DNA of 64,000 nucleotides. It comes from Escherichia phage SUT_E420. Within the stretch, counting starts at the first letter, position 1; each line of letters begins with the position of its first letter. Both the position numbers and the translations under genes were made by a program. Location of the stretch: the sequence record OQ990039. One strand, 5' to 3'. Below, one piece after another: positions 1 to 64,000 of the stretch. The notes under the pieces are model-generated. The model was not told the origin of the DNA and did no database searches. It worked only from the letters and a program-made list of their open reading frames with translations.

Positions 1-7699: not shown

Positions 7700-7770
7700 A
7701 CCGACCGTAGGATTCGAACCTACATCTTCCACCAGTTACGGCTTGATAATACCAATTATACTAGGACGGC
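7700..7770 (-). ncRNA. tRNA-like element (T-arm and acceptor present, no anticodon stem)
   Basis: Perfect T-arm GTAGG-TTCGAAT-CCTAC, 3' acceptor GGTCGGT, D-loop GG, but no foldable anticodon stem and no encoded CCA; possibly the 3' module of a longer structured RNA. Confidence 0.3.
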
Positions 7771-7993
7771 AGTGTTACTACATAAGTGATTTCCACACCC
7801 CACTATTTATAAATCAGAGAAGAGTTTAGGGGAGAGGTTTCAGACGCCTCATTTTACACGTTCTAGCCACTAACCGGGATTGCCGCCCCCTGTGTACTAG
7901 TTTTACAACTAACCCACCGACTCTATTCAATGCGCTCCGGTTGGGATTCTGCACTCAGCGTAATCGGCTCGCTGTTCCCTAATTTATGAATAT

Positions 7994-8022
7994 ATTATAC
8001 AGAATTTATAAGCATTTAGCAA
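7994..8022 (-). promoter_or_regulatory. sigma70-type early promoter (minus): -35 TTGCTA, 17-bp spacer, -10 TATAAT
   Basis: Plus strand ATTATA-N17-TAGCAA; transcribes leftward into the 790-bp non-coding region 7197-7993. Confidence 0.7.
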
Positions 8023-8030
8023 ATGAATTT

Positions 8031-8465
8031 TTAGAAAAATTCACTAGCAATCAAAGCAGTTGTTTTACCGTCATAACGTCCGGGAAATTCTGCCTTAATA
8101 GTTTTCATTAATAGAGCTTTGGTAATACCTGGGTTTAATTTAACCAGTTCTGCAAAATACTCACGAATCTGAACCTCAGTCAGTTGACTTGGCTGATACT
8201 CTTGCAGCATGGAATAAAGCAGTTGCTCATAGTCTACATCAGTAGGAACTTCCATACCAACTTTAATAGCGCGTTGTTTTGCATTTTCTAGAGCCTTAAT
8301 CTGAGCTTTCAGATAGGCTACGAACTCGGTTCGAGTAACAATGTCTTTATCAATACGTTGCAGATCACCAATCATGGTCTGAAGATTAAGTGCCCGTTCC
8401 TTATCACCGTGAGTACGTGCTAGACTAAGTAGTCCACGAAGGGTCATTAGAATATTTTCACCCAT
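8031..8465 (-). CDS. hypothetical protein (144 aa)
   Basis: ORF in track; start overlaps the stop of the upstream small ORF (TAATG); no motif. Confidence 0.45.
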   Translation of the reverse strand: MGENILMTLRGLLSLARTHGDKERALNLQTMIGDLQRIDKDIVTRTEFVAYLKAQIKALENAKQRAIKVGMEVPTDVDYEQLLYSMLQEYQPSQLTEVQIREYFAELVKLNPGITKALLMKTIKAEFPGRYDGKTTALIASEFF

Positions 8466-8635
8466 TATTTCATCCCCAATGCTTGGTTAAAAGATTGTTC
8501 TGTCATAACTGCTGAGACTTTGGCGAAATCAAACTTTTTAGGGTTCGTAGTTATTTCAGCAACGTTAGAAGTTTTAACAGTTTTCGTAGTACGAATACCG
8601 CGAGTGTTAACACCAATAATTACAACTGATTTCAT
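8465..8635 (-). CDS. small hypothetical protein (56 aa), below the track threshold
   Basis: ATG at 8635 preceded by GAGAGGAAG; stop overlaps the next start (TAATG), implying translational coupling. Confidence 0.35.
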   Translation of the reverse strand: MKSVVIIGVNTRGIRTTKTVKTSNVAEITTNPKKFDFAKVSAVMTEQSFNQALGMK

Positions 8636-8667
8636 ATTTCGCTTCCTCTCATTAATTTATGAAAGTA

Positions 8668-8696
8668 TTATACAGAAATTTAAGTAGCTAAGCAAG
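8668..8696 (-). promoter_or_regulatory. sigma70-type early promoter (minus): -35 TTGCTT, 17-bp spacer, -10 TATAAT
   Basis: Plus strand ATTATA-N17-AAGCAA. Confidence 0.7.
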
Positions 8697-8703
8697 TAAA
8701 TTT

Positions 8704-9171
8704 TTAAGTTTTAGTGACAACAGGTTTATAGAATGTATGTCCCTTAATCTTAGTTGTTTTCTTAAACTTCTTTGTCCAGTAAGGTTTATCTTTACCACTA
8801 TGGAAGTATAGTGCTCCATATGTAGGATCTTGTGGTAAATCAACGTAGTATATCACTCTAGCTAAATTCTTAGCGGTTTGCCAAGCCTCATCAGTTTTAT
8901 CAACTTTTGGTCTCTTAGATACCCAAGAGAACTGGTTAGACTGATATACTACTTTACAGTAGGAATCTGGGAATTTACCGGAGTTTACACGGTTTTTAGT
9001 AACATGTGCAATCGCCGTCATTCCCTTTATGCCCTCACCACGACTTTCGAAATAGATATTTTTAGCAATGCAATCTATTTCTTTTGCATCGTGCGATGCC
9101 TGACTACTAAAGCTGAAGGTAAGGGCAGCTACTAAAAGCAAAGCTGCCTTCATTCTTTTTACTCCTGCCAA
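8704..9171 (-). CDS. secreted cell-wall hydrolase, SleB/CwlJ (Hydrolase_2)-like (155 aa)
   Basis: Signal peptide (MKAALLLVAALTFSFSSQA) then NIYFESRGEGIKGMTAIAHVTKNRV...FPDSYCKVVYQSNQFSW, matching the Hydrolase_2 core. Confidence 0.55.
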   Translation of the reverse strand: MAGVKRMKAALLLVAALTFSFSSQASHDAKEIDCIAKNIYFESRGEGIKGMTAIAHVTKNRVNSGKFPDSYCKVVYQSNQFSWVSKRPKVDKTDEAWQTAKNLARVIYYVDLPQDPTYGALYFHSGKDKPYWTKKFKKTTKIKGHTFYKPVVTKT

Positions 9172-9476
9172 TCATATTCAACACGATTGGGATTTTCTTT
9201 ATACCCTAAGTCAAGCAAATCATTACGCATATTTTGCTTAGCTACTGGGTTCGAGGTTACTAGTACCACTTTCTTTGGTCTCTGCCCAAATTCTAAGAGT
9301 AAACGAAGAATTTGATAACCTTCCATACCATCTACAGCCAAGTCATTATCCATATAAACGAAATGGCCGGTGGTATCAGTTTTATTCAGAAACTCTACAG
9401 CGGCTTCTGGGGTTCGAATGATAATGTCCATTCCGTGAAGATTACGCACATCATCAATCAAAATATGAAAAGTCAT
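9159..9476 (-). CDS. receiver (REC)-like domain protein (105 aa)
   Basis: N-terminal ILIDDVR, central YMDNDL and VVLVTSNP resemble a receiver fold; weak assignment. Confidence 0.3.
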   Translation of the reverse strand: MTFHILIDDVRNLHGMDIIIRTPEAAVEFLNKTDTTGHFVYMDNDLAVDGMEGYQILRLLLEFGQRPKKVVLVTSNPVAKQNMRNDLLDLGYKENPNRVEYDWQE

Positions 9477-9506
9477 AATAGCCTCGTTTCATCAATTTAA
9501 AAATAT

Positions 9507-9535
9507 ATTATACAGATAACTTAGTAACTTAGTAA
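9507..9535 (-). promoter_or_regulatory. sigma70-type early promoter (minus) with degenerate -35 (TTACTA) next to an 8-bp tandem duplication
   Basis: Plus strand ATTATA-N17-TAGTAA; CTTAGTAA is duplicated in tandem so the family-consensus TAGCAA lies 25 bp from the -10. Confidence 0.5.
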
Positions 9536-9926
9536 ATTAGCAAATACATTTTTAAATTGTGAAACTAGTAAACCGATAAACAGCCTAGAGGCGCCACAGG
9601 CCATATCTTATGAGCCATGTACCTTTGATCTAGGGTTTGAATCATCAACGAATACTTTGCATCTTTTAGCTTTAGAAGTTTAGAAGTTTGAGTTCTTTAA
9701 ACTTTTCAGCTTTCATACTTAAATGTTGATCTTTGAAGTTGTGTCGGTAATATCAACGACGCTTTGTTCTTACGTGTCAGCTTAAAAGGCTGGTGTAATA
9801 AACATAATCTCCAATAGATTATACTTTATAGTATGGTCAGCGGTCTTATTTAACCCCGTATTTCAACCGCTGCTGCGAGGTAAGATGCTTGGGCTTTCGT
9901 CTACCGATTTACTAGCTTTTAAATTA

Positions 9927-10565
9927 TTACTCTACTTCAATGAAGGTAGAGGCGTTAGACTCGGACAGAACAAAGTCAACATTTGTTGCAAAGTCCTGGT
10001 ATTCCTCGTCATGCTGCTTAATCAACTTCTCCAGTTCCAGCGGATCAATCAAGAATGGAGTATTCTTGAGTTCCAGCAGGTTGAGTTGCATTTTAACTTC
10101 ATCTTCGGAAGTTTTCTTATCACGGGTAGCCATGCTATCCTGCAAACGCTCATATTTAGCATCAAACTGTGCTTTCTGCGTATTAAACTTAACCGTAGCG
10201 GCATGGAACTGCTTACGCATGTTAGCCAGCAGTTGAGCTTTAAGCTCCATAGAACGCTTAGCTTCAATTGCTTCCGCAACAGTCATTTTACGAGAACCGA
10301 TCTCAACGATTGTTTCTGCATTGCTCTTAATCAGAGCAGATTTAATACGATCACGCTGAGACATCATATCCAGCAGAGACTGGAAATCAGTCTTAATACG
10401 AGTAGACAGATCAGCTACTTCGATTGCAGCGCCAACTACAACCTGGTTTTTATCCTTACCTTCACCAACAGCGATCAGAAGCTGCTGTTCAGTAGCTTTA
10501 CGGATTTTAGCTTCCAGAGATTTGATAGTTGCTAGAGCGCGAGTTTTAGAAATACGAGTAGTCAT
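9927..10565 (-). CDS. hypothetical protein (212 aa)
   Basis: ORF with ribosome-binding site; predicted helical; no motif. Confidence 0.45.
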   Translation of the reverse strand: MTTRISKTRALATIKSLEAKIRKATEQQLLIAVGEGKDKNQVVVGAAIEVADLSTRIKTDFQSLLDMMSQRDRIKSALIKSNAETIVEIGSRKMTVAEAIEAKRSMELKAQLLANMRKQFHAATVKFNTQKAQFDAKYERLQDSMATRDKKTSEDEVKMQLNLLELKNTPFLIDPLELEKLIKQHDEEYQDFATNVDFVLSESNASTFIEVE

Positions 10566-10618
10566 TATTTGTTTCCTTATATGAGGTTTGAGATTTGAAT
10601 TTGTTTAAAGTTGGTCTA

Positions 10619-10801
10619 TTACAGACCAATTGCCAGCAGAGTGCGCAGAACAGTATCGTTACTGTTATCAATTTTAGGATTAGCACGATTTAGCAGATCA
10701 AAGATTTTCTGGACACCTGATTGACGTTCAGCCATACGACGGATACCCAGATTACGAGTAGCTTTCTTACCATTTTTACGAACATTTTTAGATACTGGCA
10801 T
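10619..10801 (-). CDS. small basic protein (60 aa)
   Basis: Lys/Arg-rich N-terminus; own promoter 10842-10870. Confidence 0.35.
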   Translation of the reverse strand: MPVSKNVRKNGKKATRNLGIRRMAERQSGVQKIFDLLNRANPKIDNSNDTVLRTLLAIGL

Positions 10802-10841
10802 ATTTGTTTTCCTTTTATTGTTTTCTCAAATTTATGAATAT

Positions 10842-10870
10842 ATTATACAGAATTTTGGAGCCGGAAGCAA
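10842..10870 (-). promoter_or_regulatory. sigma70-type early promoter (minus): -35 TTGCTT, 17-bp spacer, -10 TATAAT
   Basis: Plus strand ATTATA-N17-AAGCAA. Confidence 0.7.
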
Positions 10871-10871
10871 A

Positions 10872-11573
10872 TCAAATTTTCATTTTTTCGATCATAGCTG
10901 CAACACAATAGCTTTCAACTAAGGCATCAAATGCAGGATCATGCTTAACCGGATAGATCCCATAACGAATGGTGTCCATCTTCTCCATTTTAGCTTTTGC
11001 CCAGCTAATACCTTCAGCCTCTAGATCTTTGTAACTATAATCAGCTTGCATCCAGAGATTACGAAGAGATCGAACATTGCCCAAATTCCAGAATTTCCAC
11101 GGAACTACCTCTTCATTGGTTCCAGCATGGAATGTGTTTGCAGAGTAGATAGTCATATCAAACTCTGGGCCATTACCATAATACAAAGCATTTTCGCCTA
11201 GAGCCAACTCCATAATATTTTGAGCCATAGAGAAGGCAGCATAGTTTGAGCCAAATTTATTAGTGCAATGATGTTTACCATTTTGGAAGGCAATCAGTTT
11301 TGGATTACGTTCCTTCATAGCTTCCATAATGTGAATAGCAGACGGGCTATTTTTAGCTTGATCCATCCAGAATGCTAGAGTAGATGCTGTAACTTTAGCA
11401 CCAGAATTAAGCTGATCTTGTACATCCAAAGTAACAAATACTAGATCAGGGTCTTTATCAATTCCATGCATAGCCACAAAAGCGAAAGAAGGCATTGCGA
11501 TATGAGTAGTACCACAATCTCCTGGAGTTCCCAGAGATTCAATATCTAGCATACCAAATGGTTTTACTTTCAT
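10872..11573 (-). CDS. DEDDh-type 3'-5' exonuclease-like protein (233 aa)
   Basis: Exo I-like LDIESLG, Exo III-like HDPAFDALV (His-x4-Asp), central acidic residues. Confidence 0.5.
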   Translation of the reverse strand: MKVKPFGMLDIESLGTPGDCGTTHIAMPSFAFVAMHGIDKDPDLVFVTLDVQDQLNSGAKVTASTLAFWMDQAKNSPSAIHIMEAMKERNPKLIAFQNGKHHCTNKFGSNYAAFSMAQNIMELALGENALYYGNGPEFDMTIYSANTFHAGTNEEVVPWKFWNLGNVRSLRNLWMQADYSYKDLEAEGISWAKAKMEKMDTIRYGIYPVKHDPAFDALVESYCVAAMIEKMKI

Positions 11574-11601
11574 AAGTTATCCTTTATTGTGTAGAAAACT
11601 A

Positions 11602-11838
11602 TTAAAGAGCTGTCTCTTTAATAGACTCCCACTTCTTGGGGTCTTTAAAACCAGGGAGCATATCCTCACTGACATCCCAGTTCTCTTCCATAGAGAAGTC
11701 GGGCCATTCATCCCAACTACCTTCCAACTCTTCATAACAGGTATCCATTACCTCATGACTAGAAAGTCGTGTATAATCCCTAGCTGACTTATGGGTGGTA
11801 GCACGGTTAAAATCATTCTTTGCCACAAAATTACGCAT
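11602..11838 (-). CDS. hypothetical acidic protein (78 aa)
   Basis: ORF in track; no motif. Confidence 0.4.
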   Translation of the reverse strand: MRNFVAKNDFNRATTHKSARDYTRLSSHEVMDTCYEELEGSWDEWPDFSMEENWDVSEDMLPGFKDPKKWESIKETAL

Positions 11839-11855
11839 AGTTTCTCCAAATAAGA

Positions 11856-11869
11856 GGGGCTTTCGCCCC
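11856..11869 (-). terminator. GC tetraloop hairpin (GGGGC-TTTC-GCCCC), putative attenuator
   Basis: Perfect 5-bp GC stem between genes 11880-12095 and 11602-11838; one of a family of similar hairpins. Confidence 0.35.
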
Positions 11870-11879
11870 CTGATTTAAA

Positions 11880-12095
11880 TCACTTGCCCAGCAGTTTAAG
11901 GATATTTTCCATAATAGTTTGGGCAGATTTTTCACTCTTGTTGGTTTCAGCCAACTTTAAAGCGAGTTCTTCCTGCTGTTTCTGAATATCAGCTGCGATT
12001 TTTTGATCAGCCTCAATACGAGCTTGAAGCTCATCAGTGATAGTGGTAAAGGAAGCAACGATTTCAGTAACAGAACGTGGTTTCTTAGAGAACAT
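11880..12095 (-). CDS. hypothetical coiled-coil protein (71 aa)
   Basis: ORF in track; no motif. Confidence 0.4.
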   Translation of the reverse strand: MFSKKPRSVTEIVASFTTITDELQARIEADQKIAADIQKQQEELALKLAETNKSEKSAQTIMENILKLLGK

Positions 12096-12159
12096 AAAAA
12101 ATATCCTTGATTAGTTAGAGAATTAGTGGATTGTAGGGGCTTCTGCCCCTATTTATCTA

Positions 12160-12675
12160 TTACTTCGCTTTACGCTTGCGAGCTGGTTTAGCAGATTTAC
12201 GAGCAGAATCACCAGTGAACTTAATGCCTACACCGTAACACAGAGCGCGAACATTATCTTTACTATACTCTACGCCAAAGATATTTGGCTTAACAGAACC
12301 AAACTGTCCACGAGTATCGCGCAATACATCTGCTGTTGGTTTACGCTTCTGGTTAACTGCCTTCTCGTAGTCTTTCATAGACATACCATTACGAGAGAAC
12401 AATTCAGCCCCAGCGTTGAAACTCAAAGATACTGGGACAGATTTGTGGCCGTAATTTTCTACATACATAACCATTTTGTAGGATTTACGGGTGGCATTTT
12501 TAGCTTTAGGCTTCTTACGAATCGGAGCCGGATTATTCAATGCTTGCGCAGCCTGAGCATCGGTAGGATGCTTACGCAGGTGACGTTCCAGACGAGCTTT
12601 GCGATTAGCCTCGGTCTGCGGGAAAGTTTTAACTGCCGGGGCTGCTTGAGTTTTTGCGTTTTTCTGCTTAGCCAT
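12160..12675 (-). CDS. basic protein, possible nucleic-acid binding (171 aa)
   Basis: Lys/Arg-rich termini (KPARKRKAK); own promoter 12714-12742. Confidence 0.45.
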   Translation of the reverse strand: MAKQKNAKTQAAPAVKTFPQTEANRKARLERHLRKHPTDAQAAQALNNPAPIRKKPKAKNATRKSYKMVMYVENYGHKSVPVSLSFNAGAELFSRNGMSMKDYEKAVNQKRKPTADVLRDTRGQFGSVKPNIFGVEYSKDNVRALCYGVGIKFTGDSARKSAKPARKRKAK

Positions 12676-12713
12676 TATTTGTTTTCCTTTTTGTTTATCA
12701 ATTTATGAAGTAT

Positions 12714-12742
12714 ATTATACGAGAATTTGAAGCGTTTAGCAA
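12714..12742 (-). promoter_or_regulatory. sigma70-type early promoter (minus): -35 TTGCTA, 17-bp spacer, -10 TATAAT
   Basis: Plus strand ATTATA-N17-TAGCAA. Confidence 0.7.
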
Positions 12743-12750
12743 ATGAATTT

Positions 12751-13200
12751 TTAATTTATTAACTGTAAGCTTCTTTTAATTTCAGACCTTACTTGCATCA
12801 AAAGGACTCCTAAAGTATTATCCCCGATGCCTCGGCAAACACCCCAATATGTATCTCCCCAGGTATTTCCTTCGATCAAAGTTGCATTTTCTGTTGCTAA
12901 CAGTTTATCTCTTAAATCAGGAATTGCAAACTTTAATCGTAAAAGCTCTAGCATTACATCATCTTTTACTTTATCCCAGTCAGAGCGTAGGGTTAATTTA
13001 CGTCCTCTACGTTTAGCAACTCCTGCATTTAGGGAGCGGAGTACATGAGCTACATCATCTTTTTGGTCGGATTTCATAGCCTGAAAAGCATGTTCTACAG
13101 TATCAGCATGCCATATCTCATTTAGATATTCGAAAGTAATTGGTGATAAATAAAAGTTAGATAAGAAACTATAAGTACCTTTAAATTCAGTAATCTTCAT
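12751..13200 (-). CDS. NADAR-family (YbiA-like, DUF1768) protein (149 aa)
   Basis: FLSNFY...EHAFQAMK and LIEGNTWGDTYWGVCRGIGDNTLGVLLMQVR closely parallel the E. coli YbiA signature. Confidence 0.75.
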   Translation of the reverse strand: MKITEFKGTYSFLSNFYLSPITFEYLNEIWHADTVEHAFQAMKSDQKDDVAHVLRSLNAGVAKRRGRKLTLRSDWDKVKDDVMLELLRLKFAIPDLRDKLLATENATLIEGNTWGDTYWGVCRGIGDNTLGVLLMQVRSEIKRSLQLIN

Positions 13201-13481
13201 TTTTTACGCCCCGCATCTTTAGCCTCCTCGGCTGTATAGATATACTGATAAGCCCCTTTGGAGTAGGCTGGAGCAGTACACATTTTCTTACGCTCAATCT
13301 CTTCTTGAGCTTTTCTTTCGCGTTCCGCTAATTCTTCGTCCAAATAAACTAAACGTTGTTCTGGAGGAGGTGGAAGACGTGTTTCTGGCTCGCCAATATT
13401 AGCCTTTCTTATTTGACGAGGTGATTGTGCACGTTTTCTCAATGGTTTAAATCCTAATGAATTTGAGTTATAGATCCGCAT
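13197..13481 (-). CDS. hypothetical basic protein (94 aa)
   Basis: ORF overlapping the NADAR start by 4 nt; promoter 13509-13537 upstream. Confidence 0.4.
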   Translation of the reverse strand: MRIYNSNSLGFKPLRKRAQSPRQIRKANIGEPETRLPPPPEQRLVYLDEELAERERKAQEEIERKKMCTAPAYSKGAYQYIYTAEEAKDAGRKK

Positions 13482-13508
13482 AAAGCCCTCCTCACTTTCA
13501 ATACGAAT

Positions 13509-13537
13509 ATTATACTAAATTATAGGGCTTTAAGCAA
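13509..13537 (-). promoter_or_regulatory. sigma70-type early promoter (minus): -35 TTGCTT, 17-bp spacer, -10 TATAAT
   Basis: Plus strand ATTATA-N17-AAGCAA. Confidence 0.7.
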
Positions 13538-13558
13538 GAGAATTTTTTAATTTATTTA

Positions 13559-14047
13559 TCACATCTCAGCCATTTCAGCTTCAGTAATAACTGTATTACA
13601 TAAGGCGTCTACAGCCTCATTACCACTAATACCAGAATGTCCTTTAACCTTAATAAAGGTAGGGTTAGTATTATGAAAGTTGATATACTGCTGTGTTAAT
13701 TTAAATGCTTCCTGCCAAAGTTCTAGATTAAGAGGAACTTCACCATCTGCTTTCTTCCAGCCTTTCCTTTGCCAAGAAAACATCCAACTTTCCATGCCAT
13801 TTTTGCAATAAGCAGAGTCAGTATAGATAGCAATTGGTCTATTATCTTTTTTAACAGACCAACGTAGGGCTTCTACGATAGCTGTGAGTTCCATCTCATT
13901 ATTTGTAGTTTTAGGATTATAACCAGATTTAGAACCTAAACGATCGTCGTTATCATCATAGACAATAAAACCCCAAGCACCTGGACCTGGATTAGACTTA
14001 CAAGCACCATCTGTGTAAATGTGGAAAACCGACATTATACCTCCCAA
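13559..14047 (-). CDS. rnh: ribonuclease H (RNase HI family)
   Basis: N-terminal IYTDGACKSNPGPGAWGFIV matches the RNase HI active-site region; C-terminal KGHSG...NE..D motifs present. Confidence 0.8.
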   Translation of the reverse strand: MGGIMSVFHIYTDGACKSNPGPGAWGFIVYDDNDDRLGSKSGYNPKTTNNEMELTAIVEALRWSVKKDNRPIAIYTDSAYCKNGMESWMFSWQRKGWKKADGEVPLNLELWQEAFKLTQQYINFHNTNPTFIKVKGHSGISGNEAVDALCNTVITEAEMAEM

Positions 14048-14316
14048 CTAATTTTAAGACCCATGTCTACAAAGGCGGCTTCTCGGTAGTATTGAGAGAG
14101 ATGATACCCCTTATCCGATAAGGTTTTTAGTACCGATTTAGCGGCTCCTGGCATTTCTCTAGGATTATATAGCCACCTAGCGTAAGGATTATCTCGAATA
14201 ATTACTTCTGTATTTCCAGACTTAGCAGCTTCTACAATCTTTTCTTCTATAAACTTTAGAAAAGCGGGTACTTCTGTTAATCCTGCAAGTTCTTGGGCTT
14301 CTTTGGCTGAAATCAT
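14035..14316 (-). CDS. hypothetical protein (93 aa)
   Basis: ORF overlapping neighbours by a few codons. Confidence 0.4.
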   Translation of the reverse strand: MISAKEAQELAGLTEVPAFLKFIEEKIVEAAKSGNTEVIIRDNPYARWLYNPREMPGAAKSVLKTLSDKGYHLSQYYREAAFVDMGLKISWEV

Positions 14317-14516
14317 GGCTTTTCACCTTCTGCTACACTTCTGGTTTTTGGTGGGATGGGAGGGTTAGGTTTTATAGCCGCTAATTCCCTATCTAAGAAT
14401 TCCTCTATTGCTCTATCTACAAAGTAGTCATAGGGTAAATGATAATGTTCTGATAGAGTAAGAAGTTTGTGCTCTTGGCTTTCTGTTAAATAAACTTTCT
14501 TTCTAAAGAGTCCCAT
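14313..14516 (-). CDS. hypothetical protein (67 aa)
   Basis: ORF downstream of promoter 14543-14571. Confidence 0.4.
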   Translation of the reverse strand: MGLFRKKVYLTESQEHKLLTLSEHYHLPYDYFVDRAIEEFLDRELAAIKPNPPIPPKTRSVAEGEKP

Positions 14517-14542
14517 ATGTGTATCTCCAATCTATAAAATAT

Positions 14543-14571
14543 ATTATATTTAAATTTCACTAAATAAGCAA
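14543..14571 (-). promoter_or_regulatory. sigma70-type early promoter (minus): -35 TTGCTT, 17-bp spacer, -10 TATAAT
   Basis: Plus strand ATTATA-N17-AAGCAA. Confidence 0.7.
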
Positions 14572-14589
14572 ATGAAATTTAAATATAAT

Positions 14590-14603
14590 AGCCCCGAAGG
14601 GCT
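14590..14603 (-). terminator. GC hairpin terminator after thyA
   Basis: Stem AGCCC/GGGCT with loop CGAA, flanked by A/T runs, between thyA stop and the next promoter. Confidence 0.4.
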
Positions 14604-14610
14604 ATTTAAA

Positions 14611-15465
14611 TTACACAGTGAATGGATATGCAATAGCAGGATGGTGTTCGTAACCACGAACAGTAAAATCATCCTTATTTACCCAGGTCAATACATCCTC
14701 CAGAGTTCGGATATTTGGATTGATTTCTAGAGTAGGAGGTGCAAAGGGTTCACGATCAAATTGCTTATGCTCCATCAAAACATTATACTGATCCTCATAG
14801 ATATGAAGATTGATAATCTTCTGGCGTGCAATCCCTGGTTTAAGGCCTGTAATCTGTGCCATTAATGCTAGAAGCGTATAGCACTGAACCATGTTAAATA
14901 CTTGGCCTAACAGGAAGTCATTAGATCTCTGGAAAGAGTTCAGATATAATGTATCTCCCAAAATAGAGAACTGATGAGTATGCATACATGGACGTAAGCA
15001 ACCCTTTGAGAACTCCCCCGGATTCCAGAAGGTTAGAATTTCCCCACGATCATCAATGCCCTTTTTCAGATTATGATAAATCTTGGCTAGTTGGTCAAAC
15101 ATAAGACCATCGGAATTAGTCCACTGACGTCCTTGAACACCATAGACTCGTCCCATATCATCCTCACCTTTACGGTATGGATTGTCTAGCCAAGCTAAGT
15201 TTTCATTTGCATTAGCATTCCATGTGTTAACACCAATAGCGCGGAATTGTGCTGCTGAATCATACCCACGTAGATACCCAATCATTTCCATTATTGCTTG
15301 TTTTGCAAACGCCTTACGAGTAGTAATAAGTGGGAATTCACCTGCACCTACGTTAAAAGTAAAATCTGCATCAATAATGGTGAGGCAACGAACCCCTGTT
15401 CTGGGATTCGTTACCCACTGACCTTCTGATAGAATACGTTTTCCAACTTCTATATACTGATCCAT
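14611..15465 (-). CDS. thyA: thymidylate synthase
   Basis: 284 aa; active-site region [10 protein letters not shown] and overall ThyA-like sequence. Confidence 0.9.
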
Positions 15466-15998
15466 TAATAAGTAACCAATTCCTGTACAAATCGCAGGCT
15501 GTTATCACTGTTTGCGCCAGTTGCGTAAACTAAACGAGTAGATTCATAGTTGTAATCTAGAATCGTATTATCCAGATATACATCTGCCTCTAGTTTTTGA
15601 TTACTAAAGATTGTGGATACAAAAGCACTTTCAATATGACCATATTGATACATTTCTAGAAGAAGGTTAGCACCACCTAGAACTACTGTCTGCTGATCTT
15701 TCAGAAATGTAGGTAAAGCATCCCCAATCTTAGAAATTGGGGTGTAAATATCATGTGTAATATCATCTGGCAGTGGACGATCAGCACGAATAAATAGGTC
15801 AGAAGCTCCAATCATACGTTCTCTAACGGCGTATGGAAGAGCTAAATAAGTACCCGCACCAATGATGATGTTATCTGGATTCAACACGTCCAGTTGAGAA
15901 TAGAAAGCATCTAGTTCTTCTTTGAAGGAACCCCATGGAAGTTTACCGCGGAGGCCGAACTCCCCATTCGGCCCAACTGCATACATTGCTGTAATCAT
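15465..15998 (-). CDS. frd: dihydrofolate reductase
   Basis: 177 aa; N-terminal [22 protein letters not shown] is DHFR-like; overlaps thyA and nrdB by one codon each. Confidence 0.8.
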
Positions 15999-17140
15999 AA
16001 GAAATCTCCAAATTCATTACCCAGATCTTTCAGAGTATCAGTAGAGGTCTCAGTTACCTGACCTACACGGTAGGCTGCACCAATCTGGATTTCTTGTGGA
16101 GCAGGCTGTAGAGAAGTAGTATCCAACCAGTTCATAATCCACGGAATAGGGTTTTTGGTGATTACTGGTAAATGACTAGGCCATTCTACACCGATGTGCA
16201 TAAATGCATTACGTCCCACAAAATACAGATATTCTTCTAGAAGTTCTGCATTCAAGCCAATCAGACTACGACCTTTGAAAATGAAATGACCCCATTCAAT
16301 TTCAGTTTTCAGAGTTTTCAGGAGCTGTGCTGGTGCTTTAGCCACTGCTTCATCTACCAGATCTTTGTCAAATTGCTGAAACATAATCTGGATGATTGCT
16401 TTGGACATCTGAGTGTGCAGAGCTTCATCTTTAGCGATTAATTGCAGATTTTTAGCAATACCTTGCAGAATATCGTTCTCTGCTAATGCAAAGGTACATG
16501 CAAAGGATGCGTAAAACTGCATTGCTTCCAGACCATAGATCGCAAAGTAAGCGTCTAATAGTTTAGCCTGAGTTTCACGTTTAACTTCAGGGAACTCAGT
16601 TTCTGGATATGTATTGTCGCCACGATGATCGCGTACTGCGATGAAATACTGACCTAACTGGTACAGTTCATCGAATAGTTCAACAGAATCAGCGATGCGC
16701 GCGAATGCTTCTTGGTTTTTGGTTACAGAATCAATAAATTCTGCTGGATCAGTCAGCACATTACGAATAATATTGCTATAAGCACGACTATGCAGGTCTT
16801 CAAAATAGCTCCACTGTTTGAGCATACCTTCCAATTCTGGACGACTTACAAGCGGCATAATAGCTGCTTCAGGGGCACGACTAATAAAGGAATCAGTTTG
16901 AGTTTGCCATGCTAAGTTCAGGAGTGTAATTTCCTGAATTTCTCGTGGGAGATTAGGCCATTGTTTCTTATCTGCTTCCAGACTGATTTCAGTTTCAGTC
17001 CAAAATTGAGAGCGCTGCAGAAGTGCCAGACGTTCTAGTTCTGGATGTGCTACACGTACATAATCTGCGATACCGAGAGAATCTCCCAGGAAAAGGTCGG
17101 CGTTAGTATGATCCCAATTCAGGTTTAGTAAAGTAGTCAT
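15995..17140 (-). CDS. nrdB: ribonucleotide reductase small (beta) subunit, class Ia
   Basis: 381 aa; di-iron ligand motifs (EALH, EGMLKQWSYFEDLHSRAY) in a ferritin-like fold. Confidence 0.85.
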   Translation of the reverse strand: MTTLLNLNWDHTNADLFLGDSLGIADYVRVAHPELERLALLQRSQFWTETEISLEADKKQWPNLPREIQEITLLNLAWQTQTDSFISRAPEAAIMPLVSRPELEGMLKQWSYFEDLHSRAYSNIIRNVLTDPAEFIDSVTKNQEAFARIADSVELFDELYQLGQYFIAVRDHRGDNTYPETEFPEVKRETQAKLLDAYFAIYGLEAMQFYASFACTFALAENDILQGIAKNLQLIAKDEALHTQMSKAIIQIMFQQFDKDLVDEAVAKAPAQLLKTLKTEIEWGHFIFKGRSLIGLNAELLEEYLYFVGRNAFMHIGVEWPSHLPVITKNPIPWIMNWLDTTSLQPAPQEIQIGAAYRVGQVTETSTDTLKDLGNEFGDFL

Positions 17141-17171
17141 TGATTTTCCTCTTTCTCACTATTTCAGGAAT

Positions 17172-17200
17172 ATTATAGCAAATCTGGTAGCGATTAGCAA
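17172..17200 (-). promoter_or_regulatory. sigma70-type early promoter (minus): -35 TTGCTA, 17-bp spacer, -10 TATAAT
   Basis: Plus strand ATTATA-N17-TAGCAA upstream of nrdB. Confidence 0.7.
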
Positions 17201-17206
17201 GTAAAA

Positions 17207-17689
17207 TTATAAACTATCAAGCTCCAATAGTTTAGCATCGCGCCATTCTATAGCATCCTCTAATTCTTTGAATGTTTTAGTATGTTTTACACCTTTTCTA
17301 GCAATCTGGACTTGGTAAGATCCGCTTGCTTTTTGGTGTATATTCTTAATACCTAACTTATTGTCTTTGTGCGCTCCGACATTCTTTCCATTGTTAAATC
17401 TATCAGATGCTAATAAATTAATTGCTCTATTATCATGACGTATTCTGTTGTCATGGTCTACTTCTTTTGGAATGTATCCATGAGTGATATAGAATGCTAG
17501 GATATGTGCATAGTATTTTTTACCCCTTACTTGCATTACTATATACCCTGAGCATTTTTCTAGAGAACCTGCTTCTTTGCCAGCAAACTTAGTATTAAAG
17601 GATTTATCTTCTCTAGGTTTGTGGGTAAAGATTCCAGTTTCTGGATTATAGTCAAATAACCCAGCTATTTCTTTATATTTTTCTTCCAT
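17207..17689 (-). CDS. HNH homing endonuclease with AP2-like DNA-binding domain (160 aa)
   Basis: HNH core (VDHDNRIRHDNRAINL) plus C-terminal GIKNIHQKASGSYQVQIARKGVKHTKTFKELEDAIEWR; lies between nrdA and nrdB. Confidence 0.65.
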   Translation of the reverse strand: MEEKYKEIAGLFDYNPETGIFTHKPREDKSFNTKFAGKEAGSLEKCSGYIVMQVRGKKYYAHILAFYITHGYIPKEVDHDNRIRHDNRAINLLASDRFNNGKNVGAHKDNKLGIKNIHQKASGSYQVQIARKGVKHTKTFKELEDAIEWRDAKLLELDSL

Positions 17690-17723
17690 AATCTAAAATT
17701 ACAGCTATGATAGGCCTAATAAA

Positions 17724-17737
17724 GGGGCTTTCGCCCC
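17724..17737 (-). terminator. GC tetraloop hairpin terminator (GGGGC-TTTC-GCCCC) after nrdA
   Basis: On the minus strand the hairpin is followed by TTTATT; sits between the nrdA stop and the HNH gene. Confidence 0.45.
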
Positions 17738-17744
17738 TTATTTA

Positions 17745-20078
17745 TTATAATTGACAACCACCGGATGCACATCCAGCAGCAGCTTCTTCACCTGCACCTC
17801 CACCATTTGCAGTATTGAAGTTTGCATAGTAGAAAGTTTTCCACCCATACTTAACAGCAGTCATGAAATCACGAACTACTACTGGGCCAGGAATGATTTC
17901 ATTCTCAAACTTGGTGTAGTCATAGTACATATTCGTACTGATAGACTGACTGAAGAATTTCTGCATAGTTGCTACCCACTTGATCCACTCGATACGATCT
18001 ACATCATAAGCCAGTTTATAGCTCATTAACGTTTCCCAATCGGTTGCACCTGGAGCAATTGCAATTACTTTATTTACTGCACTACCCTTGATAGATACAA
18101 TCTTACGAGGTGGTTCGATAGAGTTAGTAACACCTAACAGAACAGAAGAACTTTCTCCCGGCATCTGAGCAGTCAGAACAGAGTTACGCATACCATATTT
18201 CAGAATATCTGCACGCAGAGACTCCCAATCCATTTCTAGACCTACGGATACCAGTTCATCAACAGTTTTCTTGTACGTGTCGATTACCAGAATTCCTTTA
18301 GATGGTTTAGTACGATCAAACCACTCACATGCACCCTGTTCTTTAGCTAGGCGTACAGAGGCTTTATGCAGGAAGTAAGACAGTTTTTCAGCCTCACGGT
18401 GAATCCAGTTACGAGCTTCAATACCTTCATAAGCCAGACCTTCTGCTGCCATTGCACCTGCTGCGTTCATCAGGCCAATACCAACATTACGACGTTTCTT
18501 AGCCGTATATTCCATAGTTGGGAACGGATAATCCTGAATTTCAATAATTGTATCAACGAATTTCAGAAGGATGTAGCAAGTTTTTTCCCACTCAGCCAGA
18601 GATTCCATGCGTCCAAGTACAACACCGCCTAAGTTACACAGAGATACTTCACCAATATCCTCCGGCTTCATTTGATCAAGTTGTTCTTTTGTTTTATACA
18701 GTTCCGTGATATGATGGAACGGGCGTGTAGGCTGAGTAATTTCAACACAAAGGTTTGTCATACGGATCGGATCAAGGAAGTTACCGTGACGATTAGATTC
18801 CCCGATGTGATGAGCATACATACGTCCTGTTTCCATTCGGATACGTAGCCAAGTATCTAGGATTTCTTTTGCAGAGACTTTAGGAGCTGCTGGAACTGTT
18901 TTTCCTTCGTGGTCGATCTTTGTAAGAGATGCCACACGTTTCTCCGCTGCCACGTAGATTTCTTCAAATTTAGCCTCGTCATCACTATAAAACGCTTCAT
19001 GAACTTCTGGAGCATAGAAGTATGACATTAGCGTAATATCTTCGTTTTTAAGATAACGTTTTAACAAAAGATTGTTAAAGCTCAGAGAATAGTCCATCTT
19101 ATCGATTTTATTCTCATCTGTAGCACGTTGTTGCTTAACCTGCATCAATTGAATGATTTCAGGGTCGAAGTACGTATAAGACACTGTGGCAGAACCACCA
19201 CGAGTTTGCTGAGTATTGGCCTTTACTGAGCGGTCAATGTGTCGATAATATGGCAGTTTTCCGGAATGCGGGAATGCCCCATTTCGCACCGGATCAGCAA
19301 TTGATCGGCTTTCAAGATGATACCCGATTCCCGCTCTGGCTGCGACCATTTTGAAGACGATGTGCTCGGCGGTGTCGATTGAATCCAACGTGTCAGTGGA
19401 ATCCACGAGGCAGCAACTAGCAAATCCACGGTCACTAGAGCGCAGACCAACCAGTGGCGGCGTAGGAATGTTGATTTTGTGGAGTGACATTGCGTTGTAG
19501 AGGTCGATTGCATCTAGAATTGTCCAGTTAGGTTGAGATAACATCGCCATTGCCATACCCATGTAGGCAAACTGCGGAGTTTCATAGATTTCACCAGTGG
19601 CTATGTTACGACGGGAATACTTATCAAAGAACTGTTTCAGCCCACCACTAGTAAAAAGACGGTCACGATCATGGTCGATAACCTGATTCAGAGCTTCAAA
19701 TTGCTCATCGGTAATCCATGCACTCATGTCTTCCCATGCACCTACGCTAACCATATGGTCATGGAAGAAGCGCAGAGAAGGTGGTTCGAAGGAATCATAG
19801 AGGCGTTTACGCATTTGCGCAAGACGTAATTCCTTTGCTGGCACATCATATGCTGGATTATCTTTGATAAGACTTTCAGCAGCTTTAATTAATGCATCCA
19901 TCAGAGTGTCGGAATCTACAACCCCTTTAGGCAGAGTTTTTTGAGCAGCCATAGTAATGGCTGACCAACTTACATCAACTGTTTTGCAACCATACTCCGC
20001 CCAACCATTGAGTTTTTCAGGAGCAAAGTCTTCTACAGTACCGTCACGTTTAATTACTTTTTCAATGCGATGGCTCAT
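17745..20078 (-). CDS. nrdA: ribonucleotide reductase large (alpha) subunit, class Ia
   Basis: Start set at the Met of MSHRIEKVIKRDGT (ATP-cone) with ribosome-binding site AAGGAAAG; the track start is 35 codons upstream; catalytic Cys and C-terminal CxxC tail (CASGGCQL) present. Confidence 0.9.
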   Translation of the reverse strand: MSHRIEKVIKRDGTVEDFAPEKLNGWAEYGCKTVDVSWSAITMAAQKTLPKGVVDSDTLMDALIKAAESLIKDNPAYDVPAKELRLAQMRKRLYDSFEPPSLRFFHDHMVSVGAWEDMSAWITDEQFEALNQVIDHDRDRLFTSGGLKQFFDKYSRRNIATGEIYETPQFAYMGMAMAMLSQPNWTILDAIDLYNAMSLHKINIPTPPLVGLRSSDRGFASCCLVDSTDTLDSIDTAEHIVFKMVAARAGIGYHLESRSIADPVRNGAFPHSGKLPYYRHIDRSVKANTQQTRGGSATVSYTYFDPEIIQLMQVKQQRATDENKIDKMDYSLSFNNLLLKRYLKNEDITLMSYFYAPEVHEAFYSDDEAKFEEIYVAAEKRVASLTKIDHEGKTVPAAPKVSAKEILDTWLRIRMETGRMYAHHIGESNRHGNFLDPIRMTNLCVEITQPTRPFHHITELYKTKEQLDQMKPEDIGEVSLCNLGGVVLGRMESLAEWEKTCYILLKFVDTIIEIQDYPFPTMEYTAKKRRNVGIGLMNAAGAMAAEGLAYEGIEARNWIHREAEKLSYFLHKASVRLAKEQGACEWFDRTKPSKGILVIDTYKKTVDELVSVGLEMDWESLRADILKYGMRNSVLTAQMPGESSSVLLGVTNSIEPPRKIVSIKGSAVNKVIAIAPGATDWETLMSYKLAYDVDRIEWIKWVATMQKFFSQSISTNMYYDYTKFENEIIPGPVVVRDFMTAVKYGWKTFYYANFNTANGGGAGEEAAAGCASGGCQL

Positions 20079-20220
20079 TTGGCTTTCCTTTTTATAGTTA
20101 TCAGGATTTAAGGAATATTCTACTTTATTATCGGTCATTAGGCAAATAAAATTTTCTGATAGAAAAGGCCCGAGTATTTTCATACCCAGGCCCTGTATAT
20201 TACCAGTCTAGCTTTTTAGC

Positions 20221-20442
20221 TTATTCAATTACTTTAGCTCTAGCTACTTCTTTTAATAGAATATCTATGGAGGTGCTCAGCTCGTTATAATTGAATGGTT
20301 TATTTGGATTTGAGGTTACAATTTTCCACGCTAGGGTTGTCTTAGGACTTTCTTCCCCTTCCTTACGTGTAATCATATTAGCAGCACTCAGTGAAGTACG
20401 ATGTATTTTAGTTTTACGGCTCAGATGAACGACGTTTCCCAT
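20221..20442 (-). CDS. hypothetical protein (about 74 aa; start corrected)
   Basis: Track ORF overlaps phoH; internal ATG at 20442 with GGAAGGTG upstream sits just after the phoH stop. Confidence 0.35.
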   Translation of the reverse strand: MGNVVHLSRKTKIHRTSLSAANMITRKEGEESPKTTLAWKIVTSNPNKPFNYNELSTSIDILLKEVARAKVIE

Positions 20443-20443
20443 A

Positions 20444-21205
20444 TTACACCTTCCCCATGTCTTTAAAAATATCATAGAATGCTTTAGACTCAACAGAACG
20501 AACGTTATCAATCAATTCGATCATTGAGAATGGGGCATTTTCGTATTTTTCATAGACTTCCATAAGGAGTGCTAGACCTGAGTCACCTTTAATGTCTTTC
20601 TGAGCTATATCTCCGCAGATAATTAAACGGCAGTCTTGTCCTACACGAGTTAGGAGACAAATCATTGCCTCAACGGAAATATTCTGAGCTTCATCGACAA
20701 TTACATAGGAGTTGTTGAAAGTTCTGCCACGAGCATGTTCGACAGCCAAAAATTTAATTTTCTGACGTTCGACATATCCTTTATACGCATGATCGCCGAT
20801 GGCCCATTTCATACCATCAGCTATTGGCTCCAACCAAGGCTCTAGCTTTTCCGCTAGATCACCAGGAAGCATACCAAGAGACTTACCTAGAGGTTCATTA
20901 GGACGTACGAGAATCACTTGCTCAATATCTGAGTGAATGTCTGCGAGTTCCTGAGCTGCAAGAACGGACGGAATAAAGGTTTTACCAGTACCTGGCTCAC
21001 CGATACCCACAGTCACTGTGTTGTTCTTGATCATATTGATATATGATTTTTGCTCGCGGTTTTTACCTACTAGGGATTTAGCAACTGGGTTAGCGTAATC
21101 ATTAGAAAAATCAGCCTGAATTACGTTATTCTCATATTTGTTGCCACGCTTTCTTGAACCATTACGGTTCTCTCTTTTTTGACGTGCTTTTCCCATAAAT
21201 AACAC
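20444..21205 (-). CDS. phoH: PhoH-like ATPase
   Basis: Walker A GEPGTGKT and Walker B-like VIVDEAQN. Confidence 0.8.
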   Translation of the reverse strand: MLFMGKARQKRENRNGSRKRGNKYENNVIQADFSNDYANPVAKSLVGKNREQKSYINMIKNNTVTVGIGEPGTGKTFIPSVLAAQELADIHSDIEQVILVRPNEPLGKSLGMLPGDLAEKLEPWLEPIADGMKWAIGDHAYKGYVERQKIKFLAVEHARGRTFNNSYVIVDEAQNISVEAMICLLTRVGQDCRLIICGDIAQKDIKGDSGLALLMEVYEKYENAPFSMIELIDNVRSVESKAFYDIFKDMGKV

Positions 21206-21269
21206 TCCTATAGTGTACTTCGCTAACAGAGGATCAACAAAAAGATCTTGTTTATCAACTTACAAATAT

Positions 21270-21298
21270 ATTATACCAATATATACAGTAAAAAGCAA
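21270..21298 (-). promoter_or_regulatory. sigma70-type early promoter (minus): -35 TTGCTT, 17-bp spacer, -10 TATAAT
   Basis: Plus strand ATTATA-N17-AAGCAA upstream of phoH. Confidence 0.7.
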
Positions 21299-21490
21299 CT
21301 ACAATTTTAAATAAGCCTATGATATTGCATTTAAATAAAAAATTTGCTTGCTTTTAACGTGAGATGTGTGATACTAGATAATCATTTTATATCGCGTGCA
21401 CGAGTGTGTGATTATACAATTTTTAATAGAGATTGGCAAATAAAATTTTTTGACTCAGATCATGTTACAGAACTTTATAGTAAAATATTG

Positions 21491-21519
21491 TTGACATCCG
21501 CCCTCGAATGAGTTATAAT
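21491..21519 (+). promoter_or_regulatory. consensus sigma70 promoter (plus): -35 TTGACA, 17-bp spacer, -10 TATAAT
   Basis: Perfect hexamers upstream of nrdD; start of the rightward block. Confidence 0.75.
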
Positions 21520-21548
21520 AGTAGTCTTAGTTAGAGAAGGAGAGTATA

Positions 21549-23423
21549 ATGAATCGCAATGAAGAACTAAAGTATAAAGAAATGCAGGCGTTAATTAGAA
21601 ACTGCAAAGAGATTATCGAAGGGTCAGCAGATGAAGAGCTGCTGTTTAATAATGCTAATAAACCCTCAGAACGTTTCCCTACACAAAGGGATATGCTTGC
21701 AGGTGAATTGAGTAAGTATCTGATTCTAGAAGAAATGCCAATTCAGATTCGAAATGCTCATATGATTGGGGATATTCATTTCCATGATGCTGATTATGCT
21801 GCATTAGGCATGACTAACTGTTGTCTGGTAGCTTTGGAAGATATGTTGAAGAATGGTATGAAGGTTGGTAATGCTGAAATTAGCACTCCAAACTCTATCA
21901 CTACTGCGGCGGCTATTACTGCTCAGATTATCACTCAGGTTAGCTCCCATCAGTATGGTGGTACTTCTGTAGACCGCCTTGATGAAGTATTAGCCCCTTA
22001 TGTTCGTAAATCATATGACAAAAATCATGCGTTTGCAAAACGTTGGACTAAGGATGAAGCCAAAGCATCCGTAATGGCTACGGAGATGACTGAAAAGGAA
22101 GTCTATGACGCTTGTCAGGGTTTAGAATATGAAATCAATACCATGTTCAACTCTAACGGTCAGAGTCCATTTATTACCTTTGGTTTTGGTCTAGGAACTT
22201 CTTGGGAAGCACGTCTAGTACAGAAAGCAATACTGAAAGTACGCATGGATGGTTTAGGTATCAATAAACGTACAGCTATCTTCCCGAAACTGGTATTTGT
22301 ACTTCGTGATGGTGTTAACATGAAACCAGGAGATGTTAATTATGACATCAAGAAGTTAGCTATGAAATGTACTGCTGAACGTATGTATCCAGATTATATC
22401 AGCTATGACAAAGTTGTAGAAGTTACTGGAGACTATAAAGTTTCTATGGGCTGTCGTTCATTCCTAGCTGCTACAGAAGATGGTGAAACTGCCGGTCGTA
22501 ATAACTTAGGTGTTGTTTCTGTAAACTTGCCTAGAATTGCTATCGAAGCTGAAGGAAATATTGACCTATTTTTTGATTTGCTTGAACTGCGTGTGGATAC
22601 AGCGTTAAAAGCATTGGAGTGGAGAGTTGATCGCTTAAAATACATCCAAGCTAAAGCTGCACCCATCCTCTATATGTCAGGAGCCTTTGGGTTACGCTTG
22701 GAGCCTGATGAATATGTATTCGATCATTTCTATAATCGTGCTTCTGTATCTCTAGGGTATATTGGCTGCCATGAAATGCTACAGTTCATGTTTGGCAAAG
22801 ATATAGACACAATGTCCGAGACCTGCATCAAGTTTGTTCAGCGTGTATTGCAGTACATGCGGGATAGAGTCGATCAGAAGAAGGAAGAAACTAAGTTAGG
22901 TTATAGCCTGTATGCTACACCATCAGAATCCCTATGTGATCGCTTTTGTCGTCTAGACCGTGAATATTTCCCGGAACATGAAGATATTCTGTCCAAAGGA
23001 TACTACACTAACTCTCACCACCTTGATGTGGAACGTAAAGTTGCTCCTAACGTGAAATTTGATTATGAATCTAACTTTACTCCGATTGCTTCTGGTGGGT
23101 GTATTTCCTACGTAGAATTACCGGATATGAAACGATTCCCAGATGCACTGGAATGGGTTATTAATTATGCTGCTAGTAAGGTTCATTACTTCGGTATTAA
23201 TACTCCAGTGGATTCTTGCGGTAAATGTGGATTCTTAGGTGAAACAATAGCATCCGAAGATGGATTTAAGTGCCCTATCTGTGGTAATCATGACCCCGAA
23301 ACTCTTGAAGTAACTCGTCGAGTTTGTGGGTATCTTGGAAATCCGGGTGCTCGTCCATTTAACCCCGGCAAACAGCACGAGGTGATGGGCAGAGTGAAAC
23401 ATCAGGATATTCGAGCTAAATAA
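21549..23423 (+). CDS. nrdD: anaerobic ribonucleoside-triphosphate reductase (class III)
   Basis: 624 aa; C-terminal glycyl-radical motif RVCGYLG preceded by Zn-ribbon cysteines (CGKCG...CPICGNH). Confidence 0.85.
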   Translation: MNRNEELKYKEMQALIRNCKEIIEGSADEELLFNNANKPSERFPTQRDMLAGELSKYLILEEMPIQIRNAHMIGDIHFHDADYAALGMTNCCLVALEDMLKNGMKVGNAEISTPNSITTAAAITAQIITQVSSHQYGGTSVDRLDEVLAPYVRKSYDKNHAFAKRWTKDEAKASVMATEMTEKEVYDACQGLEYEINTMFNSNGQSPFITFGFGLGTSWEARLVQKAILKVRMDGLGINKRTAIFPKLVFVLRDGVNMKPGDVNYDIKKLAMKCTAERMYPDYISYDKVVEVTGDYKVSMGCRSFLAATEDGETAGRNNLGVVSVNLPRIAIEAEGNIDLFFDLLELRVDTALKALEWRVDRLKYIQAKAAPILYMSGAFGLRLEPDEYVFDHFYNRASVSLGYIGCHEMLQFMFGKDIDTMSETCIKFVQRVLQYMRDRVDQKKEETKLGYSLYATPSESLCDRFCRLDREYFPEHEDILSKGYYTNSHHLDVERKVAPNVKFDYESNFTPIASGGCISYVELPDMKRFPDALEWVINYAASKVHYFGINTPVDSCGKCGFLGETIASEDGFKCPICGNHDPETLEVTRRVCGYLGNPGARPFNPGKQHEVMGRVKHQDIRAK

Positions 23424-23465
23424 GCTAATCAGCCGGGTTGCTAGTCGACCTGGCTTTTATTTTAT

Positions 23466-23494
23466 TTGCTTTCAGCCAAAAATTTATATATAAT
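23466..23494 (+). promoter_or_regulatory. sigma70-type early promoter (plus): -35 TTGCTT, 17-bp spacer, -10 TATAAT, with conserved leader
   Basis: Followed by TAGATTTATAAATTTGAGAGGAG, the shared early-leader element ending in the ribosome-binding site. Confidence 0.7.
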
Positions 23495-23522
23495 AGATTT
23501 ATAAATTTGAGAGGAGAAAGGT

Positions 23523-23903
23523 ATGGAATTAAAGCCCTATATAGTTGAGTCTACATGTGGTGGTTTCCATCTTGGCGTAGACGATCTTAGAGAAGCTATT
23601 TTTGCATCTACTGGAGATTATTCCCATCTAGAGGGTATTGGATATTCATCAATTATTGGTGATTGGGTAGAAACAAATCTAGATGTATCACCATATAACT
23701 CAGATTGCTTGTTTGACGAGGATGAGGATGAAATAAAGTATGATATTGAATTTGTTTATAATAGAGTATTAAAAGTATACCAACGTAATCCCGAGGGATA
23801 CGAAGATATTACTAAAGGTATTAAACAGTATCTTAAAGATGTATACTATAATTTTTCTGATGAAGACCTAGAAACAGTTGCAGTGGAGTTTAATAATGGC
23901 TAA
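23523..23903 (+). CDS. hypothetical acidic protein (126 aa)
   Basis: First gene of the overlapping-gene operon 23523-26423. Confidence 0.45.
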   Translation: MELKPYIVESTCGGFHLGVDDLREAIFASTGDYSHLEGIGYSSIIGDWVETNLDVSPYNSDCLFDEDEDEIKYDIEFVYNRVLKVYQRNPEGYEDITKGIKQYLKDVYYNFSDEDLETVAVEFNNG

Positions 23904-24102
23904 GAATGTAAAACATCTTAAATATCGCTTAATTTACAATGGACGTATGGAAACAGAAGACCTGGCCCAATTAGCTATTAATTCTAACGAGGTTACAGTG
24001 CGTGCGCTGGCAATTGAAAAGTTGCGTGCCTCTTATGAAAATCGTGTTATGGAACTAGAGGAGAAACTTTATGGCATTCTCGAAGCCGATGCTACCAGAT
24101 AA
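23896..24102 (+). CDS. hypothetical small protein (about 68 aa)
   Basis: Start taken at MAKNVK; overlaps both flanking genes. Confidence 0.35.
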   Translation: MAKNVKHLKYRLIYNGRMETEDLAQLAINSNEVTVRALAIEKLRASYENRVMELEEKLYGILEADATR

Positions 24103-24292
24103 GGGTTTAAACGCCGCTTTGGAAAACGCATTAATGCAGCACTGGGAAACTGGCTATAAGGATGGTGTTGAATCCTGCGCTACTATGCTAGAAGTTATTG
24201 CTAATACCTTAATGGAGAAAGGCAATAAAGAATTAGCTGAGCTATTAGACAGTATTGGGCAAAACTTCAGAGAACAGGTGAAAAATGCGTAG
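24071..24292 (+). CDS. hypothetical small protein (73 aa)
   Basis: Overlaps the upstream ORF and the Sir2-like start. Confidence 0.4.
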   Translation: MAFSKPMLPDKGLNAALENALMQHWETGYKDGVESCATMLEVIANTLMEKGNKELAELLDSIGQNFREQVKNA

Positions 24293-25100
24293 ATTAATTG
24301 TTATTAGCGGTGCAGGTTTGAGTGTTGAAAGTGGTGTACGAGCTTTTCGTACTGATACTGCTAGTGGTAAAGCATTGTGGGATGATTATGATCTAGAAGA
24401 AGTATGTAATATTCATGCCTTTCGTGGTAATTTTTATCATAAAACCCATATGTTTTACAACAAGCGTCGTGAAGAGCTAAAAACTGTTGAACCCAATCTT
24501 GCGCATTTGCGTATCGGTGAATGGTATAAACAATATCCAGGTCAAGTAGTAAACTTGACTACCAACGTTGATGACCTTATTGAGCGTTCTGGCGTTCCAC
24601 ATAATGACATTCTACACATTCATGGATATTTAAAAGAGGTTGTTGTAGCTGATAGCTACAATAGTAGCAATAAACGGATTATTGATGTAGGATACAATTC
24701 TATTGATCCAGATGATTATAAATGGGTTAAACCTAATGTAATCTTCTTTGGAGAGCATGCTCCAGCATATGCGGAGATGTACAATGTTTTTGATGGTATT
24801 ACCAGTCAAGATATGATCATTGTGGTTGGTTGCTCTAACCAAGTAATTAACTTCTACTGGGAATTATTTCCTGTTCTTAATTTGACTGCTGCCAAGCTAA
24901 TGGTTGTTAACTACTATGATAGTGCCCTAGCGGCGGAACCGAGCTATCAAGGTATGACTCGTAGTGAGATGTACCAGCTGGAAGAACGCGGTATCCCTTA
25001 CTGGGGTAAAGGTGCGGTAGATGCTTTCAGTGATCCTGATTTTATTGCTCGTGTAGAAGCTCATTTAGGGGGTAGACCTTATGTGTCAGGAAATAAGTAA
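24285..25100 (+). CDS. Sir2-family (sirtuin-like) NAD-binding protein (271 aa)
   Basis: GAGLSVESGVRAFR matches the Sir2 signature GAGISxxSGIPxFR; downstream TTNVDDLIERSG and HIHGYL parallel the catalytic-region motifs; no CxxC zinc module visible. Confidence 0.7.
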   Translation: MRRLIVISGAGLSVESGVRAFRTDTASGKALWDDYDLEEVCNIHAFRGNFYHKTHMFYNKRREELKTVEPNLAHLRIGEWYKQYPGQVVNLTTNVDDLIERSGVPHNDILHIHGYLKEVVVADSYNSSNKRIIDVGYNSIDPDDYKWVKPNVIFFGEHAPAYAEMYNVFDGITSQDMIIVVGCSNQVINFYWELFPVLNLTAAKLMVVNYYDSALAAEPSYQGMTRSEMYQLEERGIPYWGKGAVDAFSDPDFIARVEAHLGGRPYVSGNK

Positions 25101-25593
25101 TACTCCAATTATTTTTCTAGACATTGATGGGGTGCTCAATTCGAGCATCTCCCACTATCATGCACCTGATGATGAAAAGATTTTCTTTGGAAGTGATTGG
25201 GTTTTCAAACCGCTTCTCAAGGCTTTTCAGGACTTTATTCGTCCTTCTCCAATAATGATTGTTGGAGTATCATCTTGGTTCTCTGTCAGAAATGAGATGG
25301 AGAACGTTCAGATTATGACCGGATTAGGCCTTATCGATCGTTTTCTTGGTACAACGGATTTTACTGGTGGTGGATTATCTAGGGGTAATTCTGTTCTTCG
25401 CTTCGTTGAAAAGCATAAGCTCAAACATTGGTGTGTGCTTGATGATGCGGGTGCTATGATGTATCAGTATCCAACGGTTATAGTCAACGGTAGGACTGGT
25501 ATAAATCTTCAAGATTTAAAAGCTGTTAGCTATATGCTAGAATTTAGCCCAGATCTTGAAATGTGTAAATCCTTACAACAATTTAAGGTGTAA
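25081..25593 (+). CDS. HAD-superfamily hydrolase-like protein (170 aa)
   Basis: IIFLDIDGVLNS resembles HAD motif I (DxDG); later CVLDDAG may be motif IV; overlaps the Sir2 gene by 20 nt. Confidence 0.4.
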   Translation: MCQEISNTPIIFLDIDGVLNSSISHYHAPDDEKIFFGSDWVFKPLLKAFQDFIRPSPIMIVGVSSWFSVRNEMENVQIMTGLGLIDRFLGTTDFTGGGLSRGNSVLRFVEKHKLKHWCVLDDAGAMMYQYPTVIVNGRTGINLQDLKAVSYMLEFSPDLEMCKSLQQFKV

Positions 25594-25595
25594 AT

Positions 25596-26024
25596 ATGTT
25601 CAATAATGTATTCTCTAAAGAAGCTAACCCAATTTTGGTTAACTTTTGGCGTACTCTTCCAGCTAGCCTGTATAATGAGGCTATTAACTCTTTGAAAATA
25701 TGGTGTGAGAATAACGAAATCTACTTTGCTTTTAAAGATGATATTGATGAAGCCCCCTGTATTGGTTTAATTGTTCAGGTAGAGGAGGGTCTTGAAGAGA
25801 TTGTCGGCTGGAAAGAGTTAGATGAAATGGGCTTAGTTTTTGCGTTAAACTATAAGCTGTTTATGCCTGCTAAGCATCGCCTCGTTGTTAACTATAAAAC
25901 TAGTGAATCTCCTGGTTTTCAAGTTAATGAACGTTACGGTTGGTCTTACTCACCAGAAGAAGTGAATGATGGTATCCAAAAACTTCGCCGTTTCGGGTAT
26001 ATGATCCCAGGTTTAACTGCTTAA
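25596..26024 (+). CDS. hypothetical protein, paralog A (142 aa)
   Basis: Shares CIG...W.EL.EMGL..ALN..LF.P...Y.P....L.R.GY..PGL with the next ORF. Confidence 0.45.
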   Translation: MFNNVFSKEANPILVNFWRTLPASLYNEAINSLKIWCENNEIYFAFKDDIDEAPCIGLIVQVEEGLEEIVGWKELDEMGLVFALNYKLFMPAKHRLVVNYKTSESPGFQVNERYGWSYSPEEVNDGIQKLRRFGYMIPGLTA

Positions 26025-26033
26025 GGAGGCAGA

Positions 26034-26423
26034 ATGGAACAAGTATATTGGCGTCAGATTGACCCTAGTTTGGTGAAACGTGCGGAGAAGCTGCTACAAC
26101 GTTGGTTGGGGGTAAGACAAGCCTCCTTCACTTTTCCTGAGCAGCAAATAGATGATCCATGCATTGGCGTTTTCCTGTCTGGATACGCCAGGGAATGGGA
26201 ACTGGATTGGAATGAGTTGTCTGCTATGGGTTTAATTGTTGCCCTAAATTTCTCTTTGTTCCATCCACGTGGTTTTGCCATATGTCGTGTGCCGGATGAT
26301 GGTTGTTCGCCCCATCTTTTACAGGTGGAAAATGATATTTGGGAGTACACTCCAGATATTCTCAAAGAAGCTAAAGAACAATTAAACCGTGTTGGGATAT
26401 ATGTTCCGGGATTAAATGACTAA
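26034..26423 (+). CDS. hypothetical protein, paralog B (129 aa)
   Basis: Tandem paralog of 25596-26024; ribosome-binding site AAGGAGG. Confidence 0.45.
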   Translation: MEQVYWRQIDPSLVKRAEKLLQRWLGVRQASFTFPEQQIDDPCIGVFLSGYAREWELDWNELSAMGLIVALNFSLFHPRGFAICRVPDDGCSPHLLQVENDIWEYTPDILKEAKEQLNRVGIYVPGLND

Positions 26424-26449
26424 TGATTTTTATTAGCTGAACTCTGATT

Positions 26450-26475
26450 ACCGAGTCATTTTGGCTCGGTTTTAT
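26450..26475 (+). terminator. rho-independent terminator
   Basis: Stem ACCGAG/CTCGGT with 9-nt loop followed by TTTTA; ends the Sir2 operon. Confidence 0.5.
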
Positions 26476-26517
26476 CCGTACTCAAGACCAATGATAGCAC
26501 CATCCGGAAAATTTTAC

Positions 26518-26546
26518 TTGCAGGATGCTCAAAATCTTGATATAAT
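26518..26546 (+). promoter_or_regulatory. sigma70-type early promoter (plus): -35 TTGCAG, 17-bp spacer, -10 TATAAT
   Basis: Followed by the family leader ATTTATATTGAATTGAGAGA; about 500 nt of non-coding leader follow before the next gene. Confidence 0.6.
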
Positions 26547-27045
26547 ATTTATATTGAATTGAGAGATATTAGTAAAAATTGATTTTGCTAATTTTTCTTG
26601 TTTACAATCCGCGATACGGAACAGTTAGGCTGCCCAATTAAGGGTTGTTTTAACTGTTACGTGTTAGTTTTTAAACAAATAGTTAATAGAATACTTAGCG
26701 ATCTGCGTCCCGTAGGAACCCTGGTAAGGCCTCGAAGCAACCTAGATAGAGGTGGTTGTGAAGTGAGACGGGAGGAGTGAAAAACTCCGAGACGTGATTC
26801 TGTAAGTTATATTGCATCTAGTATGAGCTAGTACATGAAGCATTAGGTGAGCAAATCTGGCTTAGCGGCCATCCTCAAGGATTTGTGCGGTATAGCAAAG
26901 CAGCAGCGCAGCGTGAAAGTGGAAGTTGCCACCCCACTTCAGTATTTGCGATTAATTTGTTGAGAAATTGACAGTAACAGTTGTTCTATTCTTTCTGAAT
27001 AGTCCTAAAGAAAACTTATTTCATTTCCAACACAGGAGTATTGTT

Positions 27046-29460
27046 GTGTTCTCAATCCTACAAGGTCATGCAGGATTTCATCGCGATTTAGCCACAGGCA
27101 ATTGGCGAGAAGTTAAAGCAGAAGACTATCTTTTTGCTAAAAGATTTTCCTCAAAGCATCCTGAAGGTAAACCAGCTTCAATGCCCTTCAAGTTTGATGT
27201 AATTGATGAAGTTGATCCTCAAACCCTAGTAGAAATGCTTCCTCTTATGAGACGTTTAACGTCTGACCCTCATATCGTTGCGGTACGAGGTCGATGTCTT
27301 ACACCTAAAAATAATGTGCGACGTAAGAAGGGCAACTTTAATGTATCTAACCCAAGTCATATAATTGCAATGGACGTGGATGGTATTGTAGATACAGGTG
27401 GTTGCAACAAGTTTGATCTTGTTGGCATGGCTCGACATATTATTAGAATGTTAAATAGTATTAGTGAGGATATGTTTCCTCTTGATGCAGGGTTTATCGC
27501 TCATGCATCGTCTTCGGCTGGGCTNNNNNNNNNNNNNNNNNNNNNNNNNNNNNNNNNNNNNNNNNNNNNNNNNNNNNNNNNNNNNNNNNNNNNNNNNNNN
27601 NNNNNNNNNNNNNNNNNNNNNNNNATGTTAAATAGTATTAGTGAGGATATGTTTCCTCTTGATGCAGGGTTTATCGCTCATGCATCGTCTTCGGCTGGGC
27701 TAAAACCAGGTATCCGAATGCACTTAATACTAGAATCTAATGTTAAAGTAACTCAGGGTCAAATCAAATTCTTATTTACATCTATCAACGAAAGTAGTAG
27801 ACAAAAGTATGGCTTTGATATTGCCGACTTAGCTTATTACTCTTCCGTACAGCTCCACTATTTTGCAGATCCGTTATTTACCGATGGTATAGTAGATCCG
27901 TTTAAAGCGGAGGGTGCTTCACGTCTGGTATTTGTTAAGGGTTCTAAAGTAAATTTACCCAATAATCTGGTTGACTATGAAACAACTAGAGGTGAGTTTA
28001 AGGAGGAGTTTTACTCTTTACTCGATCAAATTAAAGGTAAAAAAGCTGCCTCTGATAAAGTAGAGGAAACTATCAGCGAACTAGAAGAAGCTGAGGATGG
28101 AGTGTATCTACGTATCATACCTAAACTCTATCACAGAGCCTTAGAGGATGGTGTTGATTTTGCATGGCTAGAAAAAGAAATCCGTCCAGCCTTATCAGAA
28201 TATATTGCAACTAAAGATAACAGTCGCAATATTCAAGATTACTTTAATAACGGTCGTAAACAGGCTCTGAAAGCATTTGTTAATAATTCTAAACGTGATA
28301 TACCTGATGTTTTAAAGGGTATTCCACTTAAAAAGCTAGAAACTAATTCTCTAGAAACTGATAACTTCTTGAAATTAAATACTGTACCACCAGAAGGTTA
28401 TATGACTTTTGTAAAAGCAAGTCTAGGTACAGGTAAAACTACAGCGGTTGTGCGTTGGTTAGATTCAGGAGTTATTAAAGGTAATTTCTTAGCAATTACC
28501 AATACTAGAGCACTGGTATCTTCAAATGCCAAGAAATTTAGTGCAGGACAATATGATAAGTCTGTAGATATGCTTAATTTTAAGCGGGGTGCTATTGACC
28601 GTATGTCCACAACTATTCACTCTTTGCATAAATTCAAGAGTTTTATTGGTCAAATTGATGCAATCTTTATCGATGAATGTGATGCAGTAATGAATGACCT
28701 ATTATTCGCCCCGGTTGTTAAACAACGTCGCGAGTGTATTCAGGTTCTTCGGGATATTCTTGCAACTGCAAAAATCATTATATTATCTGATGGGGATATT
28801 AGTGCAGAAACAATTGAAGCATATGGTTCTTTGATTGAGTTTGATAAACCAGTAGCATTTTATAACCATCACCGTAAAATGCTATCAAAAGCTCATGCTT
28901 ATGAGTTCCCGGATGAATCCAGTATTTGGGTTGCACTTCAGACTTCTCTAGAGATGGGTGAGAAATCTATCCTAGTATCTGACTGTGGGCCGGATGAACT
29001 GAATGAGAAGGGTATGGCATTGCGTCGTAATACGGGTGCGTTAGTTAAGGAAATCCACTCAAANNNNNNNNNNNNNNNNNNNNNNNNNNNNNNNNNNNNN
29101 NNNNNNNNNNNNNNNNNNNNNNNNNNNNNNNNNNNNNNNNNNNNNNNNNNNNNNNNNNNNNNNGATATTAAGAAGTGTTCAAATGTCACTATCAAACCAT
29201 TCATAGAAGCTCTGAAAGGTAAGAAGAAAGATTTCTTCCTTAAAACAGGTCAGAGTGCTAACCCAAAATATGCCAGAATGTATCTTGGTATGATGGGTAT
29301 TGGTAAGGATATGAACACTGAAAATATTGTAGACTGGTACAGAACCTATTGTAAAATCGAGTGTATGCCAATCCCCTATAAGTTTATGACTGATGAGGAG
29401 AAACATATGCATGATGAAGCAATGGCAGAGCTAGGTGCTAGAAATGACAGTGAAGAATAA
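27046..29460 (+). CDS. large P-loop ATPase/helicase-like replication protein, putative origin-binding protein (interrupted by two gaps)
   Basis: Walker A LGTGKTT and Walker B IFIDECD; start set at GTG 27046 with ribosome-binding site ACAGGAG; gap at 27525-27624 is a duplication artefact, gap at 29064-29163 hides real sequence. Confidence 0.5.
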   Translation: MFSILQGHAGFHRDLATGNWREVKAEDYLFAKRFSSKHPEGKPASMPFKFDVIDEVDPQTLVEMLPLMRRLTSDPHIVAVRGRCLTPKNNVRRKKGNFNVSNPSHIIAMDVDGIVDTGGCNKFDLVGMARHIIRMLNSISEDMFPLDAGFIAHASSSAGXXXXXXXXXXXXXXXXXXXXXXXXXXXXXXXXXXMLNSISEDMFPLDAGFIAHASSSAGLKPGIRMHLILESNVKVTQGQIKFLFTSINESSRQKYGFDIADLAYYSSVQLHYFADPLFTDGIVDPFKAEGASRLVFVKGSKVNLPNNLVDYETTRGEFKEEFYSLLDQIKGKKAASDKVEETISELEEAEDGVYLRIIPKLYHRALEDGVDFAWLEKEIRPALSEYIATKDNSRNIQDYFNNGRKQALKAFVNNSKRDIPDVLKGIPLKKLETNSLETDNFLKLNTVPPEGYMTFVKASLGTGKTTAVVRWLDSGVIKGNFLAITNTRALVSSNAKKFSAGQYDKSVDMLNFKRGAIDRMSTTIHSLHKFKSFIGQIDAIFIDECDAVMNDLLFAPVVKQRRECIQVLRDILATAKIIILSDGDISAETIEAYGSLIEFDKPVAFYNHHRKMLSKAHAYEFPDESSIWVALQTSLEMGEKSILVSDCGPDELNEKGMALRRNTGALVKEIHSXXXXXXXXXXXXXXXXXXXXXXXXXXXXXXXXXXDIKKCSNVTIKPFIEALKGKKKDFFLKTGQSANPKYARMYLGMMGIGKDMNTENIVDWYRTYCKIECMPIPYKFMTDEEKHMHDEAMAELGARNDSEE
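27525..27624. other. assembly gap (100 N) flanked by identical 77-bp copies
   Basis: 27448-27524 is identical to 27625-27701; adds 59 artefactual codons to the ORF. Confidence 0.85.
29064..29163. other. assembly gap (100 N) without flanking duplication
   Basis: Flanks differ, so the true missing length is unknown. Confidence 0.8.
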
Positions 29461-29677
29461 AAAATGGGAAACAAGGAAGTTTCCAGTAAAAGAACGTAAA
29501 GTTCCTGTTTACGACACTTCGGAAAAGCTATGTAGGGTGGTACCGCATAGATTAGCTGGCATCCCTAACATATCCGAGTGGTTACTTAAACAACGGAAAA
29601 CAAACGTGTCTCTTCGTATCGGCTTTGAATTAGATAAAGTCTATGCTGAACTTGCTTCTTTACTCAAGGAATCGTAA
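29435..29677 (+). CDS. hypothetical basic protein (80 aa)
   Basis: ORF overlapping the end of the upstream gene. Confidence 0.3.
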   Translation: MLEMTVKNKKWETRKFPVKERKVPVYDTSEKLCRVVPHRLAGIPNISEWLLKQRKTNVSLRIGFELDKVYAELASLLKES

Positions 29678-29685
29678 AAATTTAT

Positions 29686-29714
29686 TTGCATAGTGCAAAA
29701 AATTTCTGTATAAT
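29686..29714 (+). promoter_or_regulatory. T5 PN25-like early promoter (plus): -35 TTGCAT, 17-bp spacer, -10 TATAAT
   Basis: AAAAATTTATTTGCATAGTGCAAAAAATTTCTGTATAATAGATTCATAAATTTGAGAGAGGAGTTTAAATATG closely matches the classical T5 PN25 promoter and leader as recalled. Confidence 0.8.
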
Positions 29715-29745
29715 AGATTCATAAATTTGAGAGAGGAGTTTAAAT

Positions 29746-30450
29746 ATGGCTGGTTCTCGTAGAAAGAAACATATCCATGAAATCCCGGATGAAGTCTTTA
29801 AAAAGGTTATAGAGCATCTGGAGAACGGTGGTACCAAGAAAGCAGCATGTGAAATGCTCGGCGTATCATCCAATCCAACTATGGAAAGGATGATTGAAGA
29901 ATGGCAAGACCGCCAGATTCAAGTGGCTGAAATGAAGAAAAAGAAACGTGGCACACTCATTGAAGGCATTGAGTTAGCTAACGTTATTGAACAGTATTTG
30001 TCTGGTGATTCTTTTGAAGAAATTGCCGATCGTAATTACCGCTCTGTAGCAATGGTTAAATCTGTTCTGGAACGATATGGTGCTCTGCTTCGTTTGAATG
30101 ATATTGTAGATCCATTGAATCCTCCAATTATTCCTGATGATGCTGTAGCAGAAGAATTTGCAGTTGGTGAGCTTGTTTGGGTTCCTGGATACCAGTGTAT
30201 CGGTGAAATCAAAAAAGCAATGGATAACCCTGTTGGTTGTTACCGTGTATGGCTTCTATCAGAAGGCAAACAACAGAACGTTCATTATATGAATTACGAG
30301 CTGGCTTCTGTTAAACATCTGGAAAAGTTAGGGGTAGACGTAAAATCTCTAGGATATAAGTGGACTCGTGAAGAAATTATTACGTTGATTAACGAAGCTG
30401 TTAAGGCTGCCCTGAAACTTGATAAAGAAAAAGGAAAACGCCGTGAGTAA
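29746..30450 (+). CDS. early protein downstream of PN25, possible HTH DNA-binding protein (234 aa)
   Basis: N-terminus MAGSRRKKHIHEIPDE; helix-turn-helix-like KKAACEMLGVSSNPTMERMIEEW. Confidence 0.6.
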   Translation: MAGSRRKKHIHEIPDEVFKKVIEHLENGGTKKAACEMLGVSSNPTMERMIEEWQDRQIQVAEMKKKKRGTLIEGIELANVIEQYLSGDSFEEIADRNYRSVAMVKSVLERYGALLRLNDIVDPLNPPIIPDDAVAEEFAVGELVWVPGYQCIGEIKKAMDNPVGCYRVWLLSEGKQQNVHYMNYELASVKHLEKLGVDVKSLGYKWTREEIITLINEAVKAALKLDKEKGKRRE

Positions 30451-30694
30451 GCTAACAGATTTGCTTAAAGATGGGGAAGTAAAAACTCTATATCGTAGAA
30501 GCTGGGATAATGACAATAATGGCTTAGTGTTACTAACTTTAGACGCTGACTCAGATGTAGTTACCCAACATACCTGGGTAGCTGGTAATTATCCCTATAG
30601 TGAGGTTGTTACGTTAACAGTATGCGAAGCTATTGCTGACGATTGGGAGATTGCCAGCATTGATGATATGCTTGCTGTTGGCCTGGTGGAGTAA
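30419..30694 (+). CDS. hypothetical protein (91 aa)
   Basis: ORF overlapping the previous gene; an alternative GTG start at about 30446 is possible. Confidence 0.35.
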   Translation: MIKKKENAVSKLTDLLKDGEVKTLYRRSWDNDNNGLVLLTLDADSDVVTQHTWVAGNYPYSEVVTLTVCEAIADDWEIASIDDMLAVGLVE

Positions 30695-30711
30695 CTACAG
30701 AAAAATTTCAG

Positions 30712-30740
30712 TTGCTTAATCCTATAATTCTTGATATAAT
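30712..30740 (+). promoter_or_regulatory. sigma70-type early promoter (plus): -35 TTGCTT, 17-bp spacer, -10 TATAAT
   Basis: Consensus hexamers upstream of gene 30798. Confidence 0.65.
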
Positions 30741-30797
30741 ATTCTCATAGTTTGAAAGAACTATTCTGTTTAATTCTTAATTAAGGAAATATAAAAT

Positions 30798-31208
30798 ATG
30801 ACTACTCCAACTCAGTGGACTGATGAACTGTTCGAAAAAATGTCTTCCGAATACGTTGCTCGTATGGAGCAATTCCCAGAGGATGAACGTCCGGGTGTTA
30901 GCATGGAAATTGTTAGCGAAATTGCTCAGGAAAATGGTGTAACTCCGAACGGTTTTCGTATGAAGTTGACCAAAGCAGGTGTATATATCAAGAAAGCTGC
31001 TGGCTCTGCTTCTAAATCTAGTGCATCTACTGGAGAAAAAGCTTCTGGTGGTTCTCGCACTTCCAAAGCCCAAGCTCATGCCGATCTTCGTTCAGCATTC
31101 TCTGATGCTGGCCTAGCACCAGATTTTCTGGATGATGCAATTATCGACAAACTGACCGGTAAAGCGGCTGCTCATCTGGCAGAAGCAATCCGAGCTATCA
31201 CTAAGTAA
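30798..31208 (+). CDS. hypothetical protein with high-expression codon usage (136 aa)
   Basis: Strong bias to GCT/CGT/CTG/GGT codons; Ser/Ala-rich central linker. Confidence 0.5.
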   Translation: MTTPTQWTDELFEKMSSEYVARMEQFPEDERPGVSMEIVSEIAQENGVTPNGFRMKLTKAGVYIKKAAGSASKSSASTGEKASGGSRTSKAQAHADLRSAFSDAGLAPDFLDDAIIDKLTGKAAAHLAEAIRAITK

Positions 31209-31244
31209 TTTTTAGATAAATCCACCAACAAAAGGAACACAGTT

Positions 31245-31541
31245 ATGACCAAAGCTGAAATTATCGCACAATGTGAAAAATTTGGTGAGTTTTATCTTCA
31301 TTACGAGAAACTTCGTCAGAAAGGAACCACGTACCTTCAGGGTACGATGGAATTTGATCCAGCCCAAGATAAATATCTGGCTGAGCGTATTAAACGTGAA
31401 CGTATTCGTAAAGCGAAAGATGATGAGATCCTTGTCTTCTCTCGTACTAATGATAGCTTCCGTTTTATTCCTGTCGAGAAAGTCCGTCGTGTGACTAGCC
31501 TCCAATCAGAGTTAGATCGTGCTTCTCCAGTAGGCCGATAA
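31245..31541 (+). CDS. hypothetical protein (98 aa)
   Basis: ORF with ribosome-binding site AAAGGAA; followed by a terminator. Confidence 0.45.
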   Translation: MTKAEIIAQCEKFGEFYLHYEKLRQKGTTYLQGTMEFDPAQDKYLAERIKRERIRKAKDDEILVFSRTNDSFRFIPVEKVRRVTSLQSELDRASPVGR

Positions 31542-31550
31542 GAAACCAAT

Positions 31551-31575
31551 TAGCCCCTATATGGGGCTTTTTGTG
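31551..31575 (+). terminator. rho-independent terminator
   Basis: Stem AGCCCC/GGGGCT with loop TATAT followed by TTTTTG. Confidence 0.55.
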
Positions 31576-31591
31576 TATTTGGGATATGTAA

Positions 31592-31900
31592 ATGAGCGAA
31601 CAGGTAAATCAAAACTATGAAGGACACGTTGATGACCAGTCCATCATACTTTGGGAGAAGGAGGGGGAACAAGTAAGATTAACAGTATCTGAATTTCGTG
31701 GGAATCTATACATGGGTATTCGTTACTGGCTTCTTGATATTAATGATGAATGGTTTCCAACGAAATCTGGCTTCTCTTTTCCTTACACCCTAGAAACAAC
31801 ATCACAGCTTTTCTATGCGTTTACACAGATTCTTAGCGAATCTGAGGTTTTACATGAAGTACAGAAACGAGCTGAAGAACTCAAAGCCAAGAATGCCTAG
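31592..31900 (+). CDS. PC4-like ssDNA-binding protein (102 aa)
   Basis: VRLTVSEFRGNLYMGIRYWLLDINDEWFPTKSGFSF resembles the PC4/Sub1 C-terminal ssDNA-binding fold. Confidence 0.45.
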   Translation: MSEQVNQNYEGHVDDQSIILWEKEGEQVRLTVSEFRGNLYMGIRYWLLDINDEWFPTKSGFSFPYTLETTSQLFYAFTQILSESEVLHEVQKRAEELKAKNA

Positions 31901-31917
31901 TTCTTGGCTTTTTCTTT
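31884..31917 (+). terminator. rho-independent terminator (10-bp stem)
   Basis: AAGCCAAGAA/TTCTTGGCTT stem with 7-nt loop, followed by TTTCTTT; overlaps the stop codon of the PC4-like gene. Confidence 0.6.
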
Positions 31918-31927
31918 ATAAATGTAT

Positions 31928-31956
31928 TTGCTTTCAACTCAGTTTTGTTATATAAT
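31928..31956 (+). promoter_or_regulatory. sigma70-type early promoter (plus): -35 TTGCTT, 17-bp spacer, -10 TATAAT
   Basis: Followed by the family leader ATTTATATAAATTAATGAGAGGG. Confidence 0.7.
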
Positions 31957-31986
31957 ATTTATATAAATTAATGAGAGGGTTGCAAA

Positions 31987-32259
31987 GTGAAAAAGATAAG
32001 TATAAGTACACTTAAACCTTTCCCGTACATCGGACAGCCTCTTATACTTATGTGGGAGGGGAAGATTAATGGAGAAAAGTATACTAAAACTAGAAGTGGG
32101 TATAAGCTGATTTCACTTCATTACGAAAAAGAAGTATTAGTAGCTGAAATATACTCTCCGTTGTCAGATAGGCTAGTAAAAACTACATATTTGCATCTTT
32201 GCAAAAATTATACATGGCACGGATCCACTAGACAACCCACATACTATGAGGCAGAATAA
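31987..32259 (+). CDS. hypothetical protein (90 aa, GTG start)
   Basis: GTG start with ribosome-binding site GAGAGGG; directly upstream of the ligase N-terminal ORF. Confidence 0.4.
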   Translation: MKKISISTLKPFPYIGQPLILMWEGKINGEKYTKTRSGYKLISLHYEKEVLVAEIYSPLSDRLVKTTYLHLCKNYTWHGSTRQPTYYEAE

Positions 32260-33231
32260 ATGACCAATGTAAAAGACTTTATTAAACGTTGCCAAGAAGC
32301 ATATTATCAAGGTATGTCTTTAATCTCTGATGAAGAGTATGATTGCCTGGTAAAACGCTTTCCGTTAGAAGAAGAGATCGGACCTAAGGGCGATATTCCA
32401 CATCTGTATCGTATGTATTCTTTACAGAAAGTTTATTATAATCGTGGAGATAAACCTCCGTTTAACCCGTTAGGTCAAGTAGAAACTGATAAGTTAGATG
32501 GTTGTGCAATTTCTCTGTTATATATTAATGGCGAATTTGTTCAAGCACTAACTCGTGGTAATGGTATTCTAGGGAATGATGTCACAAGCAACGTAAGATT
32601 GCTGAATATCCCTAAAAAGATTTCCCAAAAAGTACCTACTCAAATCACTGGTGAAGTTCTAATTACAAAAGAAGTAGAAAATAAACGTAACTTTGCCTCT
32701 GGTGCTATTAACCTCAAAGATAGTGATGATTTTGTACAACGTATCGGAGAAGGTGGTTTAATCTTCGTTGCATATGGTATCCAGTGTTCTGCTGAATCTG
32801 TAGGTATTACAGAAGCATATTTAAAAGATATGCTTTGGCTGGAGAATGAGAACTTCTTAACAGTTGTTAATGTGCGTTCCTTCTTTAAATGGATTCCGAC
32901 GGATGGTAAAGTTGTTCGTATTAATGACAACAACAAATTCTTCCGTGAAGGCTGGACTAATAAATTCCCTCGTGGAGCATTCGCTATTAAAGAGGATGAA
33001 GAAGGCGAGGTTACAACTCTTACTAAAGTTGAATGGCAGGTAGGGGCTTCTGGTAAAGTAACTCCAGTTGGTTATTTCGAACCGGTAATTATTGATGATG
33101 CTACAATTGTTAAAGCGACTCTTAATAACGTTGATTATATTAACTCTCTTGATCTAGAGATCGGTTGCCAGATTCGAGTGATTCGTGCTGGTGGTGTAAT
33201 CCCGTGCATAGTAGAGCGAGTATACGAGTAA
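32260..33231 (+). CDS. NAD-dependent DNA ligase, N-terminal part (adenylation domain)
   Basis: 323 aa; nucleotidyltransferase motif I KLDG (VETDKLDGCAISLLY) and LigA-like Ia region. Confidence 0.7.
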   Translation: MTNVKDFIKRCQEAYYQGMSLISDEEYDCLVKRFPLEEEIGPKGDIPHLYRMYSLQKVYYNRGDKPPFNPLGQVETDKLDGCAISLLYINGEFVQALTRGNGILGNDVTSNVRLLNIPKKISQKVPTQITGEVLITKEVENKRNFASGAINLKDSDDFVQRIGEGGLIFVAYGIQCSAESVGITEAYLKDMLWLENENFLTVVNVRSFFKWIPTDGKVVRINDNNKFFREGWTNKFPRGAFAIKEDEEGEVTTLTKVEWQVGASGKVTPVGYFEPVIIDDATIVKATLNNVDYINSLDLEIGCQIRVIRAGGVIPCIVERVYE

Positions 33232-33282
33232 TACATAACCCTTTGCTACCCATCTACCATATCGGAATTATAAAGTGGTTAT

Positions 33283-33310
33283 TGACATTTTCGCCGCTTA
33301 GGTATATACT
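33283..33310 (+). promoter_or_regulatory. sigma70-type promoter (plus): -35 TTGACA, 16-bp spacer, -10 TATACT
   Basis: In the spacer between the ligase halves; shares TTGACATTTTCGC with the promoter at 4125. Confidence 0.5.
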
Positions 33311-33374
33311 AGTATCATTCAGTTGAGGGATAGAAAGTTATGGCGAGGGTAAGCAAAGTTAGTTAAAATTGTAG

Positions 33375-33403
33375 TTGCTAAATGCTTAAATACTTGCTAT
33401 AAT
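33375..33403 (+). promoter_or_regulatory. sigma70-type early promoter (plus): -35 TTGCTA, 17-bp spacer, -10 TATAAT
   Basis: Directly upstream of the ligase C-terminal ORF with the family leader. Confidence 0.7.
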
Positions 33404-33433
33404 ATTTATATAAATTGATAAGGAAGAAATTTG

Positions 33434-34204
33434 ATGAAAATCGAAATTCCAACACAATGTCCCTCTTGTGGTTCTAAGCTAGATCTTGTCAACGGACAAT
33501 TATTTTGTCGGAATAAGTCCAACTGTCCAGCGCAATCAAGTAAGTTAATTGAGAACTTCTGTACAAAAATGAAGTTAAAGGGTTTTGGTCCAAAAACTAT
33601 TGAGAAGCTGGAGCTGACGAAGATTTCAGAACTATTTTACCTAACCGAAGAAGATTTGGTTAGAGCCGTGGGTAGCAAGGTTGCCGCTAAGTTAATTAGC
33701 GAATTAAATACTAAAGTTCGCGGAGACATTGACTTTGGTTCAGTTCTCGGTTCTTTAGGAATCCCTCTAATTGGAGAGGTTGCAGCAAAGAAATTATCCC
33801 AAAATTGCACTAGCTTCCACGATGTGAAGGCTGACGGCAAGGCTGGAGAAAATTATAAAGCCTGGCTAAATTCCCCACAAGGCAAGGATGTTATCGAATT
33901 ACCGTGGAAATTCTCAACTGGTGCTAAAGCTAAAACCGTCGTTACTGATGATTTAGTTGCCCAGCCAAATGGAATCGCGGTATGTATTACCGGATCTTTG
34001 CAAGACTTTGCAAATCGAACGGATGCAACAAACTATTTAGAAGGTCTAGGATATACGGTTAAGAAATCTGTTACCAAAGACGTCAAATACCTAATCTGTG
34101 AGGATGAATCGAAGCGTTCTTCCTCATCTTATAAGAAAGCCGAAACGAATGGGATAGAAATCCTGTCGATTAAAGAACTATTGGAGAAAAATAATAATGT
34201 CTAA
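33434..34204 (+). CDS. NAD-dependent DNA ligase, C-terminal part (Zn finger, HhH, BRCT)
   Basis: Cys4 Zn finger (CPSCGSKLD...CRNKSNC), helix-hairpin-helix region, BRCT-like C-terminus (IAVCITGSL...YLICED). Confidence 0.7.
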   Translation: MKIEIPTQCPSCGSKLDLVNGQLFCRNKSNCPAQSSKLIENFCTKMKLKGFGPKTIEKLELTKISELFYLTEEDLVRAVGSKVAAKLISELNTKVRGDIDFGSVLGSLGIPLIGEVAAKKLSQNCTSFHDVKADGKAGENYKAWLNSPQGKDVIELPWKFSTGAKAKTVVTDDLVAQPNGIAVCITGSLQDFANRTDATNYLEGLGYTVKKSVTKDVKYLICEDESKRSSSSYKKAETNGIEILSIKELLEKNNNV

Positions 34205-34964
34205 ACTGAACTGGAACGTAGAAGGTGTAACCGAGTCTCTGAAAGCAAAAGCCACTGCTCTGGGTGTTTCTGTAATCTCTCAAGAACAAGTAGCCGCTAT
34301 CGCCGCTGAACTGGCTGCTGAAACTGGCAAAGATGTTACCGCTCGCTCTGTTGGCTCTAAACTGCGTAAAGAAGGTTTTGAAGTACAGAAAGCTAACGAA
34401 GTACAGAAATCCCCGTGGACTCCTGAGCAGGAAGCTGAACTGGTTGATTTCCTGAACGCTCATGCTGGTCAGTATACCTATGCTGAAATCGCTGCTGCTG
34501 TAGCTGGTGGTCAGTTCGGTGCTAAGCAGGTACAGGGTAAGATTCTGAGCCTGGAAATGACCGCTTCTGTTAAACCAACTGAAAAAGCTGCTGCTGTTCG
34601 TTCCTTTACTCCGGATGAAGAAACTGATTTTGTTAATCAGGTTGTTGCTGGTGCTACTATTGAAGCTATCGCTGCTCACTTCGGTCGCAATATTAAGCAG
34701 ATCCGTGGTAAAGCTCTGAGTCTGCTTCGTGAAGGTCGTATCGCTGCTATGCCGGTACAGGAAACCTCAAGTGCTAAAACTCGTGAAGATCTGTTAGAAG
34801 GTCTGGATCTGGTTAACATGACTGTTGCTGAGATCGCTGAGAAAACTGGTAAATCTGAGCGCGGTGTTAAATCTATGCTGTCTCGTCGTGGTCTGGTTGC
34901 TAAGGACTATGATGGTGCCGCTAAGCGTGCTAAACTGGATGCAAAAGCTGCGGCTGCTGAATAA
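34197..34964 (+). CDS. abundant-type protein with 3-4 tandem HTH-like repeats, putative DNA-binding protein (255 aa)
   Basis: Internal repeats (...ARSVGSKLRKEGF / ...AKQVQGKILSL / ...IKQIRGKALSLLREG / ...ERGVKSMLSRRGL); strong high-expression codon bias. Confidence 0.5.
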   Translation: MSKLNWNVEGVTESLKAKATALGVSVISQEQVAAIAAELAAETGKDVTARSVGSKLRKEGFEVQKANEVQKSPWTPEQEAELVDFLNAHAGQYTYAEIAAAVAGGQFGAKQVQGKILSLEMTASVKPTEKAAAVRSFTPDEETDFVNQVVAGATIEAIAAHFGRNIKQIRGKALSLLREGRIAAMPVQETSSAKTREDLLEGLDLVNMTVAEIAEKTGKSERGVKSMLSRRGLVAKDYDGAAKRAKLDAKAAAAE

Positions 34965-34981
34965 TCTGGTAAATTAAACCT

Positions 34982-35018
34982 AAGGGGAGGGGGCTATGCT
35001 CCTTCCCCTTTTTGCATT
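34982..35018 (+). terminator. rho-independent terminator
   Basis: Stem AAGGGGA/TCCCCTT followed by TTTGCATTT, immediately after gene 34197-34964. Confidence 0.5.
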
Positions 35019-35046
35019 TAGAAGGCACGAAAGCGTGCAAAGGAGA

Positions 35047-36519
35047 ATGACCTTGTTTAACGTGCAAGCTGTAGTGTTGAAGATGCTTCTAGCTTCCGAA
35101 CAGAAGCAAATAGCATTGGAAACATTCTCAAAACTGCATAAAGATCATTTTAATGACGCTTTCTCCTCAATTTACCAAGCCGTCCAGAATTATTATAAAA
35201 AATATAACACAATGCCGTCCATTGACGCACTTATGCTTGAAGCTAATAGGAACGCCCGCCTTTCTCAAGCCCTAGTCGTCTTAGCTAACACTCAAATTCC
35301 AGAAGTGAGCATGGAACAGGCACTTGAAGTCCTAGAGGCCGAGTATACACAGGATTTATTCCTGAAGCTTCTAGAAACAGACGTGCTTCAAGATTTAACA
35401 ATGCTGGATCAGGGAGAAATTCTCAACCGAGTTGCCTCCCTTCACTTAAAATTAGAAGAGAAAGTAACGAATACTGGAAAAGTATTCAACGCAGATAACA
35501 TGCGTATTTTCCAGAGAGAAGAAGATACCAAACTGAACTTAATCGCTCTTGGTATTTGTAATGAGTTCGATGCTCAAATTGGTTTAGCTCGCACAGAAAC
35601 GTTACTGCTTGGTGGTTGGCGTGGTACTGGTAAATCCATTATCTGTTCAAACATACAGGTTCAGCAATATTTGAATGGAGATATTGCTCCATACTTCTCA
35701 ATTGAGATGAAAGAACATGAAGTATTTAGACGTAATCTAGCCATGTTAGCCGGGGTATCAGCACTAGCAATGCGTAATAATACTCTAGAAGGTGCAGCTC
35801 TATTGAGATTAGCCAGAACTAGAGCTAGAATGTTCAACGGGGGTGAAGAGCTTTTCGATAACTTCGTTAAACAGTATACAATGGCTAAGATGAGTGATTT
35901 CTACGATATGGAGAGTAAGCTAATAGAGGGGTATGAACTACATACTCCTATGATTATCGTTTATGACCCTGAACTGTCCATTACAACAGTTGACGTAGAA
36001 TTAAATAAATTAGTTGCTAGATATGGTGATAAAGTTACAGTAGCTTTACTGGACTATATTAACCAAACCCGACTTCCAGATTCTAAAACCATTGATATGT
36101 ATGACTGGAAGGAACAGATGGTTGTTAGCTCGTCTTTCAAATCCATCTGCCAGAAACATAACGTGGCTGGCGTAGCTCCCTACCAGATCGATCAAGATGG
36201 TAGAACACGTATGTCAAAGGGGATTCTTGATTCCGCAGACATGGCTGCTAATCTTAATGCTGCTAAAGCTGATAATGGTCAAGGTGCTATTATGTTTGAC
36301 TTTGTTAAGACTCGTTCTTCTGATAGCGTGAAGTTTATGCCTAAAATGAATTGGGAAACTCTGCGAATGGATAATACTACCAACCTAGCAATGGAAGATA
36401 TATCTCAAATGGAAGCTGAGTTCGTTATCCCTATTGAGAAGGATAAGCCGGCTCAACCTAAACGTGCTAAGAAAGACAAAACTGAAAATTCAACAGGTGA
36501 ACAGGCCAGCGATATATGA
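35047..36519 (+). CDS. DnaB-like replicative helicase (about 490 aa)
   Basis: Walker A GGWRGTGKS, DnaB-type SIEM motif, Walker B-like MIIVYD; start set at ATG 35047 (ribosome-binding site AAAGGAGA); the track start 34996 lies inside the terminator hairpin. Confidence 0.6.
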   Translation: MTLFNVQAVVLKMLLASEQKQIALETFSKLHKDHFNDAFSSIYQAVQNYYKKYNTMPSIDALMLEANRNARLSQALVVLANTQIPEVSMEQALEVLEAEYTQDLFLKLLETDVLQDLTMLDQGEILNRVASLHLKLEEKVTNTGKVFNADNMRIFQREEDTKLNLIALGICNEFDAQIGLARTETLLLGGWRGTGKSIICSNIQVQQYLNGDIAPYFSIEMKEHEVFRRNLAMLAGVSALAMRNNTLEGAALLRLARTRARMFNGGEELFDNFVKQYTMAKMSDFYDMESKLIEGYELHTPMIIVYDPELSITTVDVELNKLVARYGDKVTVALLDYINQTRLPDSKTIDMYDWKEQMVVSSSFKSICQKHNVAGVAPYQIDQDGRTRMSKGILDSADMAANLNAAKADNGQGAIMFDFVKTRSSDSVKFMPKMNWETLRMDNTTNLAMEDISQMEAEFVIPIEKDKPAQPKRAKKDKTENSTGEQASDI

Positions 36520-37406
36520 GTAGAATAACAGAACTACTTGATCTGAAAGGCATTGAATATAAAGACACAGGTGGGGACATCCTCATCTGTTGTCTCAATC
36601 CAGATCATGACGATAAACACCCAAGTTTGCGTATTGATCCTGAAACAGGTATTATGCACTGCTTGAGTTGTGGCTTCGGTAAAGGTATACCGAGCATTTA
36701 CCATTATTTTAATGAGACTCAGTACCGACAGTCTCCAAGACTATCGCAGGTACGTAAAAAGATTTCAGAGATTAGGAATGGATCTACAAATCTTGCAATT
36801 CCTGAATCTGCTTACCTTTTCGAAGGTGATTTCCGAGGTATAAGTTCTAAGACCTTGAAGAAATACTTTGCTTTCCAACACCAAGCAGACTGGGAAGGCA
36901 GAATTGTATTCCCAATCACAGATGCTGTTGGACGCAATATCCTATTTTTGGGTCGTTCTATAAACAGTTCTGCCCCTCCTAAATACTTAGTAAAACCAAA
37001 ACAAGTTTCACCACCGATTTTCCCTGTACGATATAATACTCCAGTTCTTATTCTAGTTGAAGGTATCTTTGATATGCTGAACCTAGAGGATAATGGTATA
37101 GACTATGCTTCTTGCTGCTTTGGTACACATCAGTTTACTTCAGATAACATTGCAGATAAGTTTAGCCCTTATATTATTGCTGGTGTAAAAGTTGTTGTTA
37201 TCTTACTAGATAATGATGCTTCTGGTAATAAAGCTGCACAAGCGTTGGCCAAGCTAATTCGTACAAAAACGCGTTTAACACCTGTAGTGGCTAACTTTCT
37301 TCTACCCGAAGGTAAAGACCCTGGTGACTTAAATAAAGAAGAAATTGATATGTTAGCAAAACGTATTGAAATTTTAGTTGCTGAATCGCTTAAAGATTTG
37401 GTATAA
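36516..37406 (+). CDS. DNA primase (zinc-binding plus Toprim)
   Basis: Zn-binding CCLNPDHDDKHPSL...CLSCGFG followed by Toprim DxD (VVILLDNDASGNKAAQ). Confidence 0.7.
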   Translation: MSRITELLDLKGIEYKDTGGDILICCLNPDHDDKHPSLRIDPETGIMHCLSCGFGKGIPSIYHYFNETQYRQSPRLSQVRKKISEIRNGSTNLAIPESAYLFEGDFRGISSKTLKKYFAFQHQADWEGRIVFPITDAVGRNILFLGRSINSSAPPKYLVKPKQVSPPIFPVRYNTPVLILVEGIFDMLNLEDNGIDYASCCFGTHQFTSDNIADKFSPYIIAGVKVVVILLDNDASGNKAAQALAKLIRTKTRLTPVVANFLLPEGKDPGDLNKEEIDMLAKRIEILVAESLKDLV

Positions 37407-37468
37407 TATATTGGTAAGTTAGAGAAGAAACACTGAAGTTATACTTACTTACCAAGAGGAGATTAAAT

Positions 37469-39661
37469 TTGAAAATCGCAGTAGTTGATAAAGCTCTAAA
37501 TAACACTCGTTACGATAAACATTTCCAGCTATACGGCGAGGAAGTTGATGTATTTCATATGTGTAACGAGAAGTTATCTGGTCGTTTGCTTAAAAAGCAC
37601 ATTACTATTGGAACACCAGAAAATCCATTTGATCCGAATGATTACGATTTTGTTATACTAGTAGGTGCTGAACCTTTCCTGTATTTCGCAGGTAAGAAAG
37701 GCATTGGTGACTATACTGGTAAACGTGTAGAATATAATGGATATGCTAACTGGATTGCAAGTATCAGCCCAGCCCAGTTACACTTTAAGCCTGAAATGAA
37801 ACCAGTTTTCGATGCAACAGTAGAGAATATCCACGATATTATCAATGGTCGTGAAAAGATTGCAAAAGCTGGTGATTACCGTCCTATTACTGACCCTGAT
37901 GAGGCGGAAGAATATATCAAGATGGTGTATAATATGGTTATCGGACCTGTCGCATTCGACTCCGAAACCTCAGCACTATACTGTCGAGATGGTTATCTGC
38001 TTGGTGTTTCTATATCTCACCAAGAGTATCAGGGTGTATATATCGATTCTGATTGTCTCACAGAGGTTGCAGTATATTATCTCCAGAAAATTCTGGATAG
38101 TGAAAACCACACTATTGTTTTTCACAACTTGAAGTTTGATATGCACTTTTATAAGTACCATCTGGGACTTACTTTTGATAAAGCACATAAAGAACGCAGG
38201 CTCCATGATACAATGTTGCAGCATTATGTTCTAGATGAGCGTCGTGGTACTCATGGCTTGAAATCTCTAGCAATGAAGTATACCGATATGGGTGACTATG
38301 ACTTTGAACTAGATAAGTTCAAAGATGATTACTGCAAAGCACATAAAATCAAGAAAGAAGATTTCACCTATGATTTAATTCCGTTTGATATTATGTGGCC
38401 TTACGCTGCAAAAGATACCGATGCCACCATACGCTTGCACAACTTCTTCTTACCAAAAATTGAGAAGAATGAAAAACTTTGCAGTCTGTATTATGATGTT
38501 CTAATGCCTGGTTGTGTATTTCTCCAGCGTGTTGAGGATCGTGGTGTACCNNNNNNNNNNNNNNNNNNNNNNNNNNNNNNNNNNNNNNNNNNNNNNNNNN
38601 NNNNNNNNNNNNNNNNNNNNNNNNNNNNNNNNNNNNNNNNNNNNNNNNNNGGGTATCGTGTAATCGCATGGGACTTAACAACTGCGGAAGTTTATTATGC
38701 TGCTGTTCTATCTGGGGATAGAAATATGCAACAGGTATTTATCAATATGAGAAATGAACCTGATAAATACCCGGACTTCCACTCTAACATCGCACACATG
38801 GTATTTAAACTCCAATGCGAGCCTCGTGATGTTAAAAAGTTATTCCCAGCTCTGCGTCAGGCTGCTAAGGCAATTACCTTCGGTATTTTGTATGGTTCTG
38901 GCCCAGCTAAAGTAGCTCATTCTGTTAACGAAGCTCTTCTGGAACAGGCTGCTAAGACAGGAGAACCGTTTGTTGAATGTACTGTTGCGGATGCGAAGGA
39001 CTATATCGAAACTTACTTCGGTCAGTTCCCACAGCTTAAGCGTTGGATTGATAAGTGCCACGATCAGATTAAGAATCATGGATTTATCTATAGTCACTTT
39101 GGTCGTAAGCGTCGTCTGCACAATATCCACTCCGAAGACCGTGGTGTTCAGGGTGAAGAAATTCGTTCTGGATTTAACGCAATCATTCAGTCTGCTTCCT
39201 CTGATAGCCTCCTTTTAGGTGCTGTAGATGCAGATAATGAGATCATTTCTCTTGGCCTAGAACAAGAGATGAAGATTGTTATGCTGGTTCATGACTCCGT
39301 GGTTGCTATTGTTCGTGAGGATTTGATCGACCAATACAATGAAATCCTGATTCGTAATATTCAGAAAGACCGTGGTATCAGTATTCCTGGCTGTCCGATT
39401 GGTATTGATTCAGATTCTGAAGCTGGAGGTTCTCGTGACTATTCTTGTGGTAAGATGAAGAAACAGCACCCATCAATCGCTTGTATTGATGATGATGAAT
39501 ATACTCGTTATGTCAAGAGTGTATTACTTGATGCAGAGTTCGAGTATAAGAAACTAGCTGCAATGGATAAAGAGCATCCAGATCATAGCAAATACAAGGA
39601 TGATAAGTTTATTGCTGTATGTAAAGATTTGGATAACGTAAGAAGGATTCTCGGTGCTTGA
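37469..39661 (+). CDS. DNA polymerase, family A (internal assembly gap)
   Basis: TTG start; 3'-5' exonuclease motifs (FDSETSAL, YAAKDTD) before the gap; motif A-like WDLTTAEVYYAA, motif B RQAAKAITFGILYGSG and motif C LVHDS after it; palm/thumb region missing at 38551-38650. Confidence 0.85.
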   Translation: MKIAVVDKALNNTRYDKHFQLYGEEVDVFHMCNEKLSGRLLKKHITIGTPENPFDPNDYDFVILVGAEPFLYFAGKKGIGDYTGKRVEYNGYANWIASISPAQLHFKPEMKPVFDATVENIHDIINGREKIAKAGDYRPITDPDEAEEYIKMVYNMVIGPVAFDSETSALYCRDGYLLGVSISHQEYQGVYIDSDCLTEVAVYYLQKILDSENHTIVFHNLKFDMHFYKYHLGLTFDKAHKERRLHDTMLQHYVLDERRGTHGLKSLAMKYTDMGDYDFELDKFKDDYCKAHKIKKEDFTYDLIPFDIMWPYAAKDTDATIRLHNFFLPKIEKNEKLCSLYYDVLMPGCVFLQRVEDRGVXXXXXXXXXXXXXXXXXXXXXXXXXXXXXXXXXXGYRVIAWDLTTAEVYYAAVLSGDRNMQQVFINMRNEPDKYPDFHSNIAHMVFKLQCEPRDVKKLFPALRQAAKAITFGILYGSGPAKVAHSVNEALLEQAAKTGEPFVECTVADAKDYIETYFGQFPQLKRWIDKCHDQIKNHGFIYSHFGRKRRLHNIHSEDRGVQGEEIRSGFNAIIQSASSDSLLLGAVDADNEIISLGLEQEMKIVMLVHDSVVAIVREDLIDQYNEILIRNIQKDRGISIPGCPIGIDSDSEAGGSRDYSCGKMKKQHPSIACIDDDEYTRYVKSVLLDAEFEYKKLAAMDKEHPDHSKYKDDKFIAVCKDLDNVRRILGA
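38551..38650. other. assembly gap (100 N) without flanking duplication, inside the DNA polymerase gene
   Basis: Flanks differ; motif spacing implies roughly 150 missing residues. Confidence 0.8.
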
Positions 39662-40151
39662 TTTCAAATTGCCCGTCTATACGTTACGGGCGTTTGTATC
39701 AATTGAGCAAGAAGGTGATTATTCCGTAATTACAACAAGATATAATAAATATGTGCTAGATAACAGGAAGTTGCCTGGCACGTTTTCTCAACGTAGGCTC
39801 ATTCTATTTGAGAAACGGAAAGAATTACCGTACAAGCTCTATCCTATTAGAGGTAGAATATCAATGTTGTCCCAATTAGTTGGGTCAAAGCGTAGCCAAT
39901 TTATAGATTCTGATGGAAATCTTATTAATTGGAAGAAAACTACGTTCTATGATGTTGTTACCTCTAAAGTTTTGAATTCAGCTAGAATTTATAACGGAAA
40001 ATACCAATGCTATGTAGCTAAAGTTCCATACCCATTTGTATTATCCTATGTTCCAGCTTATATAAGCTATATTCTGGTAAATAATAGCCCTGTTATTTAT
40101 CAAGTCCATCAAGAGGAGCCTGAAATTCCTAGACTTAGAATAAAATTATGA
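39654..40151 (+). CDS. hypothetical protein (165 aa, GTG start)
   Basis: AT-rich ORF between polymerase and helicase genes. Confidence 0.4.
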   Translation: MLDFKLPVYTLRAFVSIEQEGDYSVITTRYNKYVLDNRKLPGTFSQRRLILFEKRKELPYKLYPIRGRISMLSQLVGSKRSQFIDSDGNLINWKKTTFYDVVTSKVLNSARIYNGKYQCYVAKVPYPFVLSYVPAYISYILVNNSPVIYQVHQEEPEIPRLRIKL

Positions 40152-41500
40152 AGGTTGTTATATCTAATAAAGCCTATTTCAAGCCCGATGATGAACTTTG
40201 GGATTATTGTAGTAAGCAAACCACTTATCACATAGAGACAATGACTAGTAAATACCCTATTATGTATAAGAATAGTGGTGTTGTTGCTAAAGAGATTAAG
40301 TGGATTCCTATCACGCGTCTGGATTTATTAGATGCTAAAGGAGTAAAATACGAATTAGTAGATAAACGTACATTAGCTCCGGTAGATATACCAAAACCTA
40401 AGTTCAAGCTGCGTGAAGAAGACCAGCTCCCAATATATGAAGAGTGCGATGATACCTGTATTATTAATGGTAAGCCTGGGTTTGGTAAAACTATCCTAGC
40501 CCTTGCACTTGCGTATAAATTTGGCCAGAAAACTTTGGTAATCTGTACGAATACATCCATTCGTGAAATGTGGGCAGCAGAAGTTCGTAAATGGTTTGGG
40601 TTTGAACCGGGCATTATAGGTTCTGGGAAATACAATATTGATCCACCAATTGTAGTCAGTAATATTCAAACAGTGAATAAACATGCGAATAATCTTTCTA
40701 AAGTATTCGGTACTGTTATAGTTGATGAAGTTCACCATTGTGTGGCTACAACTTTCACCAACTTCCTAGAAATATCATGTGCTCGCTATAAGATTGGACT
40801 ATCTGGAACATTAAAACGGAAAGATGGTCTACAAGTTATGTTCAAAGATTTCTTTGGATATAAGATCTTTAGCCCACCGGTTAATAATACTGTTGCACCT
40901 ACAATCCATAGGTACTCCGTGCCTGTTGAGTTATCAGGAAACCAAAACGTACCATGGGCATTACGTGCTAATGATGTGTATAACCATCCTGAATATCGAG
41001 AGACTATTATAAACTTAGCACACTTATACGTGAATATGGGGCATAAAGTACTCATTGTAAGTGACAGAACAGAGTTAATCCAAACAGTACTAGAAGCTCT
41101 CGCACAGCGTGGTGTTACAACATATGAAATTATAGGGGCAACCCACTTGGATGACCGATTAAAAATTCAGGAAAATATAGCAAAAGGTGGGCCTTGTGTA
41201 CTTGCAGCAGCTCAAAGTATCTTCTCTGAAGGTATTTCCCTTAATGAGCTATCTTGTTTAATAATGGGGAGTCTCATTAATAATGAATCTCTCATTGAAC
41301 AGCTTGCAGGACGTGTTCAACGTATTGTCGATGGTAAACTCGACCCTATTGTTGTAGATCTAATTATGAAAGGTGGCACTGGACTAAGACAGGCTTCTGG
41401 ACGTATGGCAGTATATCGTAACAACGGGTGGAAAACTATTACCATGACTCCTGAGAAAGCAGTTCAATTAGCTAAAATTGCATTTGGCAACAGCTCATAA
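40148..41500 (+). CDS. SF2 DEAH-box helicase (T5 D10-like)
   Basis: 450 aa; Walker A GKPGFGKT, DEAH box VIVDEVHH, C-terminal helicase motifs. Confidence 0.7.
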   Translation: MKVVISNKAYFKPDDELWDYCSKQTTYHIETMTSKYPIMYKNSGVVAKEIKWIPITRLDLLDAKGVKYELVDKRTLAPVDIPKPKFKLREEDQLPIYEECDDTCIINGKPGFGKTILALALAYKFGQKTLVICTNTSIREMWAAEVRKWFGFEPGIIGSGKYNIDPPIVVSNIQTVNKHANNLSKVFGTVIVDEVHHCVATTFTNFLEISCARYKIGLSGTLKRKDGLQVMFKDFFGYKIFSPPVNNTVAPTIHRYSVPVELSGNQNVPWALRANDVYNHPEYRETIINLAHLYVNMGHKVLIVSDRTELIQTVLEALAQRGVTTYEIIGATHLDDRLKIQENIAKGGPCVLAAAQSIFSEGISLNELSCLIMGSLINNESLIEQLAGRVQRIVDGKLDPIVVDLIMKGGTGLRQASGRMAVYRNNGWKTITMTPEKAVQLAKIAFGNSS

Positions 41501-41512
41501 ATGATGTATAAT
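41484..41512 (+). promoter_or_regulatory. sigma70-type early promoter (plus): -35 TTGGCA, 17-bp spacer, -10 TATAAT
   Basis: Overlaps the end of the helicase gene; followed by the family leader. Confidence 0.6.
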
Positions 41513-41583
41513 ATATACATAAATTTGAGAGAGAAAGTTTCGGATTGATAAGAAAGTCCGAAGCAGAAAAATAAAAATTTTAG

Positions 41584-41613
41584 TTGCTAAATTCTCTCGA
41601 AATCTAGTATAAT
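41584..41613 (+). promoter_or_regulatory. sigma70-type early promoter (plus): -35 TTGCTA, 18-bp spacer, -10 TATAAT
   Basis: Second tandem promoter about 100 bp downstream of 41484-41512. Confidence 0.6.
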
Positions 41614-41720
41614 ATATACATAAATTCGAGGAGAAAACAAAAATTAAATTCTTCGATTATGAAAAGCTATACTTACTAGCTAGAGGAAATTCCGACCTAA
41701 TTATCAAGCTATTCAAAAGA

Positions 41721-42005
41721 ATGCTTACAGAGCCTGATGCTCATCAATTATTGGTCGGTTCCTCATTCATTTTGAATGAATCAACAATAGTTGATAATCC
41801 AAATAAATTGTCTAATAGACAACTGGCAGAATATCTAGGAATTTTAAGTCTACGAAATTATGCCGAATACAAGTTTACAAACGATCCTAGTTTGGACATA
41901 CAATATGTTCCAGTATGGATACCACGTTTAGTAATCGACACTAACCCACTAATCGCAATTAACAAATCGAAATTAATCTTTAAAGAGGAAATAAAATATG
42001 GCTAA
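41721..42005 (+). CDS. hypothetical protein (94 aa)
   Basis: ORF in track; no motif. Confidence 0.35.
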   Translation: MLTEPDAHQLLVGSSFILNESTIVDNPNKLSNRQLAEYLGILSLRNYAEYKFTNDPSLDIQYVPVWIPRLVIDTNPLIAINKSKLIFKEEIKYG

Positions 42006-42771
42006 GTCTTGGGGCGAAACTACTGGCGGTTCTAACGATAAAATCGAATTCCTGAAGTTCAACAACGGTATCACTCGTGTTCGTATCGTTTCTGGTGTTC
42101 TTCCACGTTATGTCTATTGGCTGACTAATAAAGAGGGTAACGTAGCTCCTTTCGAATGTCTCCGTTTTAACCGTGACAAAGAGAGCTTTGTTCGTGGTAA
42201 AGCTGATCCGGTTCATGAGATGGGCTTCTTCGAGAAAGAGCTGGATAAAGATGGTAATCGTGTTCCGCTGAAACCGAAGAAAAACTATATCGCTTTTGTT
42301 ATCGACCGTTCTGATAACAAACTGAAAGTAATGGAAGTCAAGGCTACTATTCTGAAAGGCATCCAGTCTATCATGAAGCAGCTGAGCCTGGCAACTCCGT
42401 TTGATATTGATATTTCTATCGAGAAAAAAGGTAAAGGTTTCGATACTGAGTATGATGTACAGCAGATTGCTGCTATGCAGTTCCAGATTAAGCTGCAAGA
42501 TCCTAACAGTGCAGAATCTAAGCAATATGCTGCAGATGTAGATCTGATCGGTGAAGCTATGTGTGATGAAGATGGCGACATCATTAAGTTCGAAAAAGTT
42601 CCTTCTCTGGAACAAACCTATCCGGTTCCTACCTATGAAGAGCAGAAAGAAGCAATTCTAGCCTTCATGGAAGGTCGTGAGAATAAAGATGATGATGCCA
42701 AATCTGGTAATAGCAATGCAGGCTCCCAGAAAGGTATTGACACAGAAGCTGCAAGCGATCTGGATGACTAA
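41998..42771 (+). CDS. highly expressed early protein (T5 D11-position), function unknown (257 aa)
   Basis: Ribosome-binding site AAAGAGGAAA, strong high-expression codon bias, acidic C-terminal tail (EAASDLDD); followed by a terminator. Confidence 0.5.
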   Translation: MAKSWGETTGGSNDKIEFLKFNNGITRVRIVSGVLPRYVYWLTNKEGNVAPFECLRFNRDKESFVRGKADPVHEMGFFEKELDKDGNRVPLKPKKNYIAFVIDRSDNKLKVMEVKATILKGIQSIMKQLSLATPFDIDISIEKKGKGFDTEYDVQQIAAMQFQIKLQDPNSAESKQYAADVDLIGEAMCDEDGDIIKFEKVPSLEQTYPVPTYEEQKEAILAFMEGRENKDDDAKSGNSNAGSQKGIDTEAASDLDD

Positions 42772-42796
42772 TAAATAGAGGGGCTTCGGCCCCTTT

Positions 42797-42896
42797 NNNN
42801 NNNNNNNNNNNNNNNNNNNNNNNNNNNNNNNNNNNNNNNNNNNNNNNNNNNNNNNNNNNNNNNNNNNNNNNNNNNNNNNNNNNNNNNNNNNNNNNN
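42797..42896. other. assembly gap (100 N) flanked by identical 77-bp copies
   Basis: 42720-42796 is identical to 42897-42973. Confidence 0.85.
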
Positions 42897-42956
42897 AGGC
42901 TCCCAGAAAGGTATTGACACAGAAGCTGCAAGCGATCTGGATGACTAATAAATAGA

Positions 42957-42979
42957 GGGGCTTCGGCCCCTTTCTTTTT
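42957..42979 (+). terminator. rho-independent terminator (GGGGC-TTCG-GCCCC plus T-run)
   Basis: GC stem with TTCG tetraloop followed by TTTCTTTTT; the first copy at 42780-42796 is truncated by the gap. Confidence 0.7.
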
Positions 42980-42984
42980 AACCA

Positions 42985-44139
42985 ATGAGAATATTATTTA
43001 GTGCTGATCATCATATCAAACTAGGACAAGATAAAGTTCCAAAGGAATGGCAGAAGCGTCGCTTCCTGATGCTAGGAGAACGGTTAAATGATATATTCCA
43101 TAATCATAACTGTGATCTTCATATTGCTGGTGGTGATATACTTGATGTTGCCGACCCGTCGTCAGAAGAAATAGAACTGCTTGAACAGTTCATGTCAAGA
43201 CTTGACCATCCAGGCAAAATCTTTACTGGAAATCATGAAATGTTAACGAAAACCATTTCATGTCTATATCATTATGCAGGAGTTATTAATAAAGTAACGA
43301 GTGGTAAGTGGGAAGTAATTACCAAACCATATCGTTCCCCTGAATTTGATATTGTTCCATATGACGAAATCCATAAATCTAAGTGGAAACCATCTGAATC
43401 AAAACTATGTTTCACGCATGTTCGTGGTGAAATCCCTCCACATGTAAAACCAGANNNNNNNNNNNNNNNNNNNNNNNNNNNNNNNNNNNNNNNNNNNNNN
43501 NNNNNNNNNNNNNNNNNNNNNNNNNNNNNNNNNNNNNNNNNNNNNNNNNNNNNNTCTAAGTGGAAACCATCTGAATCAAAACTATGTTTCACGCATGTTC
43601 GTGGTGAAATCCCTCCACATGTAAAACCAGAAATTGATCTAACTAAGTACAACTGTTATGATACTGTAATTGCTGGCGATTTACATTCTTATACTAATAG
43701 CCAGACTATCGGATCTACTAGACTCCTCTACCCAGGGTCTCCATTAACTACATCGTTCCATAGAGAACGCACAAAAGGTACAAATGGTTGCTTTATCGTT
43801 GATACCGACACATTAAAAGTAGAATGGATTGAACTCGGTGATTTACCACAACTGATTCGTAAAACAATCGGAGCTGGTGAAGAGATGGAACCTAGTGATT
43901 ATGATCGTGTAGTCTATGAAGTTACTGGTGACGTTGTTCAATTAAAGTCTATCAAAGACTCTGATTTATTAGATAAGAAGATTAACCATCGAGTTACTAA
44001 AGACGCTAAGTTAAATCTTGTTGATCTTGATATGTTAGGCGAACTTGAACTTTACTTCCGTGAAGTTGAGAAGCTATCTCAAGGCGACATTGATAGAATC
44101 TTGGCTAGAGCTGCGAAATATGTCAAAGATTACAATTAA
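42985..44139 (+). CDS. SbcD/Mre11-like nuclease (T5 D12-like)
   Basis: Calcineurin-like phosphoesterase motifs (ILFSADHH, GGDILD, FTGNHE); ORF contains the duplication artefact at 43455-43554. Confidence 0.75.
   Translation: MRILFSADHHIKLGQDKVPKEWQKRRFLMLGERLNDIFHNHNCDLHIAGGDILDVADPSSEEIELLEQFMSRLDHPGKIFTGNHEMLTKTISCLYHYAGVINKVTSGKWEVITKPYRSPEFDIVPYDEIHKSKWKPSESKLCFTHVRGEIPPHVKPXXXXXXXXXXXXXXXXXXXXXXXXXXXXXXXXXXSKWKPSESKLCFTHVRGEIPPHVKPEIDLTKYNCYDTVIAGDLHSYTNSQTIGSTRLLYPGSPLTTSFHRERTKGTNGCFIVDTDTLKVEWIELGDLPQLIRKTIGAGEEMEPSDYDRVVYEVTGDVVQLKSIKDSDLLDKKINHRVTKDAKLNLVDLDMLGELELYFREVEKLSQGDIDRILARAAKYVKDYN
43455..43554. other. assembly gap (100 N) flanked by identical 77-bp copies
   Basis: 43378-43454 is identical to 43555-43631. 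Confidence 0.85.
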
Positions 44140-46489
44140 GACACTAAAATTTAGTAACGTTATGTCTTACGGTAAGGACATCGTAATTCATNNNNNNNNN
44201 NNNNNNNNNNNNNNNNNNNNNNNNNNNNNNNNNNNNNNNNNNNNNNNNNNNNNNNNNNNNNNNNNNNNNNNNNNNNNNNNNNNNNNNNNNNGAAATATGT
44301 CAAAGATTACAATTAAGACACTAAAATTTAGTAACGTTATGTCTTACGGTAAGGACATCGTAATTCATCTCGATAAGAATCCCGTTACTCAACTAATCGG
44401 GGGCAATGGGCTAGGGAAATCTACAATTGCTACTGTTATTGAAGAACTATTCTATAATAAGAACTCACGCGGTATTAAGAAAGATGCTCTGTTCTCTTGG
44501 TCTTCTCCGAAAAAAGAATACGATATGCACGCTTATTTCTCGAAAGATGAGGATGAGTATGAACTGCATAAAGTAGTTAAGTCAACTGCTAAAGTAACTC
44601 TTATTAAGAATGGGGAAGATATTAGTGGACACACGGCAACCCAAACATACAAGATGATTGAAGAAATTATGGGTGGTGACTTCCAAACATTCACCAAACT
44701 GATTTATCAATCGGTGGGCTCCAATCTAGACTTTCTAAAAGCAACGGATGCAACACGTAAGGCTTTTCTTGTTAACTTGTTCAATCAAGAACAGTATAAA
44801 GAAATGTCAGAAACTATTAAGGCNNNNNNNNNNNNNNNNNNNNNNNNNNNNNNNNNNNNNNNNNNNNNNNNNNNNNNNNNNNNNNNNNNNNNNNNNNNNN
44901 NNNNNNNNNNNNNNNNNNNNNNNGATGCAACACGTAAGGCTTTTCTTGTTAACTTGTTCAATCAAGAACAGTATAAAGAAATGTCAGAAACTATTAAGGC
45001 TGACCGTAAAGAAATAGCAAATACCTTAAACAATTTGCAAGGCCAAATGGCTGTAATTACGAAAATCCTTAATGGAAAGAATAATCTAGGAACTCTACAG
45101 GAACCTGTAGAAGTACCGGAGTTTGATGAAGAACCATTAGCACAAGAACTTACTGAATCGAAAATTAAGGCGGCATTAGCCAAGTCTCAAGAGGCTAATA
45201 TTACTAAATTGCGTAATTTGGACAAAGCTGTACAAGTTGCCGAACAATCTTTCGAACCTTTCAAAAATTTACCCGCGCCCACCGACCAAAACGAAGAGAT
45301 CTCAAGTGTTACGCGTGACCTAACGATTGTGACCTCACGTGCTGGTGAAGTTAAGAAACGTTATCAGAAGTTCAAGCAAGAGGCTTCAAATACTGAATGT
45401 CCTACTTGTGGTACTCATCTGGATACAACTGCCGCTCAAAAAGCAATGGATATGGCTAGAACAGAATATGATCCTCTGTTCAAAGAGAAGCAATCTCTTG
45501 AAGCTAAGCTAGAACAGTTGAGGAAAGAACAACTTGAGTACGTTGCGTATATTAGAGCAAAGGATGCCTTGGATAAAGCAGTGGTAGCTAGGGACGAGTT
45601 CAAAAATTCAATGAGTGATGCTTCTTTTGAAGAACTCAATGTGCAAATCCTACAGGTGCAAATCCGACAATTAGAACAGGAAATCGCTGATGGNNNNNNN
45701 NNNNNNNNNNNNNNNNNNNNNNNNNNNNNNNNNNNNNNNNNNNNNNNNNNNNNNNNNNNNNNNNNNNNNNNNNNNNNNNNNNNNNNNNNNNNNGATGCTT
45801 CTTTTGAAGAACTCAATGTGCAAATCCTACAGGTGCAAATCCGACAATTAGAACAGGAAATCGCTGATGGACGTTCTAAGGTTGCAATTGCCAAAGAGCA
45901 TAATGCAAATGTCGAATTAGCCAATGCAAAATATAAAGCGAAACTAGAACAGATTGAGAAAGCTGAAGCAGAAATGTCCGAGATTACTTCCAAATTAAAT
46001 GAAGTATCAGAAGCTGTTGCTGATCTCGATATTCTGATTGCTGCATTGAAGAATTTAGTAGGATATAAACTAGAGCATAGTGTGAAAGTATTTGAAGAAC
46101 TAATTAATAAATACCTTTCTATTATGACTGGCGGTAAATTCGCACTTGGATTTGAACTTGATGAAACAAAATTACAAGTAGTAATCTTCAATGATGGAAA
46201 TCGTACCAGTATGGAGAACTGCTCTACTGGTCAACAGAGTCGAATTAACCTAGCAACCCTGTTAGCTATTCGGATGCTGTTAACATCTATTAGTAAAGTT
46301 AATATTAATCTTCTATTCCTTGATGAAGTAATTAGCTTTATTGATACGAAAGGACTTGACACTCTTGTTGAATTATTAAACGAGGAAGAAAGTCTAAATT
46401 CTATCATTGTTTCTCATGGGCATACGCATCCACTAGCTCATAAGATTACTGTCAAAAAAGATGCAGAAGGATTTTCCTACTTAGAATAA
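44119..46489 (+). CDS. SbcC/Rad50-like ATPase (T5 D13-like)
   Basis: Start at MSKITIKTLKF; Walker A GGNGLGKST, long central coiled coil, C-terminal signature/Walker B region (LLFLDEV); three duplication artefacts inflate the track ORF by about 177 aa. Confidence 0.7.
44192..44291. other. assembly gap (100 N) flanked by identical 77-bp copies
   Basis: 44115-44191 is identical to 44292-44368. Confidence 0.85.
44824..44923. other. assembly gap (100 N) flanked by identical 77-bp copies
   Basis: 44747-44823 is identical to 44924-45000. Confidence 0.85.
45694..45793. other. assembly gap (100 N) flanked by identical 77-bp copies
   Basis: 45617-45693 is identical to 45794-45870. Confidence 0.85.
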
Positions 46490-46492
46490 AAC

Positions 46493-47152
46493 ATGGCTGT
46501 AGATAGTAGAGAGAAAGGTAAACGTGGTGAATATCAGGTAAGAGATATTCTACGTGAGCGTACAGGTCTTGAGTGGGAACGTGTTCCTGGCTCTGGTGCT
46601 TTTGGCCAGAGCCACGGACTGAAAGGTGACATCTACCTTCCACCACAAAGCGGACACATTAGTAAATACTGCTTCGAAGTTAAGTGGTANNNNNNNNNNN
46701 NNNNNNNNNNNNNNNNNNNNNNNNNNNNNNNNNNNNNNNNNNNNNNNNNNNNNNNNNNNNNNNNNNNNNNNNNNNNNNNNNNNNNNNNNCACGGACTGAA
46801 AGGTGACATCTACCTTCCACCACAAAGCGGACACATTAGTAAATACTGCTTCGAAGTTAAGTGGTATAAAGATGATAATATATCAAGTAATTTATTTAAT
46901 GTTGGTGAATCCACTCTAGAGAAGTGGTGGCAGCAGTGCTCACGTGAAGGTGAGCAGATGAACTCCAAACCTGCATTAATATTCAAAAAAGACAGAGGAC
47001 AGTGGTTAATAGCTTTGGATAGCTCAGACCCAATGGTTGACAACTTAATGAGTCGTACCCATATGGTGTTAAATAAGAAAGACATGGAAATCGTAATTGG
47101 TTTATTTGAACCGTGGCTACATCATGCATCTGTTGAGGACTTAATTAAATAA
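46493..47152 (+). CDS. PD-(D/E)xK-type nuclease-like protein (T5 D14-like)
   Basis: GDIY...FEVKW resembles a PD-(D/E)xK core; contains one duplication artefact (true length about 160 aa). Confidence 0.45.
   Translation: MAVDSREKGKRGEYQVRDILRERTGLEWERVPGSGAFGQSHGLKGDIYLPPQSGHISKYCFEVKWXXXXXXXXXXXXXXXXXXXXXXXXXXXXXXXXXXHGLKGDIYLPPQSGHISKYCFEVKWYKDDNISSNLFNVGESTLEKWWQQCSREGEQMNSKPALIFKKDRGQWLIALDSSDPMVDNLMSRTHMVLNKKDMEIVIGLFEPWLHHASVEDLIK
46690..46789. other. assembly gap (100 N) flanked by identical 77-bp copies
   Basis: 46613-46689 is identical to 46790-46866. Confidence 0.85.
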
Positions 47153-48204
47153 TGAGTAAATCCTGGGGAAAATTTATTGAAGAAGAGGAAGCTGAAATGG
47201 CTTCCCGTCGTAACCTAATGATTGTCGATGGAACTAACTTAGGCTTTCGCTTCAAACATAANNNNNNNNNNNNNNNNNNNNNNNNNNNNNNNNNNNNNNN
47301 NNNNNNNNNNNNNNNNNNNNNNNNNNNNNNNNNNNNNNNNNNNNNNNNNNNNNNNNNNNNNGAGGAAGCTGAAATGGCTTCCCGTCGTAACCTAATGATT
47401 GTCGATGGAACTAACTTAGGCTTTCGCTTCAAACATAACAACAGTAAAAAACCATTTGCCTCAAGTTATGTTTCCACTATTCAGTCTCTAGCAAAATCTT
47501 ATTCTGCTAGAACTACAATAGTTTTAGGAGATAAGGGGAAGTCTGCATTCCGCTTAGAGCATTTACCTGAGTATAAGGGTAATCGAGATGAGAAATACTC
47601 TCAGCGTACGGAAGAGGAGAAAGCGTTAGATGAGCAGTTCTTCGAGTATTTGAAAGATGCTTTCGAGTTATGTGAAACTACATTCCCAACTTTCACTATT
47701 CGGGGTGTAGAAGCAGATGATATGGCAGCTTATATTGTTAAACTGATCGGGCATCTATATGATCACGTTTGGCTGATTTCTACTGATGGTGACTGGGATA
47801 CTTTATTAACTGATAAAGTATCTCGCTTCTCTTTCACAACACGTCGTGAATACCATCTTCGTGATATGTATGAGCATCATAATGTTGACGATGTAGAGCA
47901 GTTTATCTCCCTGAAAGCAATTATGGGTGATTTAGGGGATAATATCCGAGGTGTTGAAGGTATTGGGGCAAAGCGCGGGTATAATATTATTCGTGAATTT
48001 GGTAACGTTCTGGATATTATTGATCAGCTTCCACTGCCTGGAAAACAGAAATATATACAGAATTTAAATGCTTCGGAAGAATTGCTTTATCGAAACCTAA
48101 TTCTGGTTGATTTACCTACCTACTGTGTGGATGCTATTGCTGCTGTAGGTCAAGATGTATTAGATAAATTTACAAAAGATATTTTGGAGATTGCAGAACA
48201 ATGA
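47152..48204 (+). CDS. flap endonuclease / 5'-3' exonuclease (T5 D15-like)
   Basis: After removing the duplication artefact the product is 291 aa; N-terminus MSKSWGKFIEEEEAEMASRRNLMIVDGTNLGFRFKH matches T5 exonuclease as recalled; acidic active-site clusters (VEADD, STDGDWD). Confidence 0.9.
   Translation: MSKSWGKFIEEEEAEMASRRNLMIVDGTNLGFRFKHXXXXXXXXXXXXXXXXXXXXXXXXXXXXXXXXXXEEAEMASRRNLMIVDGTNLGFRFKHNNSKKPFASSYVSTIQSLAKSYSARTTIVLGDKGKSAFRLEHLPEYKGNRDEKYSQRTEEEKALDEQFFEYLKDAFELCETTFPTFTIRGVEADDMAAYIVKLIGHLYDHVWLISTDGDWDTLLTDKVSRFSFTTRREYHLRDMYEHHNVDDVEQFISLKAIMGDLGDNIRGVEGIGAKRGYNIIREFGNVLDIIDQLPLPGKQKYIQNLNASEELLYRNLILVDLPTYCVDAIAAVGQDVLDKFTKDILEIAEQ
47262..47361. other. assembly gap (100 N) flanked by identical 77-bp copies
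   Basis: 47185-47261 is identical to 47362-47438. Confidence 0.85.
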
Positions 48205-48647
48205 TTAAAATTAAATTAACTCATCCAGATTGTATGCCTAAGATTGGTTCCGAAGATGCCGCAGGTATGGATCTGCGAGCATTCTTTGGTACTAATCCTG
48301 CCGCAGACTTACGCGCTATTGCACCAGGCAAATCTCTTATGATTGACACCGGTGTCGCGGTAGAAATTCCGCGAGGTTGGTTCGGTTTGGTAGTTCCTCG
48401 TAGTTCTTTAGGTAAACGCCATTTGATGATTGCAAATACCGCAGGAGTGATTGACTCAGACTATCGTGGAACTATTAAGATGAATCTGTTTAACTACGGT
48501 TCTGAAATTCAAACTCTGGAGAATTTTGAAAGACTTTGTCAGCTAGTAGTAGTACCACACTACTCAACTCATAATTTTGAAATCGTTGACGAACTAGGGG
48601 AGACTGATCGTGGGGAAGGTGGATTTGGAAGTTCAGGAAGCAAATAA
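48201..48647 (+). CDS. dut: dUTP diphosphatase
   Basis: 148 aa; dUTPase motifs (AAGMDLRA, GVIDSDYRG) and C-terminal Gly-rich tail. Confidence 0.85.
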   Translation: MIKIKLTHPDCMPKIGSEDAAGMDLRAFFGTNPAADLRAIAPGKSLMIDTGVAVEIPRGWFGLVVPRSSLGKRHLMIANTAGVIDSDYRGTIKMNLFNYGSEIQTLENFERLCQLVVVPHYSTHNFEIVDELGETDRGEGGFGSSGSK

Positions 48648-48873
48648 TTTTACTGATCCTAATATGATAGGTATTGATACTAATATGTTAACTTATCAGA
48701 TTAAAACTGCTGAACCAGAAACGTTTGTGCTAAAAACAGATAAAGAAGGTAATGTTACTTTCTGGGACCCTGAAGGTTTTGTAGAGCTTTGTACTAATAC
48801 GGATAATGAGCATTTAAAACTACTATTAGCTATTTATAATCTTGGTATTATAGAAGGTTGTAGAAGCAAGTAA
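48610..48873 (+). CDS. hypothetical protein (87 aa)
   Basis: ORF overlapping the dut end; last gene of the rightward block. Confidence 0.3.
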   Translation: MGKVDLEVQEANNFTDPNMIGIDTNMLTYQIKTAEPETFVLKTDKEGNVTFWDPEGFVELCTNTDNEHLKLLLAIYNLGIIEGCRSK

Positions 48874-48881
48874 TAGAAAAA

Positions 48882-48914
48882 CCCCGGTGGATTTTGTCCA
48901 CCGGGGTTTCTTTG
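48882..48914. terminator. bidirectional rho-independent terminator
   Basis: 10-bp stem CCCCGGTGGA/TCCACCGGGG with A-run upstream and T-run downstream, between the convergent dut block and the tail-fibre gene. Confidence 0.7.
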
Positions 48915-48929
48915 TACTATGTATATGTA

Positions 48930-51698
48930 CTATGAGTTATCTGGCTTAATAAGCTCGCTAACAAGTTTCTTCAGTTCGGTTAATTCTTGCTCAAGTTTGT
49001 TAACTTTATCAGCTTGATAACGAAATGCGCAAGCTAGATCTGCCATAATGACGTTGTTATCAAGTGCTAATGTGTCATCTGCTTTGTCAACAACAATTTG
49101 GCGGTCTACATATTCTTCACCGTCATCGTTAACACCTATAACATCTGCAAAAATATCTCCACCAGGAATTAATTTTACATATTCCGGGTCTATTTTTAGA
49201 AGGTCTTGGGCTATTAAGCCAAATCGCTGTATGTTGCTTCCATTGTATTTAAACATTGTCGGAAGCCACTGCATAACGCGATCATAGCTTTCTTTTCCAT
49301 CTGTATAGATTATATCGTGCTTTAAATCTCTGTCAGAGTTAGCGGCCTTTTGAAAAATGAAGTTTCCATTTGATGACCATGTGGTTATATCGTTTGAGGC
49401 TGGTTGAAACTGGAAGTTACAGAAAAAATTACCATCACCACGAAGTCTTAACGAGCAAAAAGGCCAAGCATTATTTCCCTGTGGGATAAGACCCCAAGTT
49501 GCACGAATTGGATAACCACCAGTTGATTGTGTACCCCATGAAAGGCCAGGCGCCCATCCACCATCATTGTTAGGAATAATCTCGCCCCAAACAAGAGCAT
49601 TACCCCAATAGTTAGGATCATCCCAGCCCATTTGTTGGGTTTTGCCAGTGTATTGAGCAGAATGAGTTCTGCCGTCAGGGTAAAACTTGTGCATATAGGA
49701 CTGTATCCCTGCTTGATACAATTCTATTCCAAAAGATTCAACGTGTGTGTCGCCTCTTCTGATTAAACCAGCGATAGCGTAATCGTCATACCAGTTGTAA
49801 CGACTTACACCAGTCCATGTGTTTATTGGTGGATTCATGATTGAGAATAGTTGTGACGCATTGCGTTCATTCCCGTCTGCATAAATACCAGCCCCAGGAG
49901 CTAAGGAAATACTTTTCGCTCCCGAAAAAGTACCATTTTCATTAAACTGATAATACTGTGCTAACCCATTATGAAATACGCCTATTGTATGCTTTCCTAC
50001 GCCTACTTGAGTCTCAAAATACGACTGAGAAGAACCAATATCTTCGCCTTGGGTATTCTTTAGTTTTGAATGGTATATACCTGCGTTTGCAGTAACTGCA
50101 TTTTCCGTTTCATTTTCAACATTAAGACTAAGGAACTTTGGCGCATGTTTCTCACCAAGCCCTATATTATTTCTGATACCATTCGCATCCTTAGCACCTG
50201 TACCACCAAATTGAATACCTAGTGGTAGCCATTGATCGGTGGTAGCATCATAAACGCCCCAATGATCCCCGTCAGCTGGAATGGTTAGATACTTGTTTTT
50301 ATTTGGAGAATATAAAACTGTTTCTACAGAATTCTGAAACAGCCTATCAACTCCTAAATTATATCTAGCACCTTCAGGAGTATCTGCTCCTGTACCCCCA
50401 GCCGCAGTTGATAATGGAAGAGTTTCCCATGAAATTCCGTCACCTGTTGCATTTCTCTGAAGTACAATAAGACCATCATCTCTAATAACAAATCTATATA
50501 ATCTATTATGTGAATATAAAAAAGTATGAACCCCATCTTGCACAAGTGAGTCTATAAGGAGTGTCTGACGAGAAGCATTGATATCCAACAGATCTGAAAG
50601 ATTATTTTCTTTTAATAACGATTTACTAATGATACCTTCAGCTTTTCCAGCAGCCACTTCCGCGCGCCCAGCGTCTGTAGATGCGCTTTGTGCGCTACCA
50701 GCAGCATTGCTAGCTTGTTGTCCTGCTTCGATAGCGCTATTGCTTGCTTGTGCAGCGGAAGCAGCAGCAGCATCTTTTAGCGTGGTAGTTTCGGACACAG
50801 CAGCGTCCTTAATTCCCTGTGTGTCTATTTTTAGCTGCTCAACGTCTGATTTTAAAGCTACTGTCTCTGCTACTGCAGTATCCTTAATACCTTGTGTATC
50901 TATTTTTAGCTGTTCAACATCTGATTTTAAGCCTTGAATAGTAGTTACTGATTGGCTAGCTGAGGCTGCGGAATGGGCTGCATTGGTTTCACTAGTTTTT
51001 GCATTGGTTTCACTAGTTTTTGCATTGGTTTCACTAGCTTTTGCATTAGTTTCCGAGGTTTTTGCAGCGGATGCTGATGCGGCGGCTTGTGCAGAGAATA
51101 TTTCTGCCCCATCTCTATAGCCTTTAGAATCCGAAGCAGAAGCAGCAGCATTAGTTTCACTAGCCTTTGCCTTATCTTCACTAGTCTTTGCTGCAATAGC
51201 AGAAGCAGCAGCATTAGTTTCACTAGCCTTTGCCTTATCTTCGCTAGCCTTTGCATTAGTCTCACTAGTTTTTGCGTTAGTCTCACTAGTTTTTGCATTA
51301 GTTTCACTAGCCTTTGCCTTATCTTCGCTAGTTTTAGCATTAGTCTCAGATATTTTAGCTGCAGCTGCTGATTCCTCCGATTTAGTAGCTGATGCAGCAG
51401 ATTGAGTAGCAGATGTAGCGGACTGAGTGGCAGAGGCTTCAGAAGCTCCAGCAGAAATAGCAGCTTCCTGTTCAGAGTTCTTAGCATTAAGCTCCGAAGT
51501 TTTAGCCGCTATCTCAGAATCTTTTGCAGCTGCAGCAGACTTAGCTGCAGCCTCAATAGAAGATACTAACTCACTTGCAGTAATAGAGCTAATAGAATTA
51601 CCTAGAGTTACTGTATATCTAGGAAACTTACTAGCAGTAGCTTTAGTATCATCAATATTTAATATTTGTTGTACAATAATTTTAGTAGTTACTGCCAT
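48930..51698 (-). CDS. L-shaped tail fibre protein (pb1/Ltf-like) with C-terminal intramolecular chaperone domain
   Basis: 922 aa; N-terminal Ala/Ser/Thr-rich heptad repeats (KTSETNA/KASEDKA); C-terminal region (DLKHDIIYTDGKESYDRVMQWLP...GLIAQDL) resembles the self-cleaving chaperone of tail fibres. Confidence 0.7.
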   Translation of the reverse strand: MAVTTKIIVQQILNIDDTKATASKFPRYTVTLGNSISSITASELVSSIEAAAKSAAAAKDSEIAAKTSELNAKNSEQEAAISAGASEASATQSATSATQSAASATKSEESAAAAKISETNAKTSEDKAKASETNAKTSETNAKTSETNAKASEDKAKASETNAAASAIAAKTSEDKAKASETNAAASASDSKGYRDGAEIFSAQAAASASAAKTSETNAKASETNAKTSETNAKTSETNAAHSAASASQSVTTIQGLKSDVEQLKIDTQGIKDTAVAETVALKSDVEQLKIDTQGIKDAAVSETTTLKDAAAASAAQASNSAIEAGQQASNAAGSAQSASTDAGRAEVAAGKAEGIISKSLLKENNLSDLLDINASRQTLLIDSLVQDGVHTFLYSHNRLYRFVIRDDGLIVLQRNATGDGISWETLPLSTAAGGTGADTPEGARYNLGVDRLFQNSVETVLYSPNKNKYLTIPADGDHWGVYDATTDQWLPLGIQFGGTGAKDANGIRNNIGLGEKHAPKFLSLNVENETENAVTANAGIYHSKLKNTQGEDIGSSQSYFETQVGVGKHTIGVFHNGLAQYYQFNENGTFSGAKSISLAPGAGIYADGNERNASQLFSIMNPPINTWTGVSRYNWYDDYAIAGLIRRGDTHVESFGIELYQAGIQSYMHKFYPDGRTHSAQYTGKTQQMGWDDPNYWGNALVWGEIIPNNDGGWAPGLSWGTQSTGGYPIRATWGLIPQGNNAWPFCSLRLRGDGNFFCNFQFQPASNDITTWSSNGNFIFQKAANSDRDLKHDIIYTDGKESYDRVMQWLPTMFKYNGSNIQRFGLIAQDLLKIDPEYVKLIPGGDIFADVIGVNDDGEEYVDRQIVVDKADDTLALDNNVIMADLACAFRYQADKVNKLEQELTELKKLVSELIKPDNS
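50978..51350. repeat. tandem 21-bp/42-bp repeats encoding heptad repeats of the tail-fibre shaft
   Basis: Four near-identical copies of GCATTGGTTTCACTAGTTTTT at 50978-51062 and related 42-bp units to about 51350. Confidence 0.75.
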
Positions 51699-52120
51699 TA
51701 TTTAGTTACCCCATCACTGATAAATACTTTACCCTCCATTATACGAAAGGAGCTAATTGCAGATCCTATAACATCTCTAGTCATAATTATATCATAGTAT
51801 CCTGCGAATCGCTGACGAGGGTTATATTTATCTCTATCTTTAGATGCTCTAGCCCCTATATTTTCCACAGATTCTACTGGCAAACTTATAGCTACAGCCC
51901 CTTGAGCAGCATCAATAATATTAGTAGTAAAGGATGCTAATATCTCCGCATTCTCATCTAGGCTATTTTTTATAGTACCCCTTAGAGAATACCCGGTTAA
52001 GTTAACGGGGGTATTTGTAGGTGGATAAGTACTATCATCAACATCTAAGAACTGCATCATTAAACCATATGGTACTTTCTCATCTATTACTAAATCTATA
52101 ACTCTATTTTCAGTACTCAT
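51698..52120 (-). CDS. tail collar protein (T5 p132-like)
   Basis: 140 aa, between the pb4-like gene and the tail fibre; size and position match T5 p132 from memory. Confidence 0.45.
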
Positions 52121-52123
52121 TAT

Positions 52124-54373
52124 TTACCTTATATGGATGTACCCGTTTTGCAGGTCTATCTTCATTCTGTAATAGGCTTCCGGATTATCAGATAATGCAG
52201 CGTTTCTATCATAAATAACGTTAACACCGATCTGAGATAAGAAGGCATTATTTGCTACAATCTTACTGGCGGTTACCGTACCATTAACTATCATATCGCC
52301 ATGCAGTACCATTGCTGGGTTAACCCAACCGGAACCATTCCATTGACGAGTAAATGCAGATTGCGGAGCATTACTATTAAACTCTGTCAATACATCATAT
52401 CTAACTGGAGGACTACCAAAGTTATTCTGGAAGAAGGCATTAGCCTGCCCATCATCCCAACCACCAAGACCAGGAATACCTAAGGAATACATTCCAGGAC
52501 CACGTTGTCCATCATGTCCTATAGTACCTTCAGTACCACTCCACTGAACTACATCAGACCAGCTAGTACCTGCAAGTAGCTTATTAGTAACTGGGTCAAG
52601 TGTACCCGTAGTCGCATAGATATTTTGTGTCATATCTGTACGATTAGGTGGAGTTTTTGACCAACCAGGAGGCGGATAATCTTGTTCTAGTGGCTTTGCT
52701 GGAAGTGCAGTTGATATCTTATAAACAAATACTGTTTGCTTGCCCTGTATACCTGTTTGGATATCTACATCGCCATTTGGTGTTCCAATTACTACTCCAC
52801 TAGAAATACGTAGTACATCACCATCATAACGAATCCACTGTGTGGCATTACCAATGTCTAACTTAGCTTTGGCAGAGGTATTATCCATGCCCATCCAAAT
52901 ACCGGAGTTATTATCCCCCCAAGATTTACCTTGAGTGTAAATTGCTGGATTATCCTTACCGGATAAGTTAGTCATGATAAAATTCGCAGCATTAATATCT
53001 CTAGTAATTACTTTACCATCAACGTTAACAACACGGTTTATAGGATCAAAAGAAATAGGTGCTTTTCCCTCTTCATCTAGCAGACCAATGTTAATAGCAC
53101 CAGTAGCTGCATCGATTAAGAATGTCTGTCTCCAGATTTCTCCATCTTTCATGCTGCCCTTAATAAAGGCATAGTTAACATCAATACCAGTCTCATTGAC
53201 AAAGCTGTTATCTAGAGGAGTATCTTCATTCAATATAAATGTTACAGGAGCTGATTCTGTTATATCTTGTTTATTTGGTCCCCAGGCAATTGATGATACC
53301 TTAAAGGTATGTTCAACTTTCCATGGGAATGATATAATTGTTGCAGCTCTGGCAGCACCAACGTTTATCTTTTGAGCTTTAGCCCAGCCAGTCTTAGCGT
53401 ATTCTTCAGAATTTATATATGTAACCAAGAACTCACGAACATTAGCACCACCACCGCGTTCCCAATCCCACTCAATTCTAACATCATATCGTTCTTTACC
53501 ATCAGCAATTCGTGCAGCTTTAAAAACAATATTGATAGGTGCAGTAGGAGGAACAAAATTATAAGCTACTGTTAAAATATTAGGGAATTCATAGTACCCA
53601 GAAGAATCAACTGTAACACCATCAGGCATAGTTACTTGACCAGATATTCTGATCTTATAATCTCCGATAGGAACTCCACCAAATTTAATAGTAGAACCTA
53701 AAGCCCCAATGTAATACTTAGTCCAAGGACTGTCTTCAGTAGCTGTACTTTTTAACTCAATAGTACAGTAGCTTGCTTCACCAGTTGTTTCTACGACAAC
53801 TATCGGTGCACCTACCCCAACATCCACAGGTTCTGATTCAGATCTTGCTGCAACAATTATTGGCTTCTCTTTTGTCCTAAAGTTAGTCTCATTAGAGAGA
53901 TTGATACCAATCTTAGCCTCTAGCAGTTCAGAATCAATAATAGAGTCGTAGAAAGCCCCTTGAATCTCGTAAGAGGTTGAAGGGGTCAGGTTATTAATCA
54001 TTATGAAGAAAGTATCTATACCAGTATAATCACGTCTATCTATACTTTCTCCTGTCTTTAACCAAAAAGATCTACCAATAANNNNNNNNNNNNNNNNNNN
54101 NNNNNNNNNNNNNNNNNNNNNNNNNNNNNNNNNNNNNNNNNNNNNNNNNNNNNNNNNNNNNNNNNNNNNNNNNNNNNNNNNGAAGAAAGTATCTATACCA
54201 GTATAATCACGTCTATCTATACTTTCTCCTGTCTTTAACCAAAAAGATCTACCAATAACGTCATAGTCAGTATATATAGAGTGCTGGACATATGCCATTG
54301 TATATCCAGTCATTATACTATTTAAGACCATTTTGGCTGGTGCATTATTCGAAATCATTAAATGGATGCCCAC
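52124..54373 (-). CDS. baseplate/tail tip protein (T5 pb4-like)
   Basis: Large structural ORF downstream of the pb3-like gene; contains the duplication artefact at 54082-54181 (true length about 690 aa). Confidence 0.5.
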   Translation of the reverse strand: MGIHLMISNNAPAKMVLNSIMTGYTMAYVQHSIYTDYDVIGRSFWLKTGESIDRRDYTGIDTFFXXXXXXXXXXXXXXXXXXXXXXXXXXXXXXXXXXIGRSFWLKTGESIDRRDYTGIDTFFIMINNLTPSTSYEIQGAFYDSIIDSELLEAKIGINLSNETNFRTKEKPIIVAARSESEPVDVGVGAPIVVVETTGEASYCTIELKSTATEDSPWTKYYIGALGSTIKFGGVPIGDYKIRISGQVTMPDGVTVDSSGYYEFPNILTVAYNFVPPTAPINIVFKAARIADGKERYDVRIEWDWERGGGANVREFLVTYINSEEYAKTGWAKAQKINVGAARAATIISFPWKVEHTFKVSSIAWGPNKQDITESAPVTFILNEDTPLDNSFVNETGIDVNYAFIKGSMKDGEIWRQTFLIDAATGAINIGLLDEEGKAPISFDPINRVVNVDGKVITRDINAANFIMTNLSGKDNPAIYTQGKSWGDNNSGIWMGMDNTSAKAKLDIGNATQWIRYDGDVLRISSGVVIGTPNGDVDIQTGIQGKQTVFVYKISTALPAKPLEQDYPPPGWSKTPPNRTDMTQNIYATTGTLDPVTNKLLAGTSWSDVVQWSGTEGTIGHDGQRGPGMYSLGIPGLGGWDDGQANAFFQNNFGSPPVRYDVLTEFNSNAPQSAFTRQWNGSGWVNPAMVLHGDMIVNGTVTASKIVANNAFLSQIGVNVIYDRNAALSDNPEAYYRMKIDLQNGYIHIR
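54082..54181. other. assembly gap (100 N) flanked by identical 77-bp copies
   Basis: 54005-54081 is identical to 54182-54258. Confidence 0.85.
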
Positions 54374-57207
54374 TCCACAGACTGTTCTCCATCATCTCCT
54401 TCTGCTCTAATACGAAAATATAGTTTTCTATTTATTCCTAGAGCATCACTGTTATGAAGAGCAAAATCTGCCTTATTATACATTAATAAATAGTCATAAG
54501 TATACTGATTTTCAATACGTACACTTCTTAGCATTCTATTCTGGGAGTCATAGATTTCCAGAGTATAGAATATACTTTCTATTATATCTTCTTCTGGTAT
54601 CCTATCCCAAGCTAGTTTTACATCTGGGCCTACAAATTCAGTTACATCCCCAGAAGCCGTATTAGTTACCCTAAAATTAGATACTACACTTAGGTTTTTA
54701 GCAGAGTTAAGTTCTATAGATAAGGTTACTGGAGAACTTCTTCTACCATTTATATCCACAGCCCTTATTTCAAATATCGCTAAGCCTGCAGGCTCTCCAA
54801 TTATCTCTTGGATCATGCGTTCATTGGGATTTGTTTCTAGTTGCTGCACAATATAAGGCTCAGCATGCCCGGAATGCACGATAGAGTAATAAACTACGTT
54901 ATTAGTTAAGCTTGGAAGCCAAGATAACTCACCATTTTTTCCTATAGAACCAACTAAACCACCGGGTGTAGGAGTATATTTAAAATCTCTAGGAGGAAGA
55001 ACGTTGTTACTAATATCTGGTATATCATTACCACTATTATCTACTTGATCAGAGTTGATAAATACATCTTCCCCATACTCCTGTAGAGTAACATTTATCT
55101 TTCCTTCTCTAGAGTTTTCGACTTCATCTACTAAAAAGTACTTCTTATCCCATCCGTAACGGTCGTATGTAAATGCAATAGCATCGTTAGGCTCAATACC
55201 AATGAATTGATATGGTAAAGAAAATGAGAGGGTTCTAGAATACCTAGATTTCTTAAGTTCTCTGTCTGCAAAACTTCTAGCAGTATAGTAGTTAGTTATA
55301 TTTGCAAAAGATAATTGTAATTTTTTATCTAAATTTTTATCCTGCTCTTTATATTTAGAGTTATAAAAGGTAATAGAGTTAGTTTTCCAGCTAAGAGCTG
55401 GGTCTACTATGGATGCTTGAACTGAGTTGAATTTATTTCTACCAGTAGTATCTGATAGCTCTAAATCACCATAAGTATCCAGAAAATTAATCTCTAATGG
55501 AGTATTAGAATATTTTTCTACAGTAATCCTATATTGACCAGATAAGTTGTTAATAGCCCCACCGTAGGATTCTAGTAAACCTTGCACATTTTTAAATACT
55601 GATTCAGATGTATCTAGAATAGTATTCATTTGTACTATTTGTCTATTTTCTGCTAATGGATCAGTCCACCCAACATATCTCCAGTATGGCTGCCAGGATA
55701 CTTGGTAAGATTCATCTATAATATCTAAGATAGCAGCTTCTTGTACCAATTGTTGTAGGGGGAACTGATCAATAGCAATGTTTGCACCATACCTATCTGA
55801 AGTTAAGTAGTCAAGTGTTTGCCAAATACCATTTAAACTAGTACTATTAGCAGTTACTCTACCATCAGGATGATAGATTTTTATCTTCTTACCCTGAATC
55901 TCAGCACTAACTTCTGGAATCTCAGTTCTATTTTCATTAATAGTAAAGCGTACTACCGCGTATGCAGTATCTAATAATTTATATCTAGTATCCCAGTACT
56001 CAGGCCCATTACCGTTCATATTTTGGAGATAGAACCCACGTTCCTTCGCTATATTTACTAATACTTCAGAAGCCGTTTGATCAGCTTTTCCATGATAAGT
56101 CCAAATCCTTATATCACCATTACCATCATTATATTTATATTCCTGACCGTGCACAGAAGGACTACTAGAAGATATTCCTGATGCTATTCTTTGCATGGTG
56201 TCTCCTGCTACTTTTTTAACACCGAAACAGGTTCTAGCAGAGCTATCATTAGAGTCCATACAAATCATAGGGTTATCCCCAAAGGAAAAGTCAAGAAAAC
56301 CGTCTATCTCTCCTTCAGCAAAAGCGTATACTACGTAAACTATATTAGGATTGTGTAATTCCGTATCCGCAAAAATAGGTATTCCCGGTATTTTCTGTAC
56401 ACCATAAACTACTGGTATATACTTAGCAGCAAGGTTAAAATCTATATCTACTTCTTTAGTAACAGTCTCATAATACTTTTTAAGACTATAACTTCTAGAT
56501 AGTCCAAATAGCTTTTTCTTAGACTTTAGCTTGTATCTTTCTTCCTGTACCTGATACTTTGCTAGAATAGAGATACTTTTATTGGCATGAAAGAACCCAT
56601 AATCTTCCTGGTATTCAAGTCTTTTAGCCCCGTTAGATGGAACTAATTGTCCTGCTACAACCTCAAGCCCTCTATGAGAAGCATCATCAGTAAACCTACC
56701 GTTAACCCTATCAAAATCATAGAATTGGTTAGAACAATTCCAAGTAATTGTAGAGGTTCCAACCCCAGAAGTACTAATGTTGTCCTTAATACCTCCACCA
56801 GTAATTCTCCCTCTAAAGTATAATAAAGGGCCATTTGTGTCTGGGTCTACAGGTAAAATAGAACCATCCTCTGTAATAATTGCTTGGTGGATTGATACTA
56901 GTCTATCTAAAAAGGATACACCATTCTGCACTAATTTCAGTACTTCATCCTGTGCTGTACCTGTAATAGTAAAAGATAGGCTGCCAATAGATAAATCTCT
57001 ATTTTGTTTATGTGTGCTAATAGACTTAACTTTACCGGCCTGGTACAAAATACCATTATATAGTACATCTCTAAAATAGTCAGTTAAGTAAATAAAAGCA
57101 GTACTAGTACCTGTAGAGCCGGGTAATTCTAGAGAAATTAGACTAGCAGTTTTTATTCTGCTATTATTTTTTAAGTAGTTTCTAGCACTATCTAATATTT
57201 TTTTCAT
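54358..57207 (-). CDS. baseplate hub protein (T5 pb3-like)
   Basis: 949 aa ORF directly downstream of the distal-tail-protein gene, the usual position of the hub protein. Confidence 0.55.
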   Translation of the reverse strand: MKKILDSARNYLKNNSRIKTASLISLELPGSTGTSTAFIYLTDYFRDVLYNGILYQAGKVKSISTHKQNRDLSIGSLSFTITGTAQDEVLKLVQNGVSFLDRLVSIHQAIITEDGSILPVDPDTNGPLLYFRGRITGGGIKDNISTSGVGTSTITWNCSNQFYDFDRVNGRFTDDASHRGLEVVAGQLVPSNGAKRLEYQEDYGFFHANKSISILAKYQVQEERYKLKSKKKLFGLSRSYSLKKYYETVTKEVDIDFNLAAKYIPVVYGVQKIPGIPIFADTELHNPNIVYVVYAFAEGEIDGFLDFSFGDNPMICMDSNDSSARTCFGVKKVAGDTMQRIASGISSSSPSVHGQEYKYNDGNGDIRIWTYHGKADQTASEVLVNIAKERGFYLQNMNGNGPEYWDTRYKLLDTAYAVVRFTINENRTEIPEVSAEIQGKKIKIYHPDGRVTANSTSLNGIWQTLDYLTSDRYGANIAIDQFPLQQLVQEAAILDIIDESYQVSWQPYWRYVGWTDPLAENRQIVQMNTILDTSESVFKNVQGLLESYGGAINNLSGQYRITVEKYSNTPLEINFLDTYGDLELSDTTGRNKFNSVQASIVDPALSWKTNSITFYNSKYKEQDKNLDKKLQLSFANITNYYTARSFADRELKKSRYSRTLSFSLPYQFIGIEPNDAIAFTYDRYGWDKKYFLVDEVENSREGKINVTLQEYGEDVFINSDQVDNSGNDIPDISNNVLPPRDFKYTPTPGGLVGSIGKNGELSWLPSLTNNVVYYSIVHSGHAEPYIVQQLETNPNERMIQEIIGEPAGLAIFEIRAVDINGRRSSPVTLSIELNSAKNLSVVSNFRVTNTASGDVTEFVGPDVKLAWDRIPEEDIIESIFYTLEIYDSQNRMLRSVRIENQYTYDYLLMYNKADFALHNSDALGINRKLYFRIRAEGDDGEQSVEWASI

Positions 57208-57818
57208 AGACTTTCCCGTAAATTTAGTGAGATGTTGGAGTATGTTCCGTTATTATTTAGTGTAGATCCAAAAGCATCACCATTCATGAGTTTTGTTCTA
57301 AATAGGATTCCATTAAATACTGGCTTCTCCGCTCCAGTAGTAGTTATAAATAAATCAGGGTATAAGTTTATAGACCATGTATTACCTGATTTGTTAAATG
57401 ATGTTATTTTATATACTTTTGGGTGGTTAGACAGCTTAAATAGATCCCCCGGTTTTGGGGTACCTGTAAGAAACCCTTTTGTATCCATAGTTATATTAGA
57501 ACCCTTCTGTCCAGCAGGTATATTTACTAGACTAGTATTACCTCTAACTCTAAAAGCTTCGTATTGGGGTAATATAACATCTATATAACCACCAGTCCTT
57601 TTGTATTCTAGAATAAAAGCATCTAGAACACTATATTCATCTGGAAATAATTCTGGATAAGAAATATTTATACCCCAGTATTGAGCAGATACCTTAACTT
57701 CGTTAACTTTACCATTTGGTAACTCATCACGAATTACTGGGTCATTATCAATCAGGTTAACACTTTCGAATCCTAAGCCTGAAAGTTCTGGATTCGTGTA
57801 TGGGTCTGGTAATCTCAT
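57204..57818 (-). CDS. distal tail protein (Dit, T5 pb9-like)
   Basis: 204 aa ORF immediately downstream of the tape measure gene. Confidence 0.55.
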   Translation of the reverse strand: MRLPDPYTNPELSGLGFESVNLIDNDPVIRDELPNGKVNEVKVSAQYWGINISYPELFPDEYSVLDAFILEYKRTGGYIDVILPQYEAFRVRGNTSLVNIPAGQKGSNITMDTKGFLTGTPKPGDLFKLSNHPKVYKITSFNKSGNTWSINLYPDLFITTTGAEKPVFNGILFRTKLMNGDAFGSTLNNNGTYSNISLNLRESL

Positions 57819-57894
57819 AGTTAATTTCTCCTCTTTAATAACAATATTATAATAGTATTAGAAAATTTTATCAAGAAATTTTTATTTTTCCATA

Positions 57895-57920
57895 AAGAAA
57901 AGGAGGACTCAAAGTCCTCC
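57895..57920 (-). terminator. rho-independent terminator/attenuator (minus) between tape measure and Dit genes
   Basis: Stem GGAGGACT/AGTCCTCC; on the minus strand followed by TTTTCTTTATGG. Confidence 0.45.
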
Positions 57921-57927
57921 TCCAGTT

Positions 57928-60900
57928 TTAAGAATTTCCTAATGTTTTCAGACTAGCACCGTTCTCATTCAGAGCTAATTCTACTGCGTCTCTTAGAGCA
58001 CTACTATTACTAGAAGCAAACTCTCTAAAACTTGCAGCATCCATAGCACTAATATTCAAGATGATAGGTCTTCCTGAAGTTGAGTTAGATGAAGTTTTTA
58101 GCTCATCATTAGGTGTAGCTTTCATAGGAATCATAGGGGTAACTACTTCTGTACCATGCTCACCCATTTGATAGCTAACCCCAGGGTACATATTACCACC
58201 CTCAGCACGAGGAACGAAAGAGTTAGCGCTACCTATACCTTGATCGCCACGAATATAAGACAGTTCACCTGCATTAGCAGACATGGACACATCTATATTC
58301 TTCTGACGTTCTCCTAAGGTTAGGTAACTAGTTGTATCCGCTCCAGAATCTGCAATACTTGACATACCAGATGCAGAAGATGCTTGAGCAAGAGCTAAGG
58401 CACCTGCCAAACCTGCCGCCACCATCAAAGGAATAGAGAACGGGTACGGTACAGCTGTCGCCGCTTGCATTACAGCTACTGCAGTTTGGATGATGATCTG
58501 CTTCTTAGCTGCGTCTTGTTGAATCTTCAACTTTTCAGCTTCTAGTTTCTTCAACTTAGCTTTAGATGCTTCTGATTTACCATCACGTTTCTGCTCTGCT
58601 GCAATAGCCTGATCAATTGCACTAACCTGTTGACTAGTACTATATTGAATCATAGAGGCCACAGTCTGCATACCTGCTGCGATCGTGGAAGTAGTGTCTA
58701 AAGACCCCATAGAGAACTGAATCATAGCATTGGTTAAATTACCCATGCTTTGAGCTACAGCAGTTGCTTCGGAATTTAACTCAGATAGTTTAGAAATTGC
58801 CTGATCATAAGAAGCCATTCTATTTCCCATATCAGCAAAATCTTTATCTTCTCCAGATAGTCCAGTTGTAGGAGTGTACACAGCACCTAAAGAAGATCCA
58901 ACAGAAGCTTGCATCTCCGCATTTCTCTGTGCCCTTAAACCTGCTAGTTGTGCCCTAGTTTCAGCTATCTTTTTATTATATTCCGCTTGTGCCGCAGCAT
59001 TACCTAATGTTTTCTGCTTTAAGTCTTCATATAATTTTAGCTGTTCCTGTAAGCGCTCCGCATTTCCCATTAATGGTTTAGCAGTAAATTGTCTTTGCTG
59101 TTCTTCCTCTCTACCAGCAGCCATTGAAGCAATCTGATCTTGGCGGAATTTCCAGATTTCACGTTCAATTTGGGCTTGAGCACGTCTAGACTGTTCCGCC
59201 TCTTTCTGTTTATCAGCTTGTTTTGTATACCATTCGTACTTCTCTTTTTCAATGGTCAATTCAAGATTTAACTGTGCTAAACGATACTGAGTATCTGTCA
59301 TAGTACGGTTATTTAAGAGAGCTATCTCACGGTCTACACCCAGAATTTTATCTGTATAATCCTTAACTTTCTTCTGAGCTTCCATACCCTGATTGGTAAG
59401 CTTAAGTTTCTCCAGCTGAATTTTTTCAATCTCTTTCTCAACAGCTTTATTTCCCTGATTAGTTTGAAGTACACGGCGTAAAGCAGCCTCTTGCTCTTCT
59501 AACTGTTGGAGTTCTAAACGCCTACCGGCTTCCTGTGCTTTTTCTTTATCTTTAGTTTGGTTGTATACGTCAGCTATCTTCTGTTGAACTGCTAACTGGT
59601 TCTTAGTCTCATTACCGGTTAGTTTAACGTACTCAGATAAGGCCTGAGACGCAGTTTTCATTTCAGACAGAGTATTATAGCCTAGGTTAAGGTTTTTAAC
59701 ATACTCGTCTGCACTTTTACCAGTACCTTGAGATAGTGATTCTATATTTTTTATAGCATCTGCTAAAGTAGCACTAGTCTTAGCAGCAGTATCTGTATTC
59801 TGAGCAACGTTCTGTATATCATTAGCTAAGTCACTAGCAGTTTTCTTAGTCTGATTATATGCCTTTTGTTGTTCAGTTAGTCCTTTTAATACAGTAGAGT
59901 TAAAATCGTATACAGCATCAGGATCAGTAGTATCTCTCTGTAGATTAATCTGTTTCTGAAACTCTGGATTAGCTTTTGCAGCAGCAGCTCCAGCAGCCTG
60001 ATAAGCTGATTTCCAAGCATTGAGGTTCTCTGTAGAATCCTCTACTTCCTTACCGAGTCTAGTTACTTGTAGACCCATAGCTGCGGTTTCTTCTACAAAC
60101 TTTTTATTAGCTTCGGAAGCACCCGCGGCTGCAATACCAACAGGAATACCTTCACCAACTTGACGTATAGCTAGTTTTGTATAGAAATCTGCTTGTTCCA
60201 TTCGTTTATCGAACTCAGATTTTAGCTTATTACGCTTATCAAGAGATTCCTTATACATATCTAGAGCTTTATTATAGCCTTCTTCAGAAGCAGCTAAACT
60301 TAAAGCAACAGCACCAACGTTGGTAGGGTCTATCTGTCTATTAGTTTTTTCTTGAGCTCTAGCTGCCTCAGCAGATATAGAAGCCTGAGATGTATAAAAT
60401 ACTGTGTTGATAGCATCAATTACTGGCCCTAAATACTTAGCAGCAGCTTGTTGTATTTTTCTTAGTGCAGCATCTGCATTAGCAGCAAATTGCTCCCATG
60501 GAGTTGCACGTAGTACTTCATCTAGATAGCCAAACCGTTTAGTAGATTCAGCAATTACTGCATTAGCATATGCTTGTTGCTTCTGGAAAGTGGTAAGACT
60601 ATTAACATTATATGTTATACCTGTGTTTGCAGCATTTAACTGTTTAACATAATCAGCGTATGCGTCATTAAGACGGATAGTGACACCAAGTTCATCCAGA
60701 AGTTCGATTTCTTGTTTAGATACGCCCTTAATTACACGGTTAAGTGCATCAGTCATATCAACGCCAAGAACAGCAGCCGCACGACGAGCTACTAAACCAA
60801 ATTTATTAAGTTGTTCAGCATCAAATCCATAAGCAGATGCTGAAGATGCCTGTCTCATTGCTTCCTCAAAAGAAATAGCATATCCAGCAGCTTCTTGTAG

Positions 60901-61608
60901 TGATCTAGCAAGGGTCTGAACAGGAGTACCTGTCTGAGTACCTACTATAACACCAAATTTTTCTAGACGATTTAGCTGATCACCTAGTTTAAGTTGTTCA
61001 AATGCTGATTGCAAAACGAAGATGTTGGAAGCAAGAGCTGCGTACATAATAGGTAGACTACCACCGATCTTAGCCATTGCCGCAAAATCACGAGTTGCAC
61101 CACGTGCTGAACCAGAGGTATTACCAATAGCTCTAGAAGCTCTACCAGCGGCACCAGCAGTGTCGTTAAAACCTCTAGCTGTACCACCTAATGCTCTATT
61201 AGTATCGTATAATCTATCCTGGACTTTTTCTGTTGCAGCTGCAACATCATTACCCATTGTTTTAACAGATCTAGAAACTCCATCAAATCCAATTTCTAGT
61301 TTATCTGTTACTTCAATAAGTTGGATAGCCAGGTAATCTAGCTTATCACCAATACCATCAATGGATTTAGTAATACCAGCCATACCCCTACTAGCTTGCA
61401 TTTTAGTAAGACTTTTCGCTGCTCTGTCTGCTGCCCTCTCAATGGAATAAAGAGTTCTGGGCATTTTACCTAACTGCTCATTTGTCAGTTCGGAAGCAGC
61501 AGCAGCATTTTCCAACGCATCAGATACGTTTTCAATAGACTTTGCAGTACGAGTTGCCCCCTTCTGTTTAACGTCTATTAGTAATTCTCGTATTAGCTTA
61601 TCAGTCAT
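57928..61608 (-). CDS. tail tape measure protein (T5 pb2-like)
   Basis: 1226 aa; Ala/Gln/Lys-rich coiled coil, hydrophobic segment near residue 1000, C-terminal Gly-containing region; canonical siphovirus position. Confidence 0.8.
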   Translation of the reverse strand: MTDKLIRELLIDVKQKGATRTAKSIENVSDALENAAAASELTNEQLGKMPRTLYSIERAADRAAKSLTKMQASRGMAGITKSIDGIGDKLDYLAIQLIEVTDKLEIGFDGVSRSVKTMGNDVAAATEKVQDRLYDTNRALGGTARGFNDTAGAAGRASRAIGNTSGSARGATRDFAAMAKIGGSLPIMYAALASNIFVLQSAFEQLKLGDQLNRLEKFGVIVGTQTGTPVQTLARSLQEAAGYAISFEEAMRQASSASAYGFDAEQLNKFGLVARRAAAVLGVDMTDALNRVIKGVSKQEIELLDELGVTIRLNDAYADYVKQLNAANTGITYNVNSLTTFQKQQAYANAVIAESTKRFGYLDEVLRATPWEQFAANADAALRKIQQAAAKYLGPVIDAINTVFYTSQASISAEAARAQEKTNRQIDPTNVGAVALSLAASEEGYNKALDMYKESLDKRNKLKSEFDKRMEQADFYTKLAIRQVGEGIPVGIAAAGASEANKKFVEETAAMGLQVTRLGKEVEDSTENLNAWKSAYQAAGAAAAKANPEFQKQINLQRDTTDPDAVYDFNSTVLKGLTEQQKAYNQTKKTASDLANDIQNVAQNTDTAAKTSATLADAIKNIESLSQGTGKSADEYVKNLNLGYNTLSEMKTASQALSEYVKLTGNETKNQLAVQQKIADVYNQTKDKEKAQEAGRRLELQQLEEQEAALRRVLQTNQGNKAVEKEIEKIQLEKLKLTNQGMEAQKKVKDYTDKILGVDREIALLNNRTMTDTQYRLAQLNLELTIEKEKYEWYTKQADKQKEAEQSRRAQAQIEREIWKFRQDQIASMAAGREEEQQRQFTAKPLMGNAERLQEQLKLYEDLKQKTLGNAAAQAEYNKKIAETRAQLAGLRAQRNAEMQASVGSSLGAVYTPTTGLSGEDKDFADMGNRMASYDQAISKLSELNSEATAVAQSMGNLTNAMIQFSMGSLDTTSTIAAGMQTVASMIQYSTSQQVSAIDQAIAAEQKRDGKSEASKAKLKKLEAEKLKIQQDAAKKQIIIQTAVAVMQAATAVPYPFSIPLMVAAGLAGALALAQASSASGMSSIADSGADTTSYLTLGERQKNIDVSMSANAGELSYIRGDQGIGSANSFVPRAEGGNMYPGVSYQMGEHGTEVVTPMIPMKATPNDELKTSSNSTSGRPIILNISAMDAASFREFASSNSSALRDAVELALNENGASLKTLGNS

Positions 61609-61625
61609 GTTTTATTTTTCCCAAT

Positions 61626-61656
61626 AAAAAAGGCTCTGGGCAAATCACCCAGAGCC
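61626..61656 (-). terminator. rho-independent terminator/attenuator (minus) upstream of the tape measure gene
   Basis: 9-bp stem GGCTCTGGG/CCCAGAGCC; on the minus strand followed by TTTTTTATTGGG. Confidence 0.5.
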
Positions 61657-61691
61657 AAGCCTCATCGTGGAACGCCCATTGGAGGAAACTT

Positions 61692-62060
61692 TTACCGTGC
61701 ACGAGATCTAGCATGTGGCTTAACGTTAGGAATCCTTCCGTTTTGCGGTTTATGCTGCTCAGCACGCTTACGTGCAGCATCTACAGCTTTAGCATCAAAT
61801 ATATTGATAATGTGTAGAACGAATTCTTTTTCTATAGGATCAGTAATCCCATAAATATCAAATAAAACACCTAATGCAGCCTTATCCTTACCTATAAAAA
61901 TAGGGAAGTCACCCGGTATGAAACAGTCAATTAGACTGTTATAAATATTCATACTAATAGATACAATAGGTGGAAAATCTTCGAGTTCAACGGGCATAGC
62001 CTTAGGATCAGGCTCTATACCCATTGACTCGCAAAGTATTAAATATTGTTGTTTAGTCAT
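61692..62060 (-). CDS. tail assembly protein, possible chaperone partner (122 aa)
   Basis: Small ORF between the chaperone-like gene and the tape measure gene; basic C-terminal tail. Confidence 0.4.
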   Translation of the reverse strand: MTKQQYLILCESMGIEPDPKAMPVELEDFPPIVSISMNIYNSLIDCFIPGDFPIFIGKDKAALGVLFDIYGITDPIEKEFVLHIINIFDAKAVDAARKRAEQHKPQNGRIPNVKPHARSRAR

Positions 62061-62121
62061 TTTAGATGCTGAGCTTTTAATACATTTGTCTGCAAAATCA
62101 GCAACAGCATCTAGGAGTTCT

Positions 62122-62526
62122 TTACGCTTTTGGGCTACGAAAAGTGTCTAAGTGGAACACTGTTTGGTTGATCCAAGAATCAAACGCAGCAGAGTTCTGC
62201 ATAAGCATTACAGCATTATCGCGGCTAAAAGGAACTTCAGTAGCGGGATCAGCATCTGTTTCAATCAGCATCAGTTTTTCAACGTCACCTACAGTCAAAC
62301 CAGTCCAACCTTTAATAGCTGCGTCAACAAATGCTTCAATGAACTTATCATCATCCTGCACTTGTATCAGTGTACCATTAACCCATTCGTCACGTTTAGC
62401 AGAAGAAATAACACGTTTAGAGGTAGCGCGAGACATATAGTTAAGTTCTAGTTTAAAGTTTGGCATACCTGGGTAGGAAAGAGTAATAGTACGAGTATCA
62501 AGAGTAATATCTTTTAAATTAATCAT
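62122..62526 (-). CDS. tail assembly chaperone-like protein (134 aa)
   Basis: Acidic small protein upstream of the tape measure gene, the typical gpG-like position. Confidence 0.45.
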   Translation of the reverse strand: MINLKDITLDTRTITLSYPGMPNFKLELNYMSRATSKRVISSAKRDEWVNGTLIQVQDDDKFIEAFVDAAIKGWTGLTVGDVEKLMLIETDADPATEVPFSRDNAVMLMQNSAAFDSWINQTVFHLDTFRSPKA

Positions 62527-63422
62527 TTTTTAATTTCTCCAAAGAAATCTATTCTCACTGGGTCTGAAGAAGCAGTAGGTATAATATCCCACTCAACTCT
62601 ATACACATCTGAGAAATCTAGGCGTTTTGTAATACGTGCTGAAGGAAAATCTATAGAAATATTATTATTTCTTATATTTAAAGGTACATCTACCTCTGGT
62701 TCGACATTGTAAACCATATCTCCTGCAAAACGTTTTAAGTAATATAGAGAAATAGTTGCCGAAGCATTCATTTCATTTACATAAGCTCTTTTATTATTAT
62801 AGATTTTATTTATATCAAAAACACTCTTATCTTCTCTCCAAGAGCACTGCTGCTGGAAAGATAAAGAGGCAGAGATAAGACCTGGTAAGACGCTACCATT
62901 AGTAGAAGCTATTACTGGGCTATAAGACATTACTTCACCCTGTATAATAGAACCTGCTTCTCTATATGTAGATACTTCGGAAAATTTCCCCGATTCAATA
63001 CCAACATTAAGAATTGGTATGTTCTTATCTAAAGAAAAATCTACCGTAGATACATAACAGTTTTCAAAATATACACAGTTATTATCTTTATTTACTATAT
63101 AGATATTGAACATAATAGGTTCAATATTATTACTATATAGTGGGAGTAAGAAAGTATTACCTTTTCTATCAAAACCTAACCATTCAAAGAAGTTAGCCTC
63201 AGTAAGAGTATTACTGAAATTTACTGCTAGAGAGATAGAAGAGGGGGTTTGAGCATTTATAATAGAGTCTGCATAGTTAGTTCTACGATGAACAGTCCTA
63301 CGAAGAGTCTTGAATTCCTCGTAGGAAGTCTGTATATCATAGTTTGATAGGGCATCAAAATGAAATGCCCTACCATCATACTCAACTATAACTTTTGACT
63401 CTCTCATTAGAGAGTAGTACAT
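62523..63422 (-). CDS. tail structural protein (possibly T5 p140-like)
   Basis: 299 aa ORF immediately downstream of the tail tube gene. Confidence 0.4.
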   Translation of the reverse strand: MYYSLMRESKVIVEYDGRAFHFDALSNYDIQTSYEEFKTLRRTVHRRTNYADSIINAQTPSSISLAVNFSNTLTEANFFEWLGFDRKGNTFLLPLYSNNIEPIMFNIYIVNKDNNCVYFENCYVSTVDFSLDKNIPILNVGIESGKFSEVSTYREAGSIIQGEVMSYSPVIASTNGSVLPGLISASLSFQQQCSWREDKSVFDINKIYNNKRAYVNEMNASATISLYYLKRFAGDMVYNVEPEVDVPLNIRNNNISIDFPSARITKRLDFSDVYRVEWDIIPTASSDPVRIDFFGEIKK

Positions 63423-63426
63423 TTAA

Positions 63427-64000
63427 TTAGCCACCAGCAGTAACTGTAATGCTCTTAGTACCTTCTACACCAGAACCGTCTTTAGCTACAGCTTTGACAG
63501 TAACAGAACCTGTCTTAGTAGTGTCCGCAGTTAATAAACCAGATTCTGGATCAATTGTAGCTGCATCACCACTAGAAATAGACCAAGTTACAGCACTATT
63601 AGTAGCATCTGGCGGAGTTACTTCAACAGACATCTGTAGAGTATTACTGTTCTGTACTGAAGTAGCATTACCAACAGATTTAACTGTGATTGATTCAACT
63701 AGTTTTGGTGGAGTTTTAGCTCCATCTCCTGTAGCAATCAGATTAGCCACAGTGGTTTTAGTATACTTGTTAGAGAAACCAAGATAACCTTCATCACCAG
63801 TATCCAAATCTGTAGGGATAGCTTTAAACTCTACTGAAGTACCAAGTACATCATCAGTCTCAATAGTAGGAATGTTAACGTGAGCCTGTTTAGCAACCAG
63901 CACAGCTGCCGGACGTTCATCATCGTATTCACCACCAAGGATAAGTGCGATTTCAAACTTGTTAACTACCTTCAAGGTTTTGATAAGATCTTTGTACAGT
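63427..64000 (-). CDS. major tail tube protein (T5 pb6-like), C-terminal part; 5' end beyond the window
   Basis: C-terminal Ig-like segment (TPPDATNSAVTWSISSGDAATIDPESGLLTA...VTVKAVAKDGSG); reading frame stays open to the window edge. Confidence 0.6.
   Translation of the reverse strand, partial: LYKDLIKTLKVVNKFEIALILGGEYDDERPAAVLVAKQAHVNIPTIETDDVLGTSVEFKAIPTDLDTGDEGYLGFSNKYTKTTVANLIATGDGAKTPPKLVESITVKSVGNATSVQNSNTLQMSVEVTPPDATNSAVTWSISSGDAATIDPESGLLTADTTKTGSVTVKAVAKDGSGVEGTKSITVTAGG

Follow-up and report, generated by a model that had tools for sequence, protein, structure and literature searches.

The approximately 490 nt between an early promoter and the obp gene of Escherichia phage SUT_E420, a Tequintavirus, specify a large, intricately folded RNA, as judged from its covariation among related phages. 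The explanation that we prefer, to which we give about an even chance of being correct, is that the region consists of a promoter and a structured 5′ leader RNA of the obp operon. The window analyzed was a 64,000-nt stretch of the phage sequence, in which positions 26424-27045 form the intergenic gap between a DUF7415 gene and obp. The gap contains a terminator, the promoter and the approximately 490 nt, which lack a conserved reading frame.

The locus, its promoter and its coding potential

The features of the gap and of its borders are the following:

up to 26423: upstream gene (129 aa, DUF7415)
26450..26476, + strand: intrinsic terminator of the upstream operon (ACCGAG, 9-nt loop, CTCGGT, then TTTTAT), read from the sequence
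26505..26546, + strand: early promoter (A/T tract, −35, 17-nt spacer, extended −10 TG, −10)
26569..26591, + strand: HP1, the 5′-proximal hairpin (UUAGUAAAA, loop AUUGA, UUUUGCUAA), from RNAalifold
26604..26648, + strand: HP2; its outer stem (ACAAUCC/GGGUUGU) encloses the most highly conserved block of sequence
26618-26634, + strand: inner hairpin of HP2 (GG-AA-CAG-UUAGG-CUG-CC)
26651..26708, + strand: 5′ strand of the long-range closure, pairing with 26906-26983; long stem (26651-26684), 7-bp helix GAAUACU (26689-26695), core helix GCG..CUGCGU (26698-26708)
26709..26788, + strand: domain I; Ia closed by CCCGU/ACGGG (26709-26713 with 26768-26772), with inner helix GCAACC/GGUUGU (26737-26742 with 26754-26759), and Ib hairpin GGAGU-GAAAA-ACUCC (26774-26788)
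26789..26797, + strand: single-stranded junction GAGACGUGA (consensus GAGAAGUGA)
26807..26895, + strand: domain II, with closing helix UUAUAUUGCA/UGCGGUAUAG
26852-26885, + strand: module IIb, with stem CAAAUC/GAUUUG, a 9-nt 3′ internal loop and hairpin GGCU-UAGC-GGCC (26859-26870)
26906..26983, + strand: 3′ strand of the long-range closure, including hairpin III; core helix GCGCAG..CGU (26906-26914), AGUAUUU of the 7-bp helix (26941-26947), long stem (26950-26983)
26917-26939, + strand: hairpin III (AAGUGG, loop AAGUUGCCACC, CCACUU)
26986..27002, + strand: HP3 (CUAUUC-UUUCU-GAAUAG), between the fold and the ribosome-binding site
27029..27050, + strand: start-codon hairpin (AACACAG/UUGUGUU, 7 bp)
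27046..29460, + strand: obp (T5.108), a UL9-like SF2 helicase gene with a Walker A motif

A sequence-only reading of this DNA had described the first gene after the gap as a large ATPase. This gene is obp, annotated as "replication origin binding protein" in many records, and besides the Walker A motif its product contains a match above cut-off to the Pfam family PF02399 (Herpes_ori_bp, aa 393-533). The T5.108 product was named D2 helicase by Wong et al. (2013; PMC3632103). In the window, obp is broken by two runs of 100 N; it starts with GTG (27046-27048), preceded by the Shine-Dalgarno motif AGGAG (27034-27038). The neighbors of the leader RNA are Sir2-like, DUF7415 and obp genes, obp being the only UL9-like initiator gene.

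The terminator stem is retained in the alignment of relatives, and a matching site is annotated in T5 (NC_005859) and in Lindwurm. The promoter (−35 TTGCAG, 26518-26523; TG, 26538-26539; −10 TATAAT, 26541-26546) is unchanged in all seven aligned relatives, and both phage S114 and the T5 reference record have it annotated. The earlier call of a strong promoter at 26518-26546 holds. A simple promoter scan overlooked this site because its −35 element matches the consensus at only three of six positions. From the spacing only, transcription is predicted to start at A26553. The 59-nt promoter block also precedes other genes in Klebsiella, Proteus and Providencia phages. S132 and KKP_3831 have a different promoter, and homology resumes at the predicted start site; conservation of the leader thus begins at this site even where the promoter was replaced. 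No terminator-like site was found by a terminator scan between the fold and obp. In the T5 reference genome, the 471 nt before obp carry no annotation at all.

The sequence-only reading had seen no convincing open reading frame for about 500 nt, and the comparative data agree: the 60-aa frame with a TTG start and three other small frames were tested, and all four contain stops or frameshifts in relatives that are 95-99% identical (L018, L020 and L023). The variable sites are spread over the three codon positions as 5/2/6, 5/7/6, 6/5/5 and 5/5/5, that is, none of the four shows a third-position bias of substitutions. Several GenBank records annotate hypothetical proteins of 30-60 aa in this gap. 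These small "hypothetical proteins" of many T5-like records are spurious and are explained by the structured RNA. The region had also been called GC-richer, which applies to the folded core (26651-26984; 43.3% compared to 39.1% for the window, the 85th percentile) but not to the first 180 nt, where the terminator and the promoter lie in AT-rich sequence (31% GC).

Architecture, covariation and distribution of the RNA

The predicted transcript comprises two 5′ hairpins, a domain of about 335 nt (26651-26983), a small hairpin and the start-codon hairpin. The large domain consists of a core helix, two multi-helix domains and, inside, a hairpin with a CUUAGCGG loop. The folding energy of the transcript is −141.2 kcal/mol, below that of shuffled sequences (z = −3.1).

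Long-range pairing, with a total of 45-58 bp in each of eight lineages, joins the ends of the large domain. About 31 bp of it in the window form a nearly continuous long stem (26651-26684 with 26950-26983). The entire duplex, as calculated with RNAduplex, comprises 58 bp, 13 of them G-U, and overruns the strands listed above, extending on the 5′ side into the 3′ arm of HP2 and on the 3′ side past HP3. Its energy is −42.7 kcal/mol, compared to −22.7 ± 3.8 kcal/mol for shuffled sequences, none of which (0 of 300) was as stable, and to only −27.6 kcal/mol for the reverse strand. The duplex is far more stable than shuffles in five of the eight lineages (0 of 300) and weaker in My1 and in L103, a lineage added by a metagenome scan (4 and 12 of 300 shuffles, respectively); for the Klebsiella leader, it does not differ significantly from shuffles (75 of 300). 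Each long duplex contains 7-13 G-U pairs in seven lineages and four in My1, and the opposite-strand duplex is much weaker in seven of the eight, the exception being My1. Because of these G-U pairs, the fold is specific to the transcribed strand. Compensatory changes occur both in the long stem (ACUGUUAC/GUAACAGU vs. ACUAUUAC/GUAAUAGU) and in the core helix (CUGCG/CGCAG vs. CUACA/UGUAG, CUGUG/CACAG, CUGUA/UACAG, CUAGAA/UUCUAG and CUACAC/GUGUAG).

The two stems that had been noticed from the sequence alone both belong to domain I and both covary: the GGAGT/ACTCC stem (26774-26778 with 26784-26788) changes to AGAGU/ACUCU and GGGGU/ACCCU, and the CCCGT/ACGGG stem to CCCAU/AUGGG, GCCGU/ACGGC and UUCGU/GCGAA. 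For domain I in a plain MAFFT alignment, 82.9% of the cells are paired (37-47% when slid), 17 of the 23 pairs are changed on both sides (4-8 when slid), and the score is 0.553 (no more than 0.157 when slid); on each of five measures, none of 500 shuffles reached the value of domain I. Domain II was realigned with a covariance model, since plain MAFFT was off by one column in several rows. Together with hairpin III, it shows 81% paired cells, compared to 40-53% when slid, and both sides have changed in 16 of its 25 pairs; on each of four of the five measures, none of 500 shuffles was as good. Hairpin III by itself has 95% paired cells and four of five pairs changed on both sides. Two unpaired elements are strongly conserved: the loop motif CUUAGCGG is unchanged in all 11 aligned lineages, and the junction consensus GAGAAGUGA is kept in A-type, Erwinia, Pectobacterium and Klebsiella leaders (for the A-type, see below).

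The flanking hairpins recur as well. HP1 is predicted by RNAalifold in both core types, and the Klebsiella, Pectobacterium, Erwinia and L103 leaders carry a hairpin of different sequence at its position. The HP2 motif occurs once per genome, and its inner hairpin covaries (GG/CC to AG/CU in Klebsiella; CAG/CUG to CGG/CCG in L103 and KEY). The HP3 stem varies in relatives (CUAUC/GAUAG, CUUUCC/GGAAAG, AUACUAU/AUAGUAU), is not followed by a U-run and is not called by the terminator scan. In the start-codon hairpin, the loop contains part of AGGAG, and the GUG codon is base-paired; the Klebsiella counterpart is AACAU/AUGUU with an AUG start. This hairpin is weak, and any regulatory role of it is putative.

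The same fold is present in Tequintavirus, Epseptimavirus, Klebsiella Sugarlandvirus, Pectobacterium and Erwinia phages, with one copy per genome and, at every locus found, upstream of obp. The comparative folding across T5-like phages proposed in the sequence-only reading has thus revealed a structure retained with covariation across several genera, and the lack of conservation among relatives or the conserved coding frame that would have spoken against that reading were not encountered. Tequintavirus carries two core alleles, the A-type and the B-type, which share only 31-59% nucleotide identity per 100-column window, little above unrelated sequences, and nevertheless have equal helices at equal positions. 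The spacing of the anchor motifs is constant (160-167 nt and 42-49 nt). In the nearly gapless B-type alignment, there are six compensatory changes and 14 single changes that keep the pair and are of the wobble type (e.g., G-C to G-U), whereas pairs are broken at four positions, in single sequences. All 28 Markadamsvirinae loci that were typed show co-inheritance of the core and obp alleles. The breakpoints of two recombinants lie at the 5′ border of the core, and 51 genomes carry an optional 97-nt module.

The covariance model R1 recovered domain II in 53 loci, with E-values from 1e-13 to 1e-34. In Proteus, Providencia, Serratia and Vibrio phages, it gave nothing below E = 0.4, even with filters off. 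By eye, PR1 and the Proteus phages have a stem, a CUUAGCGG hairpin and an internal loop, and PR1 also has a long closing stem. A separate small model for module IIb was dropped since its seed stems were out of register. Scanning viral contigs with an 18-mer added only two chance matches in unrelated coding DNA. When base-pair probabilities were compared without an alignment, 14 of 15 lineage pairs gave a positive result and only five a strong one by themselves, since folding a 200-nt multiloop from one sequence is noisy.

Possible functions of the leader

The conservation that starts at the transcription start site, the covariation, the strand bias of the G-U pairs and the lack of a terminator before obp support the readings at the RNA level. 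Therefore, of three candidates that had been put forward, a leader RNA and a stable RNA are both upheld, whereas an iteron-type origin is not, because direct or tandem repeats are missing: a single 11-mer occurs in two copies, 258 nt apart, and Tandem Repeats Finder reported zero repeats in 26424-27045. The element probably acts as RNA and in cis. In the preferred explanation, the host RNA polymerase would start at about position 26553, and the nascent RNA would form the two 5′ hairpins and then the large domain, zipped at its ends by 45-58 bp, while transcription would run on into obp without a terminator. Host RNase III may then cut the long duplex, a step suggested only by the duplex length; the stem of approximately 31 bp exceeds the 20 bp or so of double-stranded RNA expected of RNase III-processed leaders. 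By cleavage, the folded core would become a separate RNA of about 300 nt, and the obp mRNA would begin at a new 5′ end, located immediately before HP3 and the start-codon hairpin. Such processing would set the amount and the timing of helicase synthesis from a very strong promoter. The unpaired core motifs GAGAAGUGA, CUUAGCGG and AAGUUGCCACC would presumably contact a protein or take part in tertiary structure. In the literature searched, neither a description of the leader RNA nor RNase III processing of T5 transcripts was found. Against the preferred explanation, the ornate 335-nt core far exceeds the needs of known translational operators or processing sites.

Two regulatory pairings were considered and rejected. 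Local pairing of 26616-26627 with 26651-26662, which could have acted as a switch against the long stem, has a C-A mismatch in S114 and is absent in Klebsiella, and no conserved alternative pairing that could serve as a switch was found. In the second, the CU-rich internal loop beside the UAGC hairpin would act as an anti-Shine-Dalgarno element; by inspection, Klebsiella and B-type leaders do not retain the complementarity to the ribosome-binding site.

The sequence may fit either a cis leader or a released stable RNA. A stable non-coding RNA that acts in trans and shares only the promoter with obp appears unlikely to us; an example would be a decoy or sponge, released by processing of the leader, that captures a host factor or a defence system. 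The size, ornate core and conserved unpaired loops of the leader resemble large stand-alone RNAs more than cis operators, its long closing stem is like the stems that flank excised RNAs, and two divergent core alleles in one genus together with an optional 97-nt module would fit fast evolution in a conflict. However, the RNA lacks a terminator of its own and occupies a strictly fixed position before obp in every lineage. In addition, similarity searches revealed no E. coli or plasmid RNA that is homologous to the leader or that it could mimic, and the window is not enriched in sites complementary to the conserved loops; near-matches to the UAGC hairpin lie only inside genes. Still less probable, indeed highly unlikely, is an element at the DNA level, i.e., a folded single-stranded + strand that serves as a loading or priming site, either as the displaced strand of an R-loop or as a replication intermediate, comparable to the single-strand origins of rolling-circle plasmids. 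The + strand, as single-stranded DNA, does fold more stably than shuffles (z = −3.6), into an architecture that matches the RNA fold, and its TAGCGG loop is, we assume, similar to the CS-6 motif TAGCGT of ssoA origins. Yet the G-U pairs and the many neutral wobble changes (GU to AU, GC to GU) are characteristic of RNA helices and would be mismatches in DNA, conservation begins exactly at the transcription start, and neither a rolling-circle plasmid context nor plasmid similarity was found. That the gap merely harbors small protein genes, or is a meaningless spacer or recombination scar, is almost certainly wrong. The database annotations of small proteins and the mosaic nature of the region would fit it, but the four frames are broken in near-identical relatives without codon-position bias, and compensatory changes and a constant geometry across genera are unexpected for a spacer.

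A transcript-dependent origin, in which the promoter and the structured RNA mark the primary origin of T5, is possible but rather improbable. The RNA could form an R-loop on the template, could be processed to a primer as described for ColE1 RNA II, T7 and T4 oriF, or could recruit the helicase. The position directly before the only UL9-like initiator gene argues for this possibility, as does the location of the T5 leader at 48.5-48.9% of the genome length, since Davison (preprint, 10.1101/866236) states that the origins of T5 lie close to the middle of the molecule. The RNA is also richer in G than in C (skew +0.18), and the core and obp alleles are always inherited together. However, this skew is not above that of the neighboring genes, and the co-inheritance may be plain linkage. 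The cumulative-skew minimum lies 5 kb away, at the divergent junction at 21.2-21.5 kb, iterons and other repeats are lacking, and a consensus scan, the only method applied, detected no promoter-like site on the minus strand of 26553-27045 that could drive an antisense RNA. The AT-rich stretch at 26424-26600 (31% GC), a conceivable unwinding element of an iteron-type origin, is also that of the terminator and the promoter.

A more specific version of the origin reading, doubtful in our view, is that the folded RNA is the specificity determinant of the initiation of T5 replication, an origin RNA made in cis beside the helicase gene. If this were true, the RNA would form the R-loop for helicase loading or would bind the helicase directly, the A and B core alleles would be matched to the helicase alleles, and an RNA-defined origin would exist in a classical dsDNA phage whose origin was never located in the sequence. 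T5 belongs to the seven classical T phages, and the leader RNA sits where control of its replication would be expected, next to the gene for the initiator helicase and near the genome centre, where T5 origins were seen by electron microscopy. Thus, the leader is a target for mutation that bears on two questions, how T5 initiates its replication and how it doses the initiator.

Relation to known RNAs and replication systems

The leader matches no described RNA family. The Rfam search proposed in the sequence-only reading was performed: for the whole window against Rfam 15 at the gathering threshold, only tRNAs passed; for 26300-27200 with E-values up to 10, there were four noise matches of 13-14 bits; and for the loci of eight relatives with E-values up to 1, there was one unrelated match of 28.7 bits, which lies outside the leader. 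To our knowledge, conserved covarying RNAs of more than 300 nt are rare in bacteria and phages, with about a dozen classes described. Like the leader, GOLLD, ROOL, OLE, HEARO and raiA are longer than 300 nt, contain many helices as well as conserved motifs that are unpaired, are associated with phages and have an undescribed biochemical function. However, their Rfam models give no match to the leader even at E-values up to 10, and they usually stand alone, often near tRNA genes, whereas the leader is fixed before one gene and is restricted to some Demerecviridae. The CUUAGCGG motif presumably resembles the sequence around the branching G of the Ec86 retron; among the neighboring genes checked, there is no reverse transcriptase gene, which a retron non-coding RNA would have beside it.

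With riboswitches and other cis-regulatory leaders, the RNA shares its position in a 5′ untranslated region, the strand of the gene and a covarying fold, that is, a conserved structured domain in the obp 5′ untranslated region, and its start codon lies within a small hairpin. In contrast to riboswitches, it is much larger than the known aptamers, no ligand can be proposed, and no conserved terminator or alternative pairing that would serve as an expression platform was found.

ColE1 RNA II, the T7 primary origin and T4 oriF/oriG have in common a promoter and a non-coding transcript of several hundred nt next to replication functions. The leader has the same layout, with a promoter that drives a non-coding RNA beside an origin that is only putative here. 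Whether ColE1 RNA II primes replication depends on how it folds. In contrast to ColE1, no antisense promoter of the RNA I type and no plasmid similarity were found for the leader, and in contrast to these systems, its transcript continues into a gene and no origin is mapped to its sequence.

The lambda N leader, the early RNase III sites of T7 and the stems of 16S and 23S rRNA contain long imperfect duplexes like that of the leader. As in RNase III-processed leaders, distant segments of the untranslated region behind a strong early promoter form the duplex just upstream of the first gene. The leader has no sequence similarity to any of these sites, and its own cleavage is putative. The sites of lambda and T7 are local hairpins that lack an ornate interior, whereas the duplex of the leader, like the 16S and 23S rRNA stems, encloses a large folded RNA, a core with covarying helices and conserved loops of its own.

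Locus, promoter and coding potential

The window is from a T5-like phage: in a sequence search, positions 26300-27200 matched 522 phage records, most of them from Tequintavirus and Epseptimavirus, with 100% identity to Escherichia phages SUT_E1520 and SUT_E520. The gap lies between a DUF7415 gene and obp, annotated as 'replication origin binding protein', and includes the following features, of which the helices are those of the + strand.

Features of the leader region (window coordinates)
26423: end of the DUF7415 gene (129 aa), the 5' boundary of the gap
26450-26476: hairpin terminator of the upstream operon
26518-26546: promoter TTGCAG-17 nt-TGaTATAAT, with an A/T tract upstream
26569-26591: HP1
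26604-26648: HP2, with the inner hairpin GG-AA-CAG-UUAGG-CUG-CC
26651-26684 with 26950-26983: long stem
26689-26695 with 26941-26947: 7-bp helix
26698-26708 with 26906-26914: core helix
26709-26788: domain I
26789-26797: conserved junction GAGAAGUGA
26807-26895: domain II, with a module of stem, GGCU-UAGC-GGCC hairpin and internal loop
26917-26939: hairpin III
26986-27002: HP3
27029-27050: weak hairpin pairing the GUG start codon
27034-27038: Shine-Dalgarno motif AGGAG of obp
27046-27048: GTG start codon of obp

The obp product matches Pfam PF02399 (Herpes_ori_bp) over residues 393-533 and is the bipolar SF2 helicase D2, a relative of herpesvirus UL9, characterised by Wong et al. (PMC3632103). 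The name D2 is in conflict, because Wong et al. 2013 use it for this PF02399 UL9-like helicase, whereas in genome annotations D2 is T5.111 and T5.108 is the 'replication origin binding protein'. The T5 reference annotation lists a terminator (58952-58976) and a promoter (58999-59073), then nothing up to T5.108 at 59545. In several records, the obp start is annotated 32-41 codons too early, within the leader. Directly upstream of the leader is a paralogous gene pair, 25596-26024 (142 aa) and 26034-26423 (129 aa, the DUF7415 match), with similar C-terminal motifs (GYMIPGLTA and GIYVPGLND, respectively); a Sir2-like gene is located at 24285-25100. The window also contains twelve 100-N runs (5911-6010, 27525-27624, 29064-29163, 38551-38650 and eight more), two of which break obp (27046-29460). 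At 27525-27624, the 49 bases preceding the run recur after it, so that the translation contains the peptide MLNSISEDMFPLDAGFIAHASSSAG twice. The runs apparently reflect scaffold joins or masking rather than biology.

The promoter, already proposed in the sequence-only reading, is present and unchanged in all seven aligned relatives. Klebsiella, Proteus and Providencia phages also have this block ahead of other genes, and it therefore represents a standard early promoter of this family of phages. In phages S132 and KKP_3831, its place is taken by another promoter and a cassette with an HNH endonuclease, and homology restarts exactly at the predicted transcription start. Thus, the conserved unit is the transcript, not the promoter DNA. 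In S132 (1204-1830 of that locus), KKP_3831 and Kenya-K33, the stretch from the terminator of the upstream operon to the leader holds the HNH homing endonuclease gene, which is 453 bp long and has a promoter of its own.

The same reading saw no convincing ORF after the promoter, and comparison with close relatives bears this out: each of the four small ORFs (60, 38, 40 and 33 aa) contains stops or frameshifts in relatives with 95-99% identity, the variable sites show an even distribution among codon positions, and the region has no conserved reading frame. The description as GC-richer holds for the folded part (43.3% vs. 39.1% for the window, 85th percentile), but not for the promoter part, which is AT-rich. 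No terminator was found between the structured RNA and obp. Taken together, these results show a promoter followed by a structured RNA that continues into obp without a terminator.

A fold maintained by selection

Among the aligned relatives, the transcript ends are near-invariant (the first ~120 nt and the last ~80 nt), and there are two versions of the central 290 nt. Type A occurs in the window, Lindwurm, DT57C and chee24, and type B in T5, slur09 and all Epseptimavirus. Per 100-column window, nucleotide identity between the two cores is just 31-59%, and the only common stretches are the short islands GAUCUGCG, GGCUUAGCGGCC and CGCAGC. Folded independently, the A-type and B-type alignments yielded an identical helix set at identical positions. 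Across eight lineages, the distance from the core helix to the motif CUUAGCGG is 160-167 nt, and that from the motif back to the core helix is 42-49 nt.

Four structure tests agree in showing that this fold is maintained by selection. For domain I, which contains both stems named in the sequence-only reading, a plain MAFFT alignment of ten lineages was used without structure fitting, with the structure drawn from the window sequence. In this alignment, 82.9% of the cells pair, compared to 37-47% with slid partners; both sides changed in 17 of the 23 pairs (4-8 when slid); the covariation score is 0.553 (at most 0.157 when slid); and none of 500 shuffles reached any of the five measures. The covariance model R1 matches 53 loci with E-values of 1e-13 to 1e-34. 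After realignment with R1, which leans the alignment towards the model, 81% of the cells in domain II and hairpin III pair (40-53% slid), both sides changed in 16 of the 25 pairs, and none of 500 shuffles reached four of the five measures. The type B alignment is near-gapless, apart from a few gaps of one base towards the 3' end, and hence not in question. Here, T5 and Epseptimavirus differ by six double changes that are compensatory (core helix, domain II closure, IIa, IIb and hairpin III) and by fourteen pair-keeping single changes of the wobble type (e.g. G-C to G-U); only four positions have broken pairs, each in single sequences.

The long-range duplex between the 5' and 3' flanks was assessed without alignment, against 300 shuffles in eight lineages. 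Its energy is −37 to −50 kcal/mol in seven of the eight, compared to about −22 to −28 kcal/mol for shuffled partners, and no shuffle reached it in five; the Klebsiella duplex was not significant. These duplexes comprise 45-58 base pairs, and their sequences are wholly different between lineages. Base-pair probabilities were also compared without alignment, with a positive albeit noisy outcome in 14 of 15 lineage pairs.

Each long duplex includes 4-13 G-U pairs, and the duplex energy of the opposite strand drops to −14 to −28 kcal/mol in seven of the eight lineages. Together with the many neutral changes of the wobble type in type B, this asymmetry indicates an RNA of the + strand, the strand transcribed by the leader promoter, in support of the earlier suggestion of a leader or non-coding RNA. 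Folding of the + strand as single-stranded DNA, for which thermodynamics gives z = −3.6, is a minor alternative.

Distribution and variants of the leader

Further leaders were found by protein-guided retrieval of obp loci. The same leader, each time with its own terminator and promoter, is present in Klebsiella Sugarlandvirus, Pectobacterium phages DU_PP_V and My1, Erwinia phage KEY and the metagenomic relative L103. In all of these, GCTTAGCGG is located ~185 nt 5' of obp. Providencia phages carry an exact copy, and Proteus phages a version with one mismatch (CCTTAGCGG), in both cases further upstream of obp. Of the five further genera inspected, four have a large non-coding gap before obp (Klebsiella, Proteus and Serratia phages, and Vibrio phage Pontus). 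A 239-aa gene directly adjoins obp in Vibrio phage D254, where the nearest gap is further upstream. The leader RNA is single-copy in each genome, and across genera its place before obp does not vary.

The module of stem, CUUAGCGG hairpin and internal loop was also seen in Providencia PR1-like loci (L049/L050, ~1200-1245) and in Proteus loci (L013/L047, ~2075-2115 in L013), and PR1 has a long closing stem formed by CUCUAACCACAUA and UGUAUGUGGUUAGGAU. Model R1 scores neither group; possibly, both are remote members of the same RNA family.

Two variants affect the 5' part. An optional insert of ~97 nt (1381-1477 in the Gostya9 locus, between the equivalents of 26592 and 26593) is flanked on both sides by the direct repeat TTTTTCTT and contains its own hairpin, ATTTACGG/CCGTAAAT. 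It occurs in 51 phage records, one copy per genome, alongside cores of both types (DT57C, NR01, phiR2-01, bastian and S126), and looks like an accessory module or indel polymorphism rather than a multicopy mobile element. In oselot (1359-1389 of its locus), the 3' arm of HP1 is enlarged by two additional copies of the 9-mer ATTTTGCTA, an expansion annotated as a repeat_region.

Replication origin or leader of obp

A replication origin at the leader locus is a less likely reading. In T5, the element lies at 48.5-48.9% of the genome, and T5 origins have been reported close to the centre of the molecule (10.1101/866236). In every one of the 28 Markadamsvirinae loci typed, the core and obp alleles are inherited together, and in both recombinants examined (slur09 and locus L027) the breakpoint is at the core's 5' edge, a pattern that fits a matched RNA-helicase pair but also simple linkage. 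Against an origin here, a consensus scan found no antisense promoter, and the GC-skew minimum falls on a divergent gene junction 5 kb from the leader. This junction is a 344-bp intergenic region between leftward and rightward genes (21205-21549), where the cumulative skew of the window has its minimum, the maximum being near 50 kb; it would be an alternative origin candidate if the skew reflects replication, not transcription. The suggestion of an iteron region was not supported, as neither iterons nor tandem repeats were found in the leader region.

The leader matched no Rfam family and had no relatives in E. coli genomes or plasmids, sites complementary to its conserved loops were not in excess elsewhere within the window, and no description of it was found in the literature searched. 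The feature is genuine, and there is good support for its structure. It represents a new family of RNA, a large leader in a classical phage. As to its function, we infer, as the preferred reading, an RNA-level, cis-acting leader of obp. The ornate core and its conserved unpaired motifs imply a putative bound partner. The ~31-bp stem is a plausible substrate of RNase III; cleavage would free the core, the obp mRNA would then begin just before HP3 and the start-codon hairpin, and such processing might tune the output of the very strong promoter. The leader stem resembles the rRNA-flanking stems and the lambda N leader, which are processed by RNase III.

Follow-up and report, generated by a model that had tools for sequence, protein, structure and literature searches.

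In the window (the whole 64,000-nucleotide stretch of Escherichia phage SUT_E420 that was analysed, sequence record OQ990039), the early genes D5, D11 and D3 are strongly biased towards host-optimal codons. The explanation that we favour, with a probability of roughly 0.85, is known translational selection, in which the need for these products is stoichiometric and not catalytic. In this joint explanation, D5 would coat double-stranded DNA, D11 would coat single-stranded DNA as a gp32-like protein, judging from its structural model, and D3 would be a small relative of one D5 module. The three proteins would be present in high copy number, with codon choice contributing beyond the mRNA level. 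The phage is a Tequintavirus, and the window is about 100% identical to T5_ev212. The genes discussed first are the following.

34197..34964, plus strand: D5, dsDNA-binding protein with four tandem HTH-type modules; the most codon-adapted gene of the phage
41998..42771, plus strand: D11, gp32-like ssDNA-binding protein (predicted) with a disordered acidic C-terminal tail
30798..31208, plus strand: D3, small DNA-binding protein with one D5-type HTH module and a low-complexity linker
4216..5205, plus strand: accessory gene for a candidate abundant protein, moderately codon-adapted

The codon adaptation index (CAI) was weighted with a single reference set of 31 E. coli K-12 ribosomal-protein, tufA, fusA and rpoA genes (5,222 codons), and genome-wide ranks were taken among the 154 genes of the near-identical T5_ev212, whose CAI has a median of 0.36 and a mean of 0.378 (sd 0.11). 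Measured in this way, ordinary E. coli genes reach 0.29-0.46 and the reference genes 0.55-0.84. D5 ranks first (CAI 0.779, Nc 31.3, GC3 0.32), followed by the major capsid protein (0.74), D11 (0.679), the gene of a 212-aa protein and, in fifth place, D3 (0.625), while 4216-5205 is in rank 15 (0.543). CTG reaches an RSCU of 4.93 in the top genes and 4.78 in the E. coli reference genes, versus 1.03 over the whole phage; CGT, GGT, GCT, ACT, TCT and GTT are likewise preferred in the top genes. Tail genes lie at the low end of adaptation (pb3, z -6.1; pb5, z -4.8). An earlier note, made from the raw sequence, had placed codon-usage islands at four loci. D5, D11 and D3 bear this out strongly, and the fourth, 4216-5847, does so in part: it consists of three ORFs and the bias is confined to 4216-5205, the others being unbiased (5227-5643, CAI 0.343, z -1.0; 5653-5847, CAI 0.312). 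No per-gene codon analysis of T5 was found in the literature; early studies of T7 and lambda reportedly described translational selection on highly expressed phage genes.

The per-gene difference that the note had expected is significant. When synonymous codons were drawn from phage-wide usage with the protein fixed, z was 12.9 for D5, 9.9 for D11, 5.2 for D3 and 6.2 for 4216-5205; when the GC3 class of each codon was also fixed, it was 8.4, 7.1, 3.8 and 3.3, respectively. Given the protein, synonymous choice in these four genes is therefore shifted to the usage of highly expressed host genes. D5 is rich in Ala, Lys and Glu and D3 carries a low-complexity linker, so the bias might be regarded as a by-product of amino-acid composition, or else of local mutation or strand bias. 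However, the z-scores take both the amino-acid sequence and the GC3 class as given, and this conditional resampling refutes a composition artefact. Regarding local and strand effects, CAI differs by more than a factor of two between neighbours that share a strand, and D5 and D11 lie on the plus strand whereas the capsid gene, the 212-aa gene and the DUF7022 gene lie on the minus strand. A by-product of this kind deserves almost no credence. The bias belongs to single genes and not to regions: ligB, upstream of D5 and co-transcribed with it, has a CAI of 0.32, and orf94, in the same position with respect to D11, one of 0.23, both being among the least adapted genes.

As the note had stated, most early genes are AT-rich, and third positions show no GC enrichment in the islands: GC3 there is only 0.30-0.39, so the bias is not a matter of GC-richness. 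This bears on the idea of a recent foreign origin, in which the islands would have come from the host or another phage and would still have the codon usage of the donor. The total GC of D5 (0.47) and D3 (0.45) exceeds the phage average, the 1-kb GC profile has its maximum at 34-35 kb (0.451), and 4216-5205 is accessory, being present in only part of the genus. Nevertheless, the islands have the GC3 of the phage background, far below that of E. coli genes (0.43-0.55), the higher total GC comes from Ala/Gly-rich amino-acid content and not from silent sites, and the usage matches only the highly expressed class of the host and not its ordinary genes. Moreover, D3, D5 and D11 are core and syntenic across genera of Demerecviridae, and they retain the bias in orthologues with 50-77% protein identity. 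In the orthologues of Klebsiella Sugarlandvirus, CAI is 0.70 for D3, 0.78 for D5 (77% protein identity) and 0.77 for D11, with Nc of 31-33 versus 44-58 in neighbouring genes, and in Proteus PM135 the module is again led by D5 and D11. Horizontal transfer or a GC island is thus largely refuted by GC3 and cross-genus conservation, and foreign origin is very improbable.

Between T5 and Bas33, silent-site divergence (Ks) is 0.089 for D5 and 0.082 for D11, about three times lower than the median (0.268). A negative genome-wide correlation between CAI and Ks was sought in this pair and there was none (rho -0.04), which leaves the low Ks of D5 and D11 as an anecdotal observation.

D5 is annotated as D5 protein or DNA-binding protein (PHROG 323). 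It is the same protein as the published T5 gene D5 product, described as binding DNA and affecting replication and late expression (McCorquodale 1979, as related in PMC12630848) and as carrying HTH and DNA-binding features (PMC13405049), with no substantive difference. Its 255 residues are 99-100% identical across Tequintavirus. Three to four HTH-like repeats had been suspected from the sequence, and the evidence points to four: the AlphaFold model (pLDDT 92.5) has helix triplets at 11-58, 76-118 and 139-178 and, at 210-254, a helix pair plus a C-terminal helix. The Pfam HTH matches are spread over all four modules, with Sigma70_r4_2 at residues 204-230 (E 9.6e-7; 28.8 bits, above the cut-off of 25.7) and sub-threshold matches to HTH_23 (151-184), Myb (71-100) and HTH_33 (32-68). 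The modules are mutually related according to hhalign, most clearly R2-R3 (probability 96%, E 4.5e-9), the remaining pairs giving 36-46% save R2-R4 (3%). Searches of PDB sequences with D5, as single sequence and as profile, gave nothing significant. The best full-length matches to the model are the C-terminal tandem winged-helix array of SelB (PDB 1LVA) and the bipartite HTH of Tc3 and mariner transposases, which are likewise arrays of small helical modules that bind DNA or RNA; they are weak (E 0.016 or worse, TM about 0.2), so that only the architecture is alike and common descent is unsupported.

D3 is annotated as such, with PHROG 1725 (DNA-binding protein). It aligns with the fourth D5 module by hhalign (probability 75%, E 2.6e-5) and with D5 residues 210-236 by BLASTP (E 0.011). 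The four-module description of D5 and the apparent kinship of D3 to one module, which come from predicted models and from comparing profiles, are additions to the published picture, both small.

The D11 position of 41998-42771 and its role as a stoichiometric replication factor had also been proposed from the sequence, and both agree with what was found. The gene is annotated D11, and the literature treats D11 as the T5 SSB, the purified protein being in use. The best and only strong structural matches of its model are T4 and RB69 gp32, with an OB-fold core that can be superposed on gp32. D11 had no Pfam match at E <= 0.1, and hence none to the gp32 family PF08804; within its family only two of 37 members match PF08804, both distant (best E 5.9e-6). 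D11 would therefore be a structural and remote relative of gp32 and not a Pfam member. PDB sequence searches with D11 (single sequence and profile) returned nothing significant. Like T4 gp32, D11 has an acidic disordered C-terminal tail (residues 229-257, ending in DTEAASDLDD, with E250 and L255 invariant), lies in a replication and recombination module and carries high-expression signals; it differs in its single invariant Cys (C54) and in lacking the Pfam gp32 sequence match. The T5 protein treated in PMC12783706 (DRT4) is a different one, ORF55, and has no relevance here.

High output of these genes appears to be arranged at three levels, promoter, terminator and codons. The promoters and terminators given here are motif matches and not mapped transcript ends.

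33375..33416, plus strand: T5-type early promoter of the ligB-D5 unit (TTGCTA-17-TG-TATAAT, then ATAAATT)
33282-33310, plus strand: second promoter-like site of the ligB-D5 unit (TTGACA-17-TATACT)
34982..35010, plus strand: strong intrinsic-terminator-like hairpin (13 pairs, 8 of them G-C, then a T-run), 18 nt past the D5 stop
41484..41626, plus strand: two tandem T5-type early promoters of the orf94-D11 unit, with TATAATATATACATAAATT in both
42954..42973, plus strand: terminator-like hairpin just past D11 (sequence motif)
30711..30739, plus strand: T5-type promoter variant directly upstream of D3 (TTGCTT-17-TATAAT, A-rich upstream), read from the sequence

At the first level, each gene would be the first or second cistron behind a strong T5-type sigma-70 early promoter, D11 having two in tandem. 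The motif TATAAT-N3-12-ATAAATT occurs 14 times versus 0.16 expected, and every window gene with a CAI of 0.57 or more, eight in all, stands first or second behind such a T5-type promoter. The consensus scan missed the D3 promoter because its -35 hexamer matches in only three of six positions. At the second level, an intrinsic terminator seems to follow D5 and D11 at once, and short, abundant transcripts are therefore proposed; the real spacing between D11 and its hairpin is masked by a scaffold gap of 100 N whose 77-bp flanks are duplicated (42797-42896). The 13-mer TTGACATTTTCGC occurs in both promoter-like sites, 4125 and 33282, but its frequency at up to two mismatches does not exceed chance, and so its sharing is given no meaning. 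At the third level, codons would be fitted to the major tRNAs of the host, so that the AT-rich TTA, CTA, AGA, GGA, ACA, TCA, CCA and CAA are avoided; these are freely used elsewhere in the genome, and T5 has its own tRNAs for them.

Expression was compared with RNA-seq of Tequintavirus Bas33 (123 phage genes, PMC13250531 Dataset S1); these values come from a relative, at a single time point, 20 min, in a strain without the tRNA region. The D5 orthologue has the highest mean TPM (19,755), D3 is second (9,298), the 212-aa protein fourth (7,711), DUF7022 sixth (7,168), D11 eighth (4,459) and the capsid protein tenth (4,072). That codon bias marks abundant early proteins, and that 34197-34964 encodes the abundant dsDNA-binding one, were earlier proposals which these ranks support at the RNA level, together with the D5 annotation and literature. 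CAI and TPM are modestly correlated (Spearman rho 0.36, p = 5e-5, n = 123). The co-transcribed low-CAI genes ligB, orf94 and bas33_0045 also have high TPM, so mRNA level alone does not predict the bias. A Bas33 proteome has been deposited (PRIDE PXD070949).

Eight host-rare codons read by phage tRNAs make up 31% of their families genome-wide. Their share is 5-7% in D5, D11, the capsid protein and the 212-aa protein, 5% in the E. coli reference and 45% in ligB, and it is negatively correlated with CAI (Spearman rho -0.80). The biased genes thus shun exactly the phage-tRNA codons, which would also be expected if the bias were selected for timing or tRNA independence and not for amount, allowing translation before phage tRNAs accumulate or under defence attack on host tRNAs. 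A role of T5 tRNAs in countering tRNA-targeting defences has been reported (PMC13015707), and the tRNA region can be deleted, as in the Bas33 Juelich variant. However, the late major capsid protein is biased equally in kind, so timing is not the general cause; early neighbours with the same promoter and time, such as ligB, are rich in these codons, and transcript levels indicate amount. This alternative is improbable, if less so than foreign origin, and selection for amount is preferred.

The earlier list of biased early genes was incomplete, as three loci with a bias as strong or stronger had been missed.

9927..10565, minus strand: 212-aa protein of the early region, named 'tail fiber' in databases (CAI 0.645, rank 4, z 8.5)
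12160..12675, minus strand: DUF7022 protein, 171 aa, very basic (CAI 0.588)
6140..7087, minus strand: SPFH/Band-7 protein (CAI 0.573, z 7.1, GC3-controlled z 5.8)

The first (PHROG 1491) is the second gene behind a T5-type promoter at 10847, the DUF7022 gene (Pfam E 1.8e-76) is the first behind a promoter at 12719, and 6140-7087 matches Pfam Band_7 (E 2e-17). The accessory gene 4216-5205 has its own promoter-like site (TTGACA-17-TAAAGT at 4125) and a TAGGAGGTG Shine-Dalgarno; it belongs to PHROG 8119 (unknown), with 222 phage records, mostly Tequintavirus and every one 'hypothetical', and Bas33 has no orthologue. PDB sequence searches with the 212-aa and DUF7022 proteins as single sequences found nothing significant, and when the biased proteins were scanned with NCBIfam and PADLOC, no match was meaningful. 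Codon bias and Bas33 transcripts place the 212-aa protein, DUF7022 and D3 in the abundance class of D5 and the SSB, and possibly 4216-5205 too. A further idea, speculative and rather unlikely, is that T5 makes a small early stoichiometric set of DNA-coating or compartment-building proteins, in which DUF7022 would be a histone-like partner of D5 and D3; the set would organise or shield replicating phage DNA after destruction of the host chromosome. If true, such a layer would be undescribed T5 biology.

The pattern is most probably ordinary translational selection on known abundant DNA-coating proteins, real but expected, and little of it is new. As described for other phages (Lucks et al. 2008, PMC2266997), regions of high host-referenced CAI coincide with high-copy proteins, and in both cases the effect outlasts controls for amino-acid sequence and GC3. 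The emphasis there is on head and tail versus non-structural proteins, whereas the most codon-adapted gene of T5 encodes an early non-structural DNA-binding protein, D5, and not the capsid. The finding is mainly a sanity check: codon choice in raw sequence picked the most expressed early genes of the phage, and the roles of D5 and D11 were guessed correctly. Per-gene CAI is a cheap abundance ranking for 'hypothetical' genes of T5-like phages, of modest practical value, and here singles out three or four uncharacterised proteins that merit purification. Moreover, the avoidance of phage-tRNA codons by the adapted genes bears on the debate over the purpose of phage tRNAs.

The codon adaptation index (CAI) was computed with weights from 31 highly expressed E. 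coli K-12 genes (ribosomal proteins, tufA, fusA, rpoA; 5,222 codons) for the 154 annotated CDS of T5_ev212, and again for these genes as located in the window. The earlier note had named four loci as codon-usage islands of putatively abundant early proteins, which read as follows in the T5_ev212 annotation:

30798-31208, plus strand: D3
34197-34964, plus strand: D5 protein/DNA-binding protein
41998-42771, plus strand: D11 protein
4216-5847, plus strand: three ORFs (4216-5205, 5227-5643, 5653-5847) within a minus-strand region, the first two annotated just as 'Phage protein'

D5 has the highest CAI of the genome (0.775-0.779), followed by the major capsid protein (0.743), D11 (0.679), a 212-aa protein encoded at 9927-10565 on the minus strand (0.645) and D3 (0.625), the genome mean being 0.378 (sd 0.11). 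On the same scale, ordinary E. coli genes give 0.29-0.46 and the reference genes 0.55-0.84. When synonymous codons were redrawn at phage-wide frequencies and the protein was kept constant, z was 18.1 for the capsid gene, 12.9 for D5, 9.9 for D11, 8.5 for the 212-aa protein, 6.2 for 4216-5205 and 5.2 for D3; when each codon's GC3 class was also fixed, the values were 11.2, 8.4, 7.1, 5.4, 3.3 and 3.8, respectively. The effective number of codons (Nc), a measure without any reference set, agrees with the CAI (D5 31.3, capsid gene 32.6, D11 33.6). These results confirm the use of host-optimal codons proposed for D5, D11 and D3. Concerning 4216-5847, a moderate bias is present in 4216-5205 and is missing from 5227-5643 (CAI 0.34) and 5653-5847 (0.31). 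The list of islands was also incomplete, as it did not include the 212-aa gene and two further minus-strand genes, 12160-12675 (CAI 0.588) and 6140-7087 (0.573).

The GC3 of the biased genes (0.30-0.39) is the same as in the rest of the phage, so they are not GC islands at silent sites and the shift is toward particular codons. In the pooled D5, D11, D3 and capsid genes, the RSCU of CTG is 4.93 (E. coli reference 4.78, phage-wide 1.03); CGT (5.0), GGT (3.2), GCT (2.8), ACT (3.1) and TCT (3.3) are also preferred, and TTA, CTA, AGA, GGA, ACA, ATA and AGG are almost gone. The chance that the bias is a compositional artefact is close to negligible. Unlike the capsid protein, the tail genes (48930-63422, minus strand) are among the least codon-adapted of the genome, with z of -6.1 for the pb3 hub, -3.7 for Dit, -3.8 for pb1 and -4.8 for the receptor-binding pb5, which lies outside the window.

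The sequence is 64 kb of a Tequintavirus (T5-type phage) and presents ~100% identity to the Escherichia phages SUT_E1520, T5_ev212 and EC148 over 98-99% of the stretches tested, corresponding to ~33-97 kb of T5_ev212. The left part is the tRNA and early region, on the minus strand; the replication module follows on the plus strand, and the tail genes begin at the right end. The assembly was scaffolded and contains 12 runs of exactly 100 N:

5911-6010, 27525-27624, 29064-29163, 38551-38650, 42797-42896, 43455-43554: first six runs
44192-44291, 44824-44923, 45694-45793, 46690-46789, 47262-47361, 54082-54181: last six runs

A 77-bp direct duplication flanks 10 of the 12 runs, the 77 bases before the gap recurring after it, a sign that overlapping contigs were joined by scaffolding. 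These joins lengthen the ORFs of SbcD, D14, D15 and pb4 by 177 nt and that of SbcC by 531 nt (three joins), and 375 nt are lost through them in the DNA polymerase and large helicase ORFs. None of the four loci is lengthened or cut.

T5 has more than 20 tRNA genes. Eight codons with a phage tRNA are rare in the host reference (TTA, CTA, AGA, GGA, ACA, TCA, CCA, CAA), and their share of their amino-acid families is 31% genome-wide, 45% in ligB, the gene just upstream of D5, and just 5-7% in the D5, D11, capsid and 212-aa genes (E. coli reference 5%). Across genes with 100 codons or more, CAI falls as the phage-tRNA codon fraction rises (rho = -0.80). Thus, there are two codon regimes: a handful of genes tuned to the host major tRNAs, and an AT-pressured bulk backed by phage tRNAs. 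That the biased genes were selected for timing or tRNA independence instead of amount is unlikely.

The codon bias is gene-specific. The CAI of ligB is 0.32 and that of orf94, just upstream of D11, is 0.23, and both genes overlap the start of the next gene in the same ATGNCTAA arrangement:

34197-34204, plus strand: 8-nt overlap of D5 with the stop codon of the poorly adapted upstream gene, ATGTCTAA
41998-42005, plus strand: 8-nt overlap of D11 with the stop codon of the poorly adapted upstream gene, ATGGCTAA

The recurrence of this overlap suggests that D5 and D11 are translationally coupled to the upstream genes; a Klebsiella relative has a 2-nt gap in its place. That D5 and D11 differ so sharply in CAI from the genes transcribed with them suggests that codon choice follows the required protein yield and not the transcript level. 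Adjoining D3 is a gene of low CAI (0.33) for a PC4-like (PF02229) small ssDNA-binding protein or transcription cofactor (31592-31900, plus strand), followed by its own terminator-like hairpin (31883-31911).

Transcript levels were taken from RNA-seq of the Tequintavirus Bas33 (HildyBeyeler, MZ501074) 20 min after infection (TPM, Dataset S1 of PMC13250531), as the mean of untreated replicates for 123 phage genes mapped via the Bas33 annotation. The D5 orthologue ranks first (TPM 19,755) and the next gene reaches half of that: D3 (9,298) is second, ligB (9,149) third, the 212-aa protein (bas33_0075; 7,711) fourth, the DUF7022 protein encoded at 12160-12675 (7,168) sixth, D11 (4,459) eighth and the major capsid protein (4,072) tenth. 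DNA polymerase, primase and helicases show ~1,000-1,600. All six most codon-adapted genes are in the top ten, and over the 123 genes CAI and TPM are correlated (Spearman rho 0.36, p = 5e-5). At the level of RNA alone, the abundance expected of the codon-biased early genes was thereby corroborated by the ranks of D5, D3 and D11.

The motif TATAAT-N3-12-ATAAATT, the -10 hexamer plus the conserved downstream box of T5-type early promoters, has 14 matches in the window versus 0.16 expected by chance; we take it to resemble the classic PN25 promoter class. These matches and the related signals are:

1114-1132, 2200-2218, 3411-3430, 3967-3985, 7981-7999, 8654-8672, 10829-10847, 12700-12719, minus strand: promoter motif
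23489, 29709, 31951, plus strand: promoter motif
33398, plus strand: promoter motif of ligB-D5, whose predicted promoter spans 33375-33403 and has a TTGCTA -35 hexamer and an extended TG
41507, 41608, plus strand: promoter motifs of orf94-D11, in tandem, the predicted promoters spanning 41484-41512 and 41584-41613
30711-30739: near variant TTGCTT-17-TATAAT, directly upstream of D3, its TATAAT starting at 30734
34982-35010: strong terminator-like hairpin (13 pairs), 18 nt 3' of the D5 stop
42954-42973: strong terminator-like hairpin just 3' of D11

Every one of the eight window genes whose CAI is 0.57 or higher comes first or second behind a T5-type promoter, although the converse is untrue. 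Terminator-like sites in the region number 18, versus 8.0 expected. The start ATG (34996) of a DnaB-like helicase ORF (507 aa) sits in the loop of the D5 hairpin; ATG 35047 or TTG 35053, downstream of AAGGAG, is a better start, and the shorter form is the one annotated in Bas33.

As to the proteins, D5 matches Pfam Sigma70_r4_2 above threshold (residues 204-230) and HTH_23, Myb and HTH_33 below threshold in the other three quarters. An AlphaFold2 model built from 37 homologues (pLDDT 92.5, pTM 0.49) predicts three-helix bundles at 11-58, 76-118 and 139-178 and, after an extended linker, a fourth unit at 210-254, in line with the 3-4 tandem HTH-like repeats noticed earlier. The modules are related by profile comparison (R2-R3 probability 96%; most other pairs 36-46%). 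Even the best whole-chain structural matches are weak, and each is to a protein made of consecutive small HTH or winged-helix modules (SelB C-terminus, Tc3 and mariner, LuxR-type, sigma region 4). The gene had been put forward as a candidate for the dsDNA-binding early protein; it is annotated as D5, which is described as binding DNA and influencing both replication and late expression (McCorquodale 1979, as reported in PMC12630848). A preprint describes it as an HTH protein and reports its binding to retron msdDNA (PMC13405049). In the same preprint, D3 and D5 are listed with the DNA-binding genes that carry mutations in phages escaping the retron. D3 belongs to PHROG 1725 ('DNA binding protein'), and its residues 39-77 align to D5 module 4 (hhalign 75%, E 2.6e-5; BLASTP E 0.011). 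Three other biased genes are:

9927-10565, minus strand: 212-aa protein of the early region, 'tail fiber protein' in PHROG 1491 and GenBank records, a name that is probably wrong
12160-12675, minus strand: very basic DUF7022 protein (171 aa) with Lys/Arg-rich ends, first gene after a T5-type promoter
4216-5205, plus strand: unusual accessory protein whose N-terminus is acidic and His-rich

For the DUF7022 protein, a candidate for an abundant protein that binds nucleic acids, no match was found in PDB, NCBIfam or PADLOC. The 4216-5205 product continues with a Gly-rich hydrophobic stretch, GLFGAILIGALLTGGFGGFGGFGG, and a Gln/Asn/Thr/Ala-rich region with a CCC motif. Its gene is preceded by a consensus-like promoter of its own and by a TAGGAGGTG Shine-Dalgarno; it occurs in 222 phage records, and Bas33 lacks it.

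D5 homologues occur all through Demerecviridae, with identities of at least 97.5% among the listed E. coli/Salmonella phages, 77% in Klebsiella, 55% in Proteus and ~50% in Vibrio phages. In the Klebsiella Sugarlandvirus vB_Kpl_K32PH164C1, the D3, D5 and D11 orthologues have CAI of 0.70, 0.78 and 0.77 (Nc 31-33) and their 22 neighbours 0.23-0.54 (Nc 44-58). In Proteus phage PM135, D5 (0.53) and D11 (0.45) have the two highest CAI under E. coli weights, which are imperfect for Proteus. PM135 also has a clear homologue of D3 that is not annotated, an ORF at ~8030-8470 (MAFEWTDEAF...) located between the D2 gene, which is annotated, and the gene after it. Since the bias is kept in Klebsiella and Proteus orthologues, recent acquisition can be ruled out, and the pattern speaks for sustained selection; a foreign origin of the biased genes, against which this conservation speaks, is highly improbable. 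Between T5 and Bas33, Ks is low for D5 (0.089) and D11 (0.082; median 0.268), but this deserves little weight because no genome-wide CAI-Ks correlation was found between the two.

Plain translational selection is the best-supported explanation, with a probability of roughly 85%. The D5, D11 and D3 products would coat DNA, and would thus be needed in amounts proportional to the phage DNA made. The burst of the phage is in the hundreds (PMC3632103). Strong promoters of their own, terminators directly behind the genes and host-optimal codons all appear to increase output.

It is established that phage proteins needed in high copy number have a raised CAI relative to the host (Lucks et al. 2008, PMC2266997), and the roles of D5 and D11 are already published; no report of a per-gene codon analysis of T5 was found in the literature. 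The earlier observation is a correct reading of an ordinary phenomenon, to which T5 adds just a mild twist: an early DNA-binding protein outranks the capsid protein, and the tail genes are among the least adapted. The most useful by-product is a small set of early proteins that are uncharacterised and seem to be very abundant, namely the 212-aa protein, the very basic DUF7022 protein, D3 and the 4216-5205 product.

Follow-up and report, generated by a model that had tools for sequence, protein, structure and literature searches.

The two-gene NAD+-dependent DNA ligase of a T5-type phage: anatomy and conservation of the ligA/ligB split and of its promoter-bearing spacer

The DNA of record OQ990039 (Escherichia phage SUT_E420), from which a window of 64,000 nucleotides was analyzed, is that of a T5-type phage; the 2.4-kb region used for searching is 100% identical to phage T5_ev212. 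As an earlier note on this DNA had described, and as the coordinates in Table 1 confirm, an NAD-dependent DNA ligase is encoded there by two open reading frames, ligA and ligB, separated by a spacer of about 200 bp that carries two promoters. The spacer contains stop codons in all three frames and the ligB reading frame is shifted by +1 relative to that of ligA, with an in-frame TTG at 33431, just upstream of the ligB ATG. The genes follow one another in the order PC4-like T5.115, an ORF, ligA, ligB, D5, DnaB-like helicase and primase, which matches the T5-type order. The additional ORF (ORF90) gave no match in a Pfam search. The “family” promoter preceding it has an equivalent in the T5 reference, located directly 5′ of ligA, where NC_005859 also has a promoter annotation. 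Given that the start codon of D5 overlaps the stop codon of ligB, D5 would be co-transcribed with ligB, and translational coupling between them is probable.

Table 1. Features of the ligase locus and its flanks (positions in the window).
Feature	Position	Strand	Remarks
Terminator-like hairpin	31883–31911	+	12-bp stem followed by a T-run; ends the upstream transcription unit
“Family” promoter 5′ of ORF90 and ligA	31925–31956	+	−10 TATAAT at 31951–31956
ORF90 (90 aa)	31987–32259	+	Abuts ligA; not in the T5 reference genome
ligA, catalytic subunit (323 aa)	32260–33231	+	Candidate domain Ia, NTase (KLDG, K78) and OB; ligA in LR597659 and NC_005859
Intergenic spacer (202 bp)	33232–33433	+	At the OB/Zn-finger linker; at least 95% identity in 433 phage records
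Promoter P-K28b	33262–33336	+	TTGACA 33282–33287, N17, TATACT 33305–33310; 11/12; conserved in IME260
Mini-ORF MARVSKVS*	33340–33366	+	8 codons; GAGGG Shine-Dalgarno-like element 5′ of the ORF
Promoter P-K28a	33355–33429	+	TTGCTA 33375–33380, N17, TATAAT 33398–33403; 10/12; TG extended −10
ligB ribosome-binding site AAGGAAG	33420–33426	+	7 nt 5′ of the ATG; read from the sequence
ligB, DNA-binding subunit (256 aa)	33434–34204	+	Cys4 Zn finger, HhH and BRCT; also annotated ligB
D5 DNA-binding protein gene	34197–34964	+	ATG overlaps the ligB stop by 8 nt
Terminator-like hairpin	34982–35010	+	13-bp stem with 8 GC pairs, then a T-run; ends the ligB-D5 transcription unit

This two-gene ligase and both spacer promoters are already known from the T5 reference annotation: NC_005859 includes ligA, ligB, “promoter P-K 28b” and “promoter P-K 28a”. 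The promoter names used here were mapped across from it by offset, and the promoter calls combine consensus matches with database annotation. A 2013 paper gives ligA (AAU05253) and ligB (AAU05254) as subunits (PMC3632103), and so does a 2017 genome table (PMC5519627). Literature searches on T5 ligase biochemistry returned annotation-level mentions only, with no assay of T5 LigA/LigB, and a full-text search for the names PK28a and PK28b gave nothing relevant beyond mentions of that kind. Compared with T5 (ligA T5.116, ligB T5.117; NC_005859, AY692264), the locus is the same, with protein identities of 98.8% for LigA and 96.9% for LigB and a 202-bp spacer that is 99% identical and retains both annotated promoters. 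The differences are ORF90, which lies between ligA and its upstream promoter in phages of the T5_ev212, EC148 and SUT_E1520 type, a ligB that is three codons shorter, and a single base directly past the −10 element of P-K28b. The feature is therefore real and very likely functional; as submitted, it is of little import, the pair and its promoters having been annotated and an orthologous two-chain structure deposited.

The separation of an adenylation part (KxDG) from a Zn-finger/HhH/BRCT part near the OB/Zn-finger boundary, proposed from the letters alone, is borne out by Pfam and by alignments. LigA matches DNA_ligase_aden (PF01653, E=2.2e-23, 83.5 bits against a cut-off of 27) and DNA_ligase_OB (PF03120, E=3.1e-22, 78.7 bits against a cut-off of 32.9), and its motif I, KLDG with the lysine at K78, is invariant among 11 phages. 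A candidate domain Ia is suggested by the alignment of LigA 4–42 with 1V9P 13–52 through the motif YY...ISD.EYD, which is kept across the phage family, this segment alone not being significant. LigB matches BRCT in Pfam (E=8.9e-8), with weak HhH matches below the Pfam cut-offs, and aligns over residues 3–248 with 1DGS 400–653; its Cys4 zinc-finger residues (C9, C12, C25 and C31) are invariant. Every catalytic and zinc-binding motif is intact. Since LigA 214–320 aligns with residues 284–390 of E. coli LigA (2OWO) and LigB 3–122 with residues 402–529 of the same protein, the cut affects only the linker. A single-sequence AF2 model of LigB, meant for a PDB fold search, was unusable (pLDDT 36.8).

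Single-chain bacterial LigA, represented by 2OWO of E. coli and 1DGS/1V9P of T. filiformis, has in common with the T5-type pair the KxDG lysine, the Cys4 motif and the domain succession Ia-NTase-OB-Zn-HhH-BRCT, in which Ia is a candidate for the phage protein. The sequences resemble each other little (E=1e-26 for LigA, 1e-9 to 1e-10 for LigB), and the bacterial enzyme is a single chain of about 670 aa, against 579 aa for both T5 chains together. With two ORFs that lie 202 bp apart and differ in frame, the locus departs from the one-polypeptide layout of the LigA family; the two-polypeptide layout is a known exception, and membership in the family stands.

The two best promoter matches within 31800–35100 both fall inside the spacer, and they represent predicted strong sigma-70 promoters. 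The one claimed by the earlier note as TTGACA-N16-TATACT is present, but its spacing is N17. Both P-K28b and P-K28a are kept in IME260, where the synonymous sites of the genes are saturated, and the tandem architecture is kept in seven lineages. Among non-redundant split loci, 27 of 31 have a promoter match scoring 10/12 or better upstream of ligB; near-consensus promoters were found at this place in 19/21 loci as against 16/79 of the remaining intergenic gaps in these loci (Fisher p=4e-9, a value that overstates independence because the loci are related to each other). On these consensus matches, the split family in general has a predicted near-consensus promoter directly 5′ of ligB.

The break itself is a deeply conserved character. 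Its position is identical in eight genera, all 80 loci found in IMG/VR are split, and so are 11 and 21 further loci, with T5-type neighbor genes detectable in 31 of these 32. Here, as fits the split family, LigA stops shortly past GG(V/I)IP, and the first CPxC follows within a few residues of the LigB start. Every locus that covers both halves has ligA and ligB side by side and in unchanged order. The split is a hallmark of a very large T5-like clade, both cultured and uncultured. These observations bear directly on the suggestion, also made in the earlier note, that the gene was disrupted by an insertion; the halves would then be a pseudogene pair in decay, and the phage would lean on the LigA of its host. 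The non-coding DNA between the halves, with stops in all frames, and the existence of unsplit relatives would agree with such damage. Nevertheless, the same OB/Zn linker break is kept in all examined T5-like loci with both halves (more than 110), down to about 40% identity, and these loci are free of frameshifts and internal stops; the dN/dS values of 0.03–0.25 in both ligA and ligB indicate that both halves evolve under purifying selection; ligB has its own ribosome-binding site, ATG and promoters; and neither the catalytic lysine nor the Cys4 motif has been lost. Decay into a pseudogene pair is consequently very improbable, and the conservation data can be taken as effectively refuting it.

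The gap between the two genes, on the other hand, ranges from 55 to 1,359 bp, with contents that are unrelated between lineages. Relatives carry variable cargo there, including GIY-YIG homing endonucleases, which occur only in Salmonella phage SP3 (locus L037) and in locus L072; of 437 records that match the gap region of SP3, 3 have an endonuclease. Searches of the gaps of the Vibrio, Erwinia and Epseptimavirus relatives with Pfam and PHROGs revealed no homing endonuclease, the sole named match being a DprA-like protein in Thalassavirus.

Single uninterrupted ligases, which in the earlier note would count against its reading if the spacer were an obvious indel or frameshift beside them, do exist at the equivalent genomic position: a few distant, uncultured T5-like phages encode unsplit forms of about 560 aa (555–578 aa). 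They are only 35–41% identical in the ligB-equivalent part. In a concatenated tree with bootstraps, eight of the ten unsplit forms lie near the base, with weak support, the deep nodes being weak as well, and the compact single-chain and split forms make up one clade (99% bootstrap); a neighbor-joining tree of the ligB part alone was star-like and uninformative. The compact single-chain ligases (P0031, P0099, P0117 and others) thus belong to the same compact family as the split forms. Three of the four contigs examined carry T5-type neighbors, in varied combinations of T5_A2-like, PC4-like, D5-like, DnaB and primase genes, and for the neighbors on the fourth contig no Pfam families are on record. 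In these ligases, unlike in the split ones, the OB-linker-Zn junction is continuous and a D5-like gene comes next, without a promoter-bearing gap. Promoter-like sites inside the fused ligase genes are compatible with chance. Searches of JGI metagenomes, GTDB genomes and IMG/VR found nothing closely related to the fused form P0031. Altogether, by sequence comparison, the unsplit relatives fit better with an ancient fission than with a recent lesion in T5.

The nearest structural counterpart comes from Providencia phage vB_PreS_PR1, whose two-chain ligase is orthologous (identity of 56% for LigA and 57% for LigB) and which shares the break point, the gene order and the tandem promoters 5′ of ligB; its 192-bp spacer has an annotated terminator as well as a promoter, in contrast to the T5-type spacer, where no terminator-like site was found. 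In the PDB entries 9HU3 and 9I5I, for which our literature search found no paper, chain A carries the label “DNA ligase (NAD+)” and matches T5 LigA at E=3e-103; chain B, which the depositors called “DNA ligase subunit B”, matches T5 LigB at E=1.5e-81 and is 100% identical to the protein of Providencia phages PR1 and PSTCR5. These entries are hard to reconcile with the idea that one ligase chain is restored by recoding, whether by translational bypass, an intron, or protein or RNA trans-splicing over the spacer, since they contain two separate chains. The clean domain boundary is all that speaks for such a restoration. The spacer harbors promoters and several stops per frame, ligB is shifted in frame and has a canonical ribosome-binding site and ATG, the junction is devoid of intein-like sequence, a scan of 33000–33600 gave no Rfam match at E<=1, and the gap varies in length and content between lineages. 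We regard recoding as having almost no likelihood.

It could also be conceived that LigA works as a ligase by itself, as minimal NTase-OB ligases do, and that LigB is an independent DNA-binding protein acting with D5. The organization of the locus lends some credit to this: ligB has two promoters of its own, its stop overlaps the start of D5, and ligB-D5 adjacency is found in essentially all loci reaching far enough. In addition, gaps of up to 1.4 kb occupied by unrelated genes imply that transcriptional linkage between ligA and ligB is not always tight. However, nick joining by E. coli LigA needs the HhH domain, the PR1 chains share PDB entries in which the second was deposited as a ligase subunit, and the two genes stay adjacent and in the same order in all loci covering both. 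Likewise, the zinc-finger cysteines and the HhH and BRCT cores of LigB are invariant across genera, and the fused forms at the equivalent position show that both parts work as one enzyme in relatives. An autonomous LigA is, on balance, improbable.

We therefore hold with considerable confidence that LigA and LigB are two subunits of one NAD+-dependent DNA ligase and that the spacer is a regulatory region. A functional two-subunit ligase was the other possibility raised by the earlier note, and it is the one favored by the conserved break, the purifying selection and the joint presence of the PR1 chains in the PDB entries. LigA would provide the chemistry, with domain Ia for NAD+, the NTase domain with the adenylated K78, and then the OB fold, while LigB would bring the Zn finger, HhH and BRCT domains that in single-chain LigA form the clamp on nicked DNA. 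A stop, an intergenic stretch and a second start codon would have taken the place of the covalent OB-Zn linker without the loss of any residue, so that LigA and LigB must associate non-covalently, presumably as a heterodimer that seals nicks in T5. The spacer, with its tandem early promoters P-K28b and P-K28a, would be the regulatory part of this arrangement. As no terminator follows ligA, ligB and D5 would receive read-through plus the output of two strong extra promoters, up to the hairpin downstream of D5, and the two promoters would be expected to lift the output of LigB and D5 above that of LigA.

A further step, taking the fission as an adaptive regulatory device and not a neutral accident, by which the level or timing of LigB and D5 is set apart from that of LigA, is speculative and in our estimation rather unlikely. 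Under it, the ligase gene would have received a strong early promoter, or in T5 a tandem pair, at the OB/Zn linker, subunit stoichiometry would set ligase activity, LigB might hold a ligase-independent role with D5, and the rare unsplit relatives would represent an ancestral or reverted state. The packaged DNA of T5 carries site-specific nicks that must remain unsealed; if true, regulatory fission could matter for a phage of this kind. Control of ligB-D5 expression, tolerance of mobile cargo in the gap and historical contingency are all candidate reasons for the split, and the locus is a natural and clean case in which to ask why an enzyme stays in two pieces. The T5-type enzyme is also a candidate natural “split” ligase for engineering.

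The two-subunit ligase recalls the “genes in pieces” of T4-like phages, such as nrdA of Aeromonas phage Aeh1, split by the homing endonuclease mobE, and the T4 topoisomerase genes 39 and 60. In both situations the gene of an essential enzyme of DNA metabolism is divided between domains, and the products of the two resulting genes come together again or, for the T5-type ligase, would do so; some relatives (SP3, L072) even have a free-standing GIY-YIG homing endonuclease in the gap. The present gap differs in that it holds promoters and an 8-codon ORF in place of an endonuclease gene, endonucleases being rare and sporadic between ligA and ligB.

Some minor elements of the spacer deserve mention. 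The 8-codon mini-ORF reported previously is present, but it is probably not a gene: as a conserved micro-gene it was rejected, the ATG and the frame being lost in IME260, and relatives having some 2 to 9 codons or none. The P-K28b leader of T5 has an unusually stable fold (z=-3.7); a conserved RNA structure was nonetheless discarded, as RNAalifold gave no consensus and the folds differ among genera. The identity claimed between the −35 region of P-K28b and a promoter at 4125 is real and extends over the 13-mer TTGACATTTTCGC, which occurs at 4125 and 33282 only (0.14 expected); the similarity ends at these 13 nt, and a mobile “promoter cassette” was accordingly rejected. Finally, a search allowing up to three mismatches gave 15 matches to the “family” −10 and leader motif TATAATATTTATATAAATT, against 0.17 expected.

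The two-gene ligase of this phage is the ligA/ligB pair of T5, already known together with the spacer promoters P-K28b and P-K28a, and the present analysis makes modest additions to it: the gap promoter and the gap cargo across relatives, and relatives with an unsplit ligase at this genomic position. Across the 2.4-kb region searched, Escherichia phages T5_ev212, EC148 and SUT_E1520 are 100% identical to the window, and coverage of this query is 80% or more in 428 phage records. The T5 reference genome (NC_005859) annotates the genes as T5.116 and T5.117 and the spacer with 'promoter P-K 28b' and 'promoter P-K 28a', which map by offset to window 33262-33336 and 33355-33429 and each cover one hexamer pair; both genes were also tabulated in a 2017 T5-like genome paper (PMC5519627). 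Furthermore, PDB entries 9HU3 and 9I5I contain two chains, a 339-aa 'DNA ligase (NAD(+))' (chain A, matching T5 LigA at E=3e-103) and a 248-aa 'DNA ligase subunit B' (chain B, matching T5 LigB at E=1.5e-81), the latter 100% identical to Providencia phages vB_PreS_PR1 and PSTCR5, both of the T5 family. In our literature search, neither a publication behind these entries nor a biochemical characterization of the T5 ligase turned up.

The earlier observation holds up, apart from small corrections. The two ligase ORFs that it had placed at 32260-34204 are borne out by ORF calls and Pfam domains: ligA carries the NAD-dependent ligase adenylation domain (E=2e-23), with the motif I lysine at K78 within KLDG, and the ligase OB fold (E=3e-22), while ligB, in which an in-frame TTG precedes the ATG by one codon, has four cysteines near its N-terminus (positions 9, 12, 25, 31), weak HhH matches and a BRCT domain (E=9e-8). 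In alignments to solved full-length ligases, LigA residues 214-320 match E. coli LigA 284-390, and LigB residues 3-122 and 3-248 match E. coli LigA 402-529 and T. filiformis LigA 400-653, respectively. Thus the break, rightly assigned to the region of the OB-domain/Zn-finger boundary, falls within the short linker between the two, and no part of the enzyme is missing.

Features of the ligase locus in the window and in related loci
Feature	Sequence	Coordinates	Strand	Remarks
ligA	window	32260-33231	same as ligB	ORF, 323 aa
ligB	window	33434-34204	same as ligA	ORF, 256 aa counted from ATG
Promoter match TTGACA-N17-TATACT	window	33282-33310		11/12
Promoter match TTGCTA-N17-TATAAT	window	33375-33403		10/12, TG extended -10
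Terminator-like hairpin	window	31883-31911		
Terminator-like hairpin	window	34982-35010		
Gap cargo, radical-SAM protein	L049	564-1568		
Gap cargo, DprA-like protein	L002	3127-3687		Thalassavirus
Gap cargo, crAss001_48-like protein	L047	3819-4037		
GIY-YIG homing-endonuclease gene in gap	L037	3684-4340		Salmonella phage SP3, MG387042; close T5 relative
GIY-YIG homing-endonuclease gene in gap	L072	1415-2560		metagenomic locus
Single-chain compact ligase, 555-568 aa	L176	2151-3857		uncultured phage contig
Single-chain compact ligase, 555-568 aa	L177	6001-7674		uncultured phage contig
Single-chain compact ligase, 555-568 aa	L178	4875-6563		uncultured phage contig
Single-chain compact ligase, 555-568 aa	L179	2100-3767		uncultured phage contig

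The spacer measures 202 bp, every frame in it has several stop codons and ligB lies in a different frame from ligA, so that no single frameshift or read-through could join the genes. Recoding of the pair into one chain, contradicted by this content and by the two separate chains of the PDB entries, has a negligible probability.

The split is a property of the whole family. Among the matches listed in a tblastn search with concatenated LigA and LigB, every T5-family record gave two pieces, the most distant being Vibrio phages at 48% identity, and unrelated phages below 30% identity gave one. The break point is uniform in 11 phages from eight genera: the C-terminus of LigA lies just past GG(V/I)IP, and the first CPxC of LigB comes a few residues after its start. 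A LigB profile picked out 80 loci in IMG/VR, every one of them split, and two more scans yielded another 11 and 21 split loci, 31 of these 32 having detectable T5-type neighbours (a homologue of T5.115, the PC4-like gene upstream of ligA in T5; D5, the gene after ligB; or DnaB). The fused matches of these two scans were all distant canonical-length ligases (26-30% identity), beside which none of those three neighbours was detected. Moreover, dN/dS is 0.03-0.17 in close pairs and at most 0.25 wherever dS was measurable, in both halves, which excludes a decaying pseudogene. A pair of pseudogenes, contradicted by conservation and selection alike, is therefore very improbable, and the earlier note's alternative of a gene disrupted by insertion is not borne out in the sense of a damaged gene.

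The gap itself varies from 55 to 1,359 bp. In T5 and Sugarlandvirus it spans about 200 bp without any gene; a single small ORF occupies it in Epseptimavirus smaug, Erwinia KEY and Proteus PM135, and two or three ORFs, one of them DprA-like, in Vibrio phages. The varied cargo (Table) marks the gap as a tolerated insertion site, and the gap contents of relatives showed no sign of an endonuclease as maker of the original cut. The GIY-YIG gene of SP3, labelled hypothetical or ligase in its record, begins at the ligA stop, upstream of both promoters. Such endonuclease genes are rare in the gap: of 437 records that match the gap region of SP3, 3 have its insert.

By consensus matching, the two top sigma-70 sites in 31800-35100 both fall inside the spacer. 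The first is the promoter described earlier, with N17 rather than N16 between its hexamers; a second promoter in the spacer had also been noted. Judged from such matches, a promoter in the gap appears to be the rule: in the 130 nt preceding ligB, the best match scores at least 10/12 in 27 of 31 non-redundant split loci (mean of coding controls, 7.1), and several gaps of only 59-75 bp hold a perfect 12/12. Strong matches occur in 19 of 21 ligB gaps versus 16 of 79 other intergenic gaps of the same loci (Fisher p=4e-9, a value that overstates independence, the loci being mutually related). In T5, IME260, L039, L040, KEY, PR1 and PM135, ligB is preceded by two promoters in tandem, spaced by about 93 bp, with a purine-rich Shine-Dalgarno-like run after each and about two to nine codons, or none, downstream of the first. 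In Klebsiella phage IME260, where synonymous sites of the genes are saturated, the two T5 promoters are conserved, as are the initial ~20 nt of the P-K28b transcript. The 8-codon mini-ORF of the earlier note is present at 33340-33366; its ATG and frame are not conserved in IME260.

The scan of 31800-35100 found no terminator-like site after ligA. The D5 start codon (34197) and the ligB stop (34202-34204) overlap by 8 nt (window 34197-34204, ATGTCTAA), which suggests that D5 translation would be coupled to ligB, and the two genes are adjacent in essentially every split locus extending far enough to show D5. Promoter matches, hairpins and this overlap together delineate a predicted unit of upstream promoter, ORF90, ligA, two extra promoters, ligB, D5 and terminator, in which the two added promoters would lead to stronger transcription of ligB and D5 than of ligA.

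An exhaustive phmmer search with LigB returned 63 cluster representatives at E<1e-30. The best 150 matches are mostly stand-alone proteins of about 250 aa; ten have 555-578 aa, with the LigB match in the C-terminal half and a continuous OB-linker-Zn junction. Recognizable T5-type neighbours were found on three of four such contigs examined: P0099 has a PC4-like gene on one side and, on the other, a 237-aa gene, DnaB and primase; P0031 has a Phage_T5_A2-like gene nearby and a D5 homologue directly downstream (41% identity, E=3e-17); the gene after P0117 encodes a 243-aa protein with the same faint Sigma70_r4_2 match as D5. For the neighbours of P0052, no Pfam family is recorded. On each of the four contigs the next gene adjoins the ligase, leaving no gap and no room for a promoter. 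Uninterrupted relatives, which the earlier note would have counted against its reading if they showed the spacer as an obvious indel or frameshift, do exist at the same genomic position, but the classified T5-family genera are all split and the fused forms distant.

In a bootstrapped NJ tree (concatenated LigA and LigB, 58 sequences, 551 columns), the compact family of 38 split and 10 fused forms is a 99% clade separate from canonical LigA, and the classified T5-family genera, all split, form a 100% clade. Eight fused forms lie near the base with weak support, and two are nested among split forms (73% and 60%). The simplest reading of these sequences would be one early fission with possible re-fusions.

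From the established structure and function of LigA, the phage LigA would perform adenylation and phosphodiester formation, and LigB, associating with it non-covalently, would contribute the Zn/HhH clamp holding the nick in position. That LigB instead has a role of its own is unlikely, given that the two genes strictly co-occur, that fused relatives exist and that both chains are present in the PDB entries.

Other observations concern the surroundings. The P-K28b leader (window 33317-33440) has an unusually stable predicted fold (z=-3.7), for which no conservation was found among the relatives compared. Some relatives (L040 4419-4446; L010 2416-2448) carry an inverted repeat around an A-rich block, its 3' arm on the second promoter's -35 and its arm sequences varying from genus to genus; some other promoters of the recurring T5 'family' type have repeats of this kind too (window about 1847-1900 and about 7999-8050, minus strand). 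The -35 likeness between P-K28b and position 4125 is a real 13-mer but stops after 13 nt; it belongs to a promoter-like TTGACA-N17-TAAAGT (window 4125-4160) upstream of an ORF starting at 4217, in DNA conserved among relatives, and none of the matching records listed annotates a promoter there. ORF90 (window 31987-32259), 90 aa with no Pfam match, lies between a 'family' promoter and ligA, and also occurs in T5_ev212, smaug and oldekolle; the T5 reference lacks it by a clean 273-bp indel and has this promoter immediately in front of ligA.

A 'portal vertex protein' feature underlies the ligase-D5 match in KY677846, NC_047822 (phiLLS) and NC_134262 (vB_Sen-E22). It looks like a propagated annotation error, since in the phiLLS genome table it directly adjoins ligB, where D5 lies (PMC5519627). 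Finally, records named for Campylobacter or Listeria match this Escherichia/Salmonella T5-type region, the spacer of MG065692 (Campylobacter phage C13) being 98% identical, which suggests a mis-assigned host or a contaminant.

Follow-up and report, generated by a model that had tools for sequence, protein, structure and literature searches.

One stretch of the genome of Escherichia phage SUT_E420 (sequence record OQ990039) raises the question of whether this phage encodes an unusually short replicative DNA polymerase, or whether part of an ordinary polymerase gene is hidden by the way the sequence was assembled. In the 64,000 nucleotides that we analyzed, referred to here as the window, the DNA polymerase gene as assembled lies at 37469..39661 on the + strand, and in the list of open reading frames (ORFs) it has a TTG start and 730 codons, 34 of which read as X. 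The window sequence at 38551-38650 consists of exactly 100 N, and this run splits the gene in two. The N-terminal fragment (37469..38550, +) carries, in the numbering of the full-length protein described below, residues 1-360 and the first two bases of Pro361, and it covers an N-terminal extension and the 3′-5′ exonuclease domain. The C-terminal fragment (38651..39661, +) carries residues 520-855 and the stop codon, and it covers motifs A, B and C and a C-terminal extension.

The window holds 12 N-runs, each of exactly 100 N. Comparison of their flanks found an exact 77-nt duplication across the gap at 10 of the 12 (5911-6010, 27525-27624, 42797-42896, 43455-43554, 44192-44291, 44824-44923, 45694-45793, 46690-46789, 47262-47361 and 54082-54181). 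When the 13 window contigs were mapped onto the complete genome of T5_ev212, the contigs at these ten duplicated-flank joins overlapped by exactly 77 nt on that reference too, so nothing is missing there and the ten runs are spurious. Each of these joins is 177 nt too long, being made up of the 77-nt duplication plus 100 N, which adds 59 in-frame codons to the gene that is hit. The largest default k of SPAdes for 150-bp reads is 77, and it is for this reason that overlaps of just this length were left at the ten joins. Seven of the ten spurious runs fall within 42.8-47.4 kb, over D11, SbcD, SbcC, D14 and D15, where the contigs are 472-896 nt long; contigs this short point to a branched assembly graph.

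The two remaining runs, 29064-29163 and 38551-38650, are the only ones among the 12 that hide real sequence. The flanks of each have no common 14-mer, and at 38551-38650 there is no suffix/prefix overlap (0 nt), and the 400-nt flanks have no exact run in common that is longer than 9 nt. On T5_ev212, contigs 27625-29063 and 29164-38550 lie 652 nt apart, and contigs 29164-38550 and 38651-42796 lie 475 nt apart. As is characteristic of a placeholder, the same 100 N stands at all 12 joins, although the real spacing is -77 nt at ten of them and 652 nt and 475 nt at the other two, and the flanks of the polymerase gap are collinear with complete relatives that have real sequence between them. This bears out the preliminary description of the locus, which had called 38551-38650 a true gap with flanks that are not duplicated: the overlap is 0, and in relatives that match at 100% the flanks stand 475 nt apart.

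If the assembly is instead read literally, the polymerase would be truly shortened by a genuine internal deletion, and the N-run would correspond to a real interval of about 100 bp. All that speaks for this is the literal reading itself, with its in-frame ORF of 730 codons. Against it stand the use of 100 N at all 12 joins, ten of them with a true distance of -77 nt, and the propagation of the matching SUT phages as lytic isolates (PMC10668671). With the further evidence given below, we grant such an enzyme almost no credence.

The size of the hidden segment can be read from the relatives of this phage. The 3.5 kb around the gap match 462 phage records, nearly all of them Tequintavirus (T5-like), and identity around the gap reaches 100% in Escherichia phages SUT_E1520, SUT_E520, T5_ev212 and EC148. 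T5_ev212 and SUT_E1520 contain exact copies of the 60-nt gap flanks at a distance of 475 nt, and these 475 nt, present in LR597659.1 at 71825-72299, are identical in the two genomes. A 675-nt probe, consisting of the 475 nt with 100 nt on either side, matched 439 records at a coverage of at least 80%; in 58 of 58 full-length rows sampled from these 439 records it aligned in a single piece, at identities from 100% down to 89%, and T5 (NC_005859.1 72079-72753) was among these rows. Within the 58-row sample the span was 675 nt in 55 rows, 674 nt in one, and 670-673 nt in three, whose query starts are correspondingly shorter. The earlier estimate of about 150 missing residues, or roughly 450 bp, was therefore close to the 158 aa and 475 nt that the relatives give.

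Over the 3.5-kb query, phages slur09, FGS029 and PMBT29 are ~387 bp longer, and an insertion inside pol was considered for these three. It was rejected: pol is still 2568 nt in these phages, and the extra ~387 bp consists of a 109-aa ORF that separates primase from pol. Since this DNA lies outside pol, it is irrelevant to the gap.

A second draft reaches directly into the missing segment. Most window contigs are present exactly in the record of SUT_E520 (OQ990040.1, ‘partial genome’), and the remaining ones span N-runs of that record, with contig ends that map collinearly, so the window represents a further draft of this phage or of one almost identical to it; SUT_E420 (OQ990039) has been described as nearly identical to SUT_E520 (PMC10668671). 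SUT_E520 has a 100-N gap in pol too, with its right-hand edge at exactly the window's base, and its left contig is 244 nt longer than that of the window, such that 231 nt are hidden there. Between the flanks SUT_E520 has 244 real nt and then 100 N, and the 244 are the first 244 of the reference 475. Neither draft (the window or SUT_E520) has the final 231 nt of the segment, which are attested in the relatives only. Elsewhere the gaps of SUT_E520 differ in position from those of the window, several of which are closed in SUT_E520. The preliminary description had allowed for exactly 100 bp of real sequence at this place, and this is contradicted by OQ990040.1 running 244 real bases into the gap, which also argues against a shortened polymerase.

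In SUT_E520 (OQ990040.1), the 311-aa C-terminal piece at 2471-3406 is alone annotated as ‘DNA polymerase’, and the N-terminal 1.3 kb is unannotated. The SUT_E520 record is a ‘partial genome’ with at least 15 N-runs; the paper calls these genomes ‘complete’ (PMC10668671).

The matching phages, SUT_E520 included, were sequenced with 150-bp paired reads and assembled with SPAdes 3.15.3, and their contigs were joined manually in SnapGene (PMC10668671). Joining by hand (PMC10668671) leaves room for a mis-join, in which two contigs that are not genomic neighbours, and with them the two halves of the gene, would have been united by reference-guided ordering. We regard this as extraordinarily improbable here: all relatives examined show the two contigs in collinear arrangement, the contigs hold the two halves of a single gene at 100% identity and in a conserved gene order, and the sequence of SUT_E520 runs on past the end of the left contig into the segment that is missing.

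With the size of the segment in hand, the gene itself can be reconstructed. Both fragments are 100% identical in DNA sequence to T5_ev212, and the true gene is 2568 nt long and encodes 855 aa, with the same start and stop as the annotated DNA polymerase CDS in T5_ev212, SUT_E1520, slur09 and T5. The left contig stops two bases into codon 361 (CCN) and the right contig opens at base 1 of codon 520; codon 361 is Pro because CCN encodes Pro whatever its third base. The gap hides one base and 158 codons, residues 362-519, meaning that the 100-N run at 38551..38650, to which no strand applies, is a placeholder for 475 nt comprising the last base of codon 361 and codons 362-519. Inserting the 475 nt in silico gives an uninterrupted 855-aa ORF with no internal stop. 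The length of 730 aa had already been called wrong in the preliminary description, and the relatives' CDS together with the in-silico repair set the true length at 855 aa. That description had also attributed the shared frame of the two fragments to coincidence only, which proves to be the case: 475 mod 3 and 100 mod 3 are both 1, and the fragments stay in frame because both lengths leave this same remainder on division by 3.

The reconstructed protein is nearly that of T5. The reference (or repaired) protein differs from T5 polymerase (pol, T5.122, YP_006950.1; 855 aa) at 5 of 855 residues, an identity of 99.4%, and the inferred missing block differs at 2 of 158 residues (V392K and K396Q). 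The T5 gene is likewise 2568 nt and shares its TTG start position and its neighbours with the window's gene, with the order primase, pol, 165-aa ORF and D10 helicase conserved in the window, its relatives and T5. By its near-identity to T5, its 2568-nt length and its gene order, the gene is a Tequintavirus pol orthologue. There is no demonstrable biological difference between the T5 polymerase and the window gene; what sets the latter apart is that codons 362-519 are replaced by Ns. The T5 record describes a core replisome polymerase with 3′-5′ exonuclease and strand displacement from nicks (YP_006950.1), and the enzyme is highly processive and has a UDG-like N-terminal extension (PMC3201878). 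Its processive and strand-displacing activity, a biochemical property, has been tied to its unique N- and C-terminal extensions (T5 record, PMC3201878).

Each fragment was compared with the conserved motifs of family A polymerases. The window's own N-terminal fragment contains the three motifs of a family A exonuclease: Exo I (DxE) as FDSET at 37955-37969 (+, residues 163-167), Exo II (NxxxFD) as HNLKFD at 38123-38140 (+, residues 219-224) and Exo III (YxxxD) as YAAKD at 38402-38416 (+, residues 312-316). The C-terminal fragment keeps motif A (Dx[ST]xxE) as DLTTAE at 38672-38689 (+, residues 527-532), motif B (RxxxKxxxxxxxYG) of the fingers as RQAAKAITFGILYG at 38855-38896 (+, residues 588-601), and motif C (HD) as VHDS at 39287-39298 (+, residues 732-735). 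Three more elements, also encoded on the + strand, are hidden by the gap: LLEIRKLTKLISTY at residues 452-465, SGRLSS at residues 490-495 and NLQQLP at residues 500-505. The spacings of about 45 residues from Exo III to the end of the first fragment and about 8 residues before motif A, both noted previously from the letters, agree with the reconstructed numbering, in which P361 is 45 residues after D316 and the C-terminal fragment begins at G520, 7 residues before D527.

Profile searches draw the same boundary. Pfam PF01612 (DNA_pol_A_exo1) is found in the N-terminal fragment over residues 137-331 (E=1.6e-40). Pfam PF00476 (DNA_pol_A) is found in the C-terminal fragment over profile positions 154-361 of 381 only (E=5.2e-34), and on the full protein over positions 6-361 (E=6e-66), so that the window lacks positions 6-153 of the DNA_pol_A profile, or 39% of the model. 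A complete polymerase domain, one that includes the thumb and N-terminal palm motifs LLEYR..KL.STY and TGRLSS..PNLQNIP, is lacking in the gene as assembled and present after insertion of the 475 nt from the identical-flank relatives. The missing thumb and N-terminal palm are an assembly artefact and no property of the gene. A genuine deletion would have to strip away the same 39% of the DNA_pol_A profile, which speaks further against a shortened enzyme, and the block lost in such a deletion includes the thumb and the motif equivalent to that of Klenow R668.

The Klenow fragment of E. coli DNA polymerase I (PDB 1dpi, 1kfd, 1d9d and others) offers a structural framework for the hidden block, as it is a family A enzyme with a 3′-5′ exonuclease followed by a polymerase domain, like the T5 enzyme. 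Klenow aligns over T5 residues 158-749 (E=8e-50), and its Exo motifs, motif A Asp, motif B and motif C His-Asp align with the T5-type protein: the T5-type DLTTAE, RQAAKAITFGILYG and VHDS align to Klenow DYSQIE, RRSAKAINFGLIYG and VHDE, and in GRLSS, T5 R492 is paired with residue 345 of the Klenow chain (Pol I R668). Beyond the aligned region the T5 polymerase extends by a further ~130-150 aa at its N-terminus and ~100 aa at its C-terminus, and it also differs from Klenow by small insertions within the thumb and the fingers. The T5 polymerase is replicative, processive and strand-displacing, whereas Pol I is a repair polymerase (T5 record, PMC3201878).

In this alignment the hidden block, residues 362-519, corresponds to Klenow / Pol I ~547-697, with P361 at ~546 and G520 at ~698 of Pol I. 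In Klenow, Pol I ~547-697 is the thumb (helices H-I) together with the first palm elements contacting the primer terminus, and R668 lies in the GRLSS motif. The thumb grips the primer-template duplex, and a mutant deleted for the thumb tip (Klenow 590-613) is said to have been described by Minnick et al. in 1996. Judged by the Klenow alignment and these subdomain positions, the hidden block corresponds to the thumb and the N-terminal palm elements. The preliminary description, which had the palm/thumb region removed, was thus correct for the thumb and the first palm elements (LLEIRKLTKLISTY, SGRLSS and NLQQLP) and too broad for the rest of the palm, as the catalytic palm motifs A and C are still in the window.

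Two other parts of the window depart from T5_ev212. The segment ~17741-29063 is only ~96.6% identical to T5_ev212, compared with at least 99.86% for the rest of the window, and looks from its sequence like a mosaic segment from another Tequintavirus lineage. The gap at 29064-29163 hides 652 nt of a replication-origin-binding/helicase gene, which are present in OQ990040.1 at 57391-58042; it too is in frame by coincidence (652 mod 3 = 1). Identity to T5_ev212 is ~96.6% on its left and ~99.9% on its right, and this switch would therefore place a mosaic or recombination boundary inside that gap. At 17207-17689 (-), between two aerobic ribonucleotide reductase subunit genes, the window has ~530 nt versus 34 nt at the same position of T5_ev212. 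The product of this segment, 160 aa long, has an HNH_3 endonuclease domain (PF13392, E=1.6e-8) and is probably a free-standing homing endonuclease; such elements commonly vary among T5-like phages.

Variation of this kind bears on a third alternative, in which the polymerase gap hides non-reference content and its true length is not 475 nt. Candidates are an inserted homing endonuclease, intron or intein and a divergent mosaic allele of the thumb, possibly in a mixed population, and the break would then be biological. Mosaicism and free-standing HNH endonucleases are features of T5-like genomes, as the ~530-nt HNH_3 insertion relative to T5_ev212 illustrates, and the other true gap coincides with the switch from ~96.6% to ~99.9% identity. 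Furthermore, two different drafts have an identical right edge of the polymerase gap, and the k-mer overlaps at ten contig ends are a sign of a branching graph. On the other side, the first 244 nt of the gap are in SUT_E520 and are reference-identical, and none of the 58 full-length rows sampled from the 439 records has an insertion in the interval. The extra 387 bp of slur09, FGS029 and PMBT29 sits between primase and pol, outside pol. In addition, identity to T5_ev212 is 99.86% or higher on both sides of the polymerase gap, and a mosaic switch of the sort seen at 29064-29163 is absent here. Weighing these points, we consider non-reference content in the gap unlikely, a long shot at best. The same low probability attaches to a biological break arising from a stock that mixes two thumb alleles or contains a mobile-element sub-population, in which the identical right edge would mark a polymorphism or recombination boundary in pol.

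The reading we prefer is that the N-run is very probably a fixed-length placeholder between adjacent contigs, hiding 475 bp of an ordinary 855-aa T5-type pol. A fragmented short-read assembly would have been stitched together, with 100 N set between two adjacent SPAdes contigs. The 100 N would replace 475 bp of pol that are almost certainly identical or near-identical to the T5_ev212/SUT_E1520 sequence. The real gene would encode a standard 855-aa T5-type family-A replicative DNA polymerase, with the predicted domain order N-terminal extension, 3′-5′ proofreading exonuclease, thumb, palm, fingers and C-terminal extension. This reading builds on the observed position of the gap, the collinearity of the contigs, the 475-nt size in identical-flank relatives, the invariance of that size across the genus and the restoration of the ORF; going by its relatives, this isolate would carry those same 475 nt.

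As for why the assembly broke here, we infer a local failure of coverage or of graph resolution. The hidden 475 nt gave no sequence cause for dropout: their GC content is 40.2% versus 39.9% for the gene, all homopolymers are shorter than 6, and none of their 16-mers occurs anywhere else in the window. The right edge of the gap is identical in the window and in SUT_E520, which hints at a systematic rather than a random cause and suggests a graph branch, reads shared between drafts or population heterogeneity as candidates. Site-specific nicks in T5 DNA were also considered as a cause of coverage loss and tentatively set aside: there is no GCGC in the 675-nt interval, and a nick would not remove 475 bp. 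The gap site is at ~59% of the T5 map, and the major T5 nicks presumably lie at other positions.

The consequences for anyone using this assembly are purely practical, as the polymerase gene model, its length, its domain annotation and any phylogeny or structure prediction made from it are all wrong. Since the placeholder happens to preserve the frame, any gene caller reading through Ns yields a plausible-looking 730-aa protein, in which there is no thumb and the exonuclease domain is fused to motif A. The problem extends through the window, for -77, 475, 652 and 100 all equal remainder 1 mod 3, so none of the 12 joins shifts the frame and the errors are silent. An enzyme truly without the thumb and first palm elements would be unable to replicate the phage. 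The 730-aa polymerase is an assembly artefact and involves no new biology—the underlying gene is the long-known T5 DNA polymerase.

Follow-up and report, generated by a model that had tools for sequence, protein, structure and literature searches.

De Bruijn assemblies of strain mixtures fragment into contigs that overlap by exactly k bases, that alternate between shared and allele-specific sequence, and that break where shared k-mers begin or end, beside a variant. An overlap of exactly k between contig ends requires a branching vertex; a coverage dropout leaves dead ends with an overlap that is absent or shorter than k, and cannot yield exactly k common bases. With 150-bp reads, the largest default k in SPAdes is 77. 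Free-standing HNH homing endonuclease genes occur in T5-like phages, and co-conversion of flanking markers in mixed infection has been documented for T-even phages. The single-strand interruptions of T5 DNA follow the consensus R/GCGCRGG (PMC3517423).

The window analyzed here (64,000 nt of Escherichia phage SUT_E420, record OQ990039) resembled a fragmented strain mixture in its exact-k overlaps, its alternation of contigs, and the position of its breaks, and the pattern was repeated in a second library. Unlike in plain strain-mixture fragmentation, the contigs were joined manually with 100 N before deposition, so that the vertices persist as 77-nt direct duplications that truncate annotated genes. 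We assigned a probability of about 0.87 to the reading that the seven breaks clustered in 42720-47438 are a mixed-genotype assembly artefact, that is, unmerged SPAdes k = 77 junctions caused by a second, related genotype.

Twelve N-runs were present in the window, all of exactly 100 N. Ten of these lay between the two copies of an exact 77-nt direct duplication, whose starts are 177 nt apart, while the runs at 29064-29163 and 38551-38650 were without overlap and were 652 nt and 475 nt short, respectively, relative to SUT_E1520. As an explanation of the gap at 38551-38650, the LAGLIDADG insertion that a Logan contig has in its DNA polymerase gene was considered and rejected, given that its border (about L001 18037) lies outside the missing 18177-18651. 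Seven of the ten overlap-type junctions were located in 42720-47438, and the remaining three at 5834-6087, 27448-27701, and 54005-54258. When breaks were placed uniformly in the window (200,000 simulations), seven of ten fell inside any 4465 nt with P about 7e-5, and with all 12 gaps counted the chance was 4e-4; the clustering described in the original prediction was thus confirmed.

The source paper of the phage reported 2x150 reads, assembly with SPAdes 3.15.3, and manual joining of contigs in SnapGene, from which it follows that the joins are unmerged k = 77 graph vertices and that each break is a branching de Bruijn vertex. All ten junction overlaps were exactly 77 nt, the length found at k = 77 contig ends. 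Cutting 177 nt at each join gave continuous sequence with nothing missing at the overlap-type joins. The length after cutting (10001 - 7 x 177 = 8762 nt) equaled the span in three complete genomes, and the joined sequence from 38651 to the end of the window (23,934 nt) was 100.000% identical to SUT_E1520. The window represents a T5-like phage (Tequintavirus) draft that was stitched together by hand, and its breaks are an assembly artefact and no feature of the genome. The contig breaks originally predicted were real junctions, but the manual end-to-end joining of SPAdes contigs behind the Ns and duplicated ends had been missed. Merging the overlaps is enough to close every overlap-type gap; as deposited, the artificial 77-nt duplications and 100-N spacers truncate the annotated D12, D13, D14, and D15, which is a matter of data hygiene.

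Genes D11, D12, D13, D14, and D15 (41998-48204, plus strand) were named from the annotated T5, T5_ev212, and SUT_E1520 records, in agreement with the earlier placement of the breaks in D11- to D15-like genes. They were identified as the ssDNA-binding protein D11, the SbcD-like D12, the SbcC-like D13, D14, and the flap endonuclease D15, and were intact once each 177-nt N-plus-duplicate segment was cut (257, 325, 612, 160, and 291 aa; 0 internal stops). The block was 100% identical to SUT_E1520 and 99.9-100% identical to EC148 and T5_ev212, and its genes are colinear with those of T5 (AY543070), which identifies it as the Tequintavirus recombination block.

Contig boundaries from the window and from the separately assembled SUT_E520 record were compared with the positions at which maximal exact matches of at least 77 nt to nine panel phages start or end, using random placement (20,000) and shifted positions as controls. 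Ten of the 35 boundaries coincided with such ends, compared with a mean of 0.41 (maximum 5 in 20,000) for random placement and a mean of 0.375 (maximum 3) for the shift control. Boundary coincidences recurred in independent relatives from IMG/VR, Logan, and ENA, and phage L6jm by itself reproduced the boundaries L001 23202, 23838, 24217, and 24986. Of the positions in the region, 13-16% are polymorphic; at all ten window boundaries within the range of the panel, a polymorphic site was found on the side that strict alternation predicts (L001 18176R, 18652L, 22797R, 23202L, 23838R, 24217L, 24986R, 25729L, 26200R, and 32767L, with R and L giving the right or left side). The 77-mers of all seven clustered junctions thereby abut a site that is polymorphic among related Tequintaviruses, on sides that run R, L, R, L, R, L, R, and strictly alternating sides are expected of alternating shared and variant contigs. 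This is the signature of variant bubbles, and it strongly supports the population heterogeneity or mixed infection that had been suspected from the window. It also means that checking whether a k-mer vertex lies next to natural polymorphisms can reveal why a contig breaks, even with no reads at hand.

The 77-mer of the first junction (42720-42973; 77-mer at 42720-42796, 100 N, repeated at 42897-42973) spans the D11 stop codon, a terminator hairpin, and the D11|D12 spacer, with divergence to the right, after 42973. Its vertex ends at L001 22797, the exact end of the alignment to Salmonella phage MET_P1_179_112, which at that point has 461 nt of inserted sequence that includes an HNH_3 endonuclease ORF. 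The second junction (43378-43631) is inside D12, with convergence from the left; L001 23201, the base directly before its vertex, is variant in AKFV33, OSYSP, and PS3-1, and an exact-match block of at least 77 nt begins at L001 23202 in OSYSP, PS3-1, AKFV33, L6jm, and SP15. The sides of these two junctions delimit a putative variable patch (42974-43377, plus strand), the core of contig 42897-43454, which would be the bubble allele of the main genotype. At the third junction (44115-44368), in the D12/D13 overlap with divergence to the right, the base directly after the vertex (L001 23839) is variant in 10 of 12 panel phages, and the exact-match block of many relatives stops at L001 23838. The fourth (44747-45000) is inside D13, with convergence from the left; L001 24216 is variant in six panel phages, and the exact-match block begins at L001 24217 in AKFV33, L6jm, and L055. 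A second putative patch (44369-44746, plus strand; core of contig 44292-44823) was drawn from the sides of the third and fourth junctions, and L6jm had no exact match of at least 77 nt anywhere in the corresponding L001 23839-24216.

The fifth junction (45617-45870) is also inside D13, with divergence to the right, and the SUT_E520 record breaks at the identical vertex. L001 24987 is variant in Elw, FFH1, OSYSP, T5, and VEc33, and the exact-match block of several relatives stops at L001 24986. The sixth (46613-46866), inside D14 with convergence from the left, has the weakest support of the seven, with L001 25728 variant in one relative only (VEc33). From the sides of the fifth and sixth, a third candidate patch (45871-46612, plus strand; core of contig 45794-46689) would span the D13|D14 boundary at 46489-46493, and Salmonella phage LmqsSP1 carries a 503-nt homing-endonuclease insert within it, between L001 25607 and 25609. 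The seventh junction (47185-47438) lies at the 5' end of D15, with divergence to the right; L001 26201 is variant in Elw and VEc33, and the exact-match block stops at L001 26200 in Elw, L027, L029, L033, L037, L053, and L054. By the alternation of sides, a fourth probable patch (47439-54004; core of contig 47362-54081) holds D15, dUTPase, and tail-fibre genes and stops at junction 54005-54258, where L001 32766 is variant in Elw, MET179, OSYSP, and VEc33 and where SUT_E520 again breaks at the identical vertex.

Outside the cluster, no adjoining polymorphism was found at junction 5834-6087 in the three close relatives examined. A scan of IMG/VR for vertices adjoined by a non-reference base returned no contigs for 25729L, 22797R, or 6087R; matches were found for 24986R and 23838R and served only to enlarge the panel. 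No single database phage reproduced every junction. EC148 and T5_ev212 were tried as the second genotype in the cluster and rejected, with one to three differences, none of them adjacent to a junction (the nearest at 24636, against a vertex start of 24640). The rejection applies to the cluster only, and both phages do fit the contig starts at L001 6699 and 8790, which are exact-match starts against them.

These results are best accounted for by sequenced DNA that would have comprised two genotypes, a main one identical to SUT_E1520 and a second one from a closely related Tequintavirus. From the sequence we infer both the alleles of the second genotype and its physical presence in the library, through a mixed stock, co-infection, or cross-contamination. 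Over long stretches the second genotype would equal the main one or differ in small bubbles only, which the assembler would have popped. In patches of several hundred nucleotides in D12, D13, and D13-D14, and also from D15 into the tail-fibre genes, its alleles would be divergent, and each patch would form a bubble too long to collapse or to be spanned by read pairs. For this reason contigs would alternate between shared and main-genotype-only sequence, with each end placed at the outermost 77-mer still common to both genotypes; each break is a branching vertex of the final graph. With 100 N inserted between successive k = 77 contigs and the k-mer overlaps left unmerged, four such patch boundaries close together in the block would give seven junctions in 4.7 kb; the clustering would thus follow from short stretches of the recombination genes in which the second genotype differs.

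Other origins for the breaks were weighed against the mixed-genotype reading. The local coverage problem named in the original prediction does not fit, because an exact-k overlap needs a branching vertex and not a dropout, and this bears equally on the proposal, there called speculative, that T5-type site-specific nicks lower library coverage and so break the assembly in the block. One part of that proposal stood, in that the homologue of a major T5 interruption (GGCGCGGG, minus strand, 45272-45279) maps within D13, where it corresponds to the AY543070 misc_feature at 78573/78574, and junction 5834-6087, outside the block, ends 8 nt from the homologue of T5 nick 39746/39747. The motif sites at these two homologous positions (6089-6096 and 45272-45279) are on the same strand as in T5 and are candidate nick sites by motif homology. 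However, the D13 site is the one site of its type in the block; no junction there falls on R/GCGCRGG or even on RGCGC, and the nearest junction edges lie 272 and 338 nt away from the site, which leaves the seven junctions unexplained. Only two GCGC sites occur in L001 22000-27000, and the median distance from junction to GCGC (732) was no smaller than at random (713). A nick also interrupts one strand only, leaving the other amplifiable, can make no k-overlap branch, and would not account for the adjacency of junctions to natural polymorphisms. Nicking was accordingly considered very improbable as the cause.

Repeats within the phage genome were given even less credence, at the lowest level of all the readings weighed. 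Repeat-collapsed graph nodes are the commonest general cause of k-overlap contig ends, but a search through 92.7 kb of the identical SUT_E1520 genome found no second copy, on either strand, of any 20-, 25-, or 31-mer from L001 22700-26300, which bears out the earlier impression that the region is not repetitive, and the block is single-copy and colinear in the complete genomes of EC148, T5_ev212, and SUT_E1520. Somewhat more room, though still little, was left for technical branches (systematic sequencing errors, high-depth PCR chimeras, or low-level index cross-talk from another library on the run) with no second phage in the stock. SPAdes assemblies are known to break up when phage data sets are very deep, reported depth was high (589x for the sister phage SUT_E1620), and several T5-like phages were sequenced together in the study. 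Random errors or chimeras, however, would not fall beside natural polymorphic sites on alternating sides. SUT_E1620, the only other T5-like phage sequenced in the study, was rejected as a contaminant, since it lacks the junction 77-mers and none of its 24 exact matches of at least 77 nt to the window starts or ends at a junction, so that these matches coincide with 0 breaks. If the cross-talk came from a Tequintavirus library that was unsequenced or unpublished, it would be inseparable from a mixed stock; this case is a variant of the mixed-genotype explanation, not a rival to it.

A more specific history of the mixture is offered only tentatively and was considered rather unlikely, namely that the stocks hold a recombinant swarm of two co-infecting Tequintaviruses, generated by HNH homing endonuclease repair at D11|D12 and D13|D14. 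Such repair would co-convert flanking sequence over variable distances. In T5-like relatives, HNH genes are located exactly at the D11|D12 spacer, where the first junction ends, and at the D13|D14 boundary, within the third patch, and the divergent patches of the window flank these insertion sites. Unlike those relatives, the window has no endonuclease gene, and we infer its presence in the second genotype. If true, the swarm would explain why divergent patches hug the two insertion sites, why the first junction ends at the exact base of a relative's HNH insertion, and why two libraries share some patch borders and not others.

The SUT_E520 record contained 18 N-gaps, six of them in the D11-D15 block with 77-nt overlaps on alternating sides, as in the window. 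Vertices L001 24910-24986 and 32767-32843 and the contig start at 18652 were identical in the two records, and only some vertices were common; this would mean either that the two libraries contained different second genotypes or that identical bubbles were resolved in different ways during assembly. Both deposited records hold main-genotype contigs only, and no second genotype was found among the SUT_E520 contigs, every one of which was 100% identical to SUT_E1520. In the source paper, SUT_E1520 was described as myovirus-like by electron microscopy; its genome is that of a T5-like siphovirus and is identical to the other two, a mismatch that points to mixing or cross-contamination of the stocks. 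A single genome sequence thus stands behind three "different" phages of the study, and at least two stocks or libraries would have been mixed, which matters for what has been claimed about the host range and biocontrol use of these phages. A SIR2-like protein specific to the main genotype was found in exactly three contigs on record, the one shown being SUT_E1520, and the contig of its gene was present whole in the SUT_E520 record.

The window was placed in Tequintavirus (T5-like phages) by megablast, and each contig between its N-runs matched Escherichia phage SUT_E1520 (OQ885479) at 100.000% identity. There are 12 N-runs, each of exactly 100 N, the length used by convention in GenBank where the size of a gap is unknown. 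Ten of them sit between the two copies of an exact 77-nt direct duplication (the 77 bases preceding the Ns recur directly after them), and for 150-bp reads the default k values of SPAdes go up to 77. In the source paper, 2x150 reads were assembled with SPAdes 3.15.3 and contigs were joined by hand in SnapGene. Seven of these ten junctions, numbered here from left to right (42720-42973, 43378-43631, 44115-44368, 44747-45000, 45617-45870, 46613-46866 and 47185-47438), lie between 42720 and 47438 in the block of D11-D15 recombination genes; the remaining three occupy 5834-6087, 27448-27701 and 54005-54258. Overlap is absent at two N-runs, 29064-29163 and 38551-38650. Uniform placement of ten breaks put seven within 4465 nt at a frequency of 7e-5 (200,000 simulations), or 4e-4 when all twelve gaps were counted in the same simulated test. 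The clustering of seven of the ten overlap-type breaks, as described in the original prediction, is real and not a product of chance.

In each of three complete genomes, the counterpart of the query 40000-50000 (10,001 nt) was 8,762 nt long, exactly 10,001 − 7 × 177. After the N-run and one copy of the 77-mer were deleted per join, the sequence from 38651 to the window end equaled SUT_E1520 over 23,934 nt, and the merged D11, D12, D13, D14 and D15 products were 257, 325, 612, 160 and 291 aa with no internal stops. No sequence is lost at the seven joins of the cluster, and the record is reparable via overlap merging. The gaps at 29064-29163 and 38551-38650 fell short of SUT_E1520 by 652 nt (part of the origin-binding/helicase gene) and 475 nt (part of the DNA polymerase gene), respectively.

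In a de Bruijn graph, contigs with exactly k bases in common meet at a vertex having an extra in or out edge, while a read-free stretch leaves dead ends with fewer than k bases in common, or none. The overlaps of exactly k bases therefore argue against a coverage dropout, and the local coverage problem that had been suspected is not supported, given that exact 77-nt overlaps need a graph branch. Either a repeat or a variant could supply the extra edge. Repeats were excluded as the cause of the junctions in the block, since none of its 20-, 25- or 31-mers recurs on either strand in 92.7 kb of the identical genome, in agreement with the earlier impression that this region is not repetitive.

If variants are responsible, each vertex should be the last common 77-mer ahead of a difference or the first one past it. 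Maximal exact matches of at least 77 nt were determined between the main genome (identical to SUT_E1520) and nine related phages, and 10 of the 35 contig boundaries in the window and in the record of the sister phage SUT_E520 were exact ends of such matches. Random placement gave a mean of 0.41 and a maximum of 5 (20,000 trials), and shifting all boundaries by 1-60 nt gave a mean of 0.375 and a maximum of 3. The coincidences recurred with relatives independently fetched from IMG/VR, Logan and ENA, and Salmonella phage L6jm alone reproduced four consecutive window boundaries (23202, 23838, 24217 and 24986 on the SUT_E1520 locus). In panel alignments, where only 13-16% of positions vary, a varying position directly adjoined 10 of the 11 distinct overlap vertices in the block. 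The eleventh, junction 1, ends at the base where the alignment of Salmonella phage MET_P1_179_112 stops; at that base this phage carries a 461-nt insert with an HNH endonuclease (Pfam HNH_3, E = 1.9e-13).

The side of the varying position alternates strictly across junctions 1 to 7 (right, left, right, left, right, left, right) and carries on at junction 54005 (left). Ten of ten correct on the specified side has a probability of ~1e-8 against a 16% background. Strict alternation is the pattern expected of contigs that switch between sequence common to two genotypes and sequence specific to one. By this alternation, 43555-44191, 44924-45693 and 46790-47261 would be common to both genotypes, and 42897-43454, 44292-44823, 45794-46689 and 47362-54081 would be main-genotype alleles of bubbles. 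The edges of both non-overlap gaps also adjoin polymorphic sites and fit the alternation phase, and these gaps are probably bubbles whose contigs were omitted.

Site-specific nicking of T5 DNA had been proposed as a speculative link. In the T5 record AY543070, the minus strand is annotated with major single-strand interruptions at 39746/39747 and, inside D13, at 78573/78574; the published nick consensus is R/GCGCRGG (PMC3517423). Homologous motif matches were found on the minus strand of the window at 6089-6096 and 45272-45279, so one major nick site does map into the block, in D13, but the closest junction edges are 272 and 338 nt away from it. Only two GCGC tetranucleotides occur in the block, and distances from the junctions to GCGC were no shorter than those from random points. 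For the cluster, the proposed link to nicks is not supported. Junction 5834-6087 lies downstream of a bidirectional terminator and stops 8 nt before the 6089-6096 motif (the homologue of 39746/39747), right at the foot of a GC-rich hairpin (6088-6114); the rough chance of a motif site lying ≤10 nt from any junction edge is about 2.5%. No difference adjoins this junction in T5_ev212, EC148 or MM-1, and no variant was found there in IMG/VR. Given the lack of adjoining polymorphism in these three close relatives, the variant test does not explain this junction, unlike the others; it may be due to a variant that was not seen, to an artefact of the hairpin or of nicking, or to coincidence.

The clustered breaks are an assembly and scaffolding artefact caused by sample heterogeneity, not by coverage loss or nicking, and the artefact is of low biological interest. 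The exact-match, adjacency and alternation tests together bear out the population heterogeneity or mixed infection that had been suspected, from which we infer a second genotype in the same sequenced DNA. Towards the left of the window, boundaries match differences of EC148 and T5_ev212, and those in the D11-D15 block match differences of L6jm, OSYSP, AKFV33, VEc33 and Elw; on these comparisons the second genotype seems to be mosaic and closely related to the main one. The two would be near-identical for long stretches, with divergence in patches of about 400, 380 and 740 nt and in a longer one reaching from D15 into the tail-fibre genes; the closeness of these patches within the block would account for the clustering of the seven junctions. 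Two patches touch sites of free-standing homing endonucleases in relatives, at D11|D12 (MET_P1_179_112) and D13|D14 (LmqsSP1), and the second genotype may differ by homing endonuclease genes and their co-converted flanks. SUT_E1620, another sister phage, was rejected as the second genotype. The mixture may have arisen by co-infection, an impure stock or library cross-contamination.

Among relatives, an HNH gene lies between D11 and D12 in MET_P1_179_112 (L013:7924-8286), a homing endonuclease between D13 and D14 in LmqsSP1 (L056:3803-4312), a LAGLIDADG insertion within the DNA polymerase gene in Logan SRR25936356 (L051:1-1074), and an HNH gene between the helicase and primase genes in MM-1, VEc33 and MET_P1_179_112.

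SUT_E520 was assembled separately; of the 18 N-gaps in its record, six fall within the D11-D15 block, and there too the overlaps are 77 nt long and the sides alternate. Two vertices, 24910-24986 and 32767-32843, are exactly the same in this record and in the window, as is a contig start at 18652, the base at which a SUT_E520 gap ends (all on the SUT_E1520 locus). All SUT_E520 contigs were 100% identical to SUT_E1520; with all contigs of both records 100.000% identical to it, three separately named phages have one genome sequence. In the source paper, SUT_E1520 looked like a myovirus by electron microscopy, whereas its genome is that of a T5-like siphovirus, which suggests that the stocks were not clean. 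The study's phage stocks were probably mixed, and differences in the paper's receptor-binding protein tree probably reflect fragmented genes.

A SIR2-family protein (24285-25100, 271 aa) was found on only three contigs in a 153-billion-gene collection, one of them listed as SUT_E1520; the SUT_E520 record holds the whole gene-bearing contig. EC148 and T5_ev212 have a SIR2-like gene in the same region, differently placed. A 13-copy array of imperfect 21-nt (7-codon) tandem repeats at 50959-51359 is part of the large tail-fibre gene on the minus strand (27692-30460 on the SUT_E1520 locus). Upstream of the small ORF preceding D11, 31-nt A+T-rich direct repeats with TATAAT (41499-41529 and 41600-41630, 101 nt apart) match in position P31A and P31B, which are annotated as tandem promoters in T5 AY543070.
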